NCBI GenBank assembly: GCA_041396905.1 | Contig: JAWKXQ010000009.1 | Location: forward strand, 26,223-90,222 | Direction: 5' to 3' | DNA from: Sphingomonadaceae bacterium | GTDB lineage: Bacteria; Pseudomonadota; Alphaproteobacteria; Sphingomonadales; Sphingomonadaceae | Length of the DNA: 64,000 nt | Part shown: positions 1-64,000 of the stretch, one piece after another | How the letters are laid out: every line of letters starts with the position of its first letter | Numbering within the stretch: position 1 is the first letter of the stretch | Program-made: the position numbers and the translations under genes | Notes under the pieces: model-generated | Told to the model about the DNA's origin: nothing | What the model saw: only the letters and a program-made list of their open reading frames with translations | Database searches by the model: none

Positions 1-8
1 GCCTTTTC

Positions 9-16
9 TTACGCGA
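9..16. promoter_or_regulatory. Possible right half-site (TTACGCGA) of the recurrent TTGCGTAA-N16-TTACGCAA operator; the left half would lie beyond the window edge
   Basis: 7/8 match to TTACGCAA, 38 nt upstream of the ATG at 54. The partner half cannot be seen. Confidence 0.2.
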
Positions 17-53
17 ACAATAGAGTGTTCTCCCACTGGAGAGGGAGAGAATC

Positions 54-923
54 ATGGCCGGACTGGCAATGGCGCCCACGGGGCAGGGCTTTGGCGCTCT
101 GGTGGAAGGGCTGGACATTCCCCGGGCAACTGGCAGCGAGCTGGATCAATGCCGCCAATGGCTGTTTGAACACGGCGCCCTGTTCATTCGCGGGCAGGAG
201 CTTGACCCGCAGGCGCAGATTGACTTTGCCGAGGCGCTGGGCACGATTGTGGTTAATCGCTTCTTCACACCCGTTCCCGGCTTTCCCAAAGTCGCCCAAT
301 TACTGACCGAGCCGACGCAGGACTGGATCATCGGGGAAAACTGGCACACTGACCATTCCTATGATGTGGTCCCGGCACTCGGCTCGATCCTCTATGCGGT
401 AGAGGTTCCGCCAGTGGGGGGTGACACGCAATTTATCGGCATGCAGCCGGCCTATGACAGCTTGCCGCCTGATTTGAAGGAGCGGATCGAAGGGCTCATG
501 GCCCGCCATGAAAGCGCGCATATCTTCGCGCCAAGCGAAGCGATCCGACTGGAAGAGGCGGCGGAGCGCAATGATGGCAATTACATGGAACGCGCAGCGA
601 CCTATCCCGAGGCGGTTCATCCTGTGGTGCTGAGCCACCCGGAAACCGGGCGCAAGGGCTTGTACGTCAATCCCGAATTCACCACCGGCATTGTGGATAT
701 GGACAAGGAAGAGGGCGATGCACTGTTGCAGCAGCTCTATGACCATATTTTGCAGCCGCAGTTCCGCTATGTATGGAAATGGCAACCCGGCTCGCTTGCC
801 CTGTGGGATAATCGCTCGACTTGGCATAAGGCGATGAATGACCATCGTGGGCATCGTCGACTGATGCGGCGGATTACGCTGGAAGGGGTGCCATTGGATC
901 AGGGAGCCAGAGCAGCGGCATGA
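54..923 (+). CDS. TauD/TfdA-family Fe(II)/2-oxoglutarate-dependent dioxygenase (taurine or sulfate-ester dioxygenase-like)
   Basis: 289-aa ORF with GGGAGAG Shine-Dalgarno before the ATG. WHTDHSYD (His-x-Asp iron ligands) and C-terminal WDNRSTWHKA are typical of the TauD/TfdA family. Confidence 0.85.
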   Translation: MAGLAMAPTGQGFGALVEGLDIPRATGSELDQCRQWLFEHGALFIRGQELDPQAQIDFAEALGTIVVNRFFTPVPGFPKVAQLLTEPTQDWIIGENWHTDHSYDVVPALGSILYAVEVPPVGGDTQFIGMQPAYDSLPPDLKERIEGLMARHESAHIFAPSEAIRLEEAAERNDGNYMERAATYPEAVHPVVLSHPETGRKGLYVNPEFTTGIVDMDKEEGDALLQQLYDHILQPQFRYVWKWQPGSLALWDNRSTWHKAMNDHRGHRRLMRRITLEGVPLDQGARAAA

Positions 924-1882
924 GTGGAGCAGATGATCCGGTCCGCACCTTTCGCAATGCGCTGGGGGCCTTTGCCACGGGCGTGACCATTGCGACCACG
1001 CTGGATGGAGAGGGGCAGCCGGTGGGTGTTACAGCCAGCAGCTTCAACTCGGTCAGCCTCGACCCGCCGCTGGTGCTGTGGTCGCTCGCCAAATCCAGCC
1101 TCTCGCGAGAGGCATTCTGCGGCAGCGGGCATTTTGCCGTGCATGTGCTGGCTGCGACGCAGGAAGACCTTTCCAACCGCTTTGCCAGATCGGGTGATGA
1201 CAAATTTGCCGGGGTGGACTGGTCCGGCGGGCAGCTGGGTTCGCCATTGCTGGCCGATTTTGCGGCGCGGTTTGAATGCCGCACTCAGCACCAATATGAA
1301 GGGGGCGATCACATCATCCTGGTGGGCGAAGTGATCGATTATGAAGCGCGCGAGGCCGCGCCGCTGCTGTTTCACGGCGGGAGTTATGCCGAACGTCGCC
1401 CGCGTACGCGCAGCGCCGGTGATCCCCCCTCGGTCGATCTGGAACACGGCAATTTCAGCGACGATTTCCTGTTCTACCTGCTCAGCCGCGCGCATTTCCA
1501 GACGTCACGCCCCACGCGGGAAAAGCTGGCGGAAATGGGTCTGTCGATGAGCGAATATCTGACGTTGGCCTTGCTGACGATGGAATCGCCCTTGTCAGCC
1601 TCTGCCATTGCCGAGCGGCTGGGCCACACCGGCCATGAACCGGCGTCAGACCATTTTGCGCGGCTGGCGGAGCAAGGCCTGATTACTGGCACTGCCGATG
1701 GCTATGATCTCGCTCCGGCGGGGCGCGATGTGTTTGTTGCCACGCTCGCCTTTGGCAAGGCGCTGGAAGCGGATCTGGCCGATCACTTTACCGAAGCCGA
1801 AATTGCCGAGACCAAGCGCGTATTGCGCCGGATTATTGAACTGACGGGTGAAGATGTGCCGATTGGCTGGCGTAATGGCTAG
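920..1882 (+). CDS. Fusion protein: N-terminal flavin reductase (HpaC/HsaB-like FMN-binding split barrel) and C-terminal MarR-like winged helix-turn-helix
   Basis: ATGA start/stop overlap with the upstream gene. N-terminal FRNALGAFATGVTIATT...SFNSVSLDPPLVLWSL is a flavin reductase domain signature. The C-terminal about 140 aa (LSMSEYLTLALL...SASAIAERLG...LAEQGLI) resembles a MarR wHTH. Confidence 0.75.
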   Translation: MSGADDPVRTFRNALGAFATGVTIATTLDGEGQPVGVTASSFNSVSLDPPLVLWSLAKSSLSREAFCGSGHFAVHVLAATQEDLSNRFARSGDDKFAGVDWSGGQLGSPLLADFAARFECRTQHQYEGGDHIILVGEVIDYEAREAAPLLFHGGSYAERRPRTRSAGDPPSVDLEHGNFSDDFLFYLLSRAHFQTSRPTREKLAEMGLSMSEYLTLALLTMESPLSASAIAERLGHTGHEPASDHFARLAEQGLITGTADGYDLAPAGRDVFVATLAFGKALEADLADHFTEAEIAETKRVLRRIIELTGEDVPIGWRNG

Positions 1883-1938
1883 CCGTGGCCAATTGCCGAT
1901 TGGCATTCATGTCGGCAGCGTATGGATGAACAGGAAAA

Positions 1939-2376
1939 ATGCTGGCCATGCATACTAATTCTGCACCGTCACCTGAATGGACGGAAATCAACATCCCCGC
2001 CAATTTTCCTGCGCGGCTAGGCAGATTGTGGGTGAAGCAAGCAGCGCAGAGTGAGCCCATTCTGGGTGTCCGGATCGAGCCCGAGGATTGCAACAGCGAA
2101 ATGTTCGCCCATGGCGGTTTCCTGCTCGCCTTTGCCGATATTGCGCTGTCTGTCTCGATCCTTGGTGTCACGTTGAGCATGTCTGCCGATTTCATGAGAG
2201 CGGCACCTGTTGGCAGTTGGCTCGAAGCCCATGTCGAAATTCGCAAACGGTCAAGGAATCTGATCTTTGCCGAATTGCTGGGCAATGTATCGGGCAAAGA
2301 CGTCTTGCGGGTTAGTGGCGTGTTCAAACCGCTCGACACTGTGCCGCAATGGCATGCGGACATATTCGGCTCTTAG
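1939..2376 (+). CDS. PaaI/hotdog-fold acyl-CoA thioesterase
   Basis: 145 aa. The HGGFLLAFADIALS motif and size are typical of PaaI-family thioesterases. Confidence 0.7.
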   Translation: MLAMHTNSAPSPEWTEINIPANFPARLGRLWVKQAAQSEPILGVRIEPEDCNSEMFAHGGFLLAFADIALSVSILGVTLSMSADFMRAAPVGSWLEAHVEIRKRSRNLIFAELLGNVSGKDVLRVSGVFKPLDTVPQWHADIFGS

Positions 2377-2427
2377 AGCACATTCCGACCAATCACGGTG
2401 ACCCAGACTAGTCGGAATGTGCTCTAA
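2373..2427. terminator. 17-bp perfect inverted repeat (TTAGAGCACATTCCGAC / GTCGGAATGTGCTCTAA) with a 21-nt loop between convergent genes; possible bidirectional terminator or REP-like element
   Basis: Arms at 2373-2389 and 2411-2427 read directly. It sits exactly between the stop at 2374-2376 (+) and the stop at 2431-2433 (-). There is no U-tract. Confidence 0.4.
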
Positions 2428-2430
2428 TAT

Positions 2431-3963
2431 TCAGCTCTGGCGCAGTTCCGTCTTCAGCACCTTGCCCGATGCGTTGAGTGGCAATGCCTCGACCACTTCC
2501 ACCAGACGCGGGACCTTGTAATTGGCCATATTCTCTCGTGCCCAGCTGATAAGTTCCGCAGGCTCCGGCGCAGTGCCGGGGTGGGGTACGATAAAGGCCT
2601 TGCCAATCTCGCCCATCCGTTCATCCGGCACGCCGATCACGGCGACCATGCCCACTTGCGGATGGTCTGCCAGCAGCTTTTCAATTTCCGCCGGATAGCA
2701 ATTGAACCCGCCGGAAATATACATGTCCTTCATCCGGTCGGTGATGCGGACATAGCCATCTGCATCCATCACGCCGATATCGCCTGTATGCAGCCACCCG
2801 TCAGCATCAATCGCTTCGGCTGTGGCCTCTGCATCGTCGAGATAACCCTTCATCACGCTATAGCCGCGCACATGGATTTCGCCGGTTTCGCCGCGTGGCA
2901 GTTCCTGCCCGTCCTCGCCTGCGATCTTCACTTCCAGACCGGGGATTGCCTTGCCCACGCTGGTGGCGATCAGCTCTGCATCATCCCCCCGGCGGCAAGC
3001 AGTGATGGTGGTGCATTCGGTCATGCCATAGGCGGTGACGGTGTCCACCAGCCCCAGCTCGCTGCGCATGCGGCGGATCAGTTCAGGAGGTACGCTGGCC
3101 GCGCCGGTTGCCGCGCCGCGTAGTGACGAGGTGTCGAAATCCCGCTCAGCCTTAGCCGCCAGCAGCGACTGGTAGATGGTCGGAGGGCCGGGCAGGAAAT
3201 TGATCTTCTCCCGCTCGATCACGCGGATCACTTCCGGGATGTCGAAGCTGGCCTGCGGCACGATCACGGCACCGGCGATCAGCGCGGCGACCCAGCCTGC
3301 CTTGTAGCCAAAACTGTGAAAGAAGGGGTTGATGATCAGATAGCGCTCACCCGCCTGCAGCCCCATCACTTCCACCCAATGGCGGAACATGGGCACGATC
3401 CGGTCATGGGTGGTGATCACCCCCTTGGGCGAACCGGTGGTGCCGCTGGTGAACATGATGTCTGACACATCTTCAGGCTTGAGCCGGGCGAGGGCAGCAT
3501 CAACCGCCGCATCAGCCGCGCCTTTGCCCTGCGCCAGGAATCCTTCCAGATCGCGCCCGATCACCAGCACGCGCTGCAAATCGGGCAAAGCCTCGCCTTC
3601 CAGAAGTGCCGCGTAATCCGTGTCGAGGAAGTCATCGACAGTGAACAGCAACTTTGCCTGTGTCCGGCGCAATATGTCGCCCGCTTCACGCCCCTTCAGC
3701 CGGGTGTTGAGAGGGACAATGGCTGCACCCACGGTCAGCGCGCCCAGCGCGACGACGATCCATTCGCGGCAATTCGGGGCCCAGATGCCAATCCGGTCCC
3801 CATGGGTGATCCCAGCCGCAAGAAAGGCCGAGGCCGCCGCGCGCCCGCGCGCCCATAATTCGGCAAAGCTCCAGCTCTCGCCGTCTTCGATCAGGCCGGG
3901 CGCATCGCCCCATCGGGCCGCTGCATATTCAGCCACATGGGGGATGGTTTCCGGCTGCGTCAT
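2431..3963 (-). CDS. AMP-dependent acyl-CoA synthetase (candidate HIP-CoA/steroid-acid CoA ligase, FadD3-like by context)
   Basis: Motifs FTSGTTGSPKGV and TGDIGVMDADGYVRITDRMKDMYISGGFN. The start is trimmed to MTQPE (ATG at 3963), 1 nt after the upstream thiolase stop. The longer ORF to 4029 would overlap the thiolase. Confidence 0.85.
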   Translation of the reverse strand: MTQPETIPHVAEYAAARWGDAPGLIEDGESWSFAELWARGRAAASAFLAAGITHGDRIGIWAPNCREWIVVALGALTVGAAIVPLNTRLKGREAGDILRRTQAKLLFTVDDFLDTDYAALLEGEALPDLQRVLVIGRDLEGFLAQGKGAADAAVDAALARLKPEDVSDIMFTSGTTGSPKGVITTHDRIVPMFRHWVEVMGLQAGERYLIINPFFHSFGYKAGWVAALIAGAVIVPQASFDIPEVIRVIEREKINFLPGPPTIYQSLLAAKAERDFDTSSLRGAATGAASVPPELIRRMRSELGLVDTVTAYGMTECTTITACRRGDDAELIATSVGKAIPGLEVKIAGEDGQELPRGETGEIHVRGYSVMKGYLDDAEATAEAIDADGWLHTGDIGVMDADGYVRITDRMKDMYISGGFNCYPAEIEKLLADHPQVGMVAVIGVPDERMGEIGKAFIVPHPGTAPEPAELISWARENMANYKVPRLVEVVEALPLNASGKVLKTELRQS

Positions 3964-3964
3964 C

Positions 3965-5167
3965 TCAGGCGACCTCGAACAGCCCGGCAGCACCCATGCC
4001 ACCCGCCACGCACATGGACACGACGACATATTTGACGCCGCGCCGCTTCCCTTCGATCAGCGCATGGCCGACCAGACGGCTGCCGGTCATGCCGAAGGGA
4101 TGGCCCAGCGCAATCGCGCCGCCATTCACATTCAGGATTGCCGGGTCGATATCCAGCTTGCGCTGGCAATAGAGCGCCTGACTGGCAAAGGCTTCGTTGA
4201 TTTCGAACAGGCCGATATCGGAGATTTTCAGGCCCGCGCGATCAAGCAGTTTGGGGATGGCGAAGACCGGGCCGATGCCCATTTCCTCCGGTCCGCAACC
4301 AGCGACCTGAAACCCGCGATAAATGCCCAGCACGGGCAGGTTCTCGCGCTGTGCGGTGGCGAGGTCCATCACCACCTGCGCCGATGCCCCGTCAGACAGC
4401 TGGCTGGCATTGCCCGCGGTGATGTGCTGGCCCTCGGCGACGTGCAGCCCGTTCTTGAAGACGGGCTTCAGGCTGGACAATGCCTCGTAGGTGGTGCCCG
4501 CGCGCACGCCTTCATCTTTGGCGAGGGTTACCTCTTCCTTGCCGGTTTCATTGCCTTCCTTGTCGAACAGCGCCTTGGTGACAGTGATCGGCGCGATTTC
4601 ATCGTCAAACGCGCCCGCTTCCTGTGCGGCGGCGGCGCGCTGCTGGCTTGTGGCGGCGAATTGATCCTGATTCTCGCGGCTCACGCCATAGCGGTCCGCC
4701 ACGATCTCAGCCGTTTCGATCATCGCCATATAGGCATCGGGTTCGACCGAGTTGATATAGGTGCTGCGGTTGCGGAATTGCGGCGTGTGCTTGTTGAGCG
4801 TGAGCGAGATCGTTTCCATCCCGCCTGCCACGGCGCAGTCCAGCTCATCACACATGATCCCGCGCGCAGCCAGCGCGATGGCGTTCATGCCCGAAGAGCA
4901 TTTGCGATCCATGGTGAAGCCGCCCGTGTCGTTGGACAGTTTCGACCCATGCACAGTCAACCGGCCGAGATTGTAGCTCTGCGTGTTCCAGTGATTGCCG
5001 ACCCCGAGATAGAGGTCATCCACCCGCGCAGGGTCGATCCCCGCCCGGTCCAGCGCGGCATTGACCACGTGGGACGACAGGACAGGTGCTTCGGTATCGT
5101 TGAAGGCCCCGCGATAGGCCTTGCCGATGCCGGTGCGGGCGGTGGAGATAATGGCTGCTTCGCGCAT
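3965..5167 (-). CDS. Thiolase (acetyl-CoA C-acyltransferase; FadA5/FadA6-like by context)
   Basis: Start trimmed to [18 protein letters not shown], preceded by GAGAGGA. Has the active-site [18 protein letters not shown] and C-terminal MCVAGGMG. Confidence 0.9.
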
Positions 5168-5180
5168 GGGAATGATCCTC

Positions 5181-5558
5181 TCAGGAAATGTCGTGCATAT
5201 TGCCGGGGCCCCAGAAGGCCCGCATTTCGATAACTTTGCCGTCTTCGTCAAAGCGGAATGTGTCGATCACGTCGATCCGCTTCTGCGAGCCTTCCCACTC
5301 CAGCAGAACGGCGAAGGGAAACACCGCATAGTCAGCCGCAAGCCGCACCGGTCCCAGCAATTCCAGCTTCGCGCCGGTCGCCATGGATCCCTGATAAAAC
5401 GGCAGAATTTCCGCCTTCCCCTGCTTGATCGGGGTGCCCACCGGGTCTTCCACCGTGGCATTATCGGCAAAGATCGCCACGGCACGTTCCGCATTGCCTT
5501 CGGCAAAGGCGGCGACATATTCGTGAACGGCGGCTTCCATCCTGGCGGGATCGGGCAT
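5181..5558 (-). CDS. ksi: 3-ketosteroid delta5-isomerase (KSI)
   Basis: 125 aa, collinear with my memory of Comamonas testosteroni KSI ([12 protein letters not shown], IDxFRF). Tyr14, Asp38 and Asp99 fall at identical positions. Start trimmed to [11 protein letters not shown] (ATG at 5558). Confidence 0.85.
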
Positions 5559-5563
5559 GATGC

Positions 5564-6022
5564 TTACTCCGGATAATAGCGGCTGATCGTATCGACCACG
5601 CAGGCGGGTTTCTCTTCGCCTTCGATCTCTACCGTAACGCGCACGACCGACTGGATCGCACCCTTCACTTCCTCGACCGTAACAATCTCTCCCGTGCCGC
5701 GAATGCGCGCGCCGCATTTCACCGGGTTGAGAAAGCGCAGCCGGTCTGCCCCGACATTCACCGCATGGCTAAAACCGCGCACTTCGATCAGCTGGGGCAG
5801 GAAGTGGTTGACCAGGCTCATCGTCAGATAGCCATGGGCGATGGTGGTGCCGAAGGGGCCGCTGGCAGCTTTCTCCGCATCCACATGGATCCACTGTCGG
5901 TCTTCAGTCACTTCAGCAAAGCCGTCGATCCGGTCCTGTTCGATAGTCAGCCAGTCGGATGGGCCGAGCGCGGTGCCTTCGCTGCCGATCAGATCGCGCG
6001 GGCTGGTGTAGATTTTCGGCAT
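5564..6022 (-). CDS. MaoC-like (R)-specific enoyl-CoA hydratase (hotdog fold)
   Basis: 152 aa. FAEVTEDRQWIHVDAEKAASGPFGTTIAHGYLT is a MaoC dehydratase signature. Confidence 0.85.
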   Translation of the reverse strand: MPKIYTSPRDLIGSEGTALGPSDWLTIEQDRIDGFAEVTEDRQWIHVDAEKAASGPFGTTIAHGYLTMSLVNHFLPQLIEVRGFSHAVNVGADRLRFLNPVKCGARIRGTGEIVTVEEVKGAIQSVVRVTVEIEGEEKPACVVDTISRYYPE

Positions 6023-6024
6023 GC

Positions 6025-6807
6025 TCAGGCCCTCTGGCTGGAGACGGAGAGGACTTCGCCCGTCATGTAGCTGGCAAGGTCAGAGGCGAGGAAGATCATC
6101 GCATTGGCGACTTCCCACACTTCCGCCGGGCGGCCAAAGGCTTCACGCGAGGAAAGCTCTGCCAGCAGATCATCCGTGGTCACTTTGGCGAGGAAGGCGT
6201 GCATCGCGATGGAGGGGGCGACCGCGTTGATCCGCACGCCAAACTCCGCCGCTTCCACGGCCGAACAGCGGGTAAAGGCCATGACGCCAGCCTTCGCCGC
6301 GGCATAATGCGCCTGCCCCTTTTGCGCCCGCCAGCCGAGGACGGAGGCGTTGTTGACGATGGCTCCGCGCTTTCGTTCCTGCATATGCGGCAGGAAAGCG
6401 CGGGTCATGCGGAAGACTGAATTGAGCGTCACATCCAGCACGCGGTGCCATTGATCATCGGTCATATCGACCACCGGCACTTCACCGCCAAGCCCGGCAT
6501 TGTTGATCAGCACATCGACATGGCCGAGTCCTGTGATGGCCGCATCGCGCAAAGCCTCGACCTGATCCTGCTGCGTCACATCGCACAGGCAGGTGAGTGG
6601 GCGTTCGCAGCCCACTTCCTCTGCAATCCGGTCTGCCGCTTCGCCCAGCCGCCGCTCGTGAAAGTCGGAGATCAGCACGCGCGCACCTTCTTCGGCAGCG
6701 CGTTTGGCCACGGCGTAGCCGATGCCGGTCCCGGCAGCCGCGGTAACGACCACTGTCTGCCCTTTGAGCAGGTCGCGGGCGGGTGGATAGGCGGGGGTCA
6801 GGCTCAT
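6025..6807 (-). CDS. SDR-family oxidoreductase (hydroxyacyl-CoA dehydrogenase-like, IpdF-like by context)
   Basis: VVVTAAAGTGIGYAVAKR Rossmann motif and NNAG, YAAAK catalytic motif. ATGA overlap with the upstream ACAD. Confidence 0.85.
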   Translation of the reverse strand: MSLTPAYPPARDLLKGQTVVVTAAAGTGIGYAVAKRAAEEGARVLISDFHERRLGEAADRIAEEVGCERPLTCLCDVTQQDQVEALRDAAITGLGHVDVLINNAGLGGEVPVVDMTDDQWHRVLDVTLNSVFRMTRAFLPHMQERKRGAIVNNASVLGWRAQKGQAHYAAAKAGVMAFTRCSAVEAAEFGVRINAVAPSIAMHAFLAKVTTDDLLAELSSREAFGRPAEVWEVANAMIFLASDLASYMTGEVLSVSSQRA

Positions 6808-7982
6808 TTGTCCCCCCTCGGCTCGCGCGGCAGGCCCAGACCACGTTCTGCGATCAGATTGCGCTGGATCTGGTTGGTTCCGCCATAGATCGTGTCAGCC
6901 CGCGAATAGAGGAACAGATTGGGCAACACGGACCATTCGTAATTCGGATTATCCGTCACTTCGCCCGCCTGACCCAGCACGTCCATCGCCAGTTCGCCCA
7001 GGCTGCGGCGCCAGCTGGCCCACTGAATCTTGTAGGTAAGCGCAGCCCCGTCCACCTTGCTGTGATCGGTGTTGGAGAGCATCCGCAGCGCGCCATAGCG
7101 CATCAGCCGCAGCCCGGTTTCCGCCTTGGCGATCCGCTGGCGGATCAGCGGGTCATTGGCTGCGCCATTGGCCTTGGCGGCGGCAATGATCTCATCCAGC
7201 TCGTTGCGGAAAGCCATTTGCTGGCCCAGCGTGGACACGCCGCGTTCAAAGCTGAGCAGGCCCATGGCGATCTTCCAGCCATCGCCGACAGCGCCGATCA
7301 GGCTGTCTTCCGGGCAGCGTGCGCCATCGAAGAAGGTCTCGTTGAACTCCGCATCGCCATTGATCTGTTCGATCGGGCGCACTTCGATCCCCGGCTGATC
7401 CAGCTCCATCATCAGGAAGGTCAGCCCCTTGGGGCCTTTGGAGCCTTCTTCGGTACGGGTGACAACAAAGATCCAGTCGGAAATATGCGCAAGGCTGGTC
7501 CAGATTTTCTGGCCATCCACGACCCATTCCCCATTTTCCAGCCGCCCCTTGGTGCGGACACTGGCAAGGTCGGACCCGGCATTGGGTTCGGAAAAGCCCT
7601 GGCAGAAAATAGTCTTGCCTGCGGCAATATCGGGCAAGAAGCGTTGCTTCTGCTCTTCCGTGCCGAAGGTGAGTATGGTTGGCCCGGCCAGCTCGATCCC
7701 GATATGATTGACCCGGCCCGGCACGCCCGCACGGGCATATTCCTCGGCAAAGATCACCTGCTGGGCCAGTGTCGCCCCGCGGCCGCCCCATTGCCTGGGC
7801 CAGCCGATGCAGGACCAGCCATGCTCGCCCAGATGCTGTTCCCATTCCTTGCGCCGCTCTGCCTTTTCCGTGAGCGTGGTGATGCCCTTGATGTCGGCAA
7901 ATTCGCCAGACATCTGAGCGTTGAGCCAGTCGGCGCATTCTTCGCGGAACTGCTCTTCCTCGGGCGAAAATCCCAGCTTCAT
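6804..7982 (-). CDS. Acyl-CoA dehydrogenase
   Basis: 392 aa with ACAD N-terminal/middle/C-terminal pattern (FSEPNAGSDL, TIYGGTNQIQRNLI). ATGA overlaps on both sides. Confidence 0.9.
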   Translation of the reverse strand: MKLGFSPEEEQFREECADWLNAQMSGEFADIKGITTLTEKAERRKEWEQHLGEHGWSCIGWPRQWGGRGATLAQQVIFAEEYARAGVPGRVNHIGIELAGPTILTFGTEEQKQRFLPDIAAGKTIFCQGFSEPNAGSDLASVRTKGRLENGEWVVDGQKIWTSLAHISDWIFVVTRTEEGSKGPKGLTFLMMELDQPGIEVRPIEQINGDAEFNETFFDGARCPEDSLIGAVGDGWKIAMGLLSFERGVSTLGQQMAFRNELDEIIAAAKANGAANDPLIRQRIAKAETGLRLMRYGALRMLSNTDHSKVDGAALTYKIQWASWRRSLGELAMDVLGQAGEVTDNPNYEWSVLPNLFLYSRADTIYGGTNQIQRNLIAERGLGLPREPRGDK

Positions 7983-9037
7983 GCCGCTTCTCCCAAAATC
8001 ATCGTGGCCAGCTGTTCACGGTGCCAGTTGCCATCACCCAGCATGCTCTGCAGCGCACGGGCGCGTTTGAAATAGAGATGCGCGTCATGTTCCCAGGTGA
8101 AGCCGATCCCGCCATGCAGCTGGATCATGTCCCCGGCACATTTGAACGCAGTATCGGCGGCAAAGCTCTTGGCGGCATGCACGGCCATGGCCGCTTCGTC
8201 AGAGCCTTCATCGACCGCGCAGGCTGCCCAATAGACGGCTGAGCGCGCCTGTTCGATTTCCACCACCATGTCAGCCAGACGATGCTTGTACGCCTGATAG
8301 GAACCAATCTGGCGGCCAAACTGCACCCGCTCCAGCGAATAGGCCACTGTGCGGTCCAGCGCAGCCTGTGCAAGGCCCAGCCCCTCTGCCGCCACCGCCA
8401 CAAAGCCCGCACGATGTGCAGCGGCCAGCGCGGCTGCGGGATCGGCCAGCGGATCGCCCTCTGCGCCGTCCAGCGTGACTTTTGTATAAGGGCGGGTCTG
8501 GTCCATCGTGGTCTGCGTGGTGACAGTCACACAAGGCGCATTGGCCGCCACGACCCATGCGCCTGTATTGCTGGTCACGACAAAATGGCTCGCGCTGCCG
8601 CCATGGGCGACAAAACCAGCCGCGCCGGTCAGGCTGTCGCCGCTGGCAGAGAGAGAAGCATCATGGACATAGGCGGCAATGCTGTCCCCGCTCAACAAAG
8701 CGGGCAGCAGATCGGCCTGCTGGCTGGCACTGCCGCCAGCGGCCAGCGCCTGCCCGCACAGCACCAAACTGCCCAGATGGGGCAGGGCGGCCACTTGCGC
8801 GCCAGCGGCTTCAGCGATGATCGCCAGCTCCACCATGCCCAGGCCCGCGCCACCCAGCTCTTCGCTGATGGCAATACCGGACAGGCCTAGCTCCGTGCAG
8901 AAATCACTCCATAATTGCGCGTCGATCCCGTCAGCAGCCATCGCCTTGCGGGTGCGTTCACTGGTGGCGTTCTCGCTGAAGAAAGCCTGCGCAGTCTCCG
9001 CGATCATCTGCTGTTCGTCAGTAAAGGCGAAATCCAT
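7979..9037 (-). CDS. Acyl-CoA dehydrogenase (probable partner subunit of 6804-7982)
   Basis: Start trimmed to MDFAFTDEQQMIAET (ATG at 9037, 1-nt overlap with the upstream stop). The extension to 9598 would overlap the SDR gene. The C-terminal region is ACAD-like (QLHGGIGFTWEHDAHLYFKRA). Confidence 0.85.
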   Translation of the reverse strand: MDFAFTDEQQMIAETAQAFFSENATSERTRKAMAADGIDAQLWSDFCTELGLSGIAISEELGGAGLGMVELAIIAEAAGAQVAALPHLGSLVLCGQALAAGGSASQQADLLPALLSGDSIAAYVHDASLSASGDSLTGAAGFVAHGGSASHFVVTSNTGAWVVAANAPCVTVTTQTTMDQTRPYTKVTLDGAEGDPLADPAAALAAAHRAGFVAVAAEGLGLAQAALDRTVAYSLERVQFGRQIGSYQAYKHRLADMVVEIEQARSAVYWAACAVDEGSDEAAMAVHAAKSFAADTAFKCAGDMIQLHGGIGFTWEHDAHLYFKRARALQSMLGDGNWHREQLATMILGEAA

Positions 9038-9942
9038 TATGCCGTCCCCCAGACCTTGCGCGGGGTAACCCGCTCGGCCATCAATTTGTCCACCGCGCCG
9101 CCGACATCTGCCGGGTTCCAGCGCGCTGGCTGGTCCACGAAAGGCCCTTCGCGCCAGCCATCTTCCAGCATGATCTTGCCGCCTTCCAGTTCGAACACGC
9201 AGCCGCTGACATGGGCGCTTTCGCTGCTCCCCAGCCATACGACGGTGGGGGCGATATTGGCTGGGTCCATCACATCGAAGGCCTGACCTTCGGTCGCCAT
9301 CTTCTCGGCAAAGGCCTGCTCGGTCATGCGGGTGCGCGCCGACGGGGCCAGCGCATTGGCGGTGATGCCATAGCGGCCCAGTTCTGCGGCCTGCACCAGT
9401 GTGAGCGAGGCGATCCCGCCCTTGGCGGTGGAATAGGCCGCCTGCGCGATGGAGCCTTGCAGCCCGGCACCGCTGGTGGTGTTGATGATCCGCGCATCGG
9501 GATTTTGCCCGTCCTTCTGCTTCGCGCGCCAGTAATTCACTGCATGGCGGGCAATGCAAAAATGGCCGCGCAGATGGACATGCATGGTCGCATCCCATTC
9601 TTCCAGCGTGGCGGAAACGAACATCCGGTCGCGCACGATTCCGGCATTGTTGACCACCACATGCAGATCGCCAAAGGCGTCGATCGCAGCTTTGACGATC
9701 CGCTCGGCAGCGTCCCAGTCGGTCACGTCTTCGTAATTGGCGATGGCCTGGCCGCCAGCGGCCTTGATCTCTGCCACCACTTCATCTGCCGCGCTGGTAT
9801 CGCGCCCTTCGCCGCCCAGCGAGGTGCCGATATCGTTGACCACGACATTGGCCCCTTCCGCGGCATAGCCCAGCGCATAGGCGCGCCCGAGGCCGCGCGC
9901 GGCGCCGGTGATGATTACGGTCCGTCCGTCACAAATTCCCAT
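9037..9942 (-). CDS. SDR-family dehydrogenase (Hsd4A/MFE-2-type 3-hydroxyacyl-CoA or 17beta-hydroxysteroid dehydrogenase-like)
   Basis: Start trimmed to MGICDGRTVIITGAARGLGRAYAL. Has VVNNAGI and YSTAKGG catalytic motifs. Confidence 0.85.
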   Translation of the reverse strand: MGICDGRTVIITGAARGLGRAYALGYAAEGANVVVNDIGTSLGGEGRDTSAADEVVAEIKAAGGQAIANYEDVTDWDAAERIVKAAIDAFGDLHVVVNNAGIVRDRMFVSATLEEWDATMHVHLRGHFCIARHAVNYWRAKQKDGQNPDARIINTTSGAGLQGSIAQAAYSTAKGGIASLTLVQAAELGRYGITANALAPSARTRMTEQAFAEKMATEGQAFDVMDPANIAPTVVWLGSSESAHVSGCVFELEGGKIMLEDGWREGPFVDQPARWNPADVGGAVDKLMAERVTPRKVWGTA

Positions 9943-9943
9943 G

Positions 9944-10399
9944 TCAGTTATTTCCCTGATCCGGTGTTGTCTTGAGATGGGCGCTGGTGTCGCCCCAGAA
10001 ATCGACTCCGGCATAGGCGCGCCGGGTGAAATGCCATGCGCCGTCTGCCAGCGCGAAGTGATCGTGATAGCGCCCGCTCCCGATCACCCGCAGCGGCAGC
10101 GTGTCGGCCTGTTGCAGCACAGTCCATTGTGAGCGGCAGGCGGCACTCTCGCCATCCTCTGCGAGTTCGATCAGCGGGTTGCTGACCAGATGGCGGGTGC
10201 GCGGTGTTCCATCGTCATAGATATGCACGAAGCTGCGCCACATCGCGGTGATCGCCTCTGTCCCGCGCAGTTCCTTGCCGCCAACCACCACGCAGCCGCG
10301 GTCGAACAGGCGCGCGGCCTCTTCAAGGCGGCCCGCGTCAAAATGCTCGGCATAGGTGGCGAGCAGATTGGGAATGGCGAGGGCGGGGTTGAGCGTCAT
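9944..10399 (-). CDS. NTF2-superfamily SnoaL_4-like protein (BaiE/scytalone-dehydratase-like)
   Basis: 151 aa. Tyr16-x4-Asp21 and His70 sit at the spacing seen in the other three paralogues in this window. Confidence 0.6.
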   Translation of the reverse strand: MTLNPALAIPNLLATYAEHFDAGRLEEAARLFDRGCVVVGGKELRGTEAITAMWRSFVHIYDDGTPRTRHLVSNPLIELAEDGESAACRSQWTVLQQADTLPLRVIGSGRYHDHFALADGAWHFTRRAYAGVDFWGDTSAHLKTTPDQGNN

Positions 10400-10406
10400 G
10401 CTGGCT

Positions 10407-11558
10407 TCAGAGGCGCTCGATGATGGTCACATTGGCCTGACCGCCGCCTTCGCACATGGTTTGCAGGCCATAGCGACCGCCAGTATCTTCCAGTGCATGC
10501 AGCAGCGTGGTCATCAGCCGGGCCCCGGTGCCGCCCAGCGGATGGCCCAGCGCAATCGCACCGCCGCGCACATTCACTTTCTCATGCGGAATGCCCAGTT
10601 CCTTCATCCATGCCAGTGGCACGCTGGCAAAGGCTTCGTTGCATTCGAACAGGTCGATATCATCCACGCTCATGCCTGCCTTTTTCAGCGCATGCTGCGT
10701 GGCGGTGATGGGCGCGGTGAGCATCCATACGGGATCGTCCGCCCGCACAGACAAGTGATGAATGCGCGCGCGCGGCGTTAGACCGTGGTGTTTCACGGCC
10801 TGTTCGCTTGCCACTAGCATGGCGGCAGAACCGTCACAATTCTGGCTGGCAACACCGGCCGTGATCGTGCCTTCGCCGCCCACGGGATTGAGCGCAGCAA
10901 GCCCTTCCAGCGTGGTGCCGGGGCGGATGGTTTCGTCCTGCTCCAGCCCTTCCAGCGGGGCGATTTCCCGCTTGAAAGCGCCTGCTTCCGTCGCAGCCTG
11001 CGCGCGGGCATGGGATGCGACAGCAAATTCTTCCATCGCGGTGCGGCTGATCTCCCACTTGTCCGCAATCATCTGCGCGCTGGCGATCTGGTTGAGCAAA
11101 CCGTCGCCATAGCGTTCGACCCAGCCGGGCGAAGTGTTGAAAGGATTGTCAAAGCCATAGGGCTGGCCCGCATACATGGCGGCGGAGATCGGGATGGCGT
11201 TCATCGCCTGACTGCCACCGGCCACGACCAGATCCTGCGTCCCGCTCATCACGCCCTGCGCGGCGAAATGCAACGCCTGCTGGCTCGATCCGCATTGCCG
11301 GTCCACCGTGGTGCCGGGCACATGTTGCGGCAGGCCCGCCACCAGCCACACAGTGCGGCCAATATCGCCAGCCTGCGGGCCAATCGTGTCGCAGCAGCCC
11401 CACACGACATCGTCCACCGCATTGGCGTCAATCCCTGTGCGCGCGACCAGTTCGCGGATCGGATGCGCGCCCAGATCTGCCGGGTGGAGATGGGCAAGGC
11501 TGCCCTTTTTGCGCCCGATGGGGCTGCGCACAGCGTCGATAATATAGGCTTCTGCCAT
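10407..11558 (-). CDS. Thiolase (FadA6-like by context)
   Basis: Start trimmed to MAEAYIIDAVRSPIGRKKG after GAGGAA. Has DRQCGSSQQA active site, GHPLGGTGARL and MCEGGGQAN. Confidence 0.9.
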   Translation of the reverse strand: MAEAYIIDAVRSPIGRKKGSLAHLHPADLGAHPIRELVARTGIDANAVDDVVWGCCDTIGPQAGDIGRTVWLVAGLPQHVPGTTVDRQCGSSQQALHFAAQGVMSGTQDLVVAGGSQAMNAIPISAAMYAGQPYGFDNPFNTSPGWVERYGDGLLNQIASAQMIADKWEISRTAMEEFAVASHARAQAATEAGAFKREIAPLEGLEQDETIRPGTTLEGLAALNPVGGEGTITAGVASQNCDGSAAMLVASEQAVKHHGLTPRARIHHLSVRADDPVWMLTAPITATQHALKKAGMSVDDIDLFECNEAFASVPLAWMKELGIPHEKVNVRGGAIALGHPLGGTGARLMTTLLHALEDTGGRYGLQTMCEGGGQANVTIIERL

Positions 11559-11568
11559 GTCAGTTTCC

Positions 11569-12501
11569 TCAGGCGAATGTGTGTTCAGGGCCGATGGCCA
11601 GCGCGCCGCCGATGACTGCATCATCGACTCGCTTCAGATGGAAAGCGCGGCTGCCCCAAGCTCCACCGAGCGCCCATGCGCGCTTCATCCAGAAATGCAG
11701 GTCAACCTCATAAGTATAGCCCATCGCACCATGCACCTGGATCGCACTCTCTGCGGCCAGAAATGCAGCGTCAGTCGCGGCGATCTTGGCATGGCTGACA
11801 TGGACCGGAGCGCTGGCCGCGCCATCGTCCATTGCCTGCGCCGCGCGCCACGCCACAGGGCGGGCGAATTCCAGCGCCACCGCGACATCGGCCAGCTTGT
11901 GCTTCAATGCCTGAAACCCGCCCACCGGCTGGCCGAACTGTTCGCGGATCTTCGAATATTCGACCGCCTGATCGAGCATCGCCTCCGCCAGTCCAACCAA
12001 TTGCGCCGCGCTCATCAAGGCACCCAGATCAAGCAGGTGCGGATCGTCGCTGGCATCTGCGGGCAGGGCGCTGAGGTTGCGCAGCGGATCGACGCTGTCC
12101 AGTGCTTCGCCGTCGCCATCGGCCTGCCAGCCATTGATGGTGTGTGCAGGCAGGACGCGCTGCTCGCCTGCGGCAATGGCGGCCAGATCATCGGTCTGGT
12201 CCTGCGCCAGCAACCACGGCACTGCGACAAAGGCGCTGTCCACCAGCGGCTCTGCCAGAGCGGCACGGCCGCATTCGCGCGCGATCAGCGCGGCATCGAG
12301 CAGGCCCATGCCAAGCCCTTCATGCTCTTCGGGCACCAGCAGCCCGGTCAGGCCCATTTCGACCAGACCCTGCCAGATTGCGGGATCACGATTAGGCCCG
12401 GCATCGAGCCGCCGCAGAACCTCTGGCCCATGCGTGCCCGACAGGTAATCACGCACGGCTTCGGCCAGTTCCAGCCGTTCAGGAGCAATCAGCATATCCA
12501 T
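11569..12501 (-). CDS. Short acyl-CoA dehydrogenase-family protein (probable beta subunit of a heteromeric steroid ACAD)
   Basis: 310 aa, with an ACAD C-terminal region (QVHGAMGYTYEVDLHFWMKRA). 1-nt start/stop overlap with the 387-aa ACAD upstream. Confidence 0.8.
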   Translation of the reverse strand: MDMLIAPERLELAEAVRDYLSGTHGPEVLRRLDAGPNRDPAIWQGLVEMGLTGLLVPEEHEGLGMGLLDAALIARECGRAALAEPLVDSAFVAVPWLLAQDQTDDLAAIAAGEQRVLPAHTINGWQADGDGEALDSVDPLRNLSALPADASDDPHLLDLGALMSAAQLVGLAEAMLDQAVEYSKIREQFGQPVGGFQALKHKLADVAVALEFARPVAWRAAQAMDDGAASAPVHVSHAKIAATDAAFLAAESAIQVHGAMGYTYEVDLHFWMKRAWALGGAWGSRAFHLKRVDDAVIGGALAIGPEHTFA

Positions 12502-13664
12502 CAGCCTGCTCCCACTCTGGGCATACCGAGCAATCGCTCTGCCGTGATATTGCGCTGGATCTCGTTCGACCCGGCATAGATCGGGCCGGAGAGCGAGAAG
12601 ATGTAACCCTCCAGCCAGTCATTCATGCTGCCATCGTCAAAGCGGCGCAGTTCCGCCGCTGCGCCGAGCAATTGCATCGCCGTGCGGTTCATCGCGCGGT
12701 CTAGTTCGGACCAGAAAATCTTGTTGAGGCTGGCCTCTGCGCCGATGCTGCCGCCTGCCATGATCTTCGCCGCCACGGCATAGGTGTTGTAGGCATAGGC
12801 CTGCGTATCCATCCACGCCTTGGCCACCGCTTCGCGAGCCGAGGGCGCGGCGTCAGCCTCATGCTTGCGGAACAGTTCGACCAGCCGCCTTGCGGTCGCC
12901 TGAAACCGGCCGGGAGAGCGCAGCATCAGCCCGCGTTCGAAACCGGCGGTGGCCATCGCGACCTTCCACCCTTCGCCTTCGCCCGCCAGCCGGTTTTCCA
13001 CCGGCACGCGGACATCGTCAAAGAACAGTTCGGCAAAGCCGGGATGGCCATGCAACTGGCGGATCGGGCGGCGGGTGATGCCCGGCGTGTCGAGATCGAA
13101 CAGCACGAAGCTCAACCCCTTGTGGCGCTGGCTCCCTTCCTCTGTGCGGAACAGGCCAAAGCCCCAATCGGCAAAGCTGGCGCGGCTGGACCATGTCTTC
13201 TGGCCGTTGATCACGTAATGATCGCCATCGCGGTAAGCGGTGGTCTTGATCGCGGCCATGTCGCTGCCGGCCCCCGGTTCGGACCATGCCTGCGCCCAGA
13301 TCACTTCGCCTGCGGCCATGGGGGTGAGGAAGCGCGCCTTCTGCTCCTCCGTGCCATATTCCATGATTGTGGGGCCAAGCAGGAAGATGCCGTTCTGGTT
13401 GGCGCGCAAGGGCGCACCGGAACCCCAATATTCCTCTTCGAAAATCAGCCACTGGATCAGGTCGAGCCCGCGCCCGCCATAGGCTTCGGGCCAGGTGACC
13501 ATGCCCCAGTTCCCGCTCGCCAGCTGGCGTTCCCATGCGACATGCTGGTCATAGCCTTCGCGGCATTCCAGCGTCACCAGCGGATTGGCAGGCTTGTTGG
13601 CCGCCAGCCAGCTGCGGATTTCGGCGCGGAATGCGTCCTGTTCGAGGGTGTAGGAAAGATCCAT
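12501..13664 (-). CDS. Acyl-CoA dehydrogenase (probable alpha subunit)
   Basis: 387 aa. WSEPGAGSDMAA, PIYAGSNEIQRNI. Confidence 0.9.
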   Translation of the reverse strand: MDLSYTLEQDAFRAEIRSWLAANKPANPLVTLECREGYDQHVAWERQLASGNWGMVTWPEAYGGRGLDLIQWLIFEEEYWGSGAPLRANQNGIFLLGPTIMEYGTEEQKARFLTPMAAGEVIWAQAWSEPGAGSDMAAIKTTAYRDGDHYVINGQKTWSSRASFADWGFGLFRTEEGSQRHKGLSFVLFDLDTPGITRRPIRQLHGHPGFAELFFDDVRVPVENRLAGEGEGWKVAMATAGFERGLMLRSPGRFQATARRLVELFRKHEADAAPSAREAVAKAWMDTQAYAYNTYAVAAKIMAGGSIGAEASLNKIFWSELDRAMNRTAMQLLGAAAELRRFDDGSMNDWLEGYIFSLSGPIYAGSNEIQRNITAERLLGMPRVGAG

Positions 13665-14419
13665 CAGAATTCCGCCGCCTTCCCGGTTTCGACAAAGGCA
13701 TCGCGGCTCTTCTGGCTGTCTTCATGCATGTACATTTCCAGCGTGAAACCCTGTTCCCAGCGATAACCGCGATCGACATCACGCTCTTCCAGCCCGTTCA
13801 GCGCTTCCTTGGCGATCACCAGCGCCTTGCGGCTCTTGGATGCGATGACAGCGCAAAAGCCACGCGCTTCGGCCAGCAGATCGGCGCGGGGCACGACCTT
13901 TTCGACTGCACCCAGGCGATAGGCTTCCTCTGCCGGGATATTGCCGCCGGTGAAGAAGGCAGCGCGCACCTTGTGCAGCGGCAACATGCGCGAAAGATGG
14001 CTGGCACCGCCCATGGCCCCACGGTCCACTTCGGGCAGGCTGAAATAGGCATCGTCAGCCGCGATGATCGTGTCAGACGCGCCGCACATGCCGATCCCGC
14101 CGCCAATCACGAATTTATGCACTGCGCTCACCACGGGCACCTGTGCATCGCGGATCGCCTTGAAGGTCAGGTAATTGCCGCGATTGAGCAGCGTGATCCG
14201 CTCGGGATGGGCCTGCATTTCCTTGATATCGACCCCGCCGCAAAAGCCGCGTGCATCCTCTGCCGCGCGCAGCAACACACAGTTCACATCTTCCCGGCTG
14301 GCAGCCTCTGTAATGATCTGCGGGATCGACAGCCAGGTTGCGCTGTCAAAGGCGTTGACCGGGGGAACATCGAACACGATCTCTGCAATGCGATCCGTGA
14401 CGGTGGTGGTGATAGGCAT
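13664..14419 (-). CDS. Enoyl-CoA hydratase/isomerase (crotonase) family
   Basis: 251 aa. AEIVFDVPPVNAF...FCGGVDIKEM crotonase oxyanion-hole pattern. Confidence 0.85.
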   Translation of the reverse strand: MPITTTVTDRIAEIVFDVPPVNAFDSATWLSIPQIITEAASREDVNCVLLRAAEDARGFCGGVDIKEMQAHPERITLLNRGNYLTFKAIRDAQVPVVSAVHKFVIGGGIGMCGASDTIIAADDAYFSLPEVDRGAMGGASHLSRMLPLHKVRAAFFTGGNIPAEEAYRLGAVEKVVPRADLLAEARGFCAVIASKSRKALVIAKEALNGLEERDVDRGYRWEQGFTLEMYMHEDSQKSRDAFVETGKAAEF

Positions 14420-15507
14420 CAGGCAGCTCCCTTGAGCGCGTTGGTCTCGCCAGAAAGCGCTGCGATCCTCGCACGCGCTTCGTTTTCGATCCGGGTGAGC
14501 AGCTCTGCGCAGCTCGGCAAATCATCGAGCCGCCCGGCGACGAGGCCGGAGGCCATCAGCCCGTTCGCGGCATCGCCATCCACCACGGCCTTCTGGATCA
14601 GCACGGGTGCAGCAGCGGCCAGCATCGCTTCGGGCAGAGACATGGCCCCATGGCTGGTCATCTGGCGTGCGGCGGAAATCATCTCGCCCCAGCTGGCCCC
14701 GGTCTCCCGCTTCATGGCAAGGCCCGCCAGCAGCCCGCGCCGCCATTTGGCCAGCGCTCCGCCACGCTCGATCCGGTCGAGCATGGGGTTGGAAATCATC
14801 CGCTGGGGCATACCATCGACTTTCTTCGTCACGAAAATGTCGCCGGTTCCGGCCCTAGTATAGGCAGCTTTGACCTGTTCCGGTACCGGGCTGTCGCTGG
14901 TCATCATGAAGCGGCTGCCCATGGCGATGCCGCTGGCGCCATAGGCCAGCGCTGCGGCCAGCCCGCGCCCATCGGCAAATCCGCCTGCGGCCGCCACCGG
15001 CACATTCACGGCGTCAAGCACTTGCGGAAGCAGCACAGTGGTGGCCACCGCGCCAGTATGTCCGCCGCCTTCGCCGCCCTGCACAGTGATCGCCTGGCAT
15101 CCCAGCGCGACCATCTTCTGCGCATGTTTGATCGCGCCGACCGTCGGGATGCAGACGATACCGGCATCGCGGAACCGCTCGATCATACTCGCATCCGGCC
15201 CGCGCCCGAAACTGACCGCTTTTACCCGGTCCGCATTGGCCAGAATTATCTCGACAATTTCCTTCGCGCCCGGCTGGAAGCTATGGAAATTGACCCCGAA
15301 ATTATGCGTGGTCAGCCCTTTGGTCTGCTCGATGGCTGCGGCCAGTTCCGCCGGTTTCATCACCGCCCCGGCAAGAAAGCCGAACGCCCCGGCATTGCTG
15401 CTGGCCGCCACCAGTTGCGGAGTGGCAATCCAGCCCATTGCGGTCTGGATCACCGGCAGGCGGCAACCGAGCAGCTGTGTCAGCGAAGTGGCGAGCGGGT
15501 CAGCCAT
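14419..15507 (-). CDS. ipdC: Nitronate monooxygenase-family FMN oxidoreductase (IpdC-like acyl-CoA reductase of HIP catabolism by context)
   Basis: 362 aa. LGCRLPVIQTAMGWIATPQLVAASSNAGAFGFL and GGEGGGH are typical of the NMO/2-nitropropane dioxygenase fold. Placement next to ipdAB matches the actinobacterial KstR2 regulon layout. Confidence 0.65.
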   Translation of the reverse strand: MADPLATSLTQLLGCRLPVIQTAMGWIATPQLVAASSNAGAFGFLAGAVMKPAELAAAIEQTKGLTTHNFGVNFHSFQPGAKEIVEIILANADRVKAVSFGRGPDASMIERFRDAGIVCIPTVGAIKHAQKMVALGCQAITVQGGEGGGHTGAVATTVLLPQVLDAVNVPVAAAGGFADGRGLAAALAYGASGIAMGSRFMMTSDSPVPEQVKAAYTRAGTGDIFVTKKVDGMPQRMISNPMLDRIERGGALAKWRRGLLAGLAMKRETGASWGEMISAARQMTSHGAMSLPEAMLAAAAPVLIQKAVVDGDAANGLMASGLVAGRLDDLPSCAELLTRIENEARARIAALSGETNALKGAA

Positions 15508-16406
15508 CAGCCTTTGCCAGCCTCGGCCTTGTTCGCCGCAGCTGCGGATTTTCCGCTGACGCCGCTGATCGAATCCCCGGTTACAATGTCATTCTGTGCA
15601 TGGGCGAAATGGTGCATGTGGAACACTGCATCCATCGCTGCCCGCTTGCCGCGCAATTCCTCGACATGGTTCACCGCCTGCTTGGTCAGCCAGTTGCCGA
15701 GCCGGTTCTGGCCCGCCAGCTTGCTGGCCCAAGCAGCGGTGGCTTCGCGCAATTCCTCACGCGGGACGATCTTGTTGACCATCCCGAAATCATAGGCCCG
15801 CTGAGCGCCCATACGCTCACCCAGCAGCAGAAATTCCTTGGCCACGCGCGGCGGCAGCTCATAGGCATGAGCGAAATATTCTACACCGGGAATACCCATC
15901 AGCGGATTGACCGGGTCCTGGAAGAACGCGTCTTCGCTGGCGACAATCAGGTCGCAGGTCCAGGCCAGCATCAGGCCGCCCGCGATGCAGGCACCCTGAA
16001 CCATGGCGATGGTCGGCTTTGGCACATCGCGCCAGCGGCGGCACATGCCCAGATATTGTTCCTGCTCACGCGTATAGAGCAGCTCAGCCGCAGGCTTGTT
16101 GGTATGCGGCGGCAGCATTAGCCGCTTGTCGAATTCGTGATGCAGGTCACGCCCTGGCGTGCCGATATCGTGCCCGGCAGAGAAATGCTTGCCTTCGCCC
16201 GCCAGCACAATGCAGCGCACACCATCATCCTGCACTGCGCGATTAAAGGCATCGTCCAGCGCATAGGTCATCTGCCCGTTCTGCGCATTGTTGAAGCCGG
16301 GGCGGTTCATGGTAATCCATGCCACGCCATCGGCCACTTCATAGCGGACCGGTTCATCGGTTTCGTAGGTGATGTCCGTCTTTTTCGGGTCAACCAGATC
16401 GGTCAT
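15507..16406 (-). CDS. Enoyl-CoA hydratase/isomerase family (EchA20/ScdN-like ring-hydrolase candidate)
   Basis: 299 aa. VAWITMNRPGFNNAQN...FSAGHD crotonase pattern. Adjacent to ipdB. Confidence 0.8.
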   Translation of the reverse strand: MTDLVDPKKTDITYETDEPVRYEVADGVAWITMNRPGFNNAQNGQMTYALDDAFNRAVQDDGVRCIVLAGEGKHFSAGHDIGTPGRDLHHEFDKRLMLPPHTNKPAAELLYTREQEQYLGMCRRWRDVPKPTIAMVQGACIAGGLMLAWTCDLIVASEDAFFQDPVNPLMGIPGVEYFAHAYELPPRVAKEFLLLGERMGAQRAYDFGMVNKIVPREELREATAAWASKLAGQNRLGNWLTKQAVNHVEELRGKRAAMDAVFHMHHFAHAQNDIVTGDSISGVSGKSAAAANKAEAGKG

Positions 16407-16419
16407 GCTACCTTCTCCC

Positions 16420-17208
16420 TTAATTCGCCGGTGTGGCGGGCGGATTATCTTTCAGCACCTTGTGCCGCACGCCATGCGGATCGAGCGCGGCGATATTGTC
16501 CAGCTGCTCGCTGGTGGGCAGGGGCGTTTCGCCTGCCACTGCGTCGATCAGGGTAAAGCCGGTGGCGGCTTGCACATCATCGAAAGTGACGCCGGGATGG
16601 AGCGAGACCACGCGGATGGCATTGTCTGGCCCACCAAAATCCATCACGCACAGATTGGTCACGATCTTGCGCAGGTCGATACCGGAATAATTGCCGCCTG
16701 CGATGCGCCGCGCCGGATTATGGCCGGGGCTGGATATGCGATCGACTTCACCTTCCACAAAGACGCGGGTGGAATGCATTGGAATGAACATCGAATTGGC
16801 GTGATAGATGCCATTGCCGGGGAAACCACGCGCGCCCAGCATCTGCACCTTGGGTTGTTCATACGTGCCACCAAGGGCGGACAGATTGGTCTGGCCGAAC
16901 TGGTCAACCTGCGTCGGTGTGACCATGGCATGACGCCGCCCGGTCCACACCGCGCTGTCAAAAAAACGACTGAAGGGCAGGTATCCGGCAGGCTTGCGCG
17001 CATCATAGTCGCGCGGGCCGATGGGCACGGGCTGTTCGACCAGATAGGCTTCGCCATCGGTCATCATCAGGCCGGGCGAATGCGTCAGCTTGGCGAGACC
17101 AACGCCGAGGCGCGGGATAGGCCCGATTCCTGTGCCGACCAGTTCCCGATCCGTGCGAAAGGCTTCTGCTACGGCGGCAATGCACAATTCTGCGAGTGTA
17201 ACGGTCAC
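16420..17208 (-). CDS. ipdB: CoA-transferase family I beta subunit (IpdB-like)
   Basis: 262 aa with a GTG start after GAGGAG. The N-terminal LAELCIAAVAEAFRTD...GIGPIPRLG pattern matches the IpdB-like sequence I remember. Paired with the alpha subunit upstream. Confidence 0.7.
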   Translation of the reverse strand: MTVTLAELCIAAVAEAFRTDRELVGTGIGPIPRLGVGLAKLTHSPGLMMTDGEAYLVEQPVPIGPRDYDARKPAGYLPFSRFFDSAVWTGRRHAMVTPTQVDQFGQTNLSALGGTYEQPKVQMLGARGFPGNGIYHANSMFIPMHSTRVFVEGEVDRISSPGHNPARRIAGGNYSGIDLRKIVTNLCVMDFGGPDNAIRVVSLHPGVTFDDVQAATGFTLIDAVAGETPLPTSEQLDNIAALDPHGVRHKVLKDNPPATPAN

Positions 17209-17220
17209 AGCGCGATCTCC

Positions 17221-18105
17221 TCAGAAAATCGGCAGGGGCAGGGCCCCGACCGCATCAATGCCGCCAACCGAAGCGAGATAGTCTTCCTCGCTCGCGCCAA
17301 CCATTTGCGCCTGCACGCTGGCCCAGTCGCCCGGATCCTTCGCCGCGCCGGTATAGGATTTGAACCAGCCCATGTCCCAGCCATAGGCAGGCGGCATGGA
17401 GGTGGGATGGGCGCCGCCCTTCGCCTCGGTCACGCCGGTGACGAAGCAACGTTCAAAGATATTGGCTTGGGCGTCTTCGGGATAGGCATCTTCCATCGCG
17501 GGAACGAGTTCTTCGCAGCTGACAAAGGCCTTGTCAGCGGCCTTGGCGAACCATTCGTCATAATAGGTGTCCGGCCCCAGTGCCTGCACATTGCCGCGAT
17601 GATCGCAGCGGTGAACATGGATCAGCGCGGCATCCAGTTTCAGCGCAGGCATTGCGACCATCACTTCGCCATCTTCATAGGGGGACTGCACGGTCTTGAG
17701 CCCGCCCAGTTCCACCAGATCGGTGCCCAGCCCCACGCGGGTGGGGAGGAAGGGTAGCTGGAAGGCAGCGGCCTTCAGCCCCCATTGGAACATGCCTTCA
17801 TCCAGTTCGAGAATTTTGATCTGGCCCGCTTCGCGTGCCTTGCGGAACCATGGCTCCAGCGGGATCGCGTCGAGCGAGACGAAAGCGAAGACCAGTTTCT
17901 TCACCTTGCCCGCGGCGCAGAGCATGCCGACATCCGGCCCGCCATAGGAAATAATGGTCAGGTCGGTGAGGTCAGAGCGCAGGATTTCCCGCACCAGCGC
18001 CATCGGCTTGCGCCGAGGGCCCCAGCCGCCAATGCCCAGCGTCATTCCGCTTTCGAGCTGGCCGACGATCTCGGCCGCACTCATGCGTTTGTCTAGCCCG
18101 CTCAT
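17221..18105 (-). CDS. ipdA: CoA-transferase family I alpha subunit (IpdA-like)
   Basis: Start trimmed to MSGLDKRMSAAEIV...GMTLGIGGWG, with ATGA overlap with the dioxygenase stop. Glutaconate/3-oxoacid CoA-transferase A-type N-terminus. Confidence 0.7.
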   Translation of the reverse strand: MSGLDKRMSAAEIVGQLESGMTLGIGGWGPRRKPMALVREILRSDLTDLTIISYGGPDVGMLCAAGKVKKLVFAFVSLDAIPLEPWFRKAREAGQIKILELDEGMFQWGLKAAAFQLPFLPTRVGLGTDLVELGGLKTVQSPYEDGEVMVAMPALKLDAALIHVHRCDHRGNVQALGPDTYYDEWFAKAADKAFVSCEELVPAMEDAYPEDAQANIFERCFVTGVTEAKGGAHPTSMPPAYGWDMGWFKSYTGAAKDPGDWASVQAQMVGASEEDYLASVGGIDAVGALPLPIF

Positions 18106-19034
18106 TCGGCTGCCTCTGCTTTCTGTGCTTCTTCCATGGCATTCTGCCAGGCCCAGACATGCCCCCATTCGCTGGGCATGGCATGAGCGGTGGCTTCCCA
18201 GTTTGCAGGGTCGATCTGCAGCGAGTCGCAGCCGATCTCCAGGTCGAAACCGCTCGGCGTCTGCATGTAGAAGCCCAGCGTTTCGTCATTCACATGGCGG
18301 CCCAGCGTGGCGCTTTCTGGCACATTGGCCATGCGCATCCGGTCATGGCATTTGCCGACATCGCTGAGATTTTCCATCTGCAGCATCAGATGGATGCAAC
18401 GCGGCGGAACCTGCGGCATTTCGCCAAAGGCCACCGCGTGGTGGCGGGCATTATCCGCATGCATAAAGGCAAAGCGCATGCCCGGTCCGGTCTGATCGGG
18501 CGAAAATTTGAATTCCGGCATATCCGTGTCGTGGAAGCCGACGACATCGTGATAGAAACCATGCATTGCGTCGAAATCGGGTGCGGCGAAGACTGCATGG
18601 CCCATGCCCATATCGCCGGTCACAAAGCCAGAGACACCCTTTGGCGAGACAAAGGCAACATCGTCCCTCGCTGCGCCGCAGCAGAATTCCAGCCCGTTGC
18701 CGGCCGGATCGCTGGTCGCGAAGAATGCCTCTACGCTGCGCGCAGCACAGGCGGCTGCATCGCCCCATTGTACGGGCTGACTGGCCTGTTCGATCCGCTC
18801 TGCCAGCGCATCGAGCGAGGCGCGGCTGTCCATCTCGTATCCGGCAGCGGCCAGACAATCCGCATGACTGCGCACAATCCGGAACCGGAAAGGCCGATCA
18901 TCAATGCGATACAGTGCCGCGCCATCGGCGCTCTGCCCGGCGGACATGACCCCCACCACATGGGTGAGATAGCGATCCCACGCCGCCGGATCGGCGGTTT
19001 CCACGATAACGTAACTCAGTTCCTTGATAGCCAT
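18102..19034 (-). CDS. hsaC: Type I extradiol (VOC-fold) catechol dioxygenase (HsaC/TesB/BphC-like)
   Basis: 310 aa. The N-terminus MAIKELSYVIVETADPAAWDRYLTHVVGVM parallels the HsaC/BphC N-terminus. Two-domain VOC size. Context with hsaADEFG-type genes. Confidence 0.75.
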   Translation of the reverse strand: MAIKELSYVIVETADPAAWDRYLTHVVGVMSAGQSADGAALYRIDDRPFRFRIVRSHADCLAAAGYEMDSRASLDALAERIEQASQPVQWGDAAACAARSVEAFFATSDPAGNGLEFCCGAARDDVAFVSPKGVSGFVTGDMGMGHAVFAAPDFDAMHGFYHDVVGFHDTDMPEFKFSPDQTGPGMRFAFMHADNARHHAVAFGEMPQVPPRCIHLMLQMENLSDVGKCHDRMRMANVPESATLGRHVNDETLGFYMQTPSGFDLEIGCDSLQIDPANWEATAHAMPSEWGHVWAWQNAMEEAQKAEAAE

Positions 19035-19037
19035 GGG

Positions 19038-19793
19038 CTATCCTCCCTTGATCAGGTCGAGGAAGAGAGGGCGCTCACCGCCCCCATCGACATTAAGCCA
19101 AGCGCCCGAGACATATTCGGACGCGTCAGAAGCAAGATATAGCACCGCCCGCGCGACATCTTCGCCCCGCGCCATGCGGCCCAGCGGCAGCGATGCGGCT
19201 ACCCGCGCCTGCGCCTCGGCATCGCCATAGGTCGCATCGGTGTTTTCGGTTTCTGCCAGCCCGACAATGATTCCGTTCACCCGGATATTGTCGGGCCCCC
19301 ATTCCTGCGCCAGGCTCTTGGTTAAGCTCAGCAGGGCGGCCTTGGCCGCGCCATAAATGGCAGTGCCGGGGGAAGGGCGAATGCCCGAAACGCTGGCGAT
19401 ATTGATAATAGACCCGCTGCCGGAATCTTTCAGCTGGGTGTGCGCTGCGCGGGAGAGGAAATAAGGACCGAGGAAATTCAGCTTCGCAATGGCTTCCGCA
19501 AAGCGCGGACTGGCGGTGGCGGCATCGCTGGCGGGGGATCCCCCGGCATTGTTGACCACAATGTCCAGGCGCCCGTGTTGCTGTGCGACCTTTTCTACCA
19601 GAGCATCCACCGCATCGGGATCGCGCACATCCAGCGCGGCGAAGCTGACACCATCGGGCAGCGATTCGGGTTCTGATCGCGCACAGGCAATAACGCGGCA
19701 GCCTTGCTCCGCCAGTGCGGCAGAAATCGCACGACCCAACCCCCGGGTTCCCCCGGTGACAATGGCGACCTTGCCTTCCAGCCCGAAATTCAC
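19038..19793 (-). CDS. SDR-family oxidoreductase
   Basis: 251 aa with a GTG start after GGGGAGAGAG. KVAIVTGGTRGLGRAI, NNAGG, YGAAKAA. Confidence 0.85.
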   Translation of the reverse strand: MNFGLEGKVAIVTGGTRGLGRAISAALAEQGCRVIACARSEPESLPDGVSFAALDVRDPDAVDALVEKVAQQHGRLDIVVNNAGGSPASDAATASPRFAEAIAKLNFLGPYFLSRAAHTQLKDSGSGSIINIASVSGIRPSPGTAIYGAAKAALLSLTKSLAQEWGPDNIRVNGIIVGLAETENTDATYGDAEAQARVAASLPLGRMARGEDVARAVLYLASDASEYVSGAWLNVDGGGERPLFLDLIKGG

Positions 19794-19884
19794 TTCTCTC
19801 TCCCCAGCCTGCTGCAGTGAATCAGTCGATCACTATGCTTGAAAAACCACATATCCAAAAGCAAATCGCTTTTCAATTGACGAT

Positions 19885-19916
19885 TTGCGTAGATTATGGC
19901 AACCATTTTTACGAAT
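19885..19916. promoter_or_regulatory. Operator-like site TTGCGTAG-N16-TTACGAAT (13/16 to consensus) in the divergent SDR/hsaA promoter region
   Basis: Read directly. Same 16-nt spacer length as the perfect sites. Overlaps a second inverted repeat, GCAAATCG-N12-CGATTTGC (19861-19888). Confidence 0.45.
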
Positions 19917-19964
19917 TTAGATGGAATCGACACTCGGTCGGTCCACAAGGGAGAAGGCAGGGCA

Positions 19965-21179
19965 ATGGCTACCGTGGTTTCCATGCAGCAACAGGCTGGC
20001 GAAATTCCGACCCGTGACGAACTGGTTTCGCGGGCGCAGGCAATGATACCGACATTGAAGGCGCGGGCAAAGCAATGCACCGCAGCGCGCAATGTGCCGG
20101 CGGAAACGATCGCCGAGATGAAGGCGGCGGGTTTCTTCCGTATCCTCCAGCCCAAGCGCTATGGCGGTTACGAGATGAACCCCAATGTGTTCTTCGACGT
20201 GCAGAAACTGCTCGCTGAAGGCTGCATGTCCACGGGCTGGATGTATGGTGTGCTGGGGTGCCACCCCTATGAACTGGCGCTGTTTGACGACAAGGCACAG
20301 GCCGAGGTCTGGGGCGATAATAATGACATGCTCGTCTCCTCCACCTATCAGCCGGTCGGCAAGGTAGAGCCGGCCGAGGGCGGGTTCTATTTGTCGGGTC
20401 ATTGGGGCTTCTCCACTGGCTCGGTCCATTGCGGCTGGGTGCTGCTGGGCGCGCTGGTGCCGCCGGCAGAAGAGGGCGGCGCGCCCGATATGCGCACTTT
20501 CCTGCTCCCGCGCTCAGATTACGAGATTCTGGAGGATGAATGGCATGTCTTTGGCCTGCAGGGCACGGGCAGCCACGGGATCAAGGTGGATCGCGTCTTT
20601 GTTCCGGATTATCGCACGCACCGCGCGGTGGAAGGGTTCCTGTGCCAGAATCCTGGGCAGGAACTGAATGACGGCCCGCTGTACTCGCTGCCTTGGGCGC
20701 AGGTCTTTGTCCGTTCCGTCTCTACAGCTTGTTTCGGCGGGCTGCGCGCGGCGACCAATGCCGCGATGAACATTATGGAATCGCGCATTTCCACCAATAC
20801 GGGCAAGGCGTCCAAGGCCGATCCGATGCTGCATGCCGCGATTGCCAGGTCCATTGCCCAGCAGCAGGAAATGGAAGCGACGCTGCGCAGCACGTTTGAC
20901 GATTTGATGGCGATTGCCGAAGCGGGCGAGCCGATCCCGATGGATAAGCGCGCTCTCTATGCCTATAACAGCTCCACCGTGGCGCGCCGTTGTGCCGAAC
21001 TGGCCGATGGCATGATGCAATTGCTCGGTGGCCGGGCGATCTACACCAGTAGCGAGATTATTCAGCCCTGGCTCGATCTGCATGCGGCCCGCGCCCATGT
21101 CGCCAATGATCCGAGCAACCGCACTTTTGACGTGATCGGAACCCGGCTGGGCCAGGAACCGACCTTCACTTTCCTCTGA
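19965..21179 (+). CDS. hsaA: Flavin-dependent monooxygenase, oxygenase component (HsaA/TesA2-like 3-HSA hydroxylase; ACAD fold)
   Basis: Collinear with the remembered M. tuberculosis HsaA (GFFRILQPKRYGGYE, STGWMYGVLGCHPYELALFDDKAQAEVWG, FLLPRSDYEI, GLQGTGS). ATG at 19965 follows GGGAGAAGG. The alternative ATG at 19896 lies inside the operator-like site. Confidence 0.8.
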   Translation: MATVVSMQQQAGEIPTRDELVSRAQAMIPTLKARAKQCTAARNVPAETIAEMKAAGFFRILQPKRYGGYEMNPNVFFDVQKLLAEGCMSTGWMYGVLGCHPYELALFDDKAQAEVWGDNNDMLVSSTYQPVGKVEPAEGGFYLSGHWGFSTGSVHCGWVLLGALVPPAEEGGAPDMRTFLLPRSDYEILEDEWHVFGLQGTGSHGIKVDRVFVPDYRTHRAVEGFLCQNPGQELNDGPLYSLPWAQVFVRSVSTACFGGLRAATNAAMNIMESRISTNTGKASKADPMLHAAIARSIAQQQEMEATLRSTFDDLMAIAEAGEPIPMDKRALYAYNSSTVARRCAELADGMMQLLGGRAIYTSSEIIQPWLDLHAARAHVANDPSNRTFDVIGTRLGQEPTFTFL

Positions 21180-21190
21180 TTGGGGCTGAC

Positions 21191-22015
21191 ATGGCAGAGC
21201 TTGCACGCACGACCTATCGGGTTGAGGGCGGTTACGACATCCATCTGGCGGAAACGGGCAGCGGCGATGCTGTGGTATTCCTGCATGGCAGTGGACCGGG
21301 CGCATCGGGGGCGAGCAATTTTCGCCAGAACATCGATGCCTTTGTCGCCGCTGGTTATCGCGTCATCCTGCCTGACCTGATCGGTTATGGTGCGTCGTCG
21401 AAGCCGGAAGGGATCGACTACACGCTCGATCTGTTCACGCACACCGTGCGCGATGCCTTGCGCCAGCACGGGGTGGAGCGGGCGCATCTGGTCGGCAATT
21501 CGCTGGGCGGAGCCATCGCTATCCAGATGGCGTTGGAAGAGCCAGACTTCGTGCAGTCGATGGTGCTGATGGCTCCGGGAGCCGTGGCGGAACAGGCCAG
21601 CTACTTCACCATGCCGGGCATCGCCAAGATGAAGAGCGATTTCGGATCGCCCGATTTCTCGCTGGATCAGCAACGCGGGCTGGTTACCAATCTGCTCCAT
21701 CCTGACTGGGCGGACCGCATTCCCGAAAAGCTGGTGGCCGAACGCTATGAAGTGGCGCGCACGCAGCCCAAGGATGTGCTGGCACGGATGAAGACGCCCA
21801 ATCTTGGCCTGCGCTTGCATGAACTGACCGGACCGATTTTCGTGATGTGGGGGCTGAATGACGAATTCTGCCCGGAAAGCCATTCGCGGCTGTTTCTGGA
21901 TGCCTGCCCCAATGTGCGCTGCGTGATCTTTGCCCGCACCGGCCATTGGGTGCAGGTGGAACGCGCTGAAGAATTCAACCGCTACGCAACAGAGTTCCTG
22001 CATGAGCAAGGCTGA
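21191..22015 (+). CDS. hsaD: Meta-cleavage product hydrolase (alpha/beta hydrolase; HsaD/TesD/BphD-like)
   Basis: 274 aa. VVFLHGSGPGASG and the GNSLGG nucleophile elbow. Gene order hsaA-hsaD-hsaE-hsaG-hsaF. Confidence 0.8.
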   Translation: MAELARTTYRVEGGYDIHLAETGSGDAVVFLHGSGPGASGASNFRQNIDAFVAAGYRVILPDLIGYGASSKPEGIDYTLDLFTHTVRDALRQHGVERAHLVGNSLGGAIAIQMALEEPDFVQSMVLMAPGAVAEQASYFTMPGIAKMKSDFGSPDFSLDQQRGLVTNLLHPDWADRIPEKLVAERYEVARTQPKDVLARMKTPNLGLRLHELTGPIFVMWGLNDEFCPESHSRLFLDACPNVRCVIFARTGHWVQVERAEEFNRYATEFLHEQG

Positions 22016-22778
22016 GACATATGGCGCGGCGCTGTATGACGCGCTGCGGCAGCGTGAAGTGATCGCGCCGCTGGTGGAGCAGGACAGCGCTCTGACCATC
22101 GATGATGCCTATGCCATCAGTCTGGATTTCCTCGTCCGCCGTCAGCAGGATGGTGAGCGTGTGGTGGGCAAAAAGATCGGTGTCACCAGTAAGGCTGTGC
22201 AGGACATGCTGGGCGTGCATCAGCCCGATTTCGGTTTTCTGACCGACTGGATGCACGTTCATGGCGATATTGATGTGGATGCGATGGGGCTGATCGCCCC
22301 GCGCGCTGAGGCGGAGATTGCCTTCATCCTGAAAGACAGCCTTAACGGCCCCGGCATCACGCCGCAGGATGTGATCGCTGCGACAGAAAGCATCGCCCCC
22401 TGTTTCGAGATCGTGGACAGCCGCATCCGGGACTGGAACATCTCCATTGTCGATACAGTGGCGGATAATGCGAGTTGCGGTGTCTTTTTGCTGGGTGAGG
22501 CACGCGCTGATCCGCGCGCGCATGATTTGCCTGGTCTGCATGTCACTGTGACCAAGAACGGCGCGCCCCTGTCCGAAGGCTATGGCCATGCGGTGCAGGG
22601 TGATCCGGCCATGGCCGTGGCCTGGCTGGCCAATACGCTGGGCGCCTATGGCGTAACGCTGGATGCGGGCGACATCATCCTGTCCGGCTCCATCGTCCCG
22701 CTGGAACCGGCGGCGAAGGGTGACCGGTTTGAAATGACGCTGCACGGGATCGGCAGCTGCACCGCCAATTTTGTTTGA
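22002..22778 (+). CDS. hsaE: 2-oxopent-4-enoate/2-hydroxyhexadienoate hydratase (HsaE/TesE/BphH-like)
   Basis: Start trimmed to [15 protein letters not shown] (overlaps the hsaD end by 14 nt). [17 protein letters not shown] and GDIILSGS are typical of this hydratase/decarboxylase family. Confidence 0.85.
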
Positions 22779-22788
22779 AAGGAAGACC

Positions 22789-23715
22789 ATGTCAAAAGTG
22801 AAGGCTGCCATCATCGGCTCGGGCAATATCGGTACCGATCTGATGATGAAGATGATCAAATATCCGCAGAATATGGAACTAGCGGCGGTGGTCGGCATTG
22901 ATCCGGCCAGTGAAGGGCTGGCCATGGCGCGCGAACATGGCATCGCCACCACCCATGAGGGGATCGAAGGGCTGAAGCAGCTGCCTTGCTACAAGGATAT
23001 CGGCATCGCCTTTGATGCAACCAGTGCCTATGCGCACGAACTGCATGACGAAGCCCTGCGGGCTGACGGCATTCGCGTGGTCGATCTGACGCCAGCCGCG
23101 ATTGGGCCCTTTACAGTGCCGCCTGTCAATATGGAGGCCCATCTCGACGCGCCCAATGTCAATATGGTCACATGCGGCGGGCAGGCCACGATCCCGATGG
23201 TTGCGGCGGTCAGCCAGGTGGCGAAAGTGCATTATGCGGAAATCGTCGCTTCGGTATCTTCGCGCTCGGCCGGGCCGGGCACACGCGCCAATATTGATGA
23301 ATTCACCCGCACCACCGCCCGCGCCATCGAAGCAGTAGGTGGCGCGACGCGGGGCAAGGCGATCATCGTCCTCAACCCAGCTGAGCCGCCGATGATCATG
23401 CGCGATACTGTGTTCACTCTTTCCGAAGGGGCAGATGAAGATGCCATCCGCGCTTCTGTGGAGGCGATGGTGGCCAGGGTGCAGGCCTATGTCCCCGGCT
23501 ACCGGCTGAAGCAGCAGGTCCAGTTTGAACGCTTTGGCGATAACAACCCGCTGAAAATTCCGGGCCAAGGCGAATTTACCGGGATCAAGACCATGATCCT
23601 GCTCGAAGTAGAGGGGGCAGGGGACTATCTGCCCAGCTATTCCGGCAATCTCGACATCATGACCGCTGCGGCCAAGGCCACTGGCGAACTGATCGCGGAA
23701 AGGATTGCGGCATGA
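22789..23715 (+). CDS. hsaG: Acetaldehyde/propanal dehydrogenase (acylating) (HsaG/TesF/BphJ-like)
   Basis: Start [19 protein letters not shown] after [20 protein letters not shown] contains the active-site Cys. Confidence 0.9.
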
Positions 23716-24749
23716 GCACCTTCAACGTCGAAGCGGGCGACAAGCTCTATATTCAGGACGTGACCCTGCGTGACGGGATGCATGCCATTCGTCACATGTA
23801 TGGCATCGACCACGTGCGCGATATTGCCGCTGCACTGGATCGGGCCGGGGTGGACGCCATCGAGGTTGCCCATGGCGATGGCCTGTCAGGCATGAGCTTC
23901 AACTATGGCTTTGGCGCGCATACCGATTGGGAATGGCTGGAGGCGGTGGCCGATGTGCTGACCAAGACCGTCCTGACCACGCTGATCCTGCCCGGTGTCG
24001 GTACAGTGGAGGAACTGCGCCGCGCCTATGACATAGGCGTGCGCTCCGTGCGTGTGGCGACCCATTGCACAGAAGCTGACGTCAGCAAGCAGCATATCGG
24101 CATTGCCCGCGATCTGGGGATGGATGTCTCCGGCTTTCTGATGATGAGCCACATGATCGACGCAGAGGCTCTGGCGCAGCAGGCGTTGCTGATGGAAAGC
24201 TATGGCGCGCAATGCGTCTATGTCACTGACAGTGGTGGCGCGCTCGATATGGATGGGGTGCAGGCGCGGCTGCGCGCCTATGACAAGGTGCTGAAGCCGG
24301 AAACACAGCGCGGCATTCACGCGCATCACAATCTATCGCTGGGGGTGGCCAATTCGATTGTGGCGGCGCAGGAAGGCGCGGTGCGGATTGACGCATCACT
24401 GGCTGGCATGGGCGCCGGGGCAGGCAATGCACCGCTGGAAGTGTTCATCGCTGCGGCAGACCGCAAGGGTTGGAACCATGGCTGCGATGTGATGGCGCTG
24501 ATGGATGCGGCAGAGGACCTTGTCCGTCCGCTGCAGGATCGCCCGGTGCGGGTGGACCGTGAAACGCTCAGCCTGGGTTATGCCGGGGTCTATTCCAGCT
24601 TCCTGCGCCATGCGGAAAAGGCAGCGGAGGATTATGGCCTCGATACACGCGCCATTCTGGTCGAGCTGGGCCGTCGCAAGATGGTGGGCGGGCAGGAAGA
24701 CATGATTGTCGATGTCGCGCTCGATATGCTGAAAGCACAGGAAGGCTGA
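23712..24749 (+). CDS. hsaF: 4-hydroxy-2-oxovalerate/hexanoate aldolase (HsaF/TesG/BphI-like)
   Basis: ATGA overlap with hsa[18 protein letters not shown] and [13 protein letters not shown] motifs. Confidence 0.9.
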
Positions 24750-24753
24750 GGCC

Positions 24754-26214
24754 ATGGCCGAAATCTCGCTGCATCGCCCCTATCCGGCCAGCGAGGTTGC
24801 CAGCTGGGATTTTGAAACCGATGTGGCGGTCATCGGCTTTGGCGCGGCCGGGGCCAGCGCTGCCATAGAAGCGGCCAGTGCAGGCGCGCAGGTGATGCTG
24901 TTTGAACGCAATTCGGGCAGCGGTGGGGCATCGGGCCTATCGGGCGGGGAAATCTACCTTGGCGGCAATGGCGGTACGGATGCCCAGCGCGCTGCTGGCT
25001 TTGAAGACAGCACAGAGGATTTTGAAGCCTATCTCAAGGCTGCCGGTGGCCCCTGCGCCAATGATACGAAATGTGCGCTTTATGCACGTGAAGCGCTGAA
25101 CCATTATGCATGGCTGAAAGCGCAGGGCGTGCCCTATCGCGGCAATTATCTGCCCGGCAAGCTGATCGAGCCGACGGACGATTCCACGCTGATCTGGTCT
25201 GGCAGCGAGGCGGCTGCGCCCTTCTGCAATATCGCCAGACCGGCCCCGCGCGGCCATGTGATTCAGCATATGGGCTGGGGCGGGGGCAGGCCGCTGGTCG
25301 ATATTCTGGAAGCAAGAGCGCGCGAACTGGGCGTGGAGGTCGTGGTCGATGCTCGCGCGCTGGCGCTGGTCAGCGATGGCGAGCGGATTGTCGGCGCGGT
25401 GATGCGGATTGATAACCAGCCGCGCTTTGTCTGCGCGCACAAGGGTGTGGTGCTGGCAACCGGCGGCTTCGTGATGAACGAGGAAATGCGCCGCAAACAT
25501 TGCCCGCAAACCTTCCGCATCAATGATCCGATTGGTGATCAGGATGATGGCAGCGGTATTCTGATGGGTGTCGGCGCGGGCGGCGAAGCGGTGCATATGG
25601 ACCAGTTCTTCACGACCTGTCCATGGACTATGCCGGCTGAGCAGGCGCATGGCGTGTTTGTGAATGTGCAGGGCCAGCGCTTCATCAACGAGGATTGCTA
25701 TCACGGGCGGGTCAGCCGCTGTGCGGTCGATCAGCCGGGAGGCAAGGTCTATCTGCTGCTCGACAGTGCGCATTTCAGTCAGCCTGCCGATTTCGCGCGC
25801 ACGCCGATTGTGGCGACGGGCGAGAGCTGGGAAGAGGTGGAAGGCGAGCTGGAAATGCAAGCTGGTACGCTGGCGGCGATGATGGAATTCTACAACCGCC
25901 ATGCGCGCGAAGGGCGGGATCCGCTGTTTGACAAGCGCGAGCCGATCCTCGTGCCACTGGATCAGGGGCCATTCGTCGCGCTGGAGCTCAATTTCGAGAC
26001 CAGCTATTTCAGCTTCTTCACTCTGGGCGGATTGCACACATCAACCGATGGCGAAGTGCTGAACCCCGCAGGCGCGCCGGTCCCGGGCCTGTTCGCAGCC
26101 GGTCGCTGTACCCACGGCCTGCCCGCATGGGGGCATGGCTACAGCTCCGGACTCAGCCTTGCGGACTGTACATTTTTCGGGCGGCAGGCGGGGCGGGCGG
26201 CTGCCCATGGCTGA
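24754..26214 (+). CDS. FAD-dependent 3-ketosteroid dehydrogenase family protein (TesI-like 3-oxo-5alpha-steroid delta4-dehydrogenase candidate)
   Basis: 486 aa. VAVIGFGAAGASAAIEAASAGAQVMLFERNSGSGGASGLSGG dinucleotide-binding motif of the KstD/fumarate-reductase flavoprotein family. The size and the position after tesG-type genes suggest TesI-like. Confidence 0.6.
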   Translation: MAEISLHRPYPASEVASWDFETDVAVIGFGAAGASAAIEAASAGAQVMLFERNSGSGGASGLSGGEIYLGGNGGTDAQRAAGFEDSTEDFEAYLKAAGGPCANDTKCALYAREALNHYAWLKAQGVPYRGNYLPGKLIEPTDDSTLIWSGSEAAAPFCNIARPAPRGHVIQHMGWGGGRPLVDILEARARELGVEVVVDARALALVSDGERIVGAVMRIDNQPRFVCAHKGVVLATGGFVMNEEMRRKHCPQTFRINDPIGDQDDGSGILMGVGAGGEAVHMDQFFTTCPWTMPAEQAHGVFVNVQGQRFINEDCYHGRVSRCAVDQPGGKVYLLLDSAHFSQPADFARTPIVATGESWEEVEGELEMQAGTLAAMMEFYNRHAREGRDPLFDKREPILVPLDQGPFVALELNFETSYFSFFTLGGLHTSTDGEVLNPAGAPVPGLFAAGRCTHGLPAWGHGYSSGLSLADCTFFGRQAGRAAAHG

Positions 26215-26237
26215 TGCATGGGCGGGTGTGCGTGAAT

Positions 26238-27074
26238 TCAGCAGAGTCCGCAAAAGCGGCGGGTCGCTTCCATCGCGCGCCCGGCGCGCAGCTGCTTTGC
26301 GAGACCATCCTTGCAGGCCTGATCATCGGGCACTTCCACGCTTACCCGGCATGGTTGGGGCAGGGCATCGAGAAAGCCAGCCAGATCAAATGCGCCGTCA
26401 CCGGGCAATTGCCGCGCGCTGCCTGCTTCAACGGCCCATTCGCTGCGTTCGCGCTGCAGCGGCCCGTCACAGATTTGCGCATAGGCGAGCATCTCCTGAG
26501 GCAAGGCGCGCACTTGCTCCGACGTGCCGCCTGAGCGGTAGAGATGCAGCAGGTCCACATTCAGCGCGGCCAGTCCCGGCTCCGGCAGGTTTTCCAGCAG
26601 CGCCACGGCATCTGTCAGCGATGCGACCGCCGATTGCGGATAGAATTCGATGAGCGGGGTCAGCCCAAAGCCAGCAGCCAAAGTGGCAAATTGCGCCAGC
26701 CTGTCTGCACGTCTGGCTTCATCGCGGTCGAATATCAGCAGGTTCAGGAAAGCCGCACCCAGTTCTGCCGCGCATTCCATGGCCGGTTCGAAATCGCGCA
26801 GATCGCCAGAGCCGCCAAGCGAGAAGGGGTAGGCAATGTCGATCCCCACGCCCAATTGCTCCGCCCGTTCCCGCACCGTGCCGCGCATCTGGCGGTCTGC
26901 GACGAGATCAAATGGCGGCATTAGCGGCAGTTCCTTCATCGCATGGAGGAACAGGCCAATCGCCCGGAAACCCGCACCATGTGCCAGCTCGATCAGATCA
27001 ACCGGAGCCGCATCGACGACGGTCAGATGGTCAAGCGCAAGGTCGGCAGGCTGCAATTGCATGATGGTTCCCAT
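26238..27074 (-). CDS. Xylose-isomerase-like TIM-barrel protein (sugar phosphate isomerase/epimerase family)
   Basis: Family-level resemblance only. The start is uncertain (ATG at 27074 or 27062). The annotated ORF start at 27131 would overlap the divergent gene. Confidence 0.55.
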   Translation of the reverse strand: MGTIMQLQPADLALDHLTVVDAAPVDLIELAHGAGFRAIGLFLHAMKELPLMPPFDLVADRQMRGTVRERAEQLGVGIDIAYPFSLGGSGDLRDFEPAMECAAELGAAFLNLLIFDRDEARRADRLAQFATLAAGFGLTPLIEFYPQSAVASLTDAVALLENLPEPGLAALNVDLLHLYRSGGTSEQVRALPQEMLAYAQICDGPLQRERSEWAVEAGSARQLPGDGAFDLAGFLDALPQPCRVSVEVPDDQACKDGLAKQLRAGRAMEATRRFCGLC

Positions 27075-27095
27075 AGCATCTGAGGAAGGTCGGGA

Positions 27096-27566
27096 ATGAC
27101 GAAAAGCGATGACCTTACAAGCCGCCTGCAACGTCTGGAAGACCTTGAAGCGATCCGCAATCTGATCGCGTCATATGGCCCACTGGCCGATAGCGGCGAT
27201 GCACAGGGGCTGGCGCGTTTGTGGGCAGAGGATGGCGAATATGCGGTCGGCGGCTTTGGTACGGCGCGGGGCCATGCGGAGATTGCGGCATTGATCGAAG
27301 GTGAGGTGCACCAGCAACTGATGGCGGGTGGCTGTGCCCATGTCCTCTCGCCGCATCGGGTTATGCTGGATGGCGTTAGGGCGGAGGCGACCGGTTATAG
27401 CGTGGTCTTTCGCAAGGCTGGCGACAGCCATGAGGCGTGGCGCGTCTCTGCCAATCGCTGGCTGCTGGAGCGCACGGGAGCTGGCTGGTGGGTAAAGCGG
27501 CGGGAAAATGCACCGCTGGATGGTACCGAAGGGGCGCGCTCCTTGCTGGTTTCGGGCAGCGATTGA
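27096..27566 (+). CDS. NTF2-superfamily SnoaL_4-like protein (BaiE-like dehydratase candidate)
   Basis: 156 aa with GAGGAAGG SD. N-terminal helix LQRLEDLEAIRNLIASYGPLAD with Tyr27-x4-Asp32 and His82. Confidence 0.6.
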   Translation: MTKSDDLTSRLQRLEDLEAIRNLIASYGPLADSGDAQGLARLWAEDGEYAVGGFGTARGHAEIAALIEGEVHQQLMAGGCAHVLSPHRVMLDGVRAEATGYSVVFRKAGDSHEAWRVSANRWLLERTGAGWWVKRRENAPLDGTEGARSLLVSGSD

Positions 27567-27595
27567 GACCAGCCGCCGCCCGGCCATTACTGCAC

Positions 27596-29941
27596 TCAGA
27601 ACCTTGCGCCCAGTGTCACGCCCCATGTCCGCGGATCGGGGAAATAGCCCAGCGTCAGCCCGCCAAAGCCAGGCCCGAAATCAATGAAGTTGGACGGGTC
27701 GCGTTCCTTGGTCAGGTTACGGACAAAGCCAGCCAGTTCCAGAGTGGCCCCGCCCAGCTCGATTTCGCTAACCGCCAGCCTCAGATTGATGATCGTGCGC
27801 CCCGGCGATTGCGTGTTGTAGGCATTCTGGTCCGACGGGGTCGGCACAGTCAGCGGATAGGGGAAAGTGAAATATTTGCTGACGTGGTTGAGATCGCCAT
27901 AAAGGTTCAGCTTGCCCCAGCTGCCCTGCGTCACCTGCCAGTCAAAGCCCAGCGTGGCGCTGAATTTGGGCGTATGCGGGAAGGCGCGATTATCGGCAAC
28001 ATCCACCCCGCCATCGATATAGCGGTTATATTTCGCATCGAGGAAGGCCAGCGATCCGTTAAGGGTCAGCCCTTCAACCGGGCGGAAGACGCTTTCCACT
28101 TCCAGACCCTGAATGCGAGCGGAGGCAGCATTGCGGATCACCGATGCCGCCGCGCCGGTGGCACGGAAGATCGACAGCTGGATATCCTTGTGCTTGTCGT
28201 GGAAAGCGGCAAGGTTGAGCACCAGCGCGCCATCCATCATTACCGATTTCAGCCCGACTTCGTAGCTGTCCACCTTTTCCGGGCGATAGGGATCGCACAG
28301 TTCGAATGCGCCGGTCGGGCAGGCCGCCGTGGGGGCGCCGAATTCGTTGGTTTCGCCATTGAAGCCACCCGATTTGAAACCACGGGCGAAGCGGGCATAG
28401 ACGTTCACGTCCGGCGTGATCTTGTAAGACAGGGTCGCGGCCGGTGAGAAATTGTTATATTTCGCGTCCGGTACCCCGCCATAGGGGATATCTGCCACTA
28501 CCAGTGGTGAGGTGATGCCATTGGCAGCGTCAAAATTGATCCGCAGGAAGCGCCGAATATCCTTGCGCTCATGCGTGTAACGGCCACCCAGCGTCAGCAT
28601 CAACGCATCAGTCAGGTCGAAATCGACCTGCGCGTAGAGCGCCCATGCCTTGGTGTTGGAGCCATAATCGGACTGATAGTCAGCCCCGCCGCCAAAGAAG
28701 CTCTGCGGGCCAAGCGTTTCAGCCTTCTCATCGAAATAGAAGGCACCCAGCACATATTTCAGGCGATCATCCATGGCCGCCCCGGTCAGCTGCAGTTCCT
28801 GGCTAAACGCATCATAATCGCTGATGCGCTGGGTGAAGGCGACCGGCAAAGGCGACCCGTCGAGGTCCAGCCCGTCGGCCCAGTTCATGTTGCGATAGGC
28901 GGTGATGGATTTCAGCTCTGCCGCGCCAAGATCCAGCGTCAACGTCAGCGCATGACCATAGGCGCGCGAGCGTTCGTAGATCGCACCGTCAATCGAGGCG
29001 GTCGTTTGCCGTTCCGGATTGGCGTAAAGGTCAATCGGAAAGAAGGCGCCGCCAAAGGCATAGGAAGGCGAACCCGGATCAAAAATGTCACGCAAATCGC
29101 CATTCTGATTGACGCGCAGCAATTGCGCAAAGGGCGGGCGCTGTGTGATCTTGTTGTAATCGTAAGTGTAATCGACCGTCAGATTGCCAAAATCGCCGCG
29201 CAGCTGGACCATGAAGGCCTTGCTGTCGATCGTGTCGATATCCGACACGGAATTGGGCCCGGCGAGGAAGGCCGCGGGGAAGGGGTTGGGAATGGTTTTC
29301 ACCAACCCGTCACGCTTGGTGATCTGGCCAGACACCTTGGCCGCAATCGGCCCCACAGCTGGCAGATCAAGCGACGCGCGGGCACGCACATAATCATAGC
29401 TGCCATAGGTGATTTCAGCCCGGCCACCGGCTTCGCCGCTGGGCTTGCGGGTAATCAGATTGACCGCACCGGCGAGGGAATTGCGCCCATAGAGCGTACC
29501 CTGCGGCCCGCGCAGGATTTCCACCCGTTCCAGATCGGCAATATCGAACAGCGAACCCTGCGCCTTGGAAATATAGACCCCGTCAACATAGAGGCCGACG
29601 GCCGGCTCCCAGGTGATCGCGGGGTTGATCGTTACCGATCCGCGAATGGCGATCTGCGAAATCGTCTTGCTCGACGGGGCACGTTCGATTTTCACATTCG
29701 GAGCGACAGTGCTCAGCGCATCGAGCGATGTTACGCCGCGGCTTTCCAGATATTGCTCACCCACCGCAGAGATGGCGATGGGCACGTCCTGAATATTTTC
29801 CTCGCGCTTCTGCGCGGTGACCACGATGACACCCAGACCCGACTCGTCCGACTGAGGCGGAGCTTCTGATTGAGCGAAGGCAGGCGTGGCAATGGCGACG
29901 GCCAGCGAATACAGCGACAAACGGGCAAGATGACGGGACAT
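27596..29941 (-). CDS. TonB-dependent outer-membrane receptor
   Basis: ATG at 29941 after AGGAGAGG. Signal peptide ...ATPAFAQS, plug region GVIVVTAQKREENIQDVPIAISA, C-terminal ...LGARF. Confidence 0.95.
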   Translation of the reverse strand: MSRHLARLSLYSLAVAIATPAFAQSEAPPQSDESGLGVIVVTAQKREENIQDVPIAISAVGEQYLESRGVTSLDALSTVAPNVKIERAPSSKTISQIAIRGSVTINPAITWEPAVGLYVDGVYISKAQGSLFDIADLERVEILRGPQGTLYGRNSLAGAVNLITRKPSGEAGGRAEITYGSYDYVRARASLDLPAVGPIAAKVSGQITKRDGLVKTIPNPFPAAFLAGPNSVSDIDTIDSKAFMVQLRGDFGNLTVDYTYDYNKITQRPPFAQLLRVNQNGDLRDIFDPGSPSYAFGGAFFPIDLYANPERQTTASIDGAIYERSRAYGHALTLTLDLGAAELKSITAYRNMNWADGLDLDGSPLPVAFTQRISDYDAFSQELQLTGAAMDDRLKYVLGAFYFDEKAETLGPQSFFGGGADYQSDYGSNTKAWALYAQVDFDLTDALMLTLGGRYTHERKDIRRFLRINFDAANGITSPLVVADIPYGGVPDAKYNNFSPAATLSYKITPDVNVYARFARGFKSGGFNGETNEFGAPTAACPTGAFELCDPYRPEKVDSYEVGLKSVMMDGALVLNLAAFHDKHKDIQLSIFRATGAAASVIRNAASARIQGLEVESVFRPVEGLTLNGSLAFLDAKYNRYIDGGVDVADNRAFPHTPKFSATLGFDWQVTQGSWGKLNLYGDLNHVSKYFTFPYPLTVPTPSDQNAYNTQSPGRTIINLRLAVSEIELGGATLELAGFVRNLTKERDPSNFIDFGPGFGGLTLGYFPDPRTWGVTLGARF

Positions 29942-29967
29942 GGGCCTCTCCTGTGTCAATTTCGCAT

Positions 29968-29999
29968 TTGCGTAAATATTATTGCAGCAGATTACGCAA
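29968..29999. promoter_or_regulatory. Perfect operator TTGCGTAA-N16-TTACGCAA between the TonB receptor and the NTF2 gene
   Basis: 16/16 palindrome read directly, 27 nt from the receptor ATG. AT-rich spacer atattattgcagcaga. Confidence 0.6.
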
Positions 30000-30006
30000 T
30001 AGCTTG

Positions 30007-30021
30007 TTGCTTGACAAGCAA
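30007..30021. repeat. 15-bp perfect palindrome TTGCTTGACAAGCAA (contains TTGACA)
   Basis: Read directly, 8 nt downstream of the operator. May be a second protein-binding site or a -35 element. Confidence 0.3.
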
Positions 30022-30101
30022 ATTACCCTTATCGTTGCTCAACCTTGTGATAAATACGCATCACTGTATGGGAGGGGCCGCTTGAGGCTGGCCAGACAGA
30101 T

Positions 30102-30740
30102 ATGACCATCGAAGACCGTATTGACCGTTTGGAATCGCTCGACGCGATCCGCCAGCTTCCCGCAAAATATGCGCTGTGCCTCGACATGCGGGACATGAAC
30201 GCCATGGTCAGCCTGTTCTGCGCCGATGTGCAGGTGGGCAAGGCGGGCACCGGGCGGCAGGCGCTGCGTGCCTATATGGACCGCACACTGCGCAGTCCCT
30301 TCACCGGGACCAGCCACCATATTGGCGGGCATATCATCGAGTTCGATGATCCCGACCATGCGCATGGCGTGGTCTATTCCAAGAACGAGCATGAAACCCC
30401 CGTGGATGGCGGGCCGGATGGCGAATGGGTCATCATGCAGATGATGTATGTCGATGATTACGAACGGCAGGACGGACGCTGGTATTTCCGCCGCCGCCTG
30501 CCGCTCTACTGGTATGCGACGGATCTGAACAAGCCGCCGATGGGCGAGAACAAGATGCGCTGGCCGGGCACGGAATGGGTGGAGGGGAACTTCCACAAGC
30601 TGTTCCCCAGCTTCGCCGAATTCTGGGCGCGTGAAGGCGATGATGGGTCACCGGTGCCCGAACCGGCCCCGCTCGATCAGTTTCTGGCAACGATGCGCCG
30701 CGGGCAGGTTGCACCCAAGGTAAAGGTGCGGGCGGATTGA
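30102..30740 (+). CDS. NTF2-superfamily SnoaL_4-like protein with an about 60-aa C-terminal extension
   Basis: 212 aa. IDRLESLDAIRQLPAKYALCLD (Tyr23-x4-Asp28), His72/73/77, GRWYFRRR core. The tail after residue about 150 has no recognisable motif. Confidence 0.6.
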   Translation: MTIEDRIDRLESLDAIRQLPAKYALCLDMRDMNAMVSLFCADVQVGKAGTGRQALRAYMDRTLRSPFTGTSHHIGGHIIEFDDPDHAHGVVYSKNEHETPVDGGPDGEWVIMQMMYVDDYERQDGRWYFRRRLPLYWYATDLNKPPMGENKMRWPGTEWVEGNFHKLFPSFAEFWAREGDDGSPVPEPAPLDQFLATMRRGQVAPKVKVRAD

Positions 30741-30763
30741 TTGGAATTGCAGTAGGGGGTGAC

Positions 30764-31216
30764 ATGGGACTACGAGGTGTGAACCGCGTGATGATCGCGG
30801 TGCATGATATTGAGAAAGCCAAGCAACACTATGCAGACCTTCTCGGCGCAACCTTCATGGATGCCGACTGGACGGGTGAACCCTTCGGCATCAAGGTTTC
30901 AATTGCTTGGGACGCCGGAATCGAGCTCTGTGCCCCGATGCCCGGTCGGGAGAAGGACAGCGCCGTGTCCCAATTTCTTGCCCATCGTGGCGAGGGCGTG
31001 ATGAATGTGTTCTTCGGCGTAGATAATGGCGATGCGGCAAATGAACGTGCTGCTGCCCAGGGTTACGGTTGTGTCAACATAGTAGATTACACGCAGGAAG
31101 AGATCGACGAGCACCTCAGCGGCCTCTTTGATAAGTATCAAGAGTTTACGCTGGATTCCTTTACGCGCTGCGGATTTGCGATCACGCTCGCACAAATCGA
31201 CGAGAAGACGCAATAA
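30764..31216 (+). CDS. VOC-superfamily protein (glyoxalase / methylmalonyl-CoA-epimerase-like)
   Basis: Start trimmed to MGLRGVNRVMIAVHDIEKAKQHYADLLG after AGGGGG. Single VOC module size (150 aa). Confidence 0.6.
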   Translation: MGLRGVNRVMIAVHDIEKAKQHYADLLGATFMDADWTGEPFGIKVSIAWDAGIELCAPMPGREKDSAVSQFLAHRGEGVMNVFFGVDNGDAANERAAAQGYGCVNIVDYTQEEIDEHLSGLFDKYQEFTLDSFTRCGFAITLAQIDEKTQ

Positions 31217-31225
31217 CAGGCTGAT

Positions 31226-32038
31226 TCAGAAGTAATAGCTCGCTCCATTGGCCACCAGCACCGATCCGTTGACGAAGCTGGCATCCTCGCTGGCGAGGAA
31301 GGCGACGGCGGAGGCGATTTCTGATGGATCGGCGAGGCGGCCAAGCGGGACGGAAGCCTCCATCGAAGCGATCCATTCGGGCGGAATGCCTTGCATGATC
31401 GGCGTATTGGTCGGTCCGGGTGCAACCGCGTTGACGCGGATCTTGCGCGGGGCCAGTTCGCGCGCCAGCTGACGGGTCAGGCCGATTACCGCCGCCTTGC
31501 TGGTGCAATAATGCGGGCTGCCTTCGCCTGATTGCGCACTGGTGGAGCTGATATTGATGATCGTGCCTGGATTGCCGTCTTCCGCCAGCACGCGGGCAAA
31601 TTCGCGGCAGGTGTAGAATGTGCCGTTGATATTGACTGCCAGCACACCGGCCCAGCCATCATCCTCCATATGGATCAGCTGATCGACGAAAATGTCGGAG
31701 CTGCCTTTCTCGGCCAGTTCTTCATTGCGCTGCGCCATGGCACCGTAGAATTGTTCTGATCCGTCATTGGCGGCCTGGCCGATCCCGGCATTGTTGACTG
31801 CGATGTCGAGCCGCCCGAAGGCTTCACGCGCCTGCCGCACGGCCGCGCGGACAGAGGCGGAATCCGCGACATTGCAGCCAAGGGCAAGCGTCGCCCCGCT
31901 GGCGGCGGCATCTTCCTGTTTCAGATCAAGCGCGGCGACCTGTGCGCCATCCTCCATCAACCGGGAGACGATGGCCGCACCAATCCCGCGTCCTGCGCCA
32001 GTGACGATGGCCGCCTTGCCCGCCAGTTTCCCGCTCAT
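31226..32038 (-). CDS. SDR-family oxidoreductase
   Basis: 270 aa. KAAIVTGAGRGIGAAI, NNAGIG, YCTSKAA. ATGA overlap with kstD. Confidence 0.85.
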   Translation of the reverse strand: MSGKLAGKAAIVTGAGRGIGAAIVSRLMEDGAQVAALDLKQEDAAASGATLALGCNVADSASVRAAVRQAREAFGRLDIAVNNAGIGQAANDGSEQFYGAMAQRNEELAEKGSSDIFVDQLIHMEDDGWAGVLAVNINGTFYTCREFARVLAEDGNPGTIINISSTSAQSGEGSPHYCTSKAAVIGLTRQLARELAPRKIRVNAVAPGPTNTPIMQGIPPEWIASMEASVPLGRLADPSEIASAVAFLASEDASFVNGSVLVANGASYYF

Positions 32039-33723
32039 GCTTGGTTGATCCCCAAGGCATCGCGCACTGCGATATAGCCGAAAGTCAGCGCCGGGCCGAT
32101 GGTTACGCCTGCCCCCGGATAGCTCTCGCCCATCGCAGAGGCGGCGTTGTTGCCAATGGCGTAAAGCCCTTCGATGACCTTGCCGCCATCCCCCACCACA
32201 CGCGCGCGATCATCGGTCAGCAAGCCGCCATTGGTGCCAATATCGCCGGGATAGATTGGCATGGCGTAGAACGGCCCCTTCTCCAGCGGCTTGAGGCTGG
32301 GATTGGGAGTGACGGAAGGATCGCCATACATCTTGTCATAGGCTGCCTCGCCCCGGTGGAAATCGGGGTCTTCGCCCTTGGCTGCGCCTTCATTGAAGCG
32401 CGCAATCGTCCCTTCCAGCGCAGCCGGGTCCACGCCCATATCCTGCGCCAGCTCAACAATGGTCGCGCCCTTCTTCAGGATCGTCTTGACCATGCCGTTC
32501 TGCGCCCAGTCCGGCACCAGCGGCAGCAGCGGGCCGACCGGATATTTGTGGCGATAGGAGTGATCAAACACGAACCATGTCGGGCTGGCATCGCCATGCT
32601 CGGCCTCGCGCCGGGCCATTTGCTGGCCGACAATGTGATAGCTGGCCGCTTCGTTGAGGTAACGCTCGCCCTTCTGGTTGACCATGATGCAGCCGGGCAG
32701 GGCGCGTTCAATGGTGCACAGCCGCCCGCGATCTTCACCGGGGACATAGAACACTGGCGCGGCCCAGGCCGAGTGCATGTTCATGGTCTGCGCACCGACT
32801 GACTGTCCGGCGCGTATTGAATCCCCGGTATTGCCGCTGGTGCCGCCCGAATAGAGCGCACTCTTGTAGAGCGGGGCGTTCTCATCGCGCATCTGCTGGT
32901 TCTTGTCGAAACCGCCTGCGGCCAGCACCACGCCCTTGCGTGCACGGATACGCAGCGCCTTGCCGCGATGGCGGATGACAGCGCCGGTGACTTTGCCACC
33001 TTCCTCCACCAGCTCTTCCAGCGGGCTTTCCAGCCACAGTGGCACCTTGCGTTCATTGAGCGCCATGCGCAGCCCGCCTACCAGCGCATTACCCAATGTC
33101 AGGCGGCGATCCTTGCGGCTCTTGAAACGGAACGGCCAGTCGAACCAGTAGCGCGCAAGGCTTTTGGCCAGCTTCCACCACCAGCCCTTCTGGCGAAACA
33201 GCAGGATATAGGTTTCGTCAAAATGCCAGTTGAGATAGCCGAACAGGCTGGCGGCCGGGCTGGCGAAGCGGAGCGATTCCACATCCTTGCCCAGCTCCCG
33301 TCCATCCATCGGCAGCGGCATGTGGGTGCGGTATCCGGTCGGGCTGCCGCCGGGATTTTCCGCGTGGTAATCGGGATAGGGGAAGGCGCAATAGGTGATG
33401 TCCGTATGCGCGCCCATCCAGCGCAGCATGCCCGAGGCATTCTCCACATAGGCGCGGATATTGGCATCGGGAACATTGTCTGCCGACAGGGCGCGGACAT
33501 ATTTGAACGCATCTTCGGGCTTGTCGTCAAACCCGGCTTCGCGCGCCTGATCGCTGGCCGGAATCCAGATCCCTGCGCCAGACGTGGCGGAGGTGCCGCC
33601 CCATTGCGCTTCCTTCTCCACGATCAGTGTGTCGGCACAGTTTTCCGCACCGACCAGCGCGCTCAGCAATCCGCCTGCGCCCGATCCGACGACGAGAAGG
33701 TCAACTTCCTTGTCCCAGCCCAT
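32035..33723 (-). CDS. kstD: 3-ketosteroid delta1-dehydrogenase-like FAD flavoprotein
   Basis: 562 aa. DLLVVGSGAGGLLSALVGAENCADTLIVEKEAQWGGTSATSGAGIWIP closely follows the KstD N-terminal pattern. C-terminal GLYAIGN. Confidence 0.75.
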   Translation of the reverse strand: MGWDKEVDLLVVGSGAGGLLSALVGAENCADTLIVEKEAQWGGTSATSGAGIWIPASDQAREAGFDDKPEDAFKYVRALSADNVPDANIRAYVENASGMLRWMGAHTDITYCAFPYPDYHAENPGGSPTGYRTHMPLPMDGRELGKDVESLRFASPAASLFGYLNWHFDETYILLFRQKGWWWKLAKSLARYWFDWPFRFKSRKDRRLTLGNALVGGLRMALNERKVPLWLESPLEELVEEGGKVTGAVIRHRGKALRIRARKGVVLAAGGFDKNQQMRDENAPLYKSALYSGGTSGNTGDSIRAGQSVGAQTMNMHSAWAAPVFYVPGEDRGRLCTIERALPGCIMVNQKGERYLNEAASYHIVGQQMARREAEHGDASPTWFVFDHSYRHKYPVGPLLPLVPDWAQNGMVKTILKKGATIVELAQDMGVDPAALEGTIARFNEGAAKGEDPDFHRGEAAYDKMYGDPSVTPNPSLKPLEKGPFYAMPIYPGDIGTNGGLLTDDRARVVGDGGKVIEGLYAIGNNAASAMGESYPGAGVTIGPALTFGYIAVRDALGINQA

Positions 33724-33734
33724 GGCTTTGCCCC

Positions 33735-34511
33735 TTAGCTTGGCAGATAAAGCTGCGCGGATTTGCCGCCATCCACCGGCAGCGCGATGCCGGTGATATA
33801 GCTGGCCGCATCAGACAGCAGGAAGATGATCGATTCCGCCAATTCGTCCGGATCGCCGCCGCGCCCCATGGGAATGGCATCTGCCGTCTTGGCTGCAATT
33901 TCAGGTGCCTTGCGCGCGAAATCCTCGTTCCCCGCGGTCTGGACCTGCCCGGGGACGACGCAATTGAGGCGGATATTCTCGCGCGCGACTTCCATTGCGG
34001 CAACCGAAGTGAATTGGATCATTGCCGCCTTGCTCGCGGAATAGCTGGTCATATAGGGCGCAGAGCGAATGGCGGTGGTAGAGCTGACATTGACGATGCT
34101 GCCCCCGCCGCTCTTGCGCATGGCAGCAATCGCGGCCTTGGTCCCGGCAAAGACTGCGTCGGAATTGACGGCAAAATCCTTGCGCCAATGCTCCAGCGAG
34201 AGCTTGTCGAGCGGGGCATAATGCACGCTCATCGCATTGTTCACCAGCATGTCGAGCCGCCCATGGGCATCGGCAATCTGCGTCACTAGCGCGGCATAGG
34301 CTTCTGCATCGGACAAGTCGATGGAATGGATTTCAACCGAGCCCCCTGCGGCGTGAATGGCATTGCGGGTCGCCTCCAGCTTTTCCATGCCACGGGCCAG
34401 AACCACCACATGCGCGCCGCGTGCGGCGAGTTTCTGCGAGGTGGCGCGGCCGATCCCGTCGCTGCCCCCGGTGACGATGGCAACGCGGCCTTCCATATCC
34501 TTCACGCTCAT
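33735..34511 (-). CDS. SDR-family oxidoreductase (hydroxysteroid dehydrogenase candidate)
   Basis: 258 aa. RVAIVTGGSDGIGRAT, NNAMS, YSASKAA. Confidence 0.85.
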   Translation of the reverse strand: MSVKDMEGRVAIVTGGSDGIGRATSQKLAARGAHVVVLARGMEKLEATRNAIHAAGGSVEIHSIDLSDAEAYAALVTQIADAHGRLDMLVNNAMSVHYAPLDKLSLEHWRKDFAVNSDAVFAGTKAAIAAMRKSGGGSIVNVSSTTAIRSAPYMTSYSASKAAMIQFTSVAAMEVARENIRLNCVVPGQVQTAGNEDFARKAPEIAAKTADAIPMGRGGDPDELAESIIFLLSDAASYITGIALPVDGGKSAQLYLPS

Positions 34512-35764
34512 GCAGCGGCCCTTTCAGTGTTGAGTTTGGGGTCGGGTTTGTCCGGCGATTCAATGCAGCTGGTCCCGCCCGGAGAATACATCATGGTCAC
34601 GCAGCGATTGCAGGCGGTGCAGCCCGATGTCTGGATACTGCCTTCGCGCAGCCGGTTCACGAAATGTGGATCATGCACCAGCGCACGGCCCATGGCGATG
34701 GCTTCGAAACCGTCACCCATCGCCTGTTCCACACCCTCATGCGACTGAATTCCGCCGAGATAGGCGAGCGGCATGTCCACCGCAGCGCGCACTTGCTGCG
34801 CCAGCTCGCGCAGATAGTTTTCGCGGAATTCAATCGGCGGCGGGGCGGTCATTTCCTGGATCTTCATGCCCAGTCCGATGATCGGATTGGCCGGTTTCGA
34901 CCCGGAGGAGGGCAGCGGACAGCCAAACATCGCCTGAATCGATTCGACATTCAGCCCGTTGGACAGCACCGCCATATGCGCGCCATCAGCCTGCAGTCGC
35001 TTGGCAACTTCCACGCCTTCGCTGATCGTGTTCCCTTTGCCTGGCCCGTCAGTCATGGAATATTTGACCAGCACGGCCAGATCCTTGCCCACCGCATCCA
35101 GCACCTTGCGCAGCACTTCGCTGGGGAAATTCATGCGCTTTTCAATCGTGCCGCCATAGGCATCGCGCCGCTTGTTATAAATGGGCGAGACAAACTGGCT
35201 GAGCAGATAGCCATGGCCCATATGCAGCTCGACCGCGTCAAACCCTGCTTCGCGCGCCTTGATCGCGGCGGTCACGAATTCTGCCGCCATCGCGTCCATC
35301 TCGTCGCGGTTCATGGCCTTCTTGAAGAAGCGGCCCGACATCACGCCAACCTTGTTGAACCCGCCCGAGGAGGACAGCGGCTTGCTGGTTTGCAGAGTAT
35401 CCTTGTCCAGAAAAGTGAAGCTGCCCGCATGGGTGATCTGCGCGCTGGCCGCCCCGCCATGGCGGTGCACAGCATCGGTCAGCGCGCGGAAATCCGCCAG
35501 TGCATCATCATCCAGCACGGCCTGATCAATAAAGGTCCGTCCATCGCGTGAGGTGGCACAATAGGCGACGGTGGACAACGCCGCCCCGCCTTCGGCCATG
35601 CGTTCGTGAAACCGTGCCAGCCCCTTGCTGACGATGCCGCCCTTGGCCATACCTTCATTGGTCGCCGCCTTGATAAAGCGGTTGCGCAGGGTAAGCGGCC
35701 CGATGGTGAGCGAGCTGTAGGCCTTTTCAAATTGAGACACGCGCTGGGACTCCTCTCTCTTCAC
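34508..35764 (-). CDS. Old-yellow-enzyme/2,4-dienoyl-CoA-reductase-like FMN oxidoreductase with a C-terminal Cys cluster, lacking the FAD/NAD(P)H domain
   Basis: 418 aa. LTIGPLTLRNRFIKAATNEGM OYE N-terminus, ELHMGHGYLLSQF, C-terminal GCTACNRC...C. Confidence 0.7.
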   Translation of the reverse strand: MKREESQRVSQFEKAYSSLTIGPLTLRNRFIKAATNEGMAKGGIVSKGLARFHERMAEGGAALSTVAYCATSRDGRTFIDQAVLDDDALADFRALTDAVHRHGGAASAQITHAGSFTFLDKDTLQTSKPLSSSGGFNKVGVMSGRFFKKAMNRDEMDAMAAEFVTAAIKAREAGFDAVELHMGHGYLLSQFVSPIYNKRRDAYGGTIEKRMNFPSEVLRKVLDAVGKDLAVLVKYSMTDGPGKGNTISEGVEVAKRLQADGAHMAVLSNGLNVESIQAMFGCPLPSSGSKPANPIIGLGMKIQEMTAPPPIEFRENYLRELAQQVRAAVDMPLAYLGGIQSHEGVEQAMGDGFEAIAMGRALVHDPHFVNRLREGSIQTSGCTACNRCVTMMYSPGGTSCIESPDKPDPKLNTERAAA

Positions 35765-35800
35765 GCATTCTTTGAATGAGACTGGCTTTCTGTCAACCGA

Positions 35801-35832
35801 TTGCGTAATATATTTGCATATTCACTACGAAT
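35801..35832. promoter_or_regulatory. Operator-like site TTGCGTAA-N16-CTACGAAT (13/16) in the divergent OYE/SDR promoter region
   Basis: Perfect left half, degenerate right half, identical spacing. 17 nt from the ATG at 35849. Confidence 0.45.
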
Positions 35833-35848
35833 TTATGGGATTGAGGCT

Positions 35849-36613
35849 ATGGAATCGCAACTTTCGGGCAAGATCGCGCTGGTGACTGGGGGTGGTCAAG
35901 GTGTCGGACAGGGAATCGCGCTCGCTTTGGCGGCGGCGGGGGTGAAGCTCGCTCTGTTCGGGCGGACTGAGAGCAAATTGGTCGCAACACAGGAATTGGT
36001 GGAAGCGCGCGGCAGCGAGGCGCTGGCCATGGCCGGCGATGTGTGCAGCGCCGCAGACCTTGAGCGCGCTGTGGCTGAGGCGACAGAACGCTTTGGCGGG
36101 ATCGACATCCTCGTCAATAATGCCCAGCAAGTGCCCAATGGCCCGCTGGAGAAGGTCAGCGACGAAGCCTATCTGCGCGGTTTCGAATCCGGCCCGCTGG
36201 CAGTGTTGCGGCTGATGAAGCTGGTCCGCCCGATCATGGCGCAGCGCGGCGGGGGAACGATCTTCAACCTCGTCTCCAGCGCCGGGGTGCGCTGGGACAT
36301 GGCAGGCTATGGTGCCTATGGTTCAGTCAAGCAGGCGATCCGCCCGCTGACCCGCGCGGCAGCGTCGGAATGGGGTGGTGACAATATCCGCGTCCTGTCC
36401 ATCGCGCCGCATGCGAAAAGCCCCGGTCTGGTCAAATGGATGGAGCATAATCCCGAAGAGGCCGAGGCATTTTTCCGCACCATCCCGCTGCGCCGCGTGG
36501 GCGAATGCGAAGAGGATATTGGCCGGGCAGTGGTGGCCTTGTGTCAGCCCGAAATGGCCTATCTCACCGGCGCGACGATCCCGCTCGATGGCGGGCAGGC
36601 CAATTTCGACTGA
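35849..36613 (+). CDS. SDR-family oxidoreductase
   Basis: Start trimmed to MESQLSGKIALVTGGGQGVGQGIAL. NNAQQ, YGSVKQA. Confidence 0.85.
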   Translation: MESQLSGKIALVTGGGQGVGQGIALALAAAGVKLALFGRTESKLVATQELVEARGSEALAMAGDVCSAADLERAVAEATERFGGIDILVNNAQQVPNGPLEKVSDEAYLRGFESGPLAVLRLMKLVRPIMAQRGGGTIFNLVSSAGVRWDMAGYGAYGSVKQAIRPLTRAAASEWGGDNIRVLSIAPHAKSPGLVKWMEHNPEEAEAFFRTIPLRRVGECEEDIGRAVVALCQPEMAYLTGATIPLDGGQANFD

Positions 36614-36622
36614 GGCGGCGGC

Positions 36623-37303
36623 ATGGAAAAGATCATCGCCACGCTATGCGGCGAGCAAATGCCTGATCCTGCGGCGCTGGCGGCAGGCCTGCGTGAGGCT
36701 GGTGCAACGGCAGTGCGGATCAATCTGCGCGATGAAGCGGTGGCGCCTGCAGCCGGGCTGGTGCAGCAAAGCGGGGCCAGCCTGCCCGATGCCGTGGTGC
36801 AATTCTGGCTGCCCAGCGCCAATCCGGCGCGGCTGGGGGCGACCGACACAGTGCTGGCCCGTTACGGCACAGTGACAGGGCAATGGCTGGTCACGGAATC
36901 GACCATCATCGCCAACACACTTCATCCACCAATGGCGGGTGAACGCACACATGGCTTTGCGCAAATGGCGTTTCTGACTCTGCCTGAGGGCAGGGCATGG
37001 GCGGACTGGCGGCGCATCTGGCGCGATGGCCATACGCAGGTGGCGATCGATACGCAGTCAAACTTTGAATATGTGCAGAATCTGGTGGTGGAGCCACTCG
37101 CGGACGGCGCCGCGCCCTTTGTCGCGGTAGTCGAGGAATGTTTCCCGCCTGCCGCGATGACTGACCCGCTGACCTTTTTCGATGCCGCTGGCGACAAGGC
37201 AAAGTTTGAGCGCAATCTGGCCGCGATGATGGAAAGCTGCGCACGCTTCATCACGCCGGGGACAATCGACGTGTTTGCTACCAGCCAGTATGATTTTGCT
37301 TAG
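36623..37303 (+). CDS. Hypothetical protein (possibly a duplicated dimeric alpha/beta-barrel, EthD-like)
   Basis: 226-aa ORF with an SD (GAGGCGG) and codon bias like its neighbours. I recognise no catalytic motif. Confidence 0.5.
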   Translation: MEKIIATLCGEQMPDPAALAAGLREAGATAVRINLRDEAVAPAAGLVQQSGASLPDAVVQFWLPSANPARLGATDTVLARYGTVTGQWLVTESTIIANTLHPPMAGERTHGFAQMAFLTLPEGRAWADWRRIWRDGHTQVAIDTQSNFEYVQNLVVEPLADGAAPFVAVVEECFPPAAMTDPLTFFDAAGDKAKFERNLAAMMESCARFITPGTIDVFATSQYDFA

Positions 37304-39018
37304 GTCGCTCGCGCACCCCTGACGAGTTGCCCCGGCTTCGCTCCGGTCAGCTGCCCGTTTCGCCGGATCACTGCGCCCGAAACAATGGTCGCATCATAGC
37401 CGGTTGCACGTTGCGTCAGGCGGCGCCCCCCGGCGGGCAGATCGTGAACGATTTCCGGGCAATGCAGCTGCAGCCGGTCGAGGTCGATCACATTGACGTC
37501 TGCCTTTGCTCCAACGCTCAAAACACCGCGATCCGCCAGCCCGACAGCACGCGCGGCCTTGGCCGAGAGCATATGCACGGCCTCAGCCAGCGGGATGGAC
37601 AAGCCTTCGCGGTTGGGCCCGCGCACGAATTCGCTCAGCAAGTAAGTAGAATAGCTCGCATCGCAGATCGCACCATAATGCGCGCCGCCATCGCCCAATG
37701 CGGGCACGCAATGCGAGTGGTTGAGCATCTGATGCGCGCCTTGTAGCGTGGCCCCTTCATAATTGCCCAGCGCCACCATGAAAAAGCCCTTGCCGCCGGT
37801 TTCCAGCAAACGGTCATAGGCGACTTCCTGCGGACTGCATCCGCGCGCGCGGGCCTGATCGGCGATGCTGCAGGATTTGGGCGGGGCATAGTCTGGCGGA
37901 TCATTCAGCGGGAACATCCATTCCCAATTGCGACCCAGCGCGTTGAAGGGATGGCCCTCAGTGAAATTCTCTGTCAGCAGCGCTTCTCGCAAGTCCGGAT
38001 CGCGCATGGCGGAGAGTTTCTGATCCAGCGGCAGGTCTGCGATCTTCGCCCAGCTGGGGCACAGGACGAAGGGATGGACGGTCAGCTCCAGCCCGGCGAT
38101 CAGCCCGATCGGGCGTGGCATGACCTGCGCGTTCACATGCTGTCCGGCGGCGTTGGACCTATCCAGCAGGTCGAGAACTTCGCGCCAGCCACTATCGCCG
38201 TCATTGCCGGATGCCAGCGTAAAGGTTCCCGCAAGGCCGGTTGCCCTGGTCACTTCTTCGACAAAGCGATATTCCACATCCCACCGGCGAAAAGCATCAA
38301 GCACGATCTGGAAGGTTCCGCCGCCACCCTCGGCGACGCCGTGGCAGATCTCGGTCAGTTCACGCACATCCGCTTCGAAGCTGGGAATGCTGCCGCCATC
38401 GGCGGTCTTGTGGATGGACAGGCGCGATGTGGCAAAGCCGAGCGCACCCGCTTCCACCGCTTCCCGCGCGAGCTGGCGCATCAGCGCGAGGTCGTCTTCC
38501 GTCGCCGGTTCCTGCGCCGCGCCGCGCTCGCCCATGGCAAAGACCCGCAATGGGCTGTGCGGCAGATAGGCGGCAACGTCGATATCGCGTTTGCCCGCGG
38601 CCACACGGTCGAGATATTCGGGAAAGCTCTGCCAGTTCCATGGCAGGCCGTCCGCCATCACCACGCCGGGGATGTCCTCAACCCCCTCCATCACGCGGAT
38701 CAGCAGATCGTGATCCTCCGCACGGCAAGGAGCAAAGCCGACCCCGCAATTGCCCATCACCGCCGTCGTCACGCCATGGGCAGAGGATGGATCGAGCACG
38801 TCCGACCAGATCGCCTGACCATCATAGTGGGTATGCACATCGACAAAGCCGGGGGTGACGATCCGCCCCTTGGCGTCGATCTCTTCCGCGCCTTTGCCGG
38901 ACACTTCGCCTATGGCGGCAATGCGCCCGCCTGAAATGGCAAGGTCGCCCTCGAGCAAATCGCCGCCGGTTCCGTCAGCGATTGTGCCGCCGCGAATGAT
39001 CAGGTCAAAATCGCTCAT
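37300..39018 (-). CDS. N-acyl-D-amino-acid deacylase (D-aminoacylase) family amidohydrolase
   Basis: 572 aa. DLIIRGGTIADGTG...GRIVTPGFVDVHTHYDGQ is the family N-terminal signature. Confidence 0.8.
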   Translation of the reverse strand: MSDFDLIIRGGTIADGTGGDLLEGDLAISGGRIAAIGEVSGKGAEEIDAKGRIVTPGFVDVHTHYDGQAIWSDVLDPSSAHGVTTAVMGNCGVGFAPCRAEDHDLLIRVMEGVEDIPGVVMADGLPWNWQSFPEYLDRVAAGKRDIDVAAYLPHSPLRVFAMGERGAAQEPATEDDLALMRQLAREAVEAGALGFATSRLSIHKTADGGSIPSFEADVRELTEICHGVAEGGGGTFQIVLDAFRRWDVEYRFVEEVTRATGLAGTFTLASGNDGDSGWREVLDLLDRSNAAGQHVNAQVMPRPIGLIAGLELTVHPFVLCPSWAKIADLPLDQKLSAMRDPDLREALLTENFTEGHPFNALGRNWEWMFPLNDPPDYAPPKSCSIADQARARGCSPQEVAYDRLLETGGKGFFMVALGNYEGATLQGAHQMLNHSHCVPALGDGGAHYGAICDASYSTYLLSEFVRGPNREGLSIPLAEAVHMLSAKAARAVGLADRGVLSVGAKADVNVIDLDRLQLHCPEIVHDLPAGGRRLTQRATGYDATIVSGAVIRRNGQLTGAKPGQLVRGARAT

Positions 39019-39563
39019 GCCCGCTCCACATCTGCCCAGATGGCACCGGCTTCATGCGTGTCGAGATCAACTGTCCCGCGCACACCCAGCGCGGCGCGGG
39101 CTTGGTCCAGCGGCAGGTCCCAGTAATCTTCCATCTTCGCCATCCAGAATGCGTCTGACTGACGGGCAATGGCCATGCCCTGTTCCATGCATTGCAGCGC
39201 TGTGCCCCACACTTGCGGGTAATGCAGCACAGTGCGGATGACATAACGCATGGTGCCCAGAATCCCCATCGCGTTCATTTCGCCTGCCAGTTCCTTGTTG
39301 GCGATGAACTTGTCGATCGTGCCGAGGCGAAACCAATAGGGGATCAGCTCGCCCATGTAATTGAACCCGCCGCCGGTCAGTATGTGTTCGAAATCATGCG
39401 TCTCCGCAGCAGGCGGATAATCCGGCCCGTTGCGCCGCAGCGCAATCTTGGCGATCCAGTCACGCAGGCGTGGATCATTGAGATATTTGGAAGAAGAGAT
39501 CAGCACGGAGGAATCGGTGCCCAGCAACGCCACCCCGCGCGCGAGATAGGGAATATCATCCAT
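39015..39563 (-). CDS. Coq4-like putative metal-binding protein (short form)
   Basis: HDFEH-x11-E (HDFEHILTGGGFNYMGE) matches the Coq4 HDxxH-x11-E motif. The start is chosen at the ATG preceded by GAGAGGA. The upstream ORF extension overlaps the divergent gene. ATGA overlap with the amidohydrolase. Confidence 0.5.
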   Translation of the reverse strand: MDDIPYLARGVALLGTDSSVLISSSKYLNDPRLRDWIAKIALRRNGPDYPPAAETHDFEHILTGGGFNYMGELIPYWFRLGTIDKFIANKELAGEMNAMGILGTMRYVIRTVLHYPQVWGTALQCMEQGMAIARQSDAFWMAKMEDYWDLPLDQARAALGVRGTVDLDTHEAGAIWADVERA

Positions 39564-39590
39564 CGCCTGCATCCTCTCATTTTGCATTTC

Positions 39591-39610
39591 TTGCGAGCAA
39601 TGATACGCAA
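39591..39610. promoter_or_regulatory. Variant inverted repeat TTGCGAGCAATGATACGCAA (TTGCG-N10-CGCAA) in a divergent promoter region
   Basis: Shares the TTGCG/CGCAA cores with the main operator but has short spacing. Confidence 0.25.
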
Positions 39611-39657
39611 TTGGAAAATAGAATCCATAATGAATGTGGAAATGCGAAGGGATTGTG

Positions 39658-40422
39658 ATGTCTGATAACGCAAATGGCGGTGGTTGCGTGATTGTGTTCG
39701 GGGCCAGTGGCGGGATCGGCTCTGCCATTACCCGCGTGCTGGCACTGGATGGGATGCCCCTCGCGCTGGTCTGCAACCGCAAGCGTGACATGGCCGAGCA
39801 ACTGGCGGCTGAGATCGGTCAGGGGGCCAGCGTGCATCGGGGCGATGTCTCCACCCCCGATGGCGCGGCAGGCATCATTGCTGAAGCGCTTGCCACGCAT
39901 GGCCGGATCAGCGGGCTGGTCTGGGCTGCCGGGCCGCTGGTGCAGCAGCATTTCATGGGGCAGGTCAGCGATGAGGAATGGCAACGCTCGCTCGACATAG
40001 AGACCAGCGGCTTCTTTCGGGCATTACGCGCCGTATTGCCTGCGATGAAGCGGAACGGAGGCGGGGCGATTGTCCATCTCGGCTCTGCCGGTCATCTGCG
40101 CTGGCCTGATCGCGATGGCCTGTCGGTTGTGCCCAAGGCGGCCAATGAAGCGCTGGTCAAAGGGATTGCGCGCGAGGAAGGGCGCCATGGCATCCGCGCC
40201 AATTCCGTGCTGGTCGGCGTGATTGATGCGGGCATGTTCCACGAATTGATGGAGCAGGGCCAGTTCCCCGATGGCTGGGTGGAAGAAACGTTGAAAGCGC
40301 TGGCGATCAAGCGCTGGGGGCAGGCGGAAGAGGTTGGCCATGCGGTCAGTTGGTTGCTGTCGGACAAATCTGCCTATGTTACAGGGCAACAGATCGCCGT
40401 GGCCGGTGGTTATGGAATTTGA
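39658..40422 (+). CDS. SDR-family oxidoreductase
   Basis: Start trimmed to MSDNANGGGCVIVFGASGGIGSAI after GAAGGGA. Confidence 0.8.
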   Translation: MSDNANGGGCVIVFGASGGIGSAITRVLALDGMPLALVCNRKRDMAEQLAAEIGQGASVHRGDVSTPDGAAGIIAEALATHGRISGLVWAAGPLVQQHFMGQVSDEEWQRSLDIETSGFFRALRAVLPAMKRNGGGAIVHLGSAGHLRWPDRDGLSVVPKAANEALVKGIAREEGRHGIRANSVLVGVIDAGMFHELMEQGQFPDGWVEETLKALAIKRWGQAEEVGHAVSWLLSDKSAYVTGQQIAVAGGYGI

Positions 40423-40443
40423 ACACAGAGCAGGGGAATTCGC

Positions 40444-41373
40444 ATGACACTTAACCCGCAGGTCGCACAAATGCTGGCCGCCATGGCCGAGGCACCGCCG
40501 ATTGATTTCGAGAATTCCACCGCGCAGCAAGTGCGTGCCGCCTATGATGCGATGATTTTCCCGGGGGAGCCCATCGCCATGGCCCGGGTGGAGGATGTTG
40601 CGATCCCCTTGGCTGGGCGCTCGCTGGCGGCGCGGCTCTATATTCCGGAAGGGGCAGGGGAAGCACCGCCGCTCACTCTTTTCTTCCATGGCGGGGGCTG
40701 GGTGCTGGGCAATCTCGACACGCATGATGCCAGTTGCCGCGCGCTGGCACGGGCGAGCGGAGTAGCATTGCTGGCGCTCGATTATCGGCTTGCGCCAGAG
40801 CATCGCTATCCGGCGGCGGCGGATGATTGTCATGATGCGCTGTGTTGGGTCGTGGAAAACGGGACGCAATTGGGGATCGACCCGTCGCGTCTGGCCGTGG
40901 CGGGGGACAGTGCCGGGGGTAATCTGGCCGCTGTTACGGCACTGCAGGTGCGTGATCGGGGCGGGCCTGCGCTACGCCATCAATTGCTGATCTATCCGGT
41001 AACCGCGCGCGATTTCACCACGCCATCCTATGTGGCCAATGGCGGCGGCGAGTATTTCCTCAGCAAAGCAAGCATGCGCTGGTTCTGGGATCATTATGCG
41101 GGTGGTATCGAGGATGCGCCGCTGGCCGATATTCTGGGCACGCCCGACCTGTCTGGCCTTGCCCCGGCGACAGTTATCACGGCTGAATATGATCCGCTAC
41201 GCGACGAAGGGGATCGCTATGCCGTGCGGCTGGCGGAGCAAGGCGTGGCGGTGGACGCGGCTTGCGCACCGGGGATGATCCACGGCTTCTTCTCGATGTT
41301 CCAGATGGTGCCCGCCGCGCTGGAATGGATCGAGCGCGGCGGTGCCAATCTGCGTGCGGCTTTATCCGACTAA
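40444..41373 (+). CDS. Alpha/beta-hydrolase fold-3 esterase/lipase (HSL family IV)
   Basis: 309 aa. FFHGGGWVLG oxyanion motif, GDSAGGNLA nucleophile elbow. Confidence 0.9.
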   Translation: MTLNPQVAQMLAAMAEAPPIDFENSTAQQVRAAYDAMIFPGEPIAMARVEDVAIPLAGRSLAARLYIPEGAGEAPPLTLFFHGGGWVLGNLDTHDASCRALARASGVALLALDYRLAPEHRYPAAADDCHDALCWVVENGTQLGIDPSRLAVAGDSAGGNLAAVTALQVRDRGGPALRHQLLIYPVTARDFTTPSYVANGGGEYFLSKASMRWFWDHYAGGIEDAPLADILGTPDLSGLAPATVITAEYDPLRDEGDRYAVRLAEQGVAVDAACAPGMIHGFFSMFQMVPAALEWIERGGANLRAALSD

Positions 41374-42105
41374 CTGCCCGCCATCGACGGTAAAGGCGCT
41401 GCCGGTGATCTTGGCAGCGTCAGTGCTGGCGAGATAGGCGACCATGCTGGCAATATCTTCCGGCTGGCAGATGCCATTTTCCAGCTTGGGCGCGGAGCGC
41501 ATCACGATGGACCAGTCCACATCGCCTTCGGGCGGGGCCTGATTGCCCATCGGCGTATCGACCTGGCCGGGGCAGACGGCGTTCACGCGCACGCCCTGTG
41601 CGGCATATTCGACCGCCAGACTGCGGGTCAGCCCCAGCACACCATGTTTCGCGGCAGTATAGGCCGCGGAATAGGCGATGCCATCCAGCGCAGCGGTGGA
41701 GGCCATGTTGACGATGTTGCCCCTGCTCGGCAGCAAATGCGGGATCGCCGCCCGGCACATGGCAAACACACCCACCAGATTGATCTGCAGCAGCCGGTTG
41801 AAGCGTGCTTCCTCGAAACTGGCGGTCGGCCCCCAGTCGAGCATCCCGGCGATATTGCACAGCACATCCAGCGGCCCCGTCGATGTCGCATCTGCAACCA
41901 GCGCATGGCAGCTTGCCACATTGCTCGCATCAAAGGGCACGGCGCGGTGATCGCCATCAAGGCTGGCCAGCGTCTCTGCCAGCCCCGCCTCGTTGACGTC
42001 TGCGATCACCAGCGCGGCGCCTTCGCTTGCCAGCCGCTGAGCCGTGGCGCGGCCGATGCCCGATGCTGCCCCGGTGACGATGGCCCGTTTGCCAGAAAAA
42101 CGCAT
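41362..42105 (-). CDS. SDR-family oxidoreductase
   Basis: Start trimmed to MRFSGKRAIVTGAASGIGRATA after AAGAGGAG. YTAAKHG. Confidence 0.85.
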   Translation of the reverse strand: MRFSGKRAIVTGAASGIGRATAQRLASEGAALVIADVNEAGLAETLASLDGDHRAVPFDASNVASCHALVADATSTGPLDVLCNIAGMLDWGPTASFEEARFNRLLQINLVGVFAMCRAAIPHLLPSRGNIVNMASTAALDGIAYSAAYTAAKHGVLGLTRSLAVEYAAQGVRVNAVCPGQVDTPMGNQAPPEGDVDWSIVMRSAPKLENGICQPEDIASMVAYLASTDAAKITGSAFTVDGGQLVG

Positions 42106-42128
42106 AATCGCAACTCCTCTTCCCTTAA

Positions 42129-42160
42129 TTGCGTAACACTCTATCATTTCAGTTACGCAA
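42129..42160. promoter_or_regulatory. Perfect operator TTGCGTAAC-N14-GTTACGCAA (equals TTGCGTAA-N16-TTACGCAA)
   Basis: 18/18 palindrome read directly. It fills most of the 68-nt gap between divergent start codons (42105 and 42174). Confidence 0.6.
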
Positions 42161-42173
42161 AGCGAGGTTGAAA

Positions 42174-42665
42174 ATGGATATTGAGCAAAGAATCGCAAGA
42201 ATCGAAGCAGACCGGGCGATCCGGGATCTCAAGATGCGCTATCTCCGCGCGGCCGATGCGAAAGATCCCGACACGATGCGCGATTGCTTTCTGCCCGATG
42301 CCAAAATCCGCTTTGACGGGTTCCCTGATTTTGATGATCGCGACAGCTTCATTGCCATCTATCGCGAGCTGGGTTGTGCGCCCGGCATTTTCGACATTCA
42401 TCAGGGCGGGACGGGTGTTGTTGAATTCGACACTGTCGAACAGGCGCGCGGCTGGTGGCCGCTCTATTTTCACAACATCAATCTGGGGCAGGGCACGCTC
42501 ACGCAGATGGGGGTGGAATATGAGGATATTTACGTCCTGCGCGAAGGCCGCTGGTGGATTGCGCAAAGCGCTTCCAGCCGAAAAAGCTGCCTGATCCATT
42601 CAGTGGACGGGGCCGGCAATGCGCTGGTGCAGGTGATGGGCGAAGCACCGCAGAGCTTTGGCTGA
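42174..42665 (+). CDS. BaiE-like NTF2/SnoaL_4 protein (hydroxysteroid dehydratase candidate)
   Basis: 163 aa. IEQRIARIE...DLKMRYLRAAD parallels the BaiE N-terminus. Tyr23, Asp28 and His76 have the same spacing as BaiE Tyr30/Asp35/His83 as I recall them. GRWWI near the C-terminus versus GQWYI in BaiE. Confidence 0.65.
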   Translation: MDIEQRIARIEADRAIRDLKMRYLRAADAKDPDTMRDCFLPDAKIRFDGFPDFDDRDSFIAIYRELGCAPGIFDIHQGGTGVVEFDTVEQARGWWPLYFHNINLGQGTLTQMGVEYEDIYVLREGRWWIAQSASSRKSCLIHSVDGAGNALVQVMGEAPQSFG

Positions 42666-42677
42666 AGTGCGCCGCGA

Positions 42678-44126
42678 TCAGCTGACCTGATAGGCCTCCC
42701 ACTCAGGCGTTTCCATAGCCTTTTCAAAATCCTGATAAGACCAGGGCCAGGTCATCGGTACCCCTTCCGCGTCGAGATACCAGCTGGTGCAGCCACTGGC
42801 GAAAATCGTTCCGCGGGCGGCTGCGATGCGTTTGTCCTCATAGGCTGCAAAGGCGCTGTCACTGGCGACAACGGCAGTCGCATTGCCAGCTGCAATGGGC
42901 CGGATGAGCTGCTCCACATAAGTCCACTGGATCTCCGCCACTTCGATCAGGGAGAAATTGCCAACCGGCGAAGTCGGGCCATTGAGCATGAACAGATTGG
43001 GGAAATGCGGGATGGATATGGCCATATAGGCGCTGCACCGCGTCGCCCATGCGGTCTCCAGATCGATACCATCTGTGCCCTCAACCACCATGGGCCGCAT
43101 GAAGCGATCTGCATGGTAACCCGTTGCCAGAGCGAGGATATCCAGTTCGTGGAAAGTGCCTTCCCTGTCTCTGATGCCACCCGGTTCGACAGTGTCGATT
43201 CCACACACAACAGTTTCGACATTGGGCAATTGCGCAGCCTCGTAATAGTGGCTGGAATAGATCAGTCGCTTGCAGGCGGCACGATAATCGGGGCGCAATT
43301 TCTCGCGCAGCACCGGATCGGTGACCGATTCCAGATTCTGCAGGCAATAGGTCTCGATTTCCTGCATCGCGTCGGAATCCGGATTCACCAGCCCTTCATT
43401 GAAGCGATAGACCCCGTTCCAGTAGAAATCGTCGTTACGCAGAGCCTCTATGGCGCCGGGATTGTTGCGGAAATTCTCCAGCTCCTCTTCGCTATATTCG
43501 TAATCCGGGATCGGCATGATCCATTGCGGGGAGCGCTGGAAATTGACGATCTGATGGCCATCCAGCCCCAGTTTTGTGGTCATCTGCACCCCGGTTGACC
43601 CGCTGCCGATAATCCCGATGCGCTTGCCAGACAGGTCCAGTTCCGGTTCCCAGCGCGCAGTATGCATGGCCTTGCCCGCAAAGCTCTCCAGCCCCGGAAT
43701 ATCGGGAATCTTGGGGTGGTGGAGCACGCCGGTGGCTGCGATCACAACCTCTGCTTCAGTATGGGTTCCGTCTGCAAATTCCAGCTGCCAGCGGGTTCCG
43801 TCCCACCGGGCGGCAGTGATTTCGCTGTTGAAACGGATCAGCGGCCTGATCCCGAAATCATCGACCACCTTTTCAAAATAGGCCTGAATCTCTGGGCCGG
43901 AGGCGTGGTACCCACTCCATTCCGGGTTCAGAGCAAAGGAAAAGCTGTAATTATGCGCCGGGACATCGCAGCTCAGCCCGGGATAGACATTGTCACGCCA
44001 TGTGCCCCCGATCCGGTCGGCCTTTTCATAGACTGTGACATGGTCATGCCCGGCCTGCCGCAGCTTGATCGCGGCCAAAATGCCGGACATGCCAGCACCA
44101 ATGATCGCAAATCGCGTTGCTGACAT
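42678..44126 (-). CDS. Type I Baeyer-Villiger (flavin-containing) monooxygenase
   Basis: FAIIGAGMSG and GSGSTG Rossmann motifs. The BVMO fingerprint FAGKAMHTARWE (FxGxxxHxxxW). Start chosen at 44126 (GGGAGA SD); the alternative ATG at 44159 lacks an SD. Confidence 0.85.
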   Translation of the reverse strand: MSATRFAIIGAGMSGILAAIKLRQAGHDHVTVYEKADRIGGTWRDNVYPGLSCDVPAHNYSFSFALNPEWSGYHASGPEIQAYFEKVVDDFGIRPLIRFNSEITAARWDGTRWQLEFADGTHTEAEVVIAATGVLHHPKIPDIPGLESFAGKAMHTARWEPELDLSGKRIGIIGSGSTGVQMTTKLGLDGHQIVNFQRSPQWIMPIPDYEYSEEELENFRNNPGAIEALRNDDFYWNGVYRFNEGLVNPDSDAMQEIETYCLQNLESVTDPVLREKLRPDYRAACKRLIYSSHYYEAAQLPNVETVVCGIDTVEPGGIRDREGTFHELDILALATGYHADRFMRPMVVEGTDGIDLETAWATRCSAYMAISIPHFPNLFMLNGPTSPVGNFSLIEVAEIQWTYVEQLIRPIAAGNATAVVASDSAFAAYEDKRIAAARGTIFASGCTSWYLDAEGVPMTWPWSYQDFEKAMETPEWEAYQVS

Positions 44127-44263
44127 TGCGGTTTCTCCCGATATTTCTCCATCAGACATATCGCAAACCGTGAAATGCGCAAATATTTATCCTTTCAATT
44201 TCGCATTTAGCGGTTAGAGTCGCAAAAAACACGATGTTTGCGTCAGCTTGGGAGAGATTCGAC

Positions 44264-45136
44264 ATGGCCGAAGGCAGGGTTGCGCTGGTTACAGGCGCGA
44301 GTCGCGGGGCAGGGGCAGGCATTGCCCGCGGTCTGGGGGAGCTGGGCTATACGGTCTATGTCACCGGGCGGACAAAAACGCCGGGTGATGCGAAGGGCTG
44401 GGATGGCTCGGTGTTGCCCGGCACTTTCGAGGAAACCGCAGCCAAAATCACCGAACTGGGTGGCCGCGGAATAGCGGTGCAATGCGATCATGCCCATGAT
44501 GAGCAGGTCGCGGCGCTGTTTGAACGGATCGCGAAGGATGAGGGCCGGCTGGATATGCTGGTCAATAATGCGACCTATATTCATCATCAGCTGATCGAGA
44601 AGAAACCCTTCTGGGAGAAGGAATTGGACGCAGCCAAAATTCTCGATGTCGGGCTTCGTTCGGCCTATGTTGCCAGCTGGCATGCGGCGAAGATCATGGT
44701 GCCGCAAGGTAGCGGGATGATTGCTTTCGGCTCGTCCTTCGGGGCCAATTGCTACATGCACGGCCCCGCCTATGGCGCGCAGAAAGCGGGCGTCGACAAA
44801 TTTGCGCATGATATGGAGCATGATCTGCGCGGCACCGGCGTGGTCAGCGTTTCGATCTGGATGGGGCCGCTGATTACCGAACGGTCCAAGATCGCCAGCG
44901 AAACCAATCCGGAGCAGTATAAGGATTTCATCGAAACGGCGGAGAATCCTGAATTCACTGCGCATATTCTCGATGCCATCGACCATGCGCCCAACCGCGA
45001 GGAGCTGTCTGGCAGCGTGCTGATCGCGGCGGAGATTGCCAAGGAACTGGGCGTGACCGATCGCGGCAAGGACCGCCCAAGCTATCGCGAGATGCTGGGC
45101 AACCCGCCCTCCAAAAATCCTGCTGCGGTCTATTGA
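44264..45136 (+). CDS. SDR-family oxidoreductase
   Basis: Start trimmed to MAEGRVALVTGASRGAGAGIARGL after GGGAGAG. YGAQKAG. Confidence 0.8.
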   Translation: MAEGRVALVTGASRGAGAGIARGLGELGYTVYVTGRTKTPGDAKGWDGSVLPGTFEETAAKITELGGRGIAVQCDHAHDEQVAALFERIAKDEGRLDMLVNNATYIHHQLIEKKPFWEKELDAAKILDVGLRSAYVASWHAAKIMVPQGSGMIAFGSSFGANCYMHGPAYGAQKAGVDKFAHDMEHDLRGTGVVSVSIWMGPLITERSKIASETNPEQYKDFIETAENPEFTAHILDAIDHAPNREELSGSVLIAAEIAKELGVTDRGKDRPSYREMLGNPPSKNPAAVY

Positions 45137-45139
45137 GGT

Positions 45140-46738
45140 TTGCAGGTGGCCAGCCAGTTTCATCTTGCTGACCTGTTCGAAACGGTCGCAGCCGCCGTGC
45201 CGGATCGACTGGCGATCCGCTCGGATACGGGCGATGTGACCTATGCCGGGCTGGATGAACGGACGGACCGGCTGGCTGCGGCGCTGGCTGATCGCGGTAT
45301 CTGGCGAGGCGACAGAATCGGGCTCTATCTGATGAACGGGCCTGAATATCTCGAAGCCTTCCTTGCGGCGTGCAAGCTGGGGGCGGTGCCATTCAATGTG
45401 AATTACCGCTATGGCGCGGAAGAACTGGAATATCTGTTTGGCAATGCCGGGGCCGCAGTAATATTCCACAATGACGATTTCACCATCATCATGCAGGACC
45501 TGCGGGCGCGCCTGCCGCATATCCGCTTCTCCGTGGTGGTCGGTGATGGTGATGCGGGAGCATCCGAGCGATATGAAGCGCTGATGGAGACGCCTGCCCG
45601 CAAGGGCTTCACCCGCAGCGAAGATGATTTTCTGCTGCAATATACCGGCGGCACCACCGGTATGCCCAAGGGCGTGATGTGGCCGCACAAGGCCTTCTTC
45701 TTCGCCTGTCTTGGGGGTGGTGGCCATTTCCACCCGGCAGGCCAGATTTCCGCGCCGGATGAGATCGCCGGGCGCGCAACGGAGGGCTACCAGCTATCCA
45801 TGTTCACAATCGCCCCGCTGATGCATGGCGCGGCGATCTGGGCAGCGTGGTCGGGCCTGCTGGGCGGGCTGACTCTGGTGCTGGATCCGATGCGCAGCTT
45901 TGACGCGGAAGCGATCTGGGATCGTGTTTCCAAATTCAGCGTCAATGTGGTCCAGATCGTGGGTGATGCTATGGCGCAGCCGCTGCATCAGGCCATGCAG
46001 GACAATCCCGGTCGCTGGCAGGTGCAGCAAGTGGTCAATTTCGGATCGGGTGGCGCGGTCTTTTCGCAGCATCTCAAGGATGCGATCAGCGCGCTCTTGC
46101 CCAATGCGCGGATTACTGACGGGATGGGGACATCCGAAGGCGGCATCTCGGGCATGGCCGAGCCGAGCGCGGATGGCGTAATGCGCCTGCCCGCCCATGA
46201 TGATCAGTGGGTGATTGTGGAGGATCGGTTGGCGCAGCCGGGTGAGACCGGCCTGCTGGGCCGCGCCGGGCATATCCCGGTCGGCTATTACAATGATCCG
46301 GCCAAGACTGCTGAGGTATTCCGCACTGTGGCGGGCAAGCTGTGGACCTTGTCCGGCGATGCCGCTCGGCTGGAGGCAGATGGCACTATCACCATGTTCG
46401 GGCGCGGTTCCACCTGCATCAATACGGGCGGAGAGAAAGTCTTCCCGGAAGAGGTGGAAGCAGCGTTGCGCGCGCATCCCTCCATCCGCGACACAGTGGT
46501 GCTGGGCCGCCCGGATCAGAAATGGGGCGAGGCGGTGGTTGCGCTTGTCTCTCTGATGAAGGGGGCGAGCTTGCCTGAACAGGCCGAATTGCGGGAATTT
46601 CTGGATGGCAAGCTGGCGGGCTACAAATGCCCCAAGGCCGTGCTCGCCGTGGATGAAGTGCGCCGGTCGCCTGCGGGCAAGCAGGATTATTCATGGGCAC
46701 GGCAAGTGCTGGAAGAATGGGTGGAGGAGGCGGCATGA
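45140..46738 (+). CDS. AMP-dependent acyl-CoA synthetase (steroid-acid CoA ligase candidate)
   Basis: LLQYTGGTTGMPKGVMW, GMGTSEGG and SGDAARLEADGTITMFGRGSTCINTGGEKVFPEEVE. The start is non-ATG and uncertain (TTG at 45140 or GTG at 45146 after GAGG). Confidence 0.85.
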   Translation: MQVASQFHLADLFETVAAAVPDRLAIRSDTGDVTYAGLDERTDRLAAALADRGIWRGDRIGLYLMNGPEYLEAFLAACKLGAVPFNVNYRYGAEELEYLFGNAGAAVIFHNDDFTIIMQDLRARLPHIRFSVVVGDGDAGASERYEALMETPARKGFTRSEDDFLLQYTGGTTGMPKGVMWPHKAFFFACLGGGGHFHPAGQISAPDEIAGRATEGYQLSMFTIAPLMHGAAIWAAWSGLLGGLTLVLDPMRSFDAEAIWDRVSKFSVNVVQIVGDAMAQPLHQAMQDNPGRWQVQQVVNFGSGGAVFSQHLKDAISALLPNARITDGMGTSEGGISGMAEPSADGVMRLPAHDDQWVIVEDRLAQPGETGLLGRAGHIPVGYYNDPAKTAEVFRTVAGKLWTLSGDAARLEADGTITMFGRGSTCINTGGEKVFPEEVEAALRAHPSIRDTVVLGRPDQKWGEAVVALVSLMKGASLPEQAELREFLDGKLAGYKCPKAVLAVDEVRRSPAGKQDYSWARQVLEEWVEEAA

Positions 46739-48369
46739 CAGCCACTGACCCGGTGTTGCAGGCCGTCACCGCGGCTGGATCGCCCTTTGAAATCGCCGAG
46801 ATCGACGGGCTGCGCTGCTTTGCCAATGCGCCCGCAAATCTGGACCAGCTGATTGAAAGCGCGAAGCGCCATGGCGATGCGACCTTTATCGTCGATGGCG
46901 ATACACGGCTGAGCTTTGCCGAAACCTTCGCTCGCCGCGATGCTCTGGCGGCGATGCTGGCAATTGCACCGGGTGACCGCGTGGCATTGTGTATGCGTAA
47001 CCGCGCAGAATGGCTGATCGGCTATCTTGCCATACTCCGCGCAGGTGGAGTGGCGGTGCTGGTCAATAGCCGTGGTTCCCCTGAAGAACTGGACCGGATG
47101 GTGGAACAGGTCGGTGCGACAATCGTGCTGACCGATGCACATCGGCACGAATTGTTGCGCGAAGGGAACTTCATCGGCAGGATCATAGATGCCGATGATT
47201 TCCCACCACCGGGCGCGAGCTTTGATCCTCCTCCACCGGCAGGGCCGAACGATCCGGCAACGATCCTGTTCACCTCTGGCACGACCGGGCAGGTGAAGGG
47301 CGCGGTGCTGAGCCACCGCAACCTGATCACCGGGATCATGAGCGTGCAGATGGCCGGGCTGATGGTGTTGCACAACACTGCCAATTCCATGAATATGCCG
47401 GTCGAGCAGCTGATCGGAATGATCCCGCAACAGGCAGTGCTGCTGGTCTATCCGCTGTTCCATATTTCAGGCCTTGGCGCTGCGTTTCTTTCGCCCATGC
47501 TGGCGGGTTCAAAAGTGGTCATCATGCCCAAATGGGATGCGCAGGATGCCGCCCGGATCATCGCGGAAGAGAAGATCACGATGTTCTCTGCCGTGCCCAC
47601 CATGCTGTGGGACATGCTGCACCGCGCCAAGCTGGCCGATGCCGACCTTTCCAGCCTGCGCAATATCGGAACCGGCGGGCAGGCGCTGCCGATCAACTTG
47701 CTGGACGAGATGCGCGCGGCCTGCCCGCAGGCGGTGATGGGCACCGGCTATGGCATGACCGAGACTGCCGGCAGTGTTGCCATGGCTGTGGGCGAGGACT
47801 GGATGCGCAACCGCGCCGCTGCGGGCCGCGTGCTGTCGCTGGTCGATGTGCGGATAGAGGACGAGCAGGGTAATGTCCTTCCGGTCGGGCAGGCGGGCGA
47901 GATCGTGGTGCGCGGGGCACAGGTCATGCTCGGATATTGGGACATGCCGGACGAGACTGCTGCCGTTCTGGGTGCTGATGGCTGGCTGCGCACTGGCGAT
48001 GTCGGTGTGCTGGACGAGGAAGGCTACCTTCTCATCGTTGATCGCAAGAAAGACATGGTGATTTCTGGCGGCGAGAATATCTATTGCGCGGAAGTAGAGC
48101 GCGTTCTCTCGGAAATTCCCGAGGTCAGCGAATGCGCCACTTTCGGTATTCCTGACGAGCGGCTGGGCGAATTGCTGGTGGCGGTTGTACGCGCCAGCGG
48201 GATCACGGCAGATGCAGTGAAGCTCCATGTCGGCGAACGGCTCGCCCGCTACAAGGCACCGGGTCATGTGGTGTTCACGGACCAGCCCCTGCCGCGCAAC
48301 CATCTCGACAAGGTTGACAAGATCGCACTCCGGGGCCGCTGGCCCGAACTGGCAAAGGAAATCGCCTGA
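46735..48369 (+). CDS. AMP-dependent acyl-CoA synthetase (second paralogue)
   Basis: ATGA overlap with the previous ligase. ILFTSGTTGQVKGAVLSH, GYGMTET, TGDVGVLDEEGYLLIVDRKKDMVISGGENIY. Confidence 0.9.
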   Translation: MTATDPVLQAVTAAGSPFEIAEIDGLRCFANAPANLDQLIESAKRHGDATFIVDGDTRLSFAETFARRDALAAMLAIAPGDRVALCMRNRAEWLIGYLAILRAGGVAVLVNSRGSPEELDRMVEQVGATIVLTDAHRHELLREGNFIGRIIDADDFPPPGASFDPPPPAGPNDPATILFTSGTTGQVKGAVLSHRNLITGIMSVQMAGLMVLHNTANSMNMPVEQLIGMIPQQAVLLVYPLFHISGLGAAFLSPMLAGSKVVIMPKWDAQDAARIIAEEKITMFSAVPTMLWDMLHRAKLADADLSSLRNIGTGGQALPINLLDEMRAACPQAVMGTGYGMTETAGSVAMAVGEDWMRNRAAAGRVLSLVDVRIEDEQGNVLPVGQAGEIVVRGAQVMLGYWDMPDETAAVLGADGWLRTGDVGVLDEEGYLLIVDRKKDMVISGGENIYCAEVERVLSEIPEVSECATFGIPDERLGELLVAVVRASGITADAVKLHVGERLARYKAPGHVVFTDQPLPRNHLDKVDKIALRGRWPELAKEIA

Positions 48370-49235
48370 TGGCTATGCCCACCGACATCAAGATTATCGA
48401 CTGCATGCTTGGCATTCCCGAAGCAGAGGATCGGGGGGACTGGTTCGCCAGCTTCCGCCCGCTGATCAAGGATCAGGAAACGCTGCAGCAGTTTTCCATG
48501 CCTGCACAATATATGTTCAAGGACATTCCGCAGAGCGGCAAGCAGGAGGATTATACCGCCTGGGTGGTCGAGCAGATGGACGCGCATAATGTTGAGCGCG
48601 CGCTGGTTGGCTGGAACGACAATGACACATCGCGCCGCGCGAAGGAGAATTACCCGGATCGCTTTTTCTTCGATCTGCCCTTTGATCCCAATGGCGGGGT
48701 CGCTGAAATCCGACGCATCCGGCGCATTCATGAAGAGGTTGGCATCTCGGCGCTAAGCTGCTTCCCGGCTGGCACCCTGCCGCAGGTGGCGATTGACCAC
48801 AAATATATGTTCCCCTTCTACGCGCTGGCATGCGAGCTGGATATTCCGGTCTGCATCAATGCCGGTGTACCGGGGCCGCGCATTCCGATGGATACGCAGA
48901 AGGTCGAACGGATCGACGAGGTGTGCTGGTACTTCCCCGAGCTGAAGCTGGTGATGCGGCACGGTGCGGAACCTTGGGAGGATCTGGCTGTGAAGCTGAT
49001 GATCAAATATCCCAATCTCTATTATTCGACCAGCGCCTTTGCCCCCAAACATTACCCCAAGGCGATCATCGATTACGCAAACACGCGCGGCGCGGACAAG
49101 ATCATCTATGCTGGCTATTTCCCCATGGGATTGAGCCTGGAGCGGATCATGCGCGACATGGCCAATGTTCCCTTAAAGGATGAAGTCTGGCCCAAATTCC
49201 TGCGCGAAAACGCGATCAAGGTGTTCGGCCTCTAA
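48369..49235 (+). CDS. Amidohydrolase_2-family metal-dependent hydrolase/decarboxylase (ACMSD/LigW/LigI-like TIM barrel)
   Basis: 288 aa, 1-nt overlap with the ligase stop. Family-level resemblance (IIDCMLGIP..., HGAEPW, YAGYFP). No specific function can be inferred. Confidence 0.65.
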   Translation: MAMPTDIKIIDCMLGIPEAEDRGDWFASFRPLIKDQETLQQFSMPAQYMFKDIPQSGKQEDYTAWVVEQMDAHNVERALVGWNDNDTSRRAKENYPDRFFFDLPFDPNGGVAEIRRIRRIHEEVGISALSCFPAGTLPQVAIDHKYMFPFYALACELDIPVCINAGVPGPRIPMDTQKVERIDEVCWYFPELKLVMRHGAEPWEDLAVKLMIKYPNLYYSTSAFAPKHYPKAIIDYANTRGADKIIYAGYFPMGLSLERIMRDMANVPLKDEVWPKFLRENAIKVFGL

Positions 49236-49350
49236 GGCCACCGGAGCCGGGAAGTCTGCTCCGTACCAAACTGTCACGGGCGCGGGAGACAACCCCCCGC
49301 ATCCCTTGATCCCCGGTCGGATTGGGCCGGGTACTGAATGGAGAGAAACC

Positions 49351-50457
49351 ATGGCTGATGGTGATAACAGCAAGGCAACTGATGCGCGCACGGCACCGGT
49401 GCTGGTGTGGCAGATGCTCGAAAAGATGAGCAAGGATGAGCTGCTCGAATGGCGACGCAGCGAGCCCAAGAACCGCGCCACCGTGGAAGAGCGCAATCTG
49501 GATGGGCCGTTCCCTTATGGCTGGTATCCGGCGATGTTGTCAGCCGATCTCGCCGTGGGTGAGGTCAAGCCGCTGCGCTATTTCTCCACCGATCTGGTGA
49601 TCTGGCGCGGCGAAGATGGCCAGCCGCGCATGCTCGATGCCTATTGCAAGCATCTGGGCGCGCATATGGGCTATGGCGGCAAGGTGACGGGCAACAATAT
49701 CGAATGCCCCTTCCACAGCTGGCAGTATAATGGCGAGGGCGTGGTGGAAGACATCCCCTATGCCAAGCGTATCCCGCCGCAGGTGAAGCGCCCCTGTGAC
49801 ATTCAGTGGCCAGTATGCGAGGCCAATCGCTGGATCTGGTTCTGGTATCACCCCGATGGTGTCGCCCCGATGTGGGAAGTGGAGCATCTGCCCGAAGCGT
49901 CTGATCCTGAATGGACCGATTATGACGTGTTCGAATGGGATGTATGGGGCAACCTGCAGAACATGGCCGAAAACGGCGTGGACGCAGCCCATTTCAAATA
50001 TATCCATGGTGCTGCCGACATGCCCGACTATGAATTTGACTGGGGCGAAGGCAATCATCTGCGCGGTGCGCGCCTGTTCGTGAAGATGGGGACGCCACGC
50101 GGCGTGGTCGATGGCGAAATTGCCTATCGCAATGTCGGGCCGGGTCAGAGCTACACCCGCTTCACCGGTATTTGCGAGACATTACTCGTCGCTTGCATCA
50201 CGCCGATCGACAAGGATCATGCCGTTTCCCGCTTCTGCTTCACGCAGCCCAAGGCGCAGAAGGAAGGCCCCGCAGGCGGCGCTGCGCGCGCCATCATCAA
50301 GGATATTTGCAAGCAATTCGATCAGGACAAGGTCGTGTGGGACCGCCAGAAATATCTGCCCAATGCTCTGGTTTGCGATGGTGACGGCCCGATCGGTAAA
50401 TTCCGCAGCTGGTACAGCCAGTTCTACCAGACCAAGCAAGCTGAAGCAGCGGAATGA
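49351..50457 (+). CDS. KshA-family Rieske [2Fe-2S] non-heme-iron oxygenase with an N-terminal extension
   Basis: Start at the ATG after GGAGAGAAACC. CKHLGAH...CPFHSW Rieske motif and ENGVDAAHFKYIHG iron motif as in KshA. About 45 extra N-terminal residues relative to the paralogue at 55145. Confidence 0.8.
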   Translation: MADGDNSKATDARTAPVLVWQMLEKMSKDELLEWRRSEPKNRATVEERNLDGPFPYGWYPAMLSADLAVGEVKPLRYFSTDLVIWRGEDGQPRMLDAYCKHLGAHMGYGGKVTGNNIECPFHSWQYNGEGVVEDIPYAKRIPPQVKRPCDIQWPVCEANRWIWFWYHPDGVAPMWEVEHLPEASDPEWTDYDVFEWDVWGNLQNMAENGVDAAHFKYIHGAADMPDYEFDWGEGNHLRGARLFVKMGTPRGVVDGEIAYRNVGPGQSYTRFTGICETLLVACITPIDKDHAVSRFCFTQPKAQKEGPAGGAARAIIKDICKQFDQDKVVWDRQKYLPNALVCDGDGPIGKFRSWYSQFYQTKQAEAAE

Positions 50458-51983
50458 AGGCGACACGGCGCGAGGCCCTGAAAGGGGCCGCAGCTACCGC
50501 GATTATCGCGGGGGGAGGCATGACAGGCATGGCAAAGGCAGCAGCGATTTCTGACGACGACTATCTGGCGCAGGATGCGCTGGGTCTGGCCGAGCTGGTG
50601 CGCAAGCGCGAGGTTTCGGCAAGTGAATTGCTGGAAATGGCGATTGAACGGGCCAGCAAGCAGGATGCAAAGCTCAATTTCCTCGCTCAGGAAATCTACG
50701 ATTATGGGCGTGAGAAGATTGCGCAGGGTCTGCCAGAGGGGCCGTTTACCGGCGTGCCTTTCCTGGAAAAAGACTTGCACATGCACATTTCCGGGGTCCG
50801 TTCCGGGCAGGGCAGCCGCCTGTATGATGACTATGTGCCGGACTTCACCTCTGAACTGGTCAAGCGGCATGAAGCGGCAGGCCTTGTCATTTTCGGCAAG
50901 ACCACGACACCCGAATTCGGCCTGACCGGAACGACGGAGAGCCTTGCCGAAGGGCCGACCCGCAATCCTTGGGATGTGACCCGCAGCAGCGGCGGTTCCA
51001 GCGGCGGCGCGAGCAGTGCGGTTGCCTCTGGCGTGATACCTCTGGCCCATGCCAGCGATGGCGGCGGCTCTATCCGCATTCCGGCCAGCACTTGCGGGCT
51101 GTTCGGGCTGAAGCCCAGCCGCGGGCGCGTGCCCATGGGCCCGCTGCGGACGGAGGGGTGGGGCGGCATGTCCACCAATGGCGCGCTGAGCCGCAGCGTG
51201 CGCGATAGCGCCGCGCTGCTGGACGCAACGCATGGGCCAGAGCTAGGCTCGCGCTATTCCGCACCCACGCCAGACGGAACCTTCCTCTCGCAAGTCACTC
51301 GCGAACCGGGAAGCCTGCGTATCGCGCTGATGCTGGAACCGATCTCCGGCGCGCCGGTCGATCCTGAAGTGGTTGAGGCAACAAGGCAGGCTGCCAAGCT
51401 GTGCGAAAGCCTGGGCCATCATGTTGAGGAAGCGTCGCTGAAAATCGATGCGGCCCGCATGGGTCAGGCCAATTTCGCGCTAATCTCCACCGCGCTGGTG
51501 GTCGATATTGATGCGAGGGCCAAAGCGGCAGGTGTCGATGTCGGGCCCGACGTAATCGAAAAGATGACGATGGGTTTCTACCAGTTCGGCAAACAGGTGC
51601 CGGGAACCGCTGTCGCATCGGCCAATAATCTGATGCAGGAAATTGCCGTCACGGTCGCCCGATTCATGGCGAATTATGACGTTATCCTGTCACCGGTGCT
51701 TGCGAGCCCTCCAGCAAAGCTGGGTGTTTACGATCTCGACAAGGATGATTTTGCGGCCTGGGGGGCTGCGGTGGGTGCCTATGTGCCGTTTACCGGCCTG
51801 TTCAACGCTACGGGCCAGCCGAGCATGTCGGTGCCGTTGGGCATGTCGAAAGGTAACCTGCCCATCGGGTCCATGTTTACTGGCCGCTATGGCGACGAAG
51901 CGACGCTGCTGCGCCTCGCGGGACAATTGGAACGCGCTGCACCGTGGTTTGACCGCTTGCCGCAGCTCGCAAGGGAGATTTGA
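50454..51983 (+). CDS. Amidase-signature (GatA-like) amidase with a twin-arginine export signal
   Basis: ATGA overlap with the Rieske gene. MKATRREALKGAAATAIIAGG...AKAAA Tat-type leader. GGSSGGASSAVASG...DGGGSIRIPAS amidase signature. Confidence 0.85.
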   Translation: MKATRREALKGAAATAIIAGGGMTGMAKAAAISDDDYLAQDALGLAELVRKREVSASELLEMAIERASKQDAKLNFLAQEIYDYGREKIAQGLPEGPFTGVPFLEKDLHMHISGVRSGQGSRLYDDYVPDFTSELVKRHEAAGLVIFGKTTTPEFGLTGTTESLAEGPTRNPWDVTRSSGGSSGGASSAVASGVIPLAHASDGGGSIRIPASTCGLFGLKPSRGRVPMGPLRTEGWGGMSTNGALSRSVRDSAALLDATHGPELGSRYSAPTPDGTFLSQVTREPGSLRIALMLEPISGAPVDPEVVEATRQAAKLCESLGHHVEEASLKIDAARMGQANFALISTALVVDIDARAKAAGVDVGPDVIEKMTMGFYQFGKQVPGTAVASANNLMQEIAVTVARFMANYDVILSPVLASPPAKLGVYDLDKDDFAAWGAAVGAYVPFTGLFNATGQPSMSVPLGMSKGNLPIGSMFTGRYGDEATLLRLAGQLERAAPWFDRLPQLAREI

Positions 51984-51986
51984 AGG

Positions 51987-52745
51987 ATGCGGGGATTATC
52001 GGGACAAGTCGGCATCGTTGCCGGGGGTGGGCGCGGGATTGGCGCTGCAACCGCCAAACGGCTGGCAGAAGAAGGCGCCTGCGTCGTCATCGGCGACATT
52101 ATGGGTGACTGGGCGCGCGAGGTCGCGACAGAGATCGAAGGCGCCGGCGGGAAGGCCATCGGGGTCGATCTGGATGGCACTTCGCCGGAAAGCCAGCAGG
52201 CCATCGTGCAGGCGGCACTGGATAATTACGGCACGCTGGATTTCTATCACTCCAACCTCGCCGGTGGGACGGAAGGCGATATTGATGCGCTCAATTGTCC
52301 GCTGGAAGTGCTGGACAAGAGTTGGGCGATCAATGCCAAGAGCCACTTCATTGCCACCCAAGCAGCACTGCCAGTAATGCTGGAGCGCGGTGGTGGGGCA
52401 ATGATCTATACCTCATCCGGTGCTGCCTCTGGCGCGAGCCCCTGGCAGGTTGCCTATCCCATGACCAAGAATGCGATCCACGCTTTGGCGCGCCATGTGG
52501 CCAGTAAATGGGGTAAGAAGGGCATTCGTGCCAATGTGATCTGCCCCGGCGTGGTGCTGACCGAAGCAGTCAGGATTCACATGACGGAAGAGCAGGTAGA
52601 GCAGGCGCTGCGCCGTGTCCCGCATGAGCGCTTGGGCGATCCGGCCGATATTGCAGCGGCAATCGCATTCCTTGCCTCGCAGGATGGGGCATGGGTCAAT
52701 GGGCAGGTCTGGCATGTCAATGGCGGCATGCAGATGCGGGATTGA
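51987..52745 (+). CDS. SDR-family oxidoreductase
   Basis: 252 aa. VGIVAGGGRGIGAATA, YPMTKNA. Confidence 0.85.
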   Translation: MRGLSGQVGIVAGGGRGIGAATAKRLAEEGACVVIGDIMGDWAREVATEIEGAGGKAIGVDLDGTSPESQQAIVQAALDNYGTLDFYHSNLAGGTEGDIDALNCPLEVLDKSWAINAKSHFIATQAALPVMLERGGGAMIYTSSGAASGASPWQVAYPMTKNAIHALARHVASKWGKKGIRANVICPGVVLTEAVRIHMTEEQVEQALRRVPHERLGDPADIAAAIAFLASQDGAWVNGQVWHVNGGMQMRD

Positions 52746-52750
52746 GGCCA

Positions 52751-54013
52751 ATGACAGGCGCTATCGGGCAAAAGCTGCCAAATCGCTGGGTCGTGCTGCT
52801 GCTATTGCTGGGCATTGCGATCTTCAATCATGCGGATCGTTTTTTGCTCGCGGGGCTAGTCGATCCGATCAAGCACGAATTTGATGTGTCCGACAGCTTT
52901 ATGGGGCTGCTGATGGGGCCCGCCTTTGCGGTGTTCTATTCCAGCCTCGCAATTCCGATTGCGATCTATGCTGATCGTGCCAACCGTGTGCGGATCATTG
53001 TTGCGGGTTGCGTGATCTGGAGCTTGTTCACGATCCTGTCTGGCTATGCCGCTTCGCCGACGCAACTGGCTCTGGCCCGGGTAGGAGTTGGTGTGGGCGA
53101 GGCTGCTTTTCAGGCTCCGGCCTATTCGCTGATCGCCGCCTATTTCGCGCCGGAACAGCGGGGCAAGGCCTTCGCAGTGATCGCTTTGTCTACCTATTTC
53201 GGCCAGATGCTGGGCTATGGCGCAGGCCCCGCAATCGCAGAAGTGCAGGATTGGCGCTTTGCCTTCAAGCTATTCGGTCTCATTGGCCTGGGCATTATCG
53301 CCTTGGCTTGGCTGATCATTCGTGAACCAGCGCGCGGACAGGCCGCGACCGTCAGAGCCGCTTTTCTGCCGCTGGTCGCCCGTACTTTCAGGCTGGCCAG
53401 CTATCGCGGGATGATGTTTGGCATGGGGCTGGGTGTCCTGTCCGGCATTGCATTCGGCTTCTGGGGCCCAACCCTGTTTTCGCGCAGTTTCGATATGACC
53501 ATGGCAGAGGCTGGCTCTGCCTTTGGTGGCGCGTTTGTGATTCCCGGCATGCTGGGCGCAATTATGTTCGGTATCATCGCTGATAAGGTGGCCAGGCGCG
53601 GTTATGGCAGCATGCTGATCCTTTCTGCAATTGCATTGGCAGCTGCGACAGCAGCGGTGATTGGCGCAAGCTGGGCGAGCTCGCTTGGCGTTGCGCTGGC
53701 ATGGGCAGTGCCTGCAGGCCTGTTCGGGGGCGGCTGGGCTGTGGGAATTTATGCCGGGTTGCAATATATCCTGCCGGACAATCTGCGCGCGACAGGGACG
53801 GCAATTGCCATGCTGGCCGTGAACCTGCTGGGATATGTCATTGGCCCCTGGCTCGCGGGTGCCTTGAGCGATCAGTTTGGCGAAGGGGCGCTGGGGCTGC
53901 AACAAGCGCTCAGCGTAGTGCTCCCGATCGGTTTTGTCGGGACTTTGTTGTTGTGGCGCGCAGCCAAGTCGCTGGAAGCAGATCGCGACACGCTGCAAGC
54001 GCAAGAGAAATGA
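52751..54013 (+). CDS. MFS transporter
   Basis: Start trimmed to MTGAIGQKLPNRWVVLLLLL. About 12 hydrophobic segments, with a DRxNR-like loop (YADRANRVRII). Confidence 0.85.
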   Translation: MTGAIGQKLPNRWVVLLLLLGIAIFNHADRFLLAGLVDPIKHEFDVSDSFMGLLMGPAFAVFYSSLAIPIAIYADRANRVRIIVAGCVIWSLFTILSGYAASPTQLALARVGVGVGEAAFQAPAYSLIAAYFAPEQRGKAFAVIALSTYFGQMLGYGAGPAIAEVQDWRFAFKLFGLIGLGIIALAWLIIREPARGQAATVRAAFLPLVARTFRLASYRGMMFGMGLGVLSGIAFGFWGPTLFSRSFDMTMAEAGSAFGGAFVIPGMLGAIMFGIIADKVARRGYGSMLILSAIALAAATAAVIGASWASSLGVALAWAVPAGLFGGGWAVGIYAGLQYILPDNLRATGTAIAMLAVNLLGYVIGPWLAGALSDQFGEGALGLQQALSVVLPIGFVGTLLLWRAAKSLEADRDTLQAQEK

Positions 54014-54076
54014 TGAGCGGGACATTCTGCAAAGACGGCTTCACAGCCAGCCCTTACTGGCGCTAAGGACTCGGCC

Positions 54077-54556
54077 ATGAACGGAAATTTCGAAATCGAC
54101 GATATTGACGTATCCATCATCGCCGAATTGCGCGAGGATGGACGGGCCAGCAACCAGCAGATCGCCAGCAAGCTCGGGCTGACGGCGGCCACAGTCTCTG
54201 CGCGGATCAAGCGGATGGAAGATGCCGATAAATTGCGCGTGGTTGCTGTGTCGGACTTCAGTGCCCATGGCTATAATCTGCTGATTCAGGTGGCAGTGGA
54301 AGTTGATGGCCGCGCCTCATCCGAAGTCGCGGCAGATCTGGCCAAGTTGCCGGAAGTCTTCGCAGTGCATCAGGTGACCGGGCGGTATGACATCGACATG
54401 CTGATCGCGGTGCGTGACTATGACGAATTGAAGCATGTGATGCTGGAGCGGCTCGCCGGGATTCGGGGGATCCGTTCCATGCTGCCTGCGATTGCGACCG
54501 CAATCCCCAAATACAAATTCGATGTTGCCCCGATAGAAGCGAGGGATGCGTCATGA
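54077..54556 (+). CDS. Lrp/AsnC-family transcriptional regulator
   Basis: 159 aa. IDDIDVSIIAELREDGRASNQQIASKLGLTAATVSARIKRME HTH followed by a RAM-like domain. Confidence 0.9.
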   Translation: MNGNFEIDDIDVSIIAELREDGRASNQQIASKLGLTAATVSARIKRMEDADKLRVVAVSDFSAHGYNLLIQVAVEVDGRASSEVAADLAKLPEVFAVHQVTGRYDIDMLIAVRDYDELKHVMLERLAGIRGIRSMLPAIATAIPKYKFDVAPIEARDAS

Positions 54557-55020
54557 GCCAGGTGCAGATTGATGAGCTGGATCGCCAGCTGATTGACATC
54601 CTGTCAAAGGATGCCCGCATCTCCAACCGCAAGATCGCGGCCGATCTGGGCGTGACCGAAGGCACTGTGCGCGGGCGCATCCGGCGGTTGCAGAATGACC
54701 GGCTGATTGCCTTCACAGCGATCACCAGCTTCGAACTGGCGGATAATACCAAGATGGCCTTTATCGGCGTGCAGGCCGACTTCGGACGTGTGAACGAGAT
54801 TGCAGACACCATTGCCAAGCTGCCCGCCATCGACGCCGTGATGATCACCATGGGCCGCTTCAACATTCAGGCATTTTGCCTGTTCAGCGAGCTGGACAGG
54901 CTGCACGAAATCGCTTCGGAAGAGATCCTTTCCATTGATGGCGTGCACCATGTGGAAAGCTCGATTGCGGTGAAGACGCTCAAATATAATGCCCGGATCG
55001 TGAAGATCACAGATAGCTGA
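54553..55020 (+). CDS. Lrp/AsnC-family transcriptional regulator (second, overlapping paralogue)
   Basis: ATGA overlap with the previous gene. IDELDRQLIDILSKDARISNRKIAADLGVTEGTVRGRIRRLQ. Confidence 0.9.
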   Translation: MSQVQIDELDRQLIDILSKDARISNRKIAADLGVTEGTVRGRIRRLQNDRLIAFTAITSFELADNTKMAFIGVQADFGRVNEIADTIAKLPAIDAVMITMGRFNIQAFCLFSELDRLHEIASEEILSIDGVHHVESSIAVKTLKYNARIVKITDS

Positions 55021-55027
55021 TCGCAAT

Positions 55028-55059
55028 TTGCGTAACGTCTAATGCAATAGATTACGCAT
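55028..55059. promoter_or_regulatory. Operator TTGCGTAA-N16-TTACGCAT (15/16) between the AsnC pair and kshA
   Basis: Read directly. Begins 8 nt after the AsnC stop, 86 nt upstream of the kshA ATG. Confidence 0.55.
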
Positions 55060-55144
55060 TGGCTGCATTGAATGCCTTGCCATCCTTGGTTTGCGATGGC
55101 ACAAGGCTCCCAATCTATGAAAACGTGGATTCGGGAGAGACGCG

Positions 55145-56224
55145 ATGGCAACCACTGCAGATTACAAGCTGGGTGAATTCACCTATCCGCGCGGCTGGTT
55201 CATGATCGGCATGTCGGGAGATGCAACCAAAACGCCGCTGGCAGTGCGTTTCTTTGGCGAAGATCTGGTTTTGTATCGCGGCGAATCCGGGCGTGCCTTT
55301 CTGGTGGAAGCCTATTGCCCGCATATGGGTACGCATCTGGCCATGAACACCACCTCTTACGTGGTGAAGGATGGCGAGCATGTGGAGGGTGATAATATTC
55401 GCTGCCCCTATCATGGCTGGCGGTTTGGGCCGGATGGCAGCTGCAACGACATCCCCTATTCCCCCGCATCGCCGCCCAAGCGGGCTTGCCTGAAGACATT
55501 CCCGCTGACCGAACGGGCCGGGGCGCTGTGGGCATGGTATGACGCCGAAGGGGGCGAGCCGGATTACGAACTGCCTGAATTTGAAGGCTATGGCGAAGAT
55601 GCCTGGGTCAACTGGACTCTGTCCTGTCTGGGTGAGTTGGACAGCCATCCGCAGGAAGTGGTCGATAATATTGCTGACAAGGGGCATCTCACCCCCGTCC
55701 ATGGCTCGATCAATATGGAATTGTTCGAGAACGAATTTGAAGACCATATCAGCCGCCAGATCCTGTCTGCCGGGCACAAGACGCTGGCTGCCGATGGTGG
55801 CGAGCCGATGACCAATTACACCTGGTACACTGGCCCCGGCATACTGCAGTCCAAAATGGTGGGTGAATTCCCCTCGCTGATGCTGATCGCGCATACGCCG
55901 ATCGAGGATGGCCGGGTGAAGGTGTGGTACGGCCTCAGCGTCAAGGTTGCGAATGACAAACCGACCGAGGAAGATGTCGCGACGGCCAAGCAGTATGAGC
56001 AGGCCGGGATCGAGGCCTTTGCGCAAGATTTCGAGATCTGGGCAAACAAGCGCCCTTGTCTCAATCCGATGATGGTGAAAGGCGATGGCCCGTTCGACAA
56101 GGTGCGCATCTGGTATCGCCAGTTCTTCAACCCTCGGGCGCGGGCAGGCGAGTTCCAGAGCCGCGTCAATGGCCGCTACGTGATTCAGGGCACCAATCGC
56201 GACCCATGGGATGAGGTTGCCTGA
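55145..56224 (+). CDS. kshA: 3-ketosteroid 9alpha-hydroxylase oxygenase-like Rieske protein
   Basis: 359 aa. YPRGWFMIG, CPHMGTH...CPYHGWRF Rieske motif, DNIADKGHLTPVHG iron motif. Collinear with the remembered KshA. Confidence 0.7.
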   Translation: MATTADYKLGEFTYPRGWFMIGMSGDATKTPLAVRFFGEDLVLYRGESGRAFLVEAYCPHMGTHLAMNTTSYVVKDGEHVEGDNIRCPYHGWRFGPDGSCNDIPYSPASPPKRACLKTFPLTERAGALWAWYDAEGGEPDYELPEFEGYGEDAWVNWTLSCLGELDSHPQEVVDNIADKGHLTPVHGSINMELFENEFEDHISRQILSAGHKTLAADGGEPMTNYTWYTGPGILQSKMVGEFPSLMLIAHTPIEDGRVKVWYGLSVKVANDKPTEEDVATAKQYEQAGIEAFAQDFEIWANKRPCLNPMMVKGDGPFDKVRIWYRQFFNPRARAGEFQSRVNGRYVIQGTNRDPWDEVA

Positions 56225-56240
56225 ATCCGGCATCCTGTGG

Positions 56241-56257
56241 CATTTCAGTTACGCAAA
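56241..56257. promoter_or_regulatory. Orphan operator half-site; a 17-mer CATTTCAGTTACGCAAA identical to 42145-42161
   Basis: Exact 17-nt identity read directly. No matching left half at the expected -24 position. Followed by TTGCGTTT-N14-ATGCGCAA (56266-56295). Confidence 0.35.
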
Positions 56258-56364
56258 ACTGCATTTGCGTTTTGCAATTCCTTTTAAATGCGCAATTCAG
56301 ATTGACTTTCGTTACGATTTTGTCGAATGACCGTTGGCAATAAACGGTTTCATGGGAGGAGAGC

Positions 56365-58914
56365 ATGGCCAAGATGGGCAATATTTCTCGTTTTCTGCTG
56401 GGCGGTAGCCTGGTCGCACTGACTGCAACCCCTGCTTTTGCTGAAGATGCGGAAAGCAATGATGGTGTCATCATTGTTACCGCTCAAAAGCGTGAGCAGA
56501 ACCTTCAGGAAGTTCCTCTGGCTATCTCTGCGATTGGGTCTGAGAAGTTGGATCAGTTGCAGGTTAAGGATACGCTGGACATTAGCGGCTTGGCCCCCAA
56601 CGTCACAGCGGTCGGGGGTACAACCAGCCTCGGTGCTTCGATAATCTCGATTCGCGGCCTGACATCGGGTGGTTCTATTGATTTCAGTCTTGATGCTGCC
56701 AATGCAGTTTATCTCGACGGAATCTACATTGCGCGTAACGGCGCGGCCGGACTGGATGTTGCCGAAATCGAGCGCGTCGAGGTGCTTCGTGGTCCGCAAG
56801 GTACATTGTTCGGGCGCAACACCACCGGTGGTGCCATTTCCTTTATTTCCAAAAAGCCCAGCAACGAATTCGGCGTACGTGCCGAAGTGGGGTATGGGAA
56901 TTACAATGCGTTGTCTGGCAAAATTGTCATCGATACCGGCGAGATCGTGGATGGCCTAAAAGCCACTTTTTCCTATTCGCACCGTGAGCGGGATGGCTTT
57001 ATCGACAACTTGCTTGAGCCGCGCGATTCTCGCGATCCTGGGGCGCGCAAATCGGACGGGTTCCGCGTAGCTCTCCGGTATGAGCCGACTGATACGGGCT
57101 ATTTCCAGTACATTTTCGACTGGTCGAAAATCACCGGTAATCCCAATGCTTTTCAGCTGACCAATGTCGCTGACGGCACGCCGCGACCACCTGTCAATGT
57201 CGGCGGAATTGACGTGGTACAAACCCAACAAACCTCTGTAGCTCAATATCTTGCCGGCGCCACTTCTCTCGAACCGCAATGTGCGGCGCTCAATATCCCT
57301 ACCCGTGAGTACCGGGATGCGGTCTGTCACAATAGTGCGGGCGGAGCGATGGACAAGATGTGGGGGCACAACTTTCAGGTCGGCAATGACTTTGGCGACT
57401 TCGGGGTGAAGCTTACCGCCGGTTACCGTAGCTGGGATAGCGCTGACTATGGTAGTGACCTCGACGGCATCGGGACCATTCAGGGGTCACTGTTTTCTCA
57501 GGCGACCCTCTTCAATGGCTTTGCCGGTACGCCGGCAGCCGGGTTCTTGCCCTTTGTGTTTCCAGCTGGAACGCCGCAGACAGTCATTGATTTTGTCGCC
57601 AACTCCCCGGTTCCGACGACGAGTCAGGACTTGTTCTACACAACGGCAGAACGCACGCATGACCAGTTCAGCACCGAACTGGAGATTTCCGGAGATACGG
57701 ACAGTTTAGACTGGGTATTGGGCGGTTTCTATTTTTGGGAAAAGGGGAGCGTGGACAATCCGCAGACAAGCGGATTTGTTCTAGATACCAATGCAGCTGT
57801 GTTCAGCCAGTTTGGCCCACTCTCACCCGTATTCCAGGGTTCCAATCCGGCTCAGTATCGCCTCGTCGTTACTCCAGCCGTCCTGAACTATACTGCTGGT
57901 GGAGAATCGACTGCAATATATGGCCAGGCAACAGTCTATCCCGGTGGCAGAGATAGCGGCCTGAGCCTGACGGCCGGTGGACGTTATACTTGGGACAGCA
58001 AGTCGATCACCAGGTTTCAAAACGGAGCTGCTCCTTTGGCAACGCCAGAGCGAGGTGATGCCAGTTTCAGCAAGTTCACATGGAACCTGATGGGGCGCTA
58101 TGAGCTTTCTCAGGATGTAAGTGTCTATGCTCGCGTGGCAACTGGCTATCGTTCGGGTGGTTTCAATGCTTCCGGGCCGGTCGTTGCCGGGACGTCGCAG
58201 ATCGACTCTTTTGGCGCAGAATCGTTGATCTCCTATGAAATCGGGCTCAAATCGCAGCTGTTTAACCGTAGGTTGCGGTTGAATATTGCGGGCTATCGCA
58301 ATGTGTATGACGACCTGGCGATCACCCAGCCAGTGTTGACCGGCACAGGAACCTTCCAGACCCAGATCGTCAATGCTGGTAAAGTCGAATATACGGGCGT
58401 AGAGGCTGATTTCGTTGCCATGATCGGCGATGTCTTCTCGATCGACGGCTCCGTTGGTTATGTCGATGTGAAGTATAAGAGTTTTGTCGCTGGTCAGCCG
58501 GTTAATCCAGCTGATCCGGTTGTGAACATCGCCGAATTCTCGCGCGCTGGCTACACATCACCGTTCACGGCGAACCTTGCGTTGAATGCGGTATTCCCGA
58601 TTGGCAACAATGGCATGGAGTTGCGTGCGCGGGTTGGCTTTACGCACGAAGATGGAAAATACAGCTTCAACAACTCCATCAGCTCGCCATTCAACGACCA
58701 AATCAAGGGTGAGGACGCCGATCTGGTCGATGCGCAAATCGTGCTAGACAAGATTCCTCTCGGCGGCAGCGAAGCCAGGATCATGATTTGGGGCAAAAAC
58801 CTGACAAATGATCATAATTTGGTTCGCGGGATCGATTTTGGTCCGCTCGGCTATGCTGGTGGATATTTCAATGACCCGCGTACTTTCGGGGCTACCATCG
58901 GGTTCAAATATTGA
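56365..58914 (+). CDS. TonB-dependent outer-membrane receptor (second paralogue, lower GC)
   Basis: GGGAGGAGAGC SD. Signal peptide ...ATPAFAEDA, plug GVIIVTAQKREQNLQEVPLAISA, C-terminal ...IGFKY. Confidence 0.95.
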   Translation: MAKMGNISRFLLGGSLVALTATPAFAEDAESNDGVIIVTAQKREQNLQEVPLAISAIGSEKLDQLQVKDTLDISGLAPNVTAVGGTTSLGASIISIRGLTSGGSIDFSLDAANAVYLDGIYIARNGAAGLDVAEIERVEVLRGPQGTLFGRNTTGGAISFISKKPSNEFGVRAEVGYGNYNALSGKIVIDTGEIVDGLKATFSYSHRERDGFIDNLLEPRDSRDPGARKSDGFRVALRYEPTDTGYFQYIFDWSKITGNPNAFQLTNVADGTPRPPVNVGGIDVVQTQQTSVAQYLAGATSLEPQCAALNIPTREYRDAVCHNSAGGAMDKMWGHNFQVGNDFGDFGVKLTAGYRSWDSADYGSDLDGIGTIQGSLFSQATLFNGFAGTPAAGFLPFVFPAGTPQTVIDFVANSPVPTTSQDLFYTTAERTHDQFSTELEISGDTDSLDWVLGGFYFWEKGSVDNPQTSGFVLDTNAAVFSQFGPLSPVFQGSNPAQYRLVVTPAVLNYTAGGESTAIYGQATVYPGGRDSGLSLTAGGRYTWDSKSITRFQNGAAPLATPERGDASFSKFTWNLMGRYELSQDVSVYARVATGYRSGGFNASGPVVAGTSQIDSFGAESLISYEIGLKSQLFNRRLRLNIAGYRNVYDDLAITQPVLTGTGTFQTQIVNAGKVEYTGVEADFVAMIGDVFSIDGSVGYVDVKYKSFVAGQPVNPADPVVNIAEFSRAGYTSPFTANLALNAVFPIGNNGMELRARVGFTHEDGKYSFNNSISSPFNDQIKGEDADLVDAQIVLDKIPLGGSEARIMIWGKNLTNDHNLVRGIDFGPLGYAGGYFNDPRTFGATIGFKY

Positions 58915-58938
58915 ACTTCAGGCATCACTAACTGGGAT

Positions 58939-58968
58939 GGGCGGATCTAGCCACAATTAGATCCGCCC
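58939..58968 (+). terminator. Stem-loop GGGCGGATCTA-N8-TAGATCCGCCC downstream of the receptor gene (no clear U-tract)
   Basis: 11-bp perfect stem read directly, 25 nt after the stop codon. Confidence 0.45.
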
Positions 58969-59032
58969 GTCCTAGCAGTCCGATTAATTGCGCATGATGC
59001 CTTCCGCCCAAAACTAGGCATGGAGATCAGGA

Positions 59033-60460
59033 ATGCTTCGTTCGCTTCTTACTTTCGCACTGCTGTTTAGCGCGAGTTCAGCCTTCGCGGAAAGCCCAAT
59101 TGAACCCAATGCGGATGATGTACTGCTCAAACAGGGGCGTACGCTCATTGTAAGAGAGCATCCCGATGTTATTCGCAACGTATTCCGTAATGATGGTTTT
59201 GGCGGGCCTTCCAGCCCGATGATTGCACGCAGGATGCTCTCGGATGCGCCGGAACTGGTGGCTGAGGCACGGGCCAAAATGTCCATCGAGCCACAAGGCG
59301 ATGGGCTGTGGCTGTTGCGCTTTCCCTATGTCAACGTAGCGTTGGTCGAAACGCAAGATGGGGTTGTGGTATTTGATGCTGGCTATGCATCCATAGGGCC
59401 GGTGTTGGTGGAGGTAATCCCGACCCTTACCAAAAAGCCTGTGACGCATGTCGTCGTCAGCCATATTCACAACGATCATGCCTATGGTTGGAATGCGTTA
59501 AAGCGTCGCTGGCCGGATTTGAAAACCATCACCAGTGACCTGTTTCCGGCGATGGCTGAGAAAGAGGTTCGCTTGGGCGGCAGCATCGGCAGGCTGAACA
59601 ATCAGGAAATCGAAACCTGGCCGACATCGCCTAGCCGGCTACCGCAGCCCGACATCGTATTTCACGATCATCTCTCGCTCATGATCGGTGGCGAACAATT
59701 TGATTTCTTCCATGCCCCTGCAGAGACCGAGGAACAGATCTGGATGTCGGTACCTGGCAAGGGGGCGGTATTTGCGGCTGATTACTATCAGGGTTTTCTG
59801 CCCAACGCTGGCAATGGCAAGCGCATTATGCGCCATATCGACGAGTGGGCGGCGGCACTGCGGGCTATGGTTGCCCTGAAGCCAACGATCCTTATGCCGG
59901 CCCATGGTCCGGCCATTTCAGATTCCAAGGAAATCTCAGATAATCTGTCGATTACTGCAGAGGCCCTTGAGTATATTTCTGAAGAGACAATCCGGCGCCT
60001 TAATGATGGTGAAAAGCGCGATGAAATAGCCGCGAATTTCATATGGCCCGAGCGATTTGCCAGCTCCCCGCTTCTTGACCAGCAATATAACCGTCCGGAA
60101 GATATTTCGCGCATGGTTTCGCGGCGTTGGACCGGTTGGTGGGACGGTGTTCCGTCACATTTTTCCGCAATGAGCTTTCAGAAGGAAGCTGCAGAAGCAC
60201 TTTCACTTGCGGGCGGTCTGGATGCTGTCGATCGGCGGGCGCGCGAACTCTTGCCGACCAATCCTCGCCTTGCTGCGAGGCTCGCTGACTGGGCCTATTT
60301 CGGGGCTCCAGGAGAAGAGAAGGCATTGCGTCTGACAGTTGACGTTTATGTAGCAAGACTGGCTGAAGCAGGAATGCCTCTGCAGGAATCGACTGTCTAT
60401 CTCGATCATGCCGCACGCGCACGGGCTCAGCTAGAATTGCTCGAATGCGGGCCCAAATAG
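59033..60460 (+). CDS. Secreted MBL-fold type III (alkyl) sulfatase-like hydrolase lacking the SCP2-like C-terminal domain
   Basis: Sec signal MLRSLLTFALLFSASSAFA. HIHNDH zinc motif. APAETEEQIW...RHIDEWAAALRAMV...MPAHGP and WTGWWDGVP parallel the remembered SdsA1 MBL and dimerisation domains. Only 475 aa. Confidence 0.65.
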   Translation: MLRSLLTFALLFSASSAFAESPIEPNADDVLLKQGRTLIVREHPDVIRNVFRNDGFGGPSSPMIARRMLSDAPELVAEARAKMSIEPQGDGLWLLRFPYVNVALVETQDGVVVFDAGYASIGPVLVEVIPTLTKKPVTHVVVSHIHNDHAYGWNALKRRWPDLKTITSDLFPAMAEKEVRLGGSIGRLNNQEIETWPTSPSRLPQPDIVFHDHLSLMIGGEQFDFFHAPAETEEQIWMSVPGKGAVFAADYYQGFLPNAGNGKRIMRHIDEWAAALRAMVALKPTILMPAHGPAISDSKEISDNLSITAEALEYISEETIRRLNDGEKRDEIAANFIWPERFASSPLLDQQYNRPEDISRMVSRRWTGWWDGVPSHFSAMSFQKEAAEALSLAGGLDAVDRRARELLPTNPRLAARLADWAYFGAPGEEKALRLTVDVYVARLAEAGMPLQESTVYLDHAARARAQLELLECGPK

Positions 60461-60496
60461 GCGCGGTGTGTTGTTCTTGAGTGCTGGCGAAGGCAC

Positions 60497-62305
60497 ATGT
60501 CCGGGACGAATTGGCAAATCCGTTTGAGTGCCGGGACTGGAGTGTCAAGCAGTAAAGAGAGGACCTGCAGAATCGTGGCCTACCGATTGCTAACCTTCGC
60601 GGCCATCCTAGGCATCGGAATTGTGCCTGGAGCATATGCAAATGCGCCCACCCGCAATCCATACCTTGCGGATAGTCCCAATAATCAAAGCCATTGGAAT
60701 GATGCGGCGACTGACAGCACTGATGCCGCTGTGCCAACAGGCCATTATTGTATGCAGCCGGGCGGTTTCGCGATTGCCTATGCTGACACGCTGGGAATAC
60801 CAGCTTACGGCGCAGACGTGGCAGGCCGGAAAGTCTACTGGTTTTTCTCCGGGACCGCGCTCCGCAAGCTGATGTTCGAGGATGGCGACTGGGTGGAGGT
60901 TGCCCGCCAGCCTATCCGCATGACGCTTCCAGATTATCGCCCTTTATCCAGATCGAAGCGCGAATGGCAGGCTCTCGAGCTGAATGGCTTGCTCAAGAAG
61001 GGTGATGAAGCAGCCATCGCTTCATTCGTGACAGCCCAGCCCAACCGGCTTCAATTTGCCGTGGAAGATCAGGTTGGCCAAGGTGTGCTCTATTCGCTAT
61101 TCACCCGCGATAACGGTTTCCTCGGCGCCAATGCACGAGGGCTCGTAAGGATCGACAACATAGACCCTGCGGACCCCCAATCGGGTCTTGCACCGGCGTT
61201 GCAAACAGTCTTGCCCGATGAATTGTTCGACAATGCAAAAGTAGCGGCGGGCACATTCTTTCCGGCTGACAGCGTCTTTGGTCTTGGAATGACATTCAAT
61301 GGCTATGTCGTTGTCAGTACTCTGGGCGGACGCGTAGTGACAGTTGACCGAGAGACTCTCGCACCCGTCGACAGCTACCTTGCGCAGGAAGGAGAATTGT
61401 TCACCAACGGTTTTGCCACCAGCAACGAGCTCTCCGGGGGGGCCGTTTACATCGCATCAAACAGGCGGATGTATCGCCTCGCGGTCGATGAACAGGGTGG
61501 TATTCATGACAGCCCGGAATACGGGGCTTGGTCAGCAATATATGATCCCGGCGAGCGGCTGCCAACTGGCAAGATAGCTGACGGGACGGGTTCGACCCCC
61601 ACACTGATGGGGTTTGCCGCTGATGACGACAAACTTGTCGTACTGACCGACGGTGCCCGGAAGATGCGTCTTGTGGCATTCTGGCGTGATGCGATTCCAC
61701 AAGGATGGAAAGTACGTGTCGGTATGCCTTCACGGCGCATCGCCGATCAGGTAGAAGTGGATTTCGGTCCCGATTATCCGGTCGTCCAGTCTGAACAGTC
61801 GGTTGTTGCGGAAGCGGGATATGCCTTCGTCGTGAACAGCATGCTGTCCGGCGGAAGCAAACCAATGCCCGCAAAAGGGGCGTTTATTCGCGGCCTGCTG
61901 GCAGGAACAGTTCGCCCTCTGCCCAAGGGGGCAGCCATGTATCATTGGAATCAGCGGCGAGATCGTTGGGAACTGCAATGGCAACGGACCGATATCGGTA
62001 CGATTGCGACTGTGCCAATGTTATCCAAGGGGAGTAGCATGGTGATCCTCAACGGTACGCTGGATGGGCATCCCGGTCGTCTTTACCATCTCGGACTGGA
62101 TCTCGAAAACGGTGCGTTGAAGATGTCGATAGAGACTGGAACTGATCCTCGTTTCAACGGGGCTTTTACCGGTATCAAGTCGGATGATGATGGCAGCCTT
62201 ATGTATACAACGATGTTCGGTCTTGTCAGATATGATACCAACCGGATGCAGCGGATTGCATCTCCTGAAGGCAGCGAGGATGATACATCCTGCCGCCTCC
62301 CATAG
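60497..62305 (+). CDS. Hypothetical secreted protein, no recognisable family
   Basis: 602-aa ORF with an SD (GAAGG). Hydrophobic leader LLTFAAILGIGIVPGAYA-NAP after a long N-region (an internal GTG about 60572 is also possible). Rich in beta-strand-like G/V/Y/T repeats. Confidence 0.6.
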   Translation: MSGTNWQIRLSAGTGVSSSKERTCRIVAYRLLTFAAILGIGIVPGAYANAPTRNPYLADSPNNQSHWNDAATDSTDAAVPTGHYCMQPGGFAIAYADTLGIPAYGADVAGRKVYWFFSGTALRKLMFEDGDWVEVARQPIRMTLPDYRPLSRSKREWQALELNGLLKKGDEAAIASFVTAQPNRLQFAVEDQVGQGVLYSLFTRDNGFLGANARGLVRIDNIDPADPQSGLAPALQTVLPDELFDNAKVAAGTFFPADSVFGLGMTFNGYVVVSTLGGRVVTVDRETLAPVDSYLAQEGELFTNGFATSNELSGGAVYIASNRRMYRLAVDEQGGIHDSPEYGAWSAIYDPGERLPTGKIADGTGSTPTLMGFAADDDKLVVLTDGARKMRLVAFWRDAIPQGWKVRVGMPSRRIADQVEVDFGPDYPVVQSEQSVVAEAGYAFVVNSMLSGGSKPMPAKGAFIRGLLAGTVRPLPKGAAMYHWNQRRDRWELQWQRTDIGTIATVPMLSKGSSMVILNGTLDGHPGRLYHLGLDLENGALKMSIETGTDPRFNGAFTGIKSDDDGSLMYTTMFGLVRYDTNRMQRIASPEGSEDDTSCRLP

Positions 62306-62307
62306 GT

Positions 62308-63060
62308 TCAAATAGCCGTCGCCCCGCCATCCACCACCAGCGGGTGGCCGGTTACGAAGCTGGCCTGATCCGAACAGAGCCACAACACCGCACTGGCCAT
62401 TTCTTCTGGCTTAGCCATGCGGCCCATCGGCGTCATCGCTTCCATCGCGGCCCGATATTGCGGGATTTTAGCAATTTGTTCCACCATCGGCGTATCGACC
62501 ACGCCGGGGCAGATTGCGTTCACGCGGATGCCTTCCTTGGCATAGCGGAGCGCAGCAGAGCGGGTAATGCCCACCACGCCATGCTTGCTGGCGACATAGG
62601 CGGGCTGGCTGGGATTGCCGACCAGACCGTTGACAGAGGCCGTGTTGACGATGGCCCCACCGCCGCGTTCCAGCATGGCGGCAATTTCTGCGCGCATGCA
62701 GAACATGATCGAATCGAGGTTCACATGAATCGACAAGCTCCAGTCATCCGTGGTCCATTCATCGCTGCCGGGGCGGTTGATCCCGGCATTGTTATGCGCA
62801 AAATCCAGCCCGCCAAACTGCGCCAGCGTGGCGGAAATCAGCGCATCAACTTCGGCTTCATTGGACACGTCGCAGCGCTGATAGGCGGCATTTCCGCCTG
62901 CCTGTTCGATCAGCGCGACCGTTTCCGCGCCTTTTTCGTCCTGCACATCGGACACCATCACGCTGGCCCCCGATGCAGCAAAGGCGAGGGCGCTGGCCCG
63001 GCCAATCCCGCCGCTTGCCCCTGTTACCAGGGCAACCTTGCCCTCAAAGCCGTAATTCAT
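62308..63060 (-). CDS. SDR-family oxidoreductase
   Basis: Start trimmed to MNYGFEGKVALVTGASGGIGRASA after GGAGGATGTG. NNAGI, YVASKHG. Confidence 0.9.
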   Translation of the reverse strand: MNYGFEGKVALVTGASGGIGRASALAFAASGASVMVSDVQDEKGAETVALIEQAGGNAAYQRCDVSNEAEVDALISATLAQFGGLDFAHNNAGINRPGSDEWTTDDWSLSIHVNLDSIMFCMRAEIAAMLERGGGAIVNTASVNGLVGNPSQPAYVASKHGVVGITRSAALRYAKEGIRVNAICPGVVDTPMVEQIAKIPQYRAAMEAMTPMGRMAKPEEMASAVLWLCSDQASFVTGHPLVVDGGATAI

Positions 63061-63072
63061 CACATCCTCCAT

Positions 63073-63104
63073 TTGCGTAATCTATCTGTATCCCTATAAC
63101 GCAT
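63073..63104. promoter_or_regulatory. Operator-like site TTGCGTAA-N16-TAACGCAT (14/16) in the divergent SDR/OYE promoter region
   Basis: Read directly. 13 nt from the SDR ATG and 38 nt from the OYE ATG. Confidence 0.5.
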
Positions 63105-63141
63105 AGCATGATTTATCCGACATAAAACCTGCGAGATTCGT

Positions 63142-64000
63142 ATGCTCGAGCCACTTTTTGAACCGATCCAGCTAGGCGCGCTTTCGCTCCGCAACCGCAT
63201 TATCATGGCGCCGATGACCCGCGACCGCGCGGGGCCGGGCGATGTGCCCTCGGATATCATGGTGGAATATTACCACCAACGCGCGGGTGCTGGCATGATC
63301 GTGACAGAGGGCGCGCAGCCCAGCGCGGTGGGCAAGGGCTATTGGCGCACGCCGGGGATTCACTCCGCTGAACAGATTAAGGGCTGGCGGCGCGTGGCCG
63401 ATGCCGTGCATGCCGAAGGCGGGACGATCGTGATGCAGCTGATGCATTGCGGGCGGGTGGTTGTTCCCGCCAATCGCGGTTTCGAGGCAGACATCATCGC
63501 GCCCAGTGCAATTGACTGTCCGGCCAGGGTTCCCGGCCCGGATGGGGTTCCCGTACCGACCGGTTCGGCCCGCGCGCTGGACCCCTCGGAATTGCCTGCG
63601 CTGGCTGAAGAATATGCGCAGGCCGCTCGCAATGCGCGCGAAGCGGGGATTGACGGGGTGGAGTTGCATTGCGCCAGCGGCTATCTGATCAACCAGTTCC
63701 TCAATCCCGCGAGCAATCAACGCGAGGACGAATTTGGCGGATCACCGGAAAACCGTGCACGCTTCCCGGTCATGGTGCTGCAGGCGCTGGCCGATGCTAT
63801 TGGCGCGGACCGGGTGGGTTTCCGCATCTCGCCGGGTAATGGCTATAACGGGATGGACGTGTCCGATCCCTGGGCCACCTTTACACCCTTCCTGCAGGCG
63901 GCGGACAGGCTGGGCCTCGCTTTCCTGCATGTGGTGGATATGGGTGAAGACTGCCCGGATACGCTGGGGCATATTCGGCGGGCCTATACCGGGGCGGTGA
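63142..64000 (+). CDS. Old-yellow-enzyme-family NADH:flavin oxidoreductase (NemA/alkene reductase-like), 3-prime partial
   Basis: Not in the supplied ORF track because it runs off the window. My translation from the ATG at 63142 gives MLEPLFEPIQLGALSLRNRIIMAPMTRDRA...MIVTEGAQPS...ELHCASGYLINQFLNP, a classic OYE signature. Confidence 0.85.
   Translation, partial: MLEPLFEPIQLGALSLRNRIIMAPMTRDRAGPGDVPSDIMVEYYHQRAGAGMIVTEGAQPSAVGKGYWRTPGIHSAEQIKGWRRVADAVHAEGGTIVMQLMHCGRVVVPANRGFEADIIAPSAIDCPARVPGPDGVPVPTGSARALDPSELPALAEEYAQAARNAREAGIDGVELHCASGYLINQFLNPASNQREDEFGGSPENRARFPVMVLQALADAIGADRVGFRISPGNGYNGMDVSDPWATFTPFLQAADRLGLAFLHVVDMGEDCPDTLGHIRRAYTGAV

Follow-up and report, generated by a model that had tools for sequence, protein, structure and literature searches.

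A 32-bp palindrome, repeated in the intergenic regions of a sphingomonad cluster for steroid and bile-salt degradation, is, judged by its distribution and conservation across genomes, a real, rigidly spaced DNA control element that sits at orthologous promoters of steroid clusters. We propose that it is the operator of a steroid/bile-salt regulon and that it is bound by AsnC1 and AsnC2, a tandem pair of Lrp/AsnC-family proteins encoded in the same cluster. This assignment is drawn from co-occurrence, and we give it a probability of about 0.65.

The palindrome within the steroid cluster

The window, by which we mean the whole 64-kb stretch of DNA that was analysed, is a steroid and bile-salt degradation cluster. 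It encodes KshA, a KshA paralog, genes of the HsaA/TesA1, TesB, TesD, TesE, TesF and TesG types, an IpdAB-type CoA transferase, acyl-CoA dehydrogenases, thiolases and many SDRs, together with SnoaL-like and Old-Yellow-Enzyme-type (OYE-type) proteins, KstD-like flavoproteins, amidases, TauD and an alkyl sulfatase. Transport is represented by two TonB-dependent receptors and one MFS transporter. Three of the window proteins gave no family match whatsoever. Pfam scans of all substantial open reading frames of the window found no TetR, LuxR, IclR or LysR gene and no match to TetR_N, and the only HTH proteins among the frames scanned were the AsnC pair (54077-55020) and a flavin-reductase-MarR fusion (920-1882). 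Both outcomes agree with the original prediction, which had seen no regulator of those four families in the window and had named the pair and the fusion as the sole DNA-binding candidates.

Allowing up to three mismatches, the pattern TTGCGTAA-N16-TTACGCAA matched the window exactly six times (Table 1). The same search on dinucleotide-preserving shuffles (n = 100) gave a mean of 0.10 matches and a maximum of 1, and none of the 100 shuffles reached six. The six copies and their mismatch counts were those originally listed, and the sequence confirmed that the arms of the 42129 copy reach 9 bp inward (TTGCGTAAC...GTTACGCAA). A half-site that had been noted at the very edge of the window is present there and probably represents the right-hand arm of a site truncated by that edge. 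Inspection of the gene map confirmed that all six copies are non-coding and that five of them lie between divergently transcribed genes, the exception being the 55028 copy, which stands between the AsnC2 stop and kshA. The distance of 13-50 nt to start codons given in the original prediction held only approximately, since reassigned starts gave 0-48 nt for the five divergent sites and 85 nt for the kshA site. At 42129, the site is 23 nt from the SDR start codon and 13 nt from that of the SnoaL-like gene. The 19885 site separates a leftward operon containing an SDR gene, a TesB-type dioxygenase gene, IpdAB and others from a rightward operon containing HsaA/TesA1-like, TesD, TesE, TesF and TesG genes.

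A first weight matrix, built from the six strong sites, recovered weaker copies at 44175, 56288 and 39642, all of them likewise non-coding. The highest score with this matrix was that of the 35801 site. The copy at 39642, which was identified by the weight matrix only, is the weakest member of the set. The plus-strand, SDR-headed operon that begins at 44234, downstream of the 44175 site, ends in MFS-AsnC1-AsnC2. The spacer of the 56288 site contains TTGACT, and a weak partner lies 63 bp upstream of it, at 56225-56256. Very weak partners 62-63 bp away were seen in the window for the pairs 56225/56288, 44112/44175, 39579/39642 and 29968/30030. Neither the three weaker sites nor these partners had appeared in the original prediction.

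Table 1. Positions in the window of the operator sites and of the proteins considered as their binders.
Feature	Position	Strand	Neighbouring genes or remarks
Half-site TTACGCGA	9..16		37 nt upstream of the TauD ATG (54); TauD / flavin-reductase-MarR operon
Flavin-reductase-MarR fusion, C1-type (HsaB-like) reductase	920..1882	+	C-terminal MarR-like domain
Operator, 3 mismatches	19885..19916		Between leftward and rightward operons
Perfect operator TTGCGTAA-N16-TTACGCAA	29968..29999		TonB-dependent receptor gene (-, ATG about 29941) / SnoaL-like gene (+, 30102)
Operator, 3 mismatches	35801..35832		OYE-type gene (-, start 35764) / SDR gene (+, ATG 35849)
Weak candidate site ATGCGAAG-N16-TAACGCAA	39642..39673		Unknown gene (-) / SDR gene (+); very weak partner at 39579
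Perfect operator, 9-bp arms	42129..42160		SDR gene (-, ATG about 42105) / SnoaL-like gene (+, ATG 42174)
Weaker operator ATGCGCAA-N16-TTTCGCAT	44175..44206		Flavin monooxygenase gene (-) / SDR-headed operon (44234 onward, +)
AsnC1, Lrp/AsnC family, candidate regulator subunit	54077..54556	+	AsnC-type HTH and ligand-binding domain
AsnC2, Lrp/AsnC family	54553..55020	+	Start overlaps the AsnC1 stop
Operator, 1 mismatch	55028..55059		8 nt past the AsnC2 stop, 85 nt upstream of kshA (55145)
Weaker operator ATGCGCAA-N16-TTACGATT	56288..56319		Upstream of the second TonB-dependent receptor gene (56365, +)
Operator, 2 mismatches	63073..63104		SDR gene (-, ATG 63072 abuts half-site) / Old-Yellow-Enzyme-type gene (+)

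Conservation at orthologous promoters and geometry of the site

A scan for the perfect palindrome in one genome per GTDB species returned at least 119 loci. Among the matches listed, most were chance matches or unrelated repeats, and 17 of the 119 loci were steroid clusters homologous to the window in which the site lay at orthologous promoters. These 17 loci comprise all 10 Sphingomonadales listed, five other Alphaproteobacteria or unclassified Proteobacteria and two gammaproteobacterial MAGs. The promoters that recurred were SnoaL/SDR (42129), SDR/OYE (63073), the TonB-receptor promoter (56288), SnoaL (29968) and HsaA/SDR (19885). Perfect orthologous copies of the 42129 site were found in six loci (L012, L014, L019, L074, L094 and L058) and a near-perfect one in L120; four loci (L055, L085, L088 and L113) had perfect orthologous copies of the 63073 site. 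For the 56288 site, perfect orthologous copies with TTGACA in the spacer were present in L002 and L048, and a further site lies at 12232 of L122. Counterparts of the 29968 site stand upstream of homologs of the SnoaL-like gene SnoaL4_30102 in L094, L053 and L043, and orthologous copies of the 19885 site were located in L019 (6845), L004 (5791), L053 (1813) and L193. The operon that follows the 44175 site is headed by orthologous copies in L122 (1671), L124 (1442) and L210 (889). The 55028 site keeps its place in about 20 related loci, and the sequence around it diverges freely.

A second set consisted of 80 metagenome loci anchored on kshA and amounting to 1.0 Mb. They contained about 90 matches at a weight-matrix score of at least 20, compared to one match in shuffled copies of the same loci and one in 187 kb of unrelated loci. 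When the kshA loci were taken together with L120, L122 and L124 (1.08 Mb), 86 of the 95 sites fell outside the regions aligned to homologs of window proteins, regions that cover 55% of this DNA. A search of a plasmid collection gave partial, non-syntenic matches only; one of them, the unannotated H1 (L120), is a related cluster with seven sites, and another, H2, a 41-kb Sphingobium locus unconnected with steroids that served as negative control, contained none. These results uphold the original proposal that one operator ties together the ring-cleavage, uptake and accessory modules of the cluster: steroid clusters of Sphingomonadales, other Alphaproteobacteria and Gammaproteobacteria have conserved half-sites, orthologous promoters of distant taxa retain the motif while its spacers diverge, and the comparison of intergenic with coding DNA places most sites outside aligned coding sequence.

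The 125 distinct sites that were collected for a weight matrix and for conservation statistics gave the consensus wTGCGTAA-N16-TTACGCAw, with rigid spacing. Arm positions 2-7 (TGCGTA) were conserved at 88-99%, and the spacer, whose sequence was unconserved, contained 72% AT compared to 57% in the flanks. Among pairs of half-sites, the inverted arrangement at offset 24 occurred 24 times and each other arrangement at most three times. Departures from the consensus over the 125 sites were one-sided in 190 cases and compensatory in 26. Rigid spacing, an unconserved AT-rich spacer and one-sided changes together indicate a sequence-specific protein-binding DNA site with fixed geometry. The element is thus a predicted binding site for a protein on DNA and not an RNA hairpin, a repeat element or a terminator. 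The idea that each 8-bp arm might be a complete small palindrome for one dimer was rejected: the G/T asymmetry inside the arm is kept and is mirrored in the other arm.

The AsnC pair and other candidate binders

Both AsnC1 and AsnC2 matched PF13404, PF13412 and PF01037, which correspond to an N-terminal AsnC-type winged HTH and a C-terminal AsnC/RAM domain. The NCBIfam models for Lrp, LysM and AsnC also matched the two proteins, all below their equivalog cut-offs, and the closest solved relatives in the PDB were FL11, PH0140, LrpA and Lrp. Homologs of AsnC1 with 62-83% identity were found in Erythrobacter, in Parasphingorhabdus halotolerans and on a Novosphingobium chromid. In these three genera the gene order MFS-AsnC1-AsnC2-site-kshA is kept, and a further site heads the operon of the pair. 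Where the pair has a promoter of its own, there is a site in that promoter, as in L053 (a gammaproteobacterial MAG), in L157/L163, with the pair and a KstD-like gene transcribed divergently, and in L211/L212, where the sites score 31-35. A site in the control region of the AsnC regulator itself was found in L077/L080/L126 and L129 as well, and in L210, which belongs to a marine lineage, the pair comes last in an operon that has a site at its head. In the window, the 44175 site is a probable autoregulatory site, linked to the pair only indirectly, through the head of the operon that ends in MFS-AsnC1-AsnC2. The AsnC pair was the only transcription factor conserved in the site-bearing steroid clusters.

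The same motif was found beside AsnC genes of Actinobacteria. Among the matches listed are two Rhodococcus loci in which a perfect copy precedes a Rieske oxygenase operon with no relation to steroid degradation. At a distance of 1.5 kb stands a single AsnC-family gene, whose ATG is 1 nt from the second-best matrix match of the locus, TTGCGCAC-N16-CTACGCAT. AsnC orthologs of R. qingshengii, Gordonia, Nocardioides and Streptomyces occupy the same cluster (Rieske, ferredoxin, reductase, amino-acid permease, ADH, AsnC, SDR), and AsnC is the only regulator that these clusters have in common. In each actinobacterial locus, the best matrix matches either preceded the Rieske gene or abutted the AsnC start codon; the motif thus follows AsnC-family genes into another phylum and another pathway. 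Because one AsnC gene goes with the same arm arrangement in Actinobacteria, a heterodimer is not needed as an explanation. The recognition helix of AsnC2, TEGTVRGR, resembles that of the single actinobacterial AsnC proteins encoded beside the motif; the helix [TS]EGT[VI]RxR that they have in common also occurs in L207, a locus without sites. This resemblance is suggestive of AsnC2 as the paralog that reads the arms. The original prediction had found no obvious regulator for the palindrome. In view of the synteny, the sites in the pair's own promoters and the motif beside actinobacterial AsnC orthologs, that statement was too pessimistic.

An alternative that we regard as unlikely is that the operator is genuine but its binder, for instance a protein of the AraC, TetR or MarR type, is encoded outside the window, the AsnC pair being merely a regulated member. 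Half of the long kshA loci with sites (11 of 21) have no AsnC pair within 10 kb, which is what such a binder would lead one to expect; in several loci of the marine lineage the pair probably sits just outside these 10 kb, as suggested by synteny with L210, and the two-by-two comparison of pair against site within 10 kb of kshA is confounded by phylogeny and by its short range. The same reading gains from L207 and L194, in which AsnC-like pairs lie inside steroid clusters and yet no motif is present in 17-21 kb. A search of L207, L194 and L186 for a variant N16 palindrome gave nothing recurrent. Genes for AraC (L122/L123), TetR (L173, L180) and MarR (L173) proteins do lie near related clusters, and an AraC regulator is mentioned for another Chol11 cluster (PMC12882949). 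However, conservation across the site-bearing clusters is seen for none of these other regulators, and their own promoters lack a site; nor is there one beside the TetR and MarR genes of L173 and L180. An outside binder also fits poorly with the recurrence of the motif next to AsnC orthologs in Actinobacteria, where the pathway is different and AsnC is the sole shared regulator, and with the 31.5-bp phasing described below, which fits the Lrp family.

Binding by the reductase-MarR fusion is improbable. The fusion has a C-terminal MarR-like domain, and its dimeric core would hold two distant winged-helix domains, which would explain the 24-bp spacing. There is in addition a probable site ahead of its operon at the window edge, and in L043, the only site-bearing locus with a homolog of the fusion, the promoter of that homolog has a perfect site. 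Against this, the fusion matches over its full length the family NF045919 (A. baumannii HPAH C1 reductase; E 2e-66, below the equivalog cut-off), and it matches PDB 5ZC2/5ZYR over both domains. In the A. baumannii C1 reductase, the MarR-like domain acts as an effector-binding, autoinhibitory allosteric switch, and its 'recognition' helix packs on the reductase (PMC11618861). Likeness to an enzyme in which this domain is an allosteric switch makes the fusion more likely a member of the regulon than its regulator. No homolog of the fusion was found within 10 kb of kshA in the 80 site-rich loci, and none in the actinobacterial loci that bear the motif. The genomic context of the fusion points to a role of the HsaB/TesA2 type in steroid ring A hydroxylation. 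We regard it as the likely HsaB-type reductase of the pathway, an enzyme that would be expected in the regulon anyway.

We consider it very improbable that an alternative sigma factor uses the palindrome as a core promoter in both directions, the arms serving as -35 and -10 elements each way. The separation of the arms, 16-18 bp, does resemble the spacing of -35 and -10 elements, and many sites are 0-36 nt from start codons on both sides. However, sites that serve one direction only, such as those of kshA and the TonB-receptor gene, keep the dyad symmetry, the distance to the start codon ranges from 0 to about 130 nt, and partner sites occur at 63 bp. Moreover, kshA has a separate conserved promoter, a TTGCCA-N17-CTAT-like -35/-10 pair about 50 nt downstream of its site, with an extra half-site, ACGCAT, beside the -35. 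To our knowledge, there is no precedent for -35 and -10 elements that are exact reverse complements of each other. A scan for E. coli-type promoters was nearly empty, and the promoter positions given here are ones that we infer. Hardly tenable, finally, is a role of the palindrome as RNA (hairpin, attenuator or terminator) or as a dispersed repeat (REP, MITE or IS end): the 8-bp inverted repeat could form a stem, and other scanned genomes carry the same string inside true repeat elements, but changes in the arms are far more often one-sided than compensatory, the three sites scanned, including 55028, have neither a terminator-like hairpin nor a T-run and received no terminator call, spacers and flanks differ from copy to copy, unlike the repeat elements of KG125, Pseudoramibacter and Lutibacter, whose flanks are identical, and the position is conserved at orthologous promoters of distant taxa.

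A proposed box model and its relation to known regulators

Of 133 sites, 29 (about a fifth) have a weaker partner 62-64 bp away; all other offsets occurred at most three times, except for the trivial peak at 24. The partners keep mainly the arm nearest to the main site, and the half-site starts are at -39, 0, +24 and +63. Boxes of the Lrp family are phased at two or three helical turns, and oligomers of these proteins wrap DNA (PMC2995911). The partners at 62-64 bp suggest that the arms belong to adjacent Lrp-type boxes, so that one dimer need not span 24 bp. In the model that we propose for AsnC1/AsnC2, each conserved 8-bp arm would be read by one winged-helix domain, and the two arms would be parts of two adjacent Lrp-type dimer boxes whose outer arms are degenerate. 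The centres of these boxes would be 31-32 bp (31.5 bp) apart, equivalent to three helical turns. Two additional, weaker boxes would bring the array to four at some promoters, and an oligomer of tetramer to octamer size would wrap the promoter DNA. The proposed outer arms show almost no conservation over the 125 distinct sites, and full R-L junctions such as TTACGCATTGCGT were confined to a subset of the actinobacterial sites. Placing the dimers inward, with their centres in the spacer, was judged less likely, as it gives irregular spacings of 47, 16 and 47 bp.

With regard to the mode of action, the AsnC pair would control its own synthesis. Since only 0-36 nt separate it from the start codons in the compact divergent promoters, the site there has to overlap core promoter elements or the start of transcription. 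Repression, relieved by a ligand derived from the pathway, would be the most likely action at these promoters. At kshA, the separate downstream promoter may point to wrapping or to another way of acting. Sphingobium sp. Chol11 degrades bile salts inducibly (PMC8399759), which fits either direction of regulation. Candidate effectors are a steroid acid, a CoA ester, or glycine or taurine freed from conjugated bile salts. With respect to the last idea, the cluster encodes amidases and TauD.

A more elaborate version of the model, possible although doubtful, is that AsnC1 and AsnC2 form an alternating hetero-oligomer (XY-YX-XY-YX) on boxes 31.5 bp apart, with one subunit type reading TGCGTAA. In many Alpha- and Gammaproteobacteria, such an oligomer could govern the catabolism of steroids and bile salts as its master switch, responding to a steroid-derived ligand or to one released from conjugates (glycine, taurine), and the single-gene relatives of Actinobacteria would share its grammar. 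If only one paralog reads TGCGTAA, this would, speculatively, explain why the facing arms alone are conserved.

The AsnC pair has the same domain make-up as the Lrp/AsnC proteins with known multi-box operators, namely E. coli Lrp, Pyrococcus FL11 (PDB 2E1C) and Sulfolobus Ss-LrpB (PMC2995911). The operators of those proteins share with the sites described here a phasing of about three turns, clusters of unequal strength and sites in the regulator's own promoter. They differ in the box itself: the canonical one for Lrp is a palindrome of 13-15 bp whose centre is AT-rich, whereas here no such box is evident, two 8-bp arms lie exactly 16 bp apart and only the facing arms are conserved. In contrast to known Lrp/AsnC systems, the regulator would here be a tandem pair of paralogs, and its targets would be genes of steroid degradation instead of amino-acid metabolism. 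The operators of KstR and KstR2 are much shorter than 32 bp and are bound by a single dimer. KstR and KstR2, the TetR repressors of actinobacterial steroid catabolism (PMC8399759), likewise use one palindrome at many, often divergent, promoters; they belong, however, to a family that has no gene in the window, and both the taxa and the motif differ. KstR homologs are stated to be absent from bile-acid-degrading Proteobacteria (PMC8399759). TesR (LuxR-type), HsdR (LysR-type) and TeiR of Comamonas testosteroni also regulate steroid degradation in Proteobacteria (PMC8399759), but they are activators of other families, the window lacks such genes, and a palindrome of comparable, cluster-wide occurrence has not been described. 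According to the literature searched, the regulation of bile-acid degradation in Proteobacteria is largely unknown. The tandem Lrp/AsnC genes of Sphingobium sp. Chol11 have been a matter of speculation only, in a 2026 paper (PMC12882949), and no description of this motif was found in the searchable literature.

The analysis provides a defined operator, a weight matrix built from 125 sites and a specific candidate for the regulator. They allow prediction of the regulon in genomes and metagenomes, by which steroid degraders and their uptake genes would be flagged, and they make the induction mechanism of the pathway directly testable. Biosensors that respond to steroids, and deregulated strains for steroid biotransformation, could use the same elements as parts. 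If the assignment to the AsnC pair holds, the reach of the Lrp family would extend beyond amino-acid metabolism into steroid catabolism, and the architecture of its sites there would be unusual; if the hetero-oligomer reading is also true, the family would acquire a new class of effectors and a new operator grammar.

Paired operators and adjoining start codons

Among the 133 operator sites (32-bp palindromes of two 8-bp arms and a 16-nt spacer) collected from the window and related loci, 29 had a tandem partner at a distance of exactly 62-64 bp. Such pairs were found at four places in the window and also in the related loci L159, L155, L180, L210 and L212. As a rule, the partner retained only one arm, the one closest to the main site. 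This layout suggests four binding units spaced ∼31.5 bp apart. At four half-sites, two of them in actinobacterial loci, a start codon lay 0-1 nt away; for these genes, the transcription start must thus fall within the operator or upstream of it, unless the mRNA is leaderless.

Positions of features in the window and in compared loci
Feature	Locus	Position	Detail
Tandem site pair	window	56225-56319	
Tandem site pair	window	44112-44206	
Tandem site pair	window	39579-39673	
Tandem site pair	window	29968-30061	
Start codon next to half-site	window	63072/63073	directly adjoining
Start codon next to half-site	window	39673/39674	directly adjoining
Start codon next to half-site	L077	7535/7537	1 nt apart
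Start codon next to half-site	L126	5999/6001	1 nt apart
AsnC-like tandem pair in steroid cluster	L207	16643-17634	51-53% identity
AsnC-like tandem pair in steroid cluster	L194	4591-5573	30-38% identity
Second KshA-like Rieske oxygenase	window	49180-50457	

The motif and AsnC genes in other genomes

A conserved actinobacterial cluster (L077, L080, L126-L129) also carried the operator motif, together with genes for a Rieske oxygenase, ferredoxin, reductase, amino-acid permease, Zn-ADH, AsnC and SDR; in its Nocardioides version, two operator units overlapped with an offset of 31 bp. Within 17-21 kb around the AsnC-like pairs of L207 and L194, the motif was not found; either their operator has diverged or these pairs have a different role.

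Among the matches listed, the 32-bp string also lay, with identical flanks, within multi-copy elements of Eubacteriales KG125 (L036, L076, L095, L096), Pseudoramibacter (L020, L052, L099) and Lutibacter (L030, L082, L097). These elements, which contain a hairpin with a 13-bp stem (TTGCGTAACAGAT...ATCTGTTACGCAA), probably represent the ends of IS elements or transposons and have no connection with the operator. The listed Chloroflexota matches (L023, L054, L098, L109) are chance products of arrays of 8-bp units (TTGGGTAA, TTGCGTAA, TTACCCAA).

Further genes of the window

The second KshA-like gene shares its operon with two acyl-CoA ligases, an amidohydrolase, an amidase, an SDR and the window's MFS transporter, an arrangement kept in Erythrobacter, Parasphingorhabdus and marine lineages. 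Because the acyl-CoA dehydrogenase domains of the 539-aa ORF 7979-9598 begin only at residue 193, and an SDR gene (9037-10014) overlaps this ORF on the same strand, the true dehydrogenase start is probably near 9020. Three proteins (27171-27626, 39015-39791 and 60497-62305) had no Pfam or NCBIfam match; the gene for one of them, of 602 aa, follows a TonB-dependent receptor gene, an adjacency kept in L048. Finally, the protein of 920-1882, a flavin reductase that carries a MarR-like domain as a fusion, matched the A. baumannii C1 reductase (of p-hydroxyphenylacetate 3-hydroxylase) over its full length, and its gene overlaps the TauD stop codon; the two genes are probably co-transcribed. From its full-length match, the fusion may be a substrate-gated HsaB-type reductase for steroid ring A hydroxylation.

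Follow-up and report, generated by a model that had tools for sequence, protein, structure and literature searches.

The closest described counterparts of the locus examined here are bile-salt clusters of other sphingomonads. In Sphingobium sp. Chol11, the ligase SclA was shown experimentally to form a C24-CoA ester, the essential Scd4A acts at delta-22, and the Tat-amidase Bsa (Nov2c227), whose Tat signal has been described, cleaves glyco- and taurocholate. The Rieske protein Nov2c228 is produced only on side-chain-bearing bile salts and hydroxylates steroids at a position other than C9; the B ring is cleaved not by this protein but by three other KshA homologues of Chol11. Its hydroxylated products were obtained in a heterologous host without Nov2c229, a protein that showed no bile-salt amidase activity. 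Abundance of the protein Nov2c225 is higher on bile salts, and the TonB-dependent receptor Nov2c232, also included in cluster 2, is strongly induced. Ligase, amidase and hydroxylase activities have been demonstrated experimentally in strains with these clusters. Homologues of the hydratase, aldolase and thiolase are absent from Chol11, and the authors of the Chol11 work put forward a side-chain route without aldolytic or thiolytic cleavage; side-chain cleavage in sphingomonads was still termed largely unknown in 2025. The pNL2 cluster of Novosphingobium aromaticivorans has been equated in the literature with Chol11 cluster 2 and with the bsd I cluster of Caenibius tardaugens, which is cholate-induced (Ibero et al. 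2026).

The window analyzed here is a stretch of 64,000 nucleotides from a Sphingomonadaceae bacterium. Judged from domains and gene order, its positions 44234-55020, together with the transport genes that follow, probably form a sphingomonad bile-salt deconjugation and side-chain operon (probability about 0.8). The module is the counterpart of a published sphingomonad cluster for bile-salt deconjugation and side-chain removal. A sequence-only reading had regarded the gene combination as unusual, but its genes follow the order of the published pNL2 cluster and Chol11 cluster 2. The module is already described and conserved; the new elements are the residue loss in its amidohydrolase-fold protein, the type and co-occurrence of its first ligase, and a leader RNA.

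All genes of the module lie on the forward strand. Pfam and NCBIfam searches recovered, at the positions first given, the two AMP-ligases, Amidohydro_2, Rieske plus KshA_C, Amidase, SDR, MFS and two AsnC proteins of the sequence-only reading, and the overlaps that it described were seen as ATGA at 46735 and 50454 and TGATG at 48367-48371. Its placement of the start of the run at 45140 was one gene too late. The first gene encodes a 300-aa SDR (44234..45136; Pfam adh_short) whose stop codon is separated from ligase 1 by 3 nt, and after the regulators the run goes on with genes for a second KshA, a TonB receptor and an alkylsulfatase-like protein. The setting is steroidal: besides the module, the window holds KstD-like genes and encodes HsaACDEFG, IpdAB, FadD3, TauD and four SnoaL_4 proteins; its ring A/B genes (Hsa) and ring C/D genes (Ipd, FadD3, EchA20) are located outside the module. 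As had been claimed, a Pfam scan of about 75 window ORFs found neither DUF35 nor an SCP2-thiolase-type (Ltp2/Sal) aldolase; a MaoC-DUF35 hydratase, a second side-chain ACAD and an aldehyde dehydrogenase were likewise not found in the module or window.

Gene presence was counted in 52 related loci with full flanks, and some adjacencies in 80 loci. A synteny check, which the sequence-only reading had proposed, showed the ligase, Amidohydro_2 and Rieske genes to be adjacent, in the same order and on the same strand, in 51 of the 52 loci, and the arrangement is therefore far beyond chance. The Amidohydro_2 gene adjoins the Rieske gene in 77/80 loci, and even a distant high-GC fragment carries an AH2-like gene beside a KshA-like gene. 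Steroid synteny around the module (KstD-like, OYE, SDRs and second KshA) is kept in dozens of genomes. Orthology of the module proteins with those of Chol11 is putative, drawn transitively through pNL2 and from gene order. None of four module proteins, namely ligase 2, the Amidohydro_2-fold protein (AH2), the amidase and the Rieske protein, could be assigned to a curated equivalog model.

The two ligases differ in distribution. Ligase 1 (45140..46738) is a FadD19-type acyl-CoA synthetase, since it matches NCBIfam NF005863/PRK07798 at 593.6 bits (cut-off 543) and FadD19 itself carries PRK07798. It is an accessory gene, present in 22/52 loci and missing from the Chol11-type cluster. An MBL-fold alkylsulfatase-like protein (59033..60460; Lactamase_B and Alkyl_sulf_dimr domains) has a gene restricted to ligase-1-positive loci (15/22 vs 0/30), while an SDR of the 300-aa type stands directly upstream of the ligase or ligases in 37/52. 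Ligase 1, this SDR and the alkylsulfatase-like gene are probably an accessory set for broader substrates, either other chain lengths or sulfated bile compounds. Ligase 2 (46735..48369; AMP-binding, 288 bits), by position a putative SclA-type steroid-C24 CoA ligase, is a core gene found in 51/52 loci, 2-48 nt upstream of the Amidohydro_2 gene, and shares 60% identity with the ligase of the pNL2 cluster. Its best named model was CasG, but the score of 369 bits falls below the cut-off (750), and an equivalog assignment was rejected.

The third core component is the KshA-like Rieske monooxygenase in the Nov2c228 position (49351..50457; Rieske and KshA_C domains). The sequence-only reading had called it extended, which is an artefact of ORF calling. 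Translation truly begins at 49351 (M58 in the longer ORF), because homologues (360-380 aa) begin aligning there, an SD-like GGAGAG precedes this ATG, and many relatives carry an in-frame stop 3-30 nt 5' of the conserved ATG; the protein is thus 368 aa long. It is 67% identical to SARO_RS18880 of pNL2, whose gene is also 1107 bp, and no variation occurs in its CxH/CxxH and Fe-binding His/Asp columns. No reductase partner is encoded in the module. The best PDB sequence matches are chains of KshA, the oxygenase of 3-ketosteroid 9alpha-hydroxylase (2zyl, 4qck, 4qdc; E 2e-41 to 3e-34), with which the Rieske [2Fe-2S] and mononuclear-iron motifs and KshA_C are shared. Unlike KshA, however, it scores weakly on KshA_C (109 bits), and its positional counterpart in Chol11 hydroxylates elsewhere than C9 and leaves ring B closed. 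The second KshA-family oxygenase (55145..56224) reaches 200 bits, follows the regulators in 17/52 loci and, closer to KshA than the first, is a candidate for the true 9alpha-hydroxylase.

Upstream of the Rieske gene lies a structured leader RNA spanning 49236-49350, with a core at 49240..49308 on the forward strand (covariance-model match, 69.7 bits). It consists of a hairpin P1 with the invariant loop CGGGAAGUCU and a covarying hairpin P2 with the invariant loop GAGACAACCCC. Paired cells amount to 86-87%, vs at most 54% in slid controls, and compensatory changes were observed in all 10 P2 pairs. The element occurs as a single copy per locus, always 5' of the Rieske gene and before no other gene, in 71 sequences including this window; the pNL2 cluster has the same motif upstream of its Rieske gene, and none was found in the Sphingobium-type loci examined. 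No Rfam family matched. This two-hairpin leader is an undescribed structured RNA supported by covariation.

The remaining genes are more variable. The Tat-signal amidase-signature enzyme in the Bsa/Nov2c227 position (50454..51983; full-length Pfam Amidase, 281 bits) is present in 26/52 loci and 63% identical to the pNL2 amidase. Its N-terminus, MKATRREALK, is Tat-like, as had been read from the sequence, and the pNL2 amidase has the same motif. It is followed by a 252-aa SDR in the Nov2c226 position (51987..52745; adh_short_C2; 33/52 loci), a putative hydroxysteroid dehydrogenase that scores below the cut-offs of 7alpha-HSDH models, and by the MFS transporter in the Nov2c225 position (52751..54013; MFS_1, 140 bits; 26/52 loci). 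Two Lrp/AsnC regulators (54077..55020; HTH_AsnC and AsnC_trans_reg domains) overlap at ATGA and occur as a pair in 25/52 loci, and the TonB-dependent receptor (56365..58914) has Plug and beta-barrel domains. All of these are forward-strand genes. On the reverse strand, a heteromeric pair of ACADs belonging to the HIP-ACAD clade (6804..9085) is the only in-window candidate for Scd4AB. Its identities are 85% and 72% to a module-adjacent pair of Sphingobium vermicomposti and 85% to the ACAD of pNL2, and such a pair adjoins the module in 12/80 loci. In this window it lies 36 kb away, in a FadD3/thiolase/MaoC/PRK07831-SDR operon of C/D-ring (HIP) type; its assignment as Scd4AB is therefore only a candidate one, and with MaoC, SDR and thiolase at hand, this organism could remove the first C2 unit by conventional beta-oxidation.

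AH2 (48369..49235) stands in the Nov2c229 position. This core protein is 80% identical to SARO_RS18870 of pNL2, its median identity across loci (79%) is the highest in the module, and about 150 columns are invariant among 32 homologues. The Pfam match (PF04909) covers residues 68-288 only. The sequence-only reading took it for a metal-dependent member of a family that includes non-oxidative decarboxylases, lactonases and hydratases; this expectation does not hold, as the strand-1 HxH, strand-5 His and strand-8 Asp are missing (IIDCML in strand 1, N164 and Y250, respectively), so that catalysis by AH2 is not assured. Its nearest structure is the uncharacterized Amidohydro_2 TIM-barrel BB4693 of Bordetella bronchiseptica (PDB 3irs/3k4w; sequence E 3e-14, profile 1.5e-17, fold TM 0.68), which also lacks the strand-8 Asp (GTAYP vs AGYFP). 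It is only 23% identical and has no assigned function, so the match transfers none. AH2 might thus be a non-catalytic partner, such as an assembly factor, substrate delivery protein or scaffold for the Rieske protein or CoA ligase, with cleavage by the oxygenase alone or by another enzyme. The loss of all three canonical positions agrees with this, as do the constant placement beside both the ligase and Rieske genes and the lack of amidase activity in Nov2c229; the extreme conservation is equally compatible with an interaction surface and with an active site. Nevertheless, this role is judged unlikely, given that many invariant polar residues lie in or beside the predicted barrel strands (D11, D102, H121, H144, R197, H198, E201, S220-S222, K227 and Y250) and that Nov2c228 gave hydroxylated products in a heterologous host lacking Nov2c229. 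Metal-independent enzymes such as LigI are known in the amidohydrolase fold, which also counts against it.

A broader objection would confine the module to import, deconjugation and CoA activation, with the Rieske protein a KshA paralogue for B-ring opening and the side chain removed by conventional beta-oxidation or aldolase genes elsewhere. Its KshA family membership is compatible with this, as are the MaoC hydratase, SDR and two true thiolases beside the Scd4AB-like pair, one locus with that MaoC/thiolase operon directly 5' of the module, and the MaoC gene beside sclA in C. tardaugens. However, Nov2c228 differs from three other Chol11 KshA homologues in leaving the B ring intact, a better KshA is encoded at 55145-56224, and the FadD3-family and PRK07831 matches of the MaoC/thiolase operon point to C/D-ring (HIP) degradation. 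Moreover, only 1/80 loci has a hydratase or thiolase gene within 10 kb of the module, and deletion of an igr-like aldolase operon in C. tardaugens left growth on cholate unaffected. This account is rated quite improbable. It is more improbable still, to an extreme degree, that the module degrades a non-steroid substrate, for example an aromatic acid or amide, and lies among steroid genes by chance. The generic database names of Rieske homologues ("phenylpropionate dioxygenase-like") and the four proteins below curated models would permit it; the synteny across dozens of genomes, the experiments on Chol11 enzymes at the same cluster positions, the cholate induction in C. tardaugens, and the steroid-specific induction and steroid phenotypes of deletions reported for related clusters all speak against it.

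For the bile-salt operon, the following sequence of steps is proposed. Conjugated bile salts would pass the outer membrane via the TonB-dependent receptor, the Tat-exported amidase would strip glycine or taurine in the periplasm, as shown for the Chol11 enzyme, and the MFS transporter would bring in the free bile salt. Ligase 2 may then form the C24-CoA thioester (shown for SclA), and a HIP-type heteromeric ACAD, for which the window pair is a candidate, may introduce a double bond at delta-22, a step shown for Scd4AB. The KshA-like Rieske protein would hydroxylate the steroid away from C9, a hydroxylation shown for Nov2c228, presumably at C17, a tertiary C-H analogous to the C9 target of KshA. 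The co-inherited AH2 might help to break the C17-C20 bond to give a 17-ketosteroid, by retro-aldol cleavage on a C3-CoA side chain or vinylogous retro-aldol cleavage on a delta-22 C5-CoA side chain. The C17 position and retro-aldol step come from our reasoning and from speculation by the Chol11 authors, not from data. The SDRs would act on ring hydroxyls, and the AsnC pair and leader RNA may control expression. A non-beta-oxidative side-chain mechanism, which the sequence-only reading had suggested, matches the published orthologue data (SclA, Nov2c228 and the route neither aldolytic nor thiolytic) and is still a proposal, in this window and elsewhere. Its alternative of amide-conjugated bile-salt processing agrees with the activity of the Bsa orthologue, and its statement that sphingomonad side-chain removal was not fully resolved agrees with the 2025 literature.

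Compared with known systems, the module shares families and order with Chol11 cluster 2 (nov2c225-231; two papers, 2021) from the upstream SDR through the regulators, nov2c231 to 223 reading SDR, ligase 2, AH2, Rieske, amidase, SDR, MFS and two AsnC. Both have the Tat-amidase, KshA-like Rieske and Amidohydro_2 proteins, lack Shy/Sal-type genes in the cluster and are set within steroid catabolism. Unlike Chol11, the window has the extra FadD19-type ligase, an upstream SDR of a different type, no ACAD pair or hotdog genes beside the module, and a second KshA and alkylsulfatase-like gene after the regulators. The leader RNA before the Rieske gene of the window is a further difference. In keeping with the identification, Sphingobium-type loci also have the ACAD pair and a TonB-dependent receptor, along with two small ORFs at the position of the two Chol11 hotdog genes. 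In N. aromaticivorans DSM 12444 pNL2 (SARO_RS18865-RS18885), the order is the same and the ligase, amidohydrolase, Rieske and Tat-amidase are 60/80/67/63% identical, but an SDR gene is inserted between amidohydrolase and Rieske, the opposite strand carries the regulators and ACAD, and the second ligase is absent. In C. tardaugens bsd I (EGO55_16295-16335; Ibero et al. 2026), the amidohydrolase adjoins the monooxygenase and SclA is present, as in the window; the differences are Scd4AB directly after the monooxygenase, a MaoC hydratase and alpha/beta hydrolase after SclA, a TetR regulator instead of the AsnC pair, and an amidase encoded elsewhere. The canonical routes of P. stutzeri Chol1 (StdA1/2, Scd1AB/2AB, Shy1/2, Sal1/2, Sad) and actinobacteria (Cas/ChsH-Ltp2) have in common with the proposed model CoA activation, then C22 alpha,beta-desaturation, and a 17-ketosteroid end product; in place of their hydratase, aldolase, second side-chain ACAD and aldehyde dehydrogenase, the window module has a Rieske oxygenase and an Amidohydro_2-fold protein.

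As seen in the combined ORF listing and Pfam/NCBIfam scans, the same-strand gene set described by the sequence-only reading is present in the window. On the plus strand, two AMP-forming ligases (ligase 1, 45140-46738; ligase 2, 46735-48369) are followed by an Amidohydro_2 protein (AH2, 48369-49235), a Rieske/KshA_C oxygenase (49351-50457, with a corrected start), an amidase-signature enzyme (50454-51983; Pfam Amidase, 281 bits), an SDR (51987-52745), an MFS transporter (52751-54013) and two overlapping Lrp/AsnC regulators (54077-55020). The junctions had been read correctly, with ATGA at 46735 and 50454 and TGATG at 48367-48371, and so had the Tat-amidase, whose N-terminus, MKATRREALKGAAATAIIAGGG..., is a twin-arginine-type signal with a TRREALK motif. 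A 300-aa SDR gene opens the run earlier, at 44234, and its stop codon lies 3 nt 5' of ligase 1. Beyond the regulators the run is extended by genes for another KshA-family protein (55145-56224), for a TonB-dependent receptor and for an MBL-fold alkylsulfatase-like protein (59033-60460). In agreement with that reading, neither DUF35 nor an SCP2-type thiolase was found in a Pfam scan of about 75 window ORFs, which covered ORFs below 100 aa only in part. The ring genes it had placed elsewhere in the window were also located there, namely HsaA/C/D/E/F/G for rings A/B (18-25 kb) and IpdAB, an EchA20-like protein, an NMO/IpdC-like protein and a FadD3-family ligase for the C/D rings. A promoter and terminator scan of 44000-59100 was uninformative, since its counts equalled the shuffled expectation.

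In Sphingobium sp. Chol11, Feller et al. described a putative bile-salt side-chain cluster, which includes the "putative amidase" Nov2c229 and the Rieske monooxygenase Nov2c228. The Tat-signal amidase Nov2c227 was named Bsa once cleavage of glyco- and taurocholate was shown, and further members are the MFS protein Nov2c225, the acyl-CoA dehydrogenases (ACADs) Nov2c221/222, two hotdog proteins and the TonB-dependent receptor Nov2c232 (Feller et al.). Of these, Scd4AB (Nov2c221/222) is essential, with C22 as its site of action, whereas the hotdog genes can be dispensed with; Nov2c228 leaves ring B closed and yields products with an extra hydroxyl at an unassigned position, and Nov2c229 was called "an interesting candidate" (10.1101/2021.06.24.449856). 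The bsd I cluster of Caenibius tardaugens, which comprises an amidohydrolase, a monooxygenase, Scd4AB, SclA and MaoC, was reported in 2026 to be cholate-induced, with the role of the monooxygenase left unassigned. Induction by side-chain bile salts or a growth phenotype on cholate has been reported only for the Chol11 proteins and the C. tardaugens transcripts. The gene content and order of the window module suggest, with a probability of roughly 0.8, that it is this same sphingomonad bile-salt side-chain cluster, represented by Chol11 cluster 2, plasmid pNL2 of Novosphingobium aromaticivorans DSM 12444 and bsd I. The module had been called unusual, which does not hold for a published and partly characterised cluster. 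Its interpretation as a route for removing a steroid side chain pointed in the right direction but rediscovers that cluster, and because the cluster is already the published candidate, the finding is not a discovery. The remark that this step is not fully resolved in sphingomonads was accurate: how these bacteria, abundant in soil, freshwater and wastewater, remove the C5 side chain of bile salts is acknowledged to be an open question.

Every window gene was mapped onto 80 genome loci fetched through the Rieske protein, and gene counts were taken on the 52 loci whose flanks reach 8 kb or more on each side. Ligase 2 and AH2 are each present in 51 of these 52 loci, the upstream SDR in 37, the downstream SDR in 33, the amidase and the MFS transporter in 26 each, the AsnC pair in 25, ligase 1 in 22, the second KshA in 17 and the sulfatase-like gene in 15. 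A check of synteny, which the sequence-only reading had suggested, showed that the triad of SclA-type ligase, Nov2c229-type and Nov2c228-type genes is kept adjacent, in the same order and on one strand, in 51/52 full loci. The spacing between ligase 2 and AH2 is 2-48 nt in all cases, and no protein of the module is as well conserved as AH2, whose median identity is 79% versus 67% for the Rieske protein. These locus counts indicate that ligase 2, AH2 and the Rieske oxygenase form the core, and that the deconjugation and transport genes are accessory.

The closest relatives of the window organism are a Blastomonas MAG, Erythrobacter alti and a Marinomonas-labelled MAG, at 65-88% protein identity. 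The last of these contains the locus most like the window overall (L003, JBDVRS010000006.1); its label or binning is doubtful, since its gene content and identities are sphingomonad-like. Eleven tomato-root Sphingobium megaplasmids (TomTYG/TomMM) carry a Rieske orthologue of about 65% identity. A cited reference reports steroidal glycoalkaloid catabolism genes in tomato-root-associated Sphingobium; if these are the same strains, other steroid-like compounds may be the substrates of the cluster there. A 572-aa Amidohydro_3 protein (37300-39018, minus strand) is kept upstream of the module in 14/52 loci and tends to replace the Tat-amidase (11 loci with Amidohydro_3 only, 3 with both and 23 with the amidase only), and it could be an alternative deconjugating enzyme. 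Divergent from the operon lies a BVMO-like flavin monooxygenase (42678-44159, minus strand), whose best named model, PtlE, scores far below its cut-off; with a nearby Abhydrolase_3 esterase (40444-41373, plus strand) it makes a possible Baeyer-Villiger and esterase pair for keto-steroids. As a route for the side chain this pair was rejected, because the two genes are near the module in only 1 and 2 of the 52 loci. Three ORFs of the window have no firm family: a 602-aa ORF (60497-62305, plus strand) has no Pfam match and a counterpart in 0/80 loci, a 258-aa ORF (39015-39791, minus strand) has no Pfam match and a counterpart in 10/52 full loci, and a 226-aa ORF (36623-37303, plus strand) has a faint EthD match and a counterpart in 25/52 full loci.

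The Rieske protein had been described as extended, but its best 120 homologues are 324-391 aa long, nearly all of them 360-380 aa, and cover about 84% of the 425-aa ORF, aligning from Met58. GGAGAG lies 5' of the ATG at 49351, and in many relatives an in-frame stop is found 3-30 nt 5' of the conserved start. The N-terminal extension was rejected on these three grounds: homologue lengths, a Shine-Dalgarno (SD) sequence with ATG at 49351, and the in-frame stops in relatives. In the annotation of pNL2 the orthologous gene is exactly 1107 bp long.

The AlphaFold model of AH2 (pLDDT 72, pTM 0.75) has the (beta/alpha)8 amidohydrolase fold, and its Foldseek matches include 3irs, 2dvt, 4qrn and ACMSD at a probability of 1.0. 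Among solved structures the uncharacterised BB4693 (PDB 3irs) is nearest, with E 3e-14 by sequence and a Foldseek TM of 0.68, and the non-oxidative decarboxylases gamma-RSD, LigW and ACMSD come next. Catalytic residues were compared with those of the metal-dependent Amidohydrolase_2 enzymes ACMSD, LigW, gamma-RSD, LigJ, LigY and LigI. Strand 1 of AH2 reads I-I-D11-C-M-L, without HxH (or ExH), and the Pfam match begins at residue 68; in a profile alignment, the strand-5 His of LigW (...LYIH) is replaced by Asn164 (...LLN164) and its strand-8 Asp (AMDYP) by Tyr250 (AGY250FP). HxH is missing throughout the BB4693-like clade, down to 31% identity, and within strand 1 D11 alone is invariant across that clade. 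The reading of AH2 as a metal-dependent Amidohydrolase_2 member is contradicted, since HxH, the strand-5 His and the strand-8 Asp are all missing. A lactonase, decarboxylase or hydratase class was likewise rejected, because BB4693, the closest structure, is itself uncharacterised and AH2 lacks the canonical residues; with these residues gone, the labels "amidase" and "metal-dependent decarboxylase" are unjustified and no function can be transferred by homology. These replacements show that the Nov2c229-type "amidase" cannot work as its annotated relatives do. Nothing was found in the literature on Nov2c229 and BB4693 beyond the 2021 papers.

The AH2 family is small, with 199 representatives at E <= 1e-30 among 1.84 billion. 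More distant AH2-like genes were seen in frameshifted high-GC metagenome fragments (P0269, P0284, P0294, P0304, P0366), where the neighbours include a KshA-like Rieske gene, a P450, an AMP-ligase, a CaiB-like CoA-transferase and another Amidohydro_2 gene. Since these sequences are frameshifted, it is only a hint that the family may have ties to acyl-CoA and oxygenase chemistry outside sphingomonads. Apparent fusions of AH2 with neighbouring genes among the database representatives were dismissed as frameshifted, low-quality translations, and they serve only as hints of adjacency.

Between the AH2 stop and the Rieske start of the window lie 115 nt (49236-49350, plus strand) that are more conserved than the flanking genes. 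This stretch contains a structured leader RNA, in which hairpin P1, with a (G)GGAGC / GCUCC(C) stem and the invariant 10-nt loop CGGGAAGUCU, is joined by a variable linker to hairpin P2, whose stem varies freely in sequence yet stays paired and carries the invariant loop GAGACAACCCC. A third GC-rich hairpin is often present 3' of P2, and AAGGAGA and then the ATG follow. In an unfitted MAFFT alignment 86% of cells are paired, versus 44-54% in slid controls, and the covariation score is 0.231, versus at most 0.112 in slid controls and with 0/500 shuffles reaching the observed value. For 57 distinct sequences on a covariance model 86.7% of cells are paired versus at most 48%, and model-fitted alignments give covariation scores of 0.43-0.46 (0.457 with the 57 distinct sequences) versus at most 0.124 in slid controls. 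Compensatory changes were observed at all ten P2 pairs and two P1 pairs, and the frequent G-U pairs point to the sense strand. The two invariant loops are mutually complementary (GGG/CCC and GUCU/AGAC around an AA/AA mismatch); since they never vary, a loop-loop pairing is beyond the reach of covariation. Sequestration of the SD sequence by the 3' half of P1, predicted in the MFE fold of the window, was rejected as a conserved feature because it appears in only 6/59 leaders.

The covariance model finds exactly one copy of the element in the window and in 41/81 loci (including related locus L081, 11825-11927), in each case immediately before the Rieske gene, and no other copy in the 1.5 Mb searched. 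A pattern scan of metagenome contigs added 29 copies in the same position, so that 71/71 instances precede the Rieske gene or lie where a contig breaks off in the expected place of that gene. In pNL2, where an SDR gene splits AH2 from the Rieske gene, the leader stays with the latter; in loci without the leader, the Rieske start follows the AH2 stop by 9-42 nt. No Rfam 15 family matched the leader at its gathering score in the window, and the only matches at E <=10 reached 10.4 bits versus 50 for the window stretch and 16-17 bits versus 33-47 for related locus L034. These findings point to a new candidate cis-regulatory RNA, which might respond to a metabolite or a protein or act in processing, and a structured RNA specific to one gene offers a new handle on regulation.

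Ligase 1 scores above the FadD19-subfamily cut-off (NCBIfam NF005863/PRK07798; 593.6 bits vs 543), and PRK07798 is the domain family to which FadD19, the sterol-C26 ligase, belongs (PMC11201411). Chol11 is listed as being without a second side-chain ligase. Ligase 2 reaches 368.9 bits against the cut-off of 750 of the CasG steroid-24-oyl-CoA synthetase equivalog (NF052580), which agrees with the description of SclA as a novel steroid ligase in the literature. The MBL-fold alkylsulfatase-like gene is confined to ligase-1-positive loci (15/22 vs 0/30). This suggests that the two genes form an accessory set for other chain lengths or sulfated bile compounds, which may extend the pathway to other bile compounds.

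At the edge of the window, beside a flavin reductase, lies a TauD-family taurine dioxygenase (54-923, plus strand). The gene fits a use of taurine released from taurocholate, which Chol11 reportedly cannot use. Four SnoaL_4 (NTF2-like) proteins are also encoded (9944-10399, minus strand; 27096-27566, 30102-30740 and 42129-42665, plus strand), and this fold is presumably shared by the 7-hydroxysteroid dehydratases of Hsh2 type that act in the delta-4,6 variant of the pathway.

The only Scd4AB-like ACAD pair of the window, of the HIP-ACAD clade, is found at 6804-9085 on the minus strand, 36 kb from the module, and shares 72-85% identity with the ACADs that adjoin the module in Sphingobium and on pNL2. 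Its operon, which takes in 2431-6807, contains a FadD3-family ligase, a thiolase, a KSI-like protein, MaoC and a PRK07831 SDR. The pair may be Scd4AB, the HIP-ACAD or both. In related locus L078, the whole FadD3/thiolase/KSI-like/MaoC/SDR operon stands with the ACAD pair directly upstream of the module.

The proposed pathway would begin with steps shown in orthologues, namely periplasmic deconjugation by the Tat-amidase, formation of the C24-CoA ester, delta-22 desaturation and hydroxylation by the Rieske enzyme at a position other than C9. The Rieske enzyme would hydroxylate the tertiary C17, and AH2 would act with the oxygenase to break the C17-C20 bond. With a C3-CoA side chain a plain retro-aldol reaction would release propionyl-CoA, and with a delta-22 C5-CoA ester a vinylogous retro-aldol reaction would release pentenoyl-CoA. 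This specific chemistry is tentative and, in our judgement, rather unlikely. It would explain four published observations. Two are the requirement for the double bond and the absence of any need for a hydratase, aldolase, thiolase or second ACAD. The others are continued growth of the scd4A mutant on the C3-side-chain acid and the dead-end hydroxylated C3-side-chain products given by Nov2c228 expressed in P. stutzeri (10.1101/2021.06.24.449856). A new C-C cleavage chemistry would interest steroid biotechnology, where side-chain removal is the key industrial step.

That AH2 is a non-catalytic partner is a rather improbable alternative; in its favour, the canonical metal-site residues are gone from AH2, and its sequence is better conserved than that of the oxygenase. 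A further explanation, in which the Rieske protein is a plain KshA paralogue and the side chain is removed elsewhere by conventional beta-oxidation, appears quite unlikely. The protein keeps the KshA cofactor motifs, with CxH...CxxH and the mononuclear iron His/His/Asp columns invariant in alignment A1, and matches Pfam Rieske at 70 bits and KshA structures in the PDB at E 2e-41; its KshA_C score is only 109 bits, whereas the other KshA copy of the window reaches 200 bits, and it matches no NCBIfam equivalog model. No steroid side-chain hydratase, aldolase or thiolase of known type was found in or beside the module in the window or in 79/80 related loci, and Chol11 is reported to be without homologues of such enzymes. 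An unrelated substrate is scarcely credible for the module; genes for steroid ring degradation share the window. Returning to C17 hydroxylation and C17-C20 cleavage, a still bolder version is that the triad makes a new O2-dependent side-chain cut, with retro-aldol or vinylogous retro-aldol cleavage by an AH2 that has lost its canonical metal site, and that the leader RNA is a riboswitch for a pathway metabolite, e.g. a steroid-CoA ester. As a joint claim this is very improbable. To our knowledge, no natural steroid-responsive riboswitch has been known earlier, and the leader RNA would be the first if this were true.

The comparison, which spans about 80 genomes and 29 metagenome contigs, trims the candidates for the open step to three co-inherited genes: ligase 2, AH2 and the Rieske gene. 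Added here to what is published on the cluster are this core of three genes, the finding that AH2 has lost its canonical catalytic residues, and a leader RNA specific to the Rieske gene. The pNL2 strain is one of several whose cluster is considered by Feller et al. to be the equivalent of cluster 2. Its ligase, amidohydrolase, Rieske protein and amidase, with an SDR gene between the second and third, are 60, 80, 67 and 63% identical to the window proteins, and its amidase shares the MKATRREAL start of the window amidase. The Tat-signal amidase, at that 63% identity, adjoins the Rieske gene in the window, as expected for the position of Bsa. Sphingobium-type loci are arranged as TonB receptor, SDR, ligase, AH2, Rieske, amidase, SDR, MFS, AsnC, AsnC, ACAD pair and two small ORFs, an order which reproduces nov2c232 down to nov2c219. 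It is through pNL2 and this gene order that the window proteins are putatively orthologous to those of Chol11. Compared with the Chol11 cluster, the lineage of the window adds a FadD19-type ligase, an extra SDR and an association with a sulfatase.
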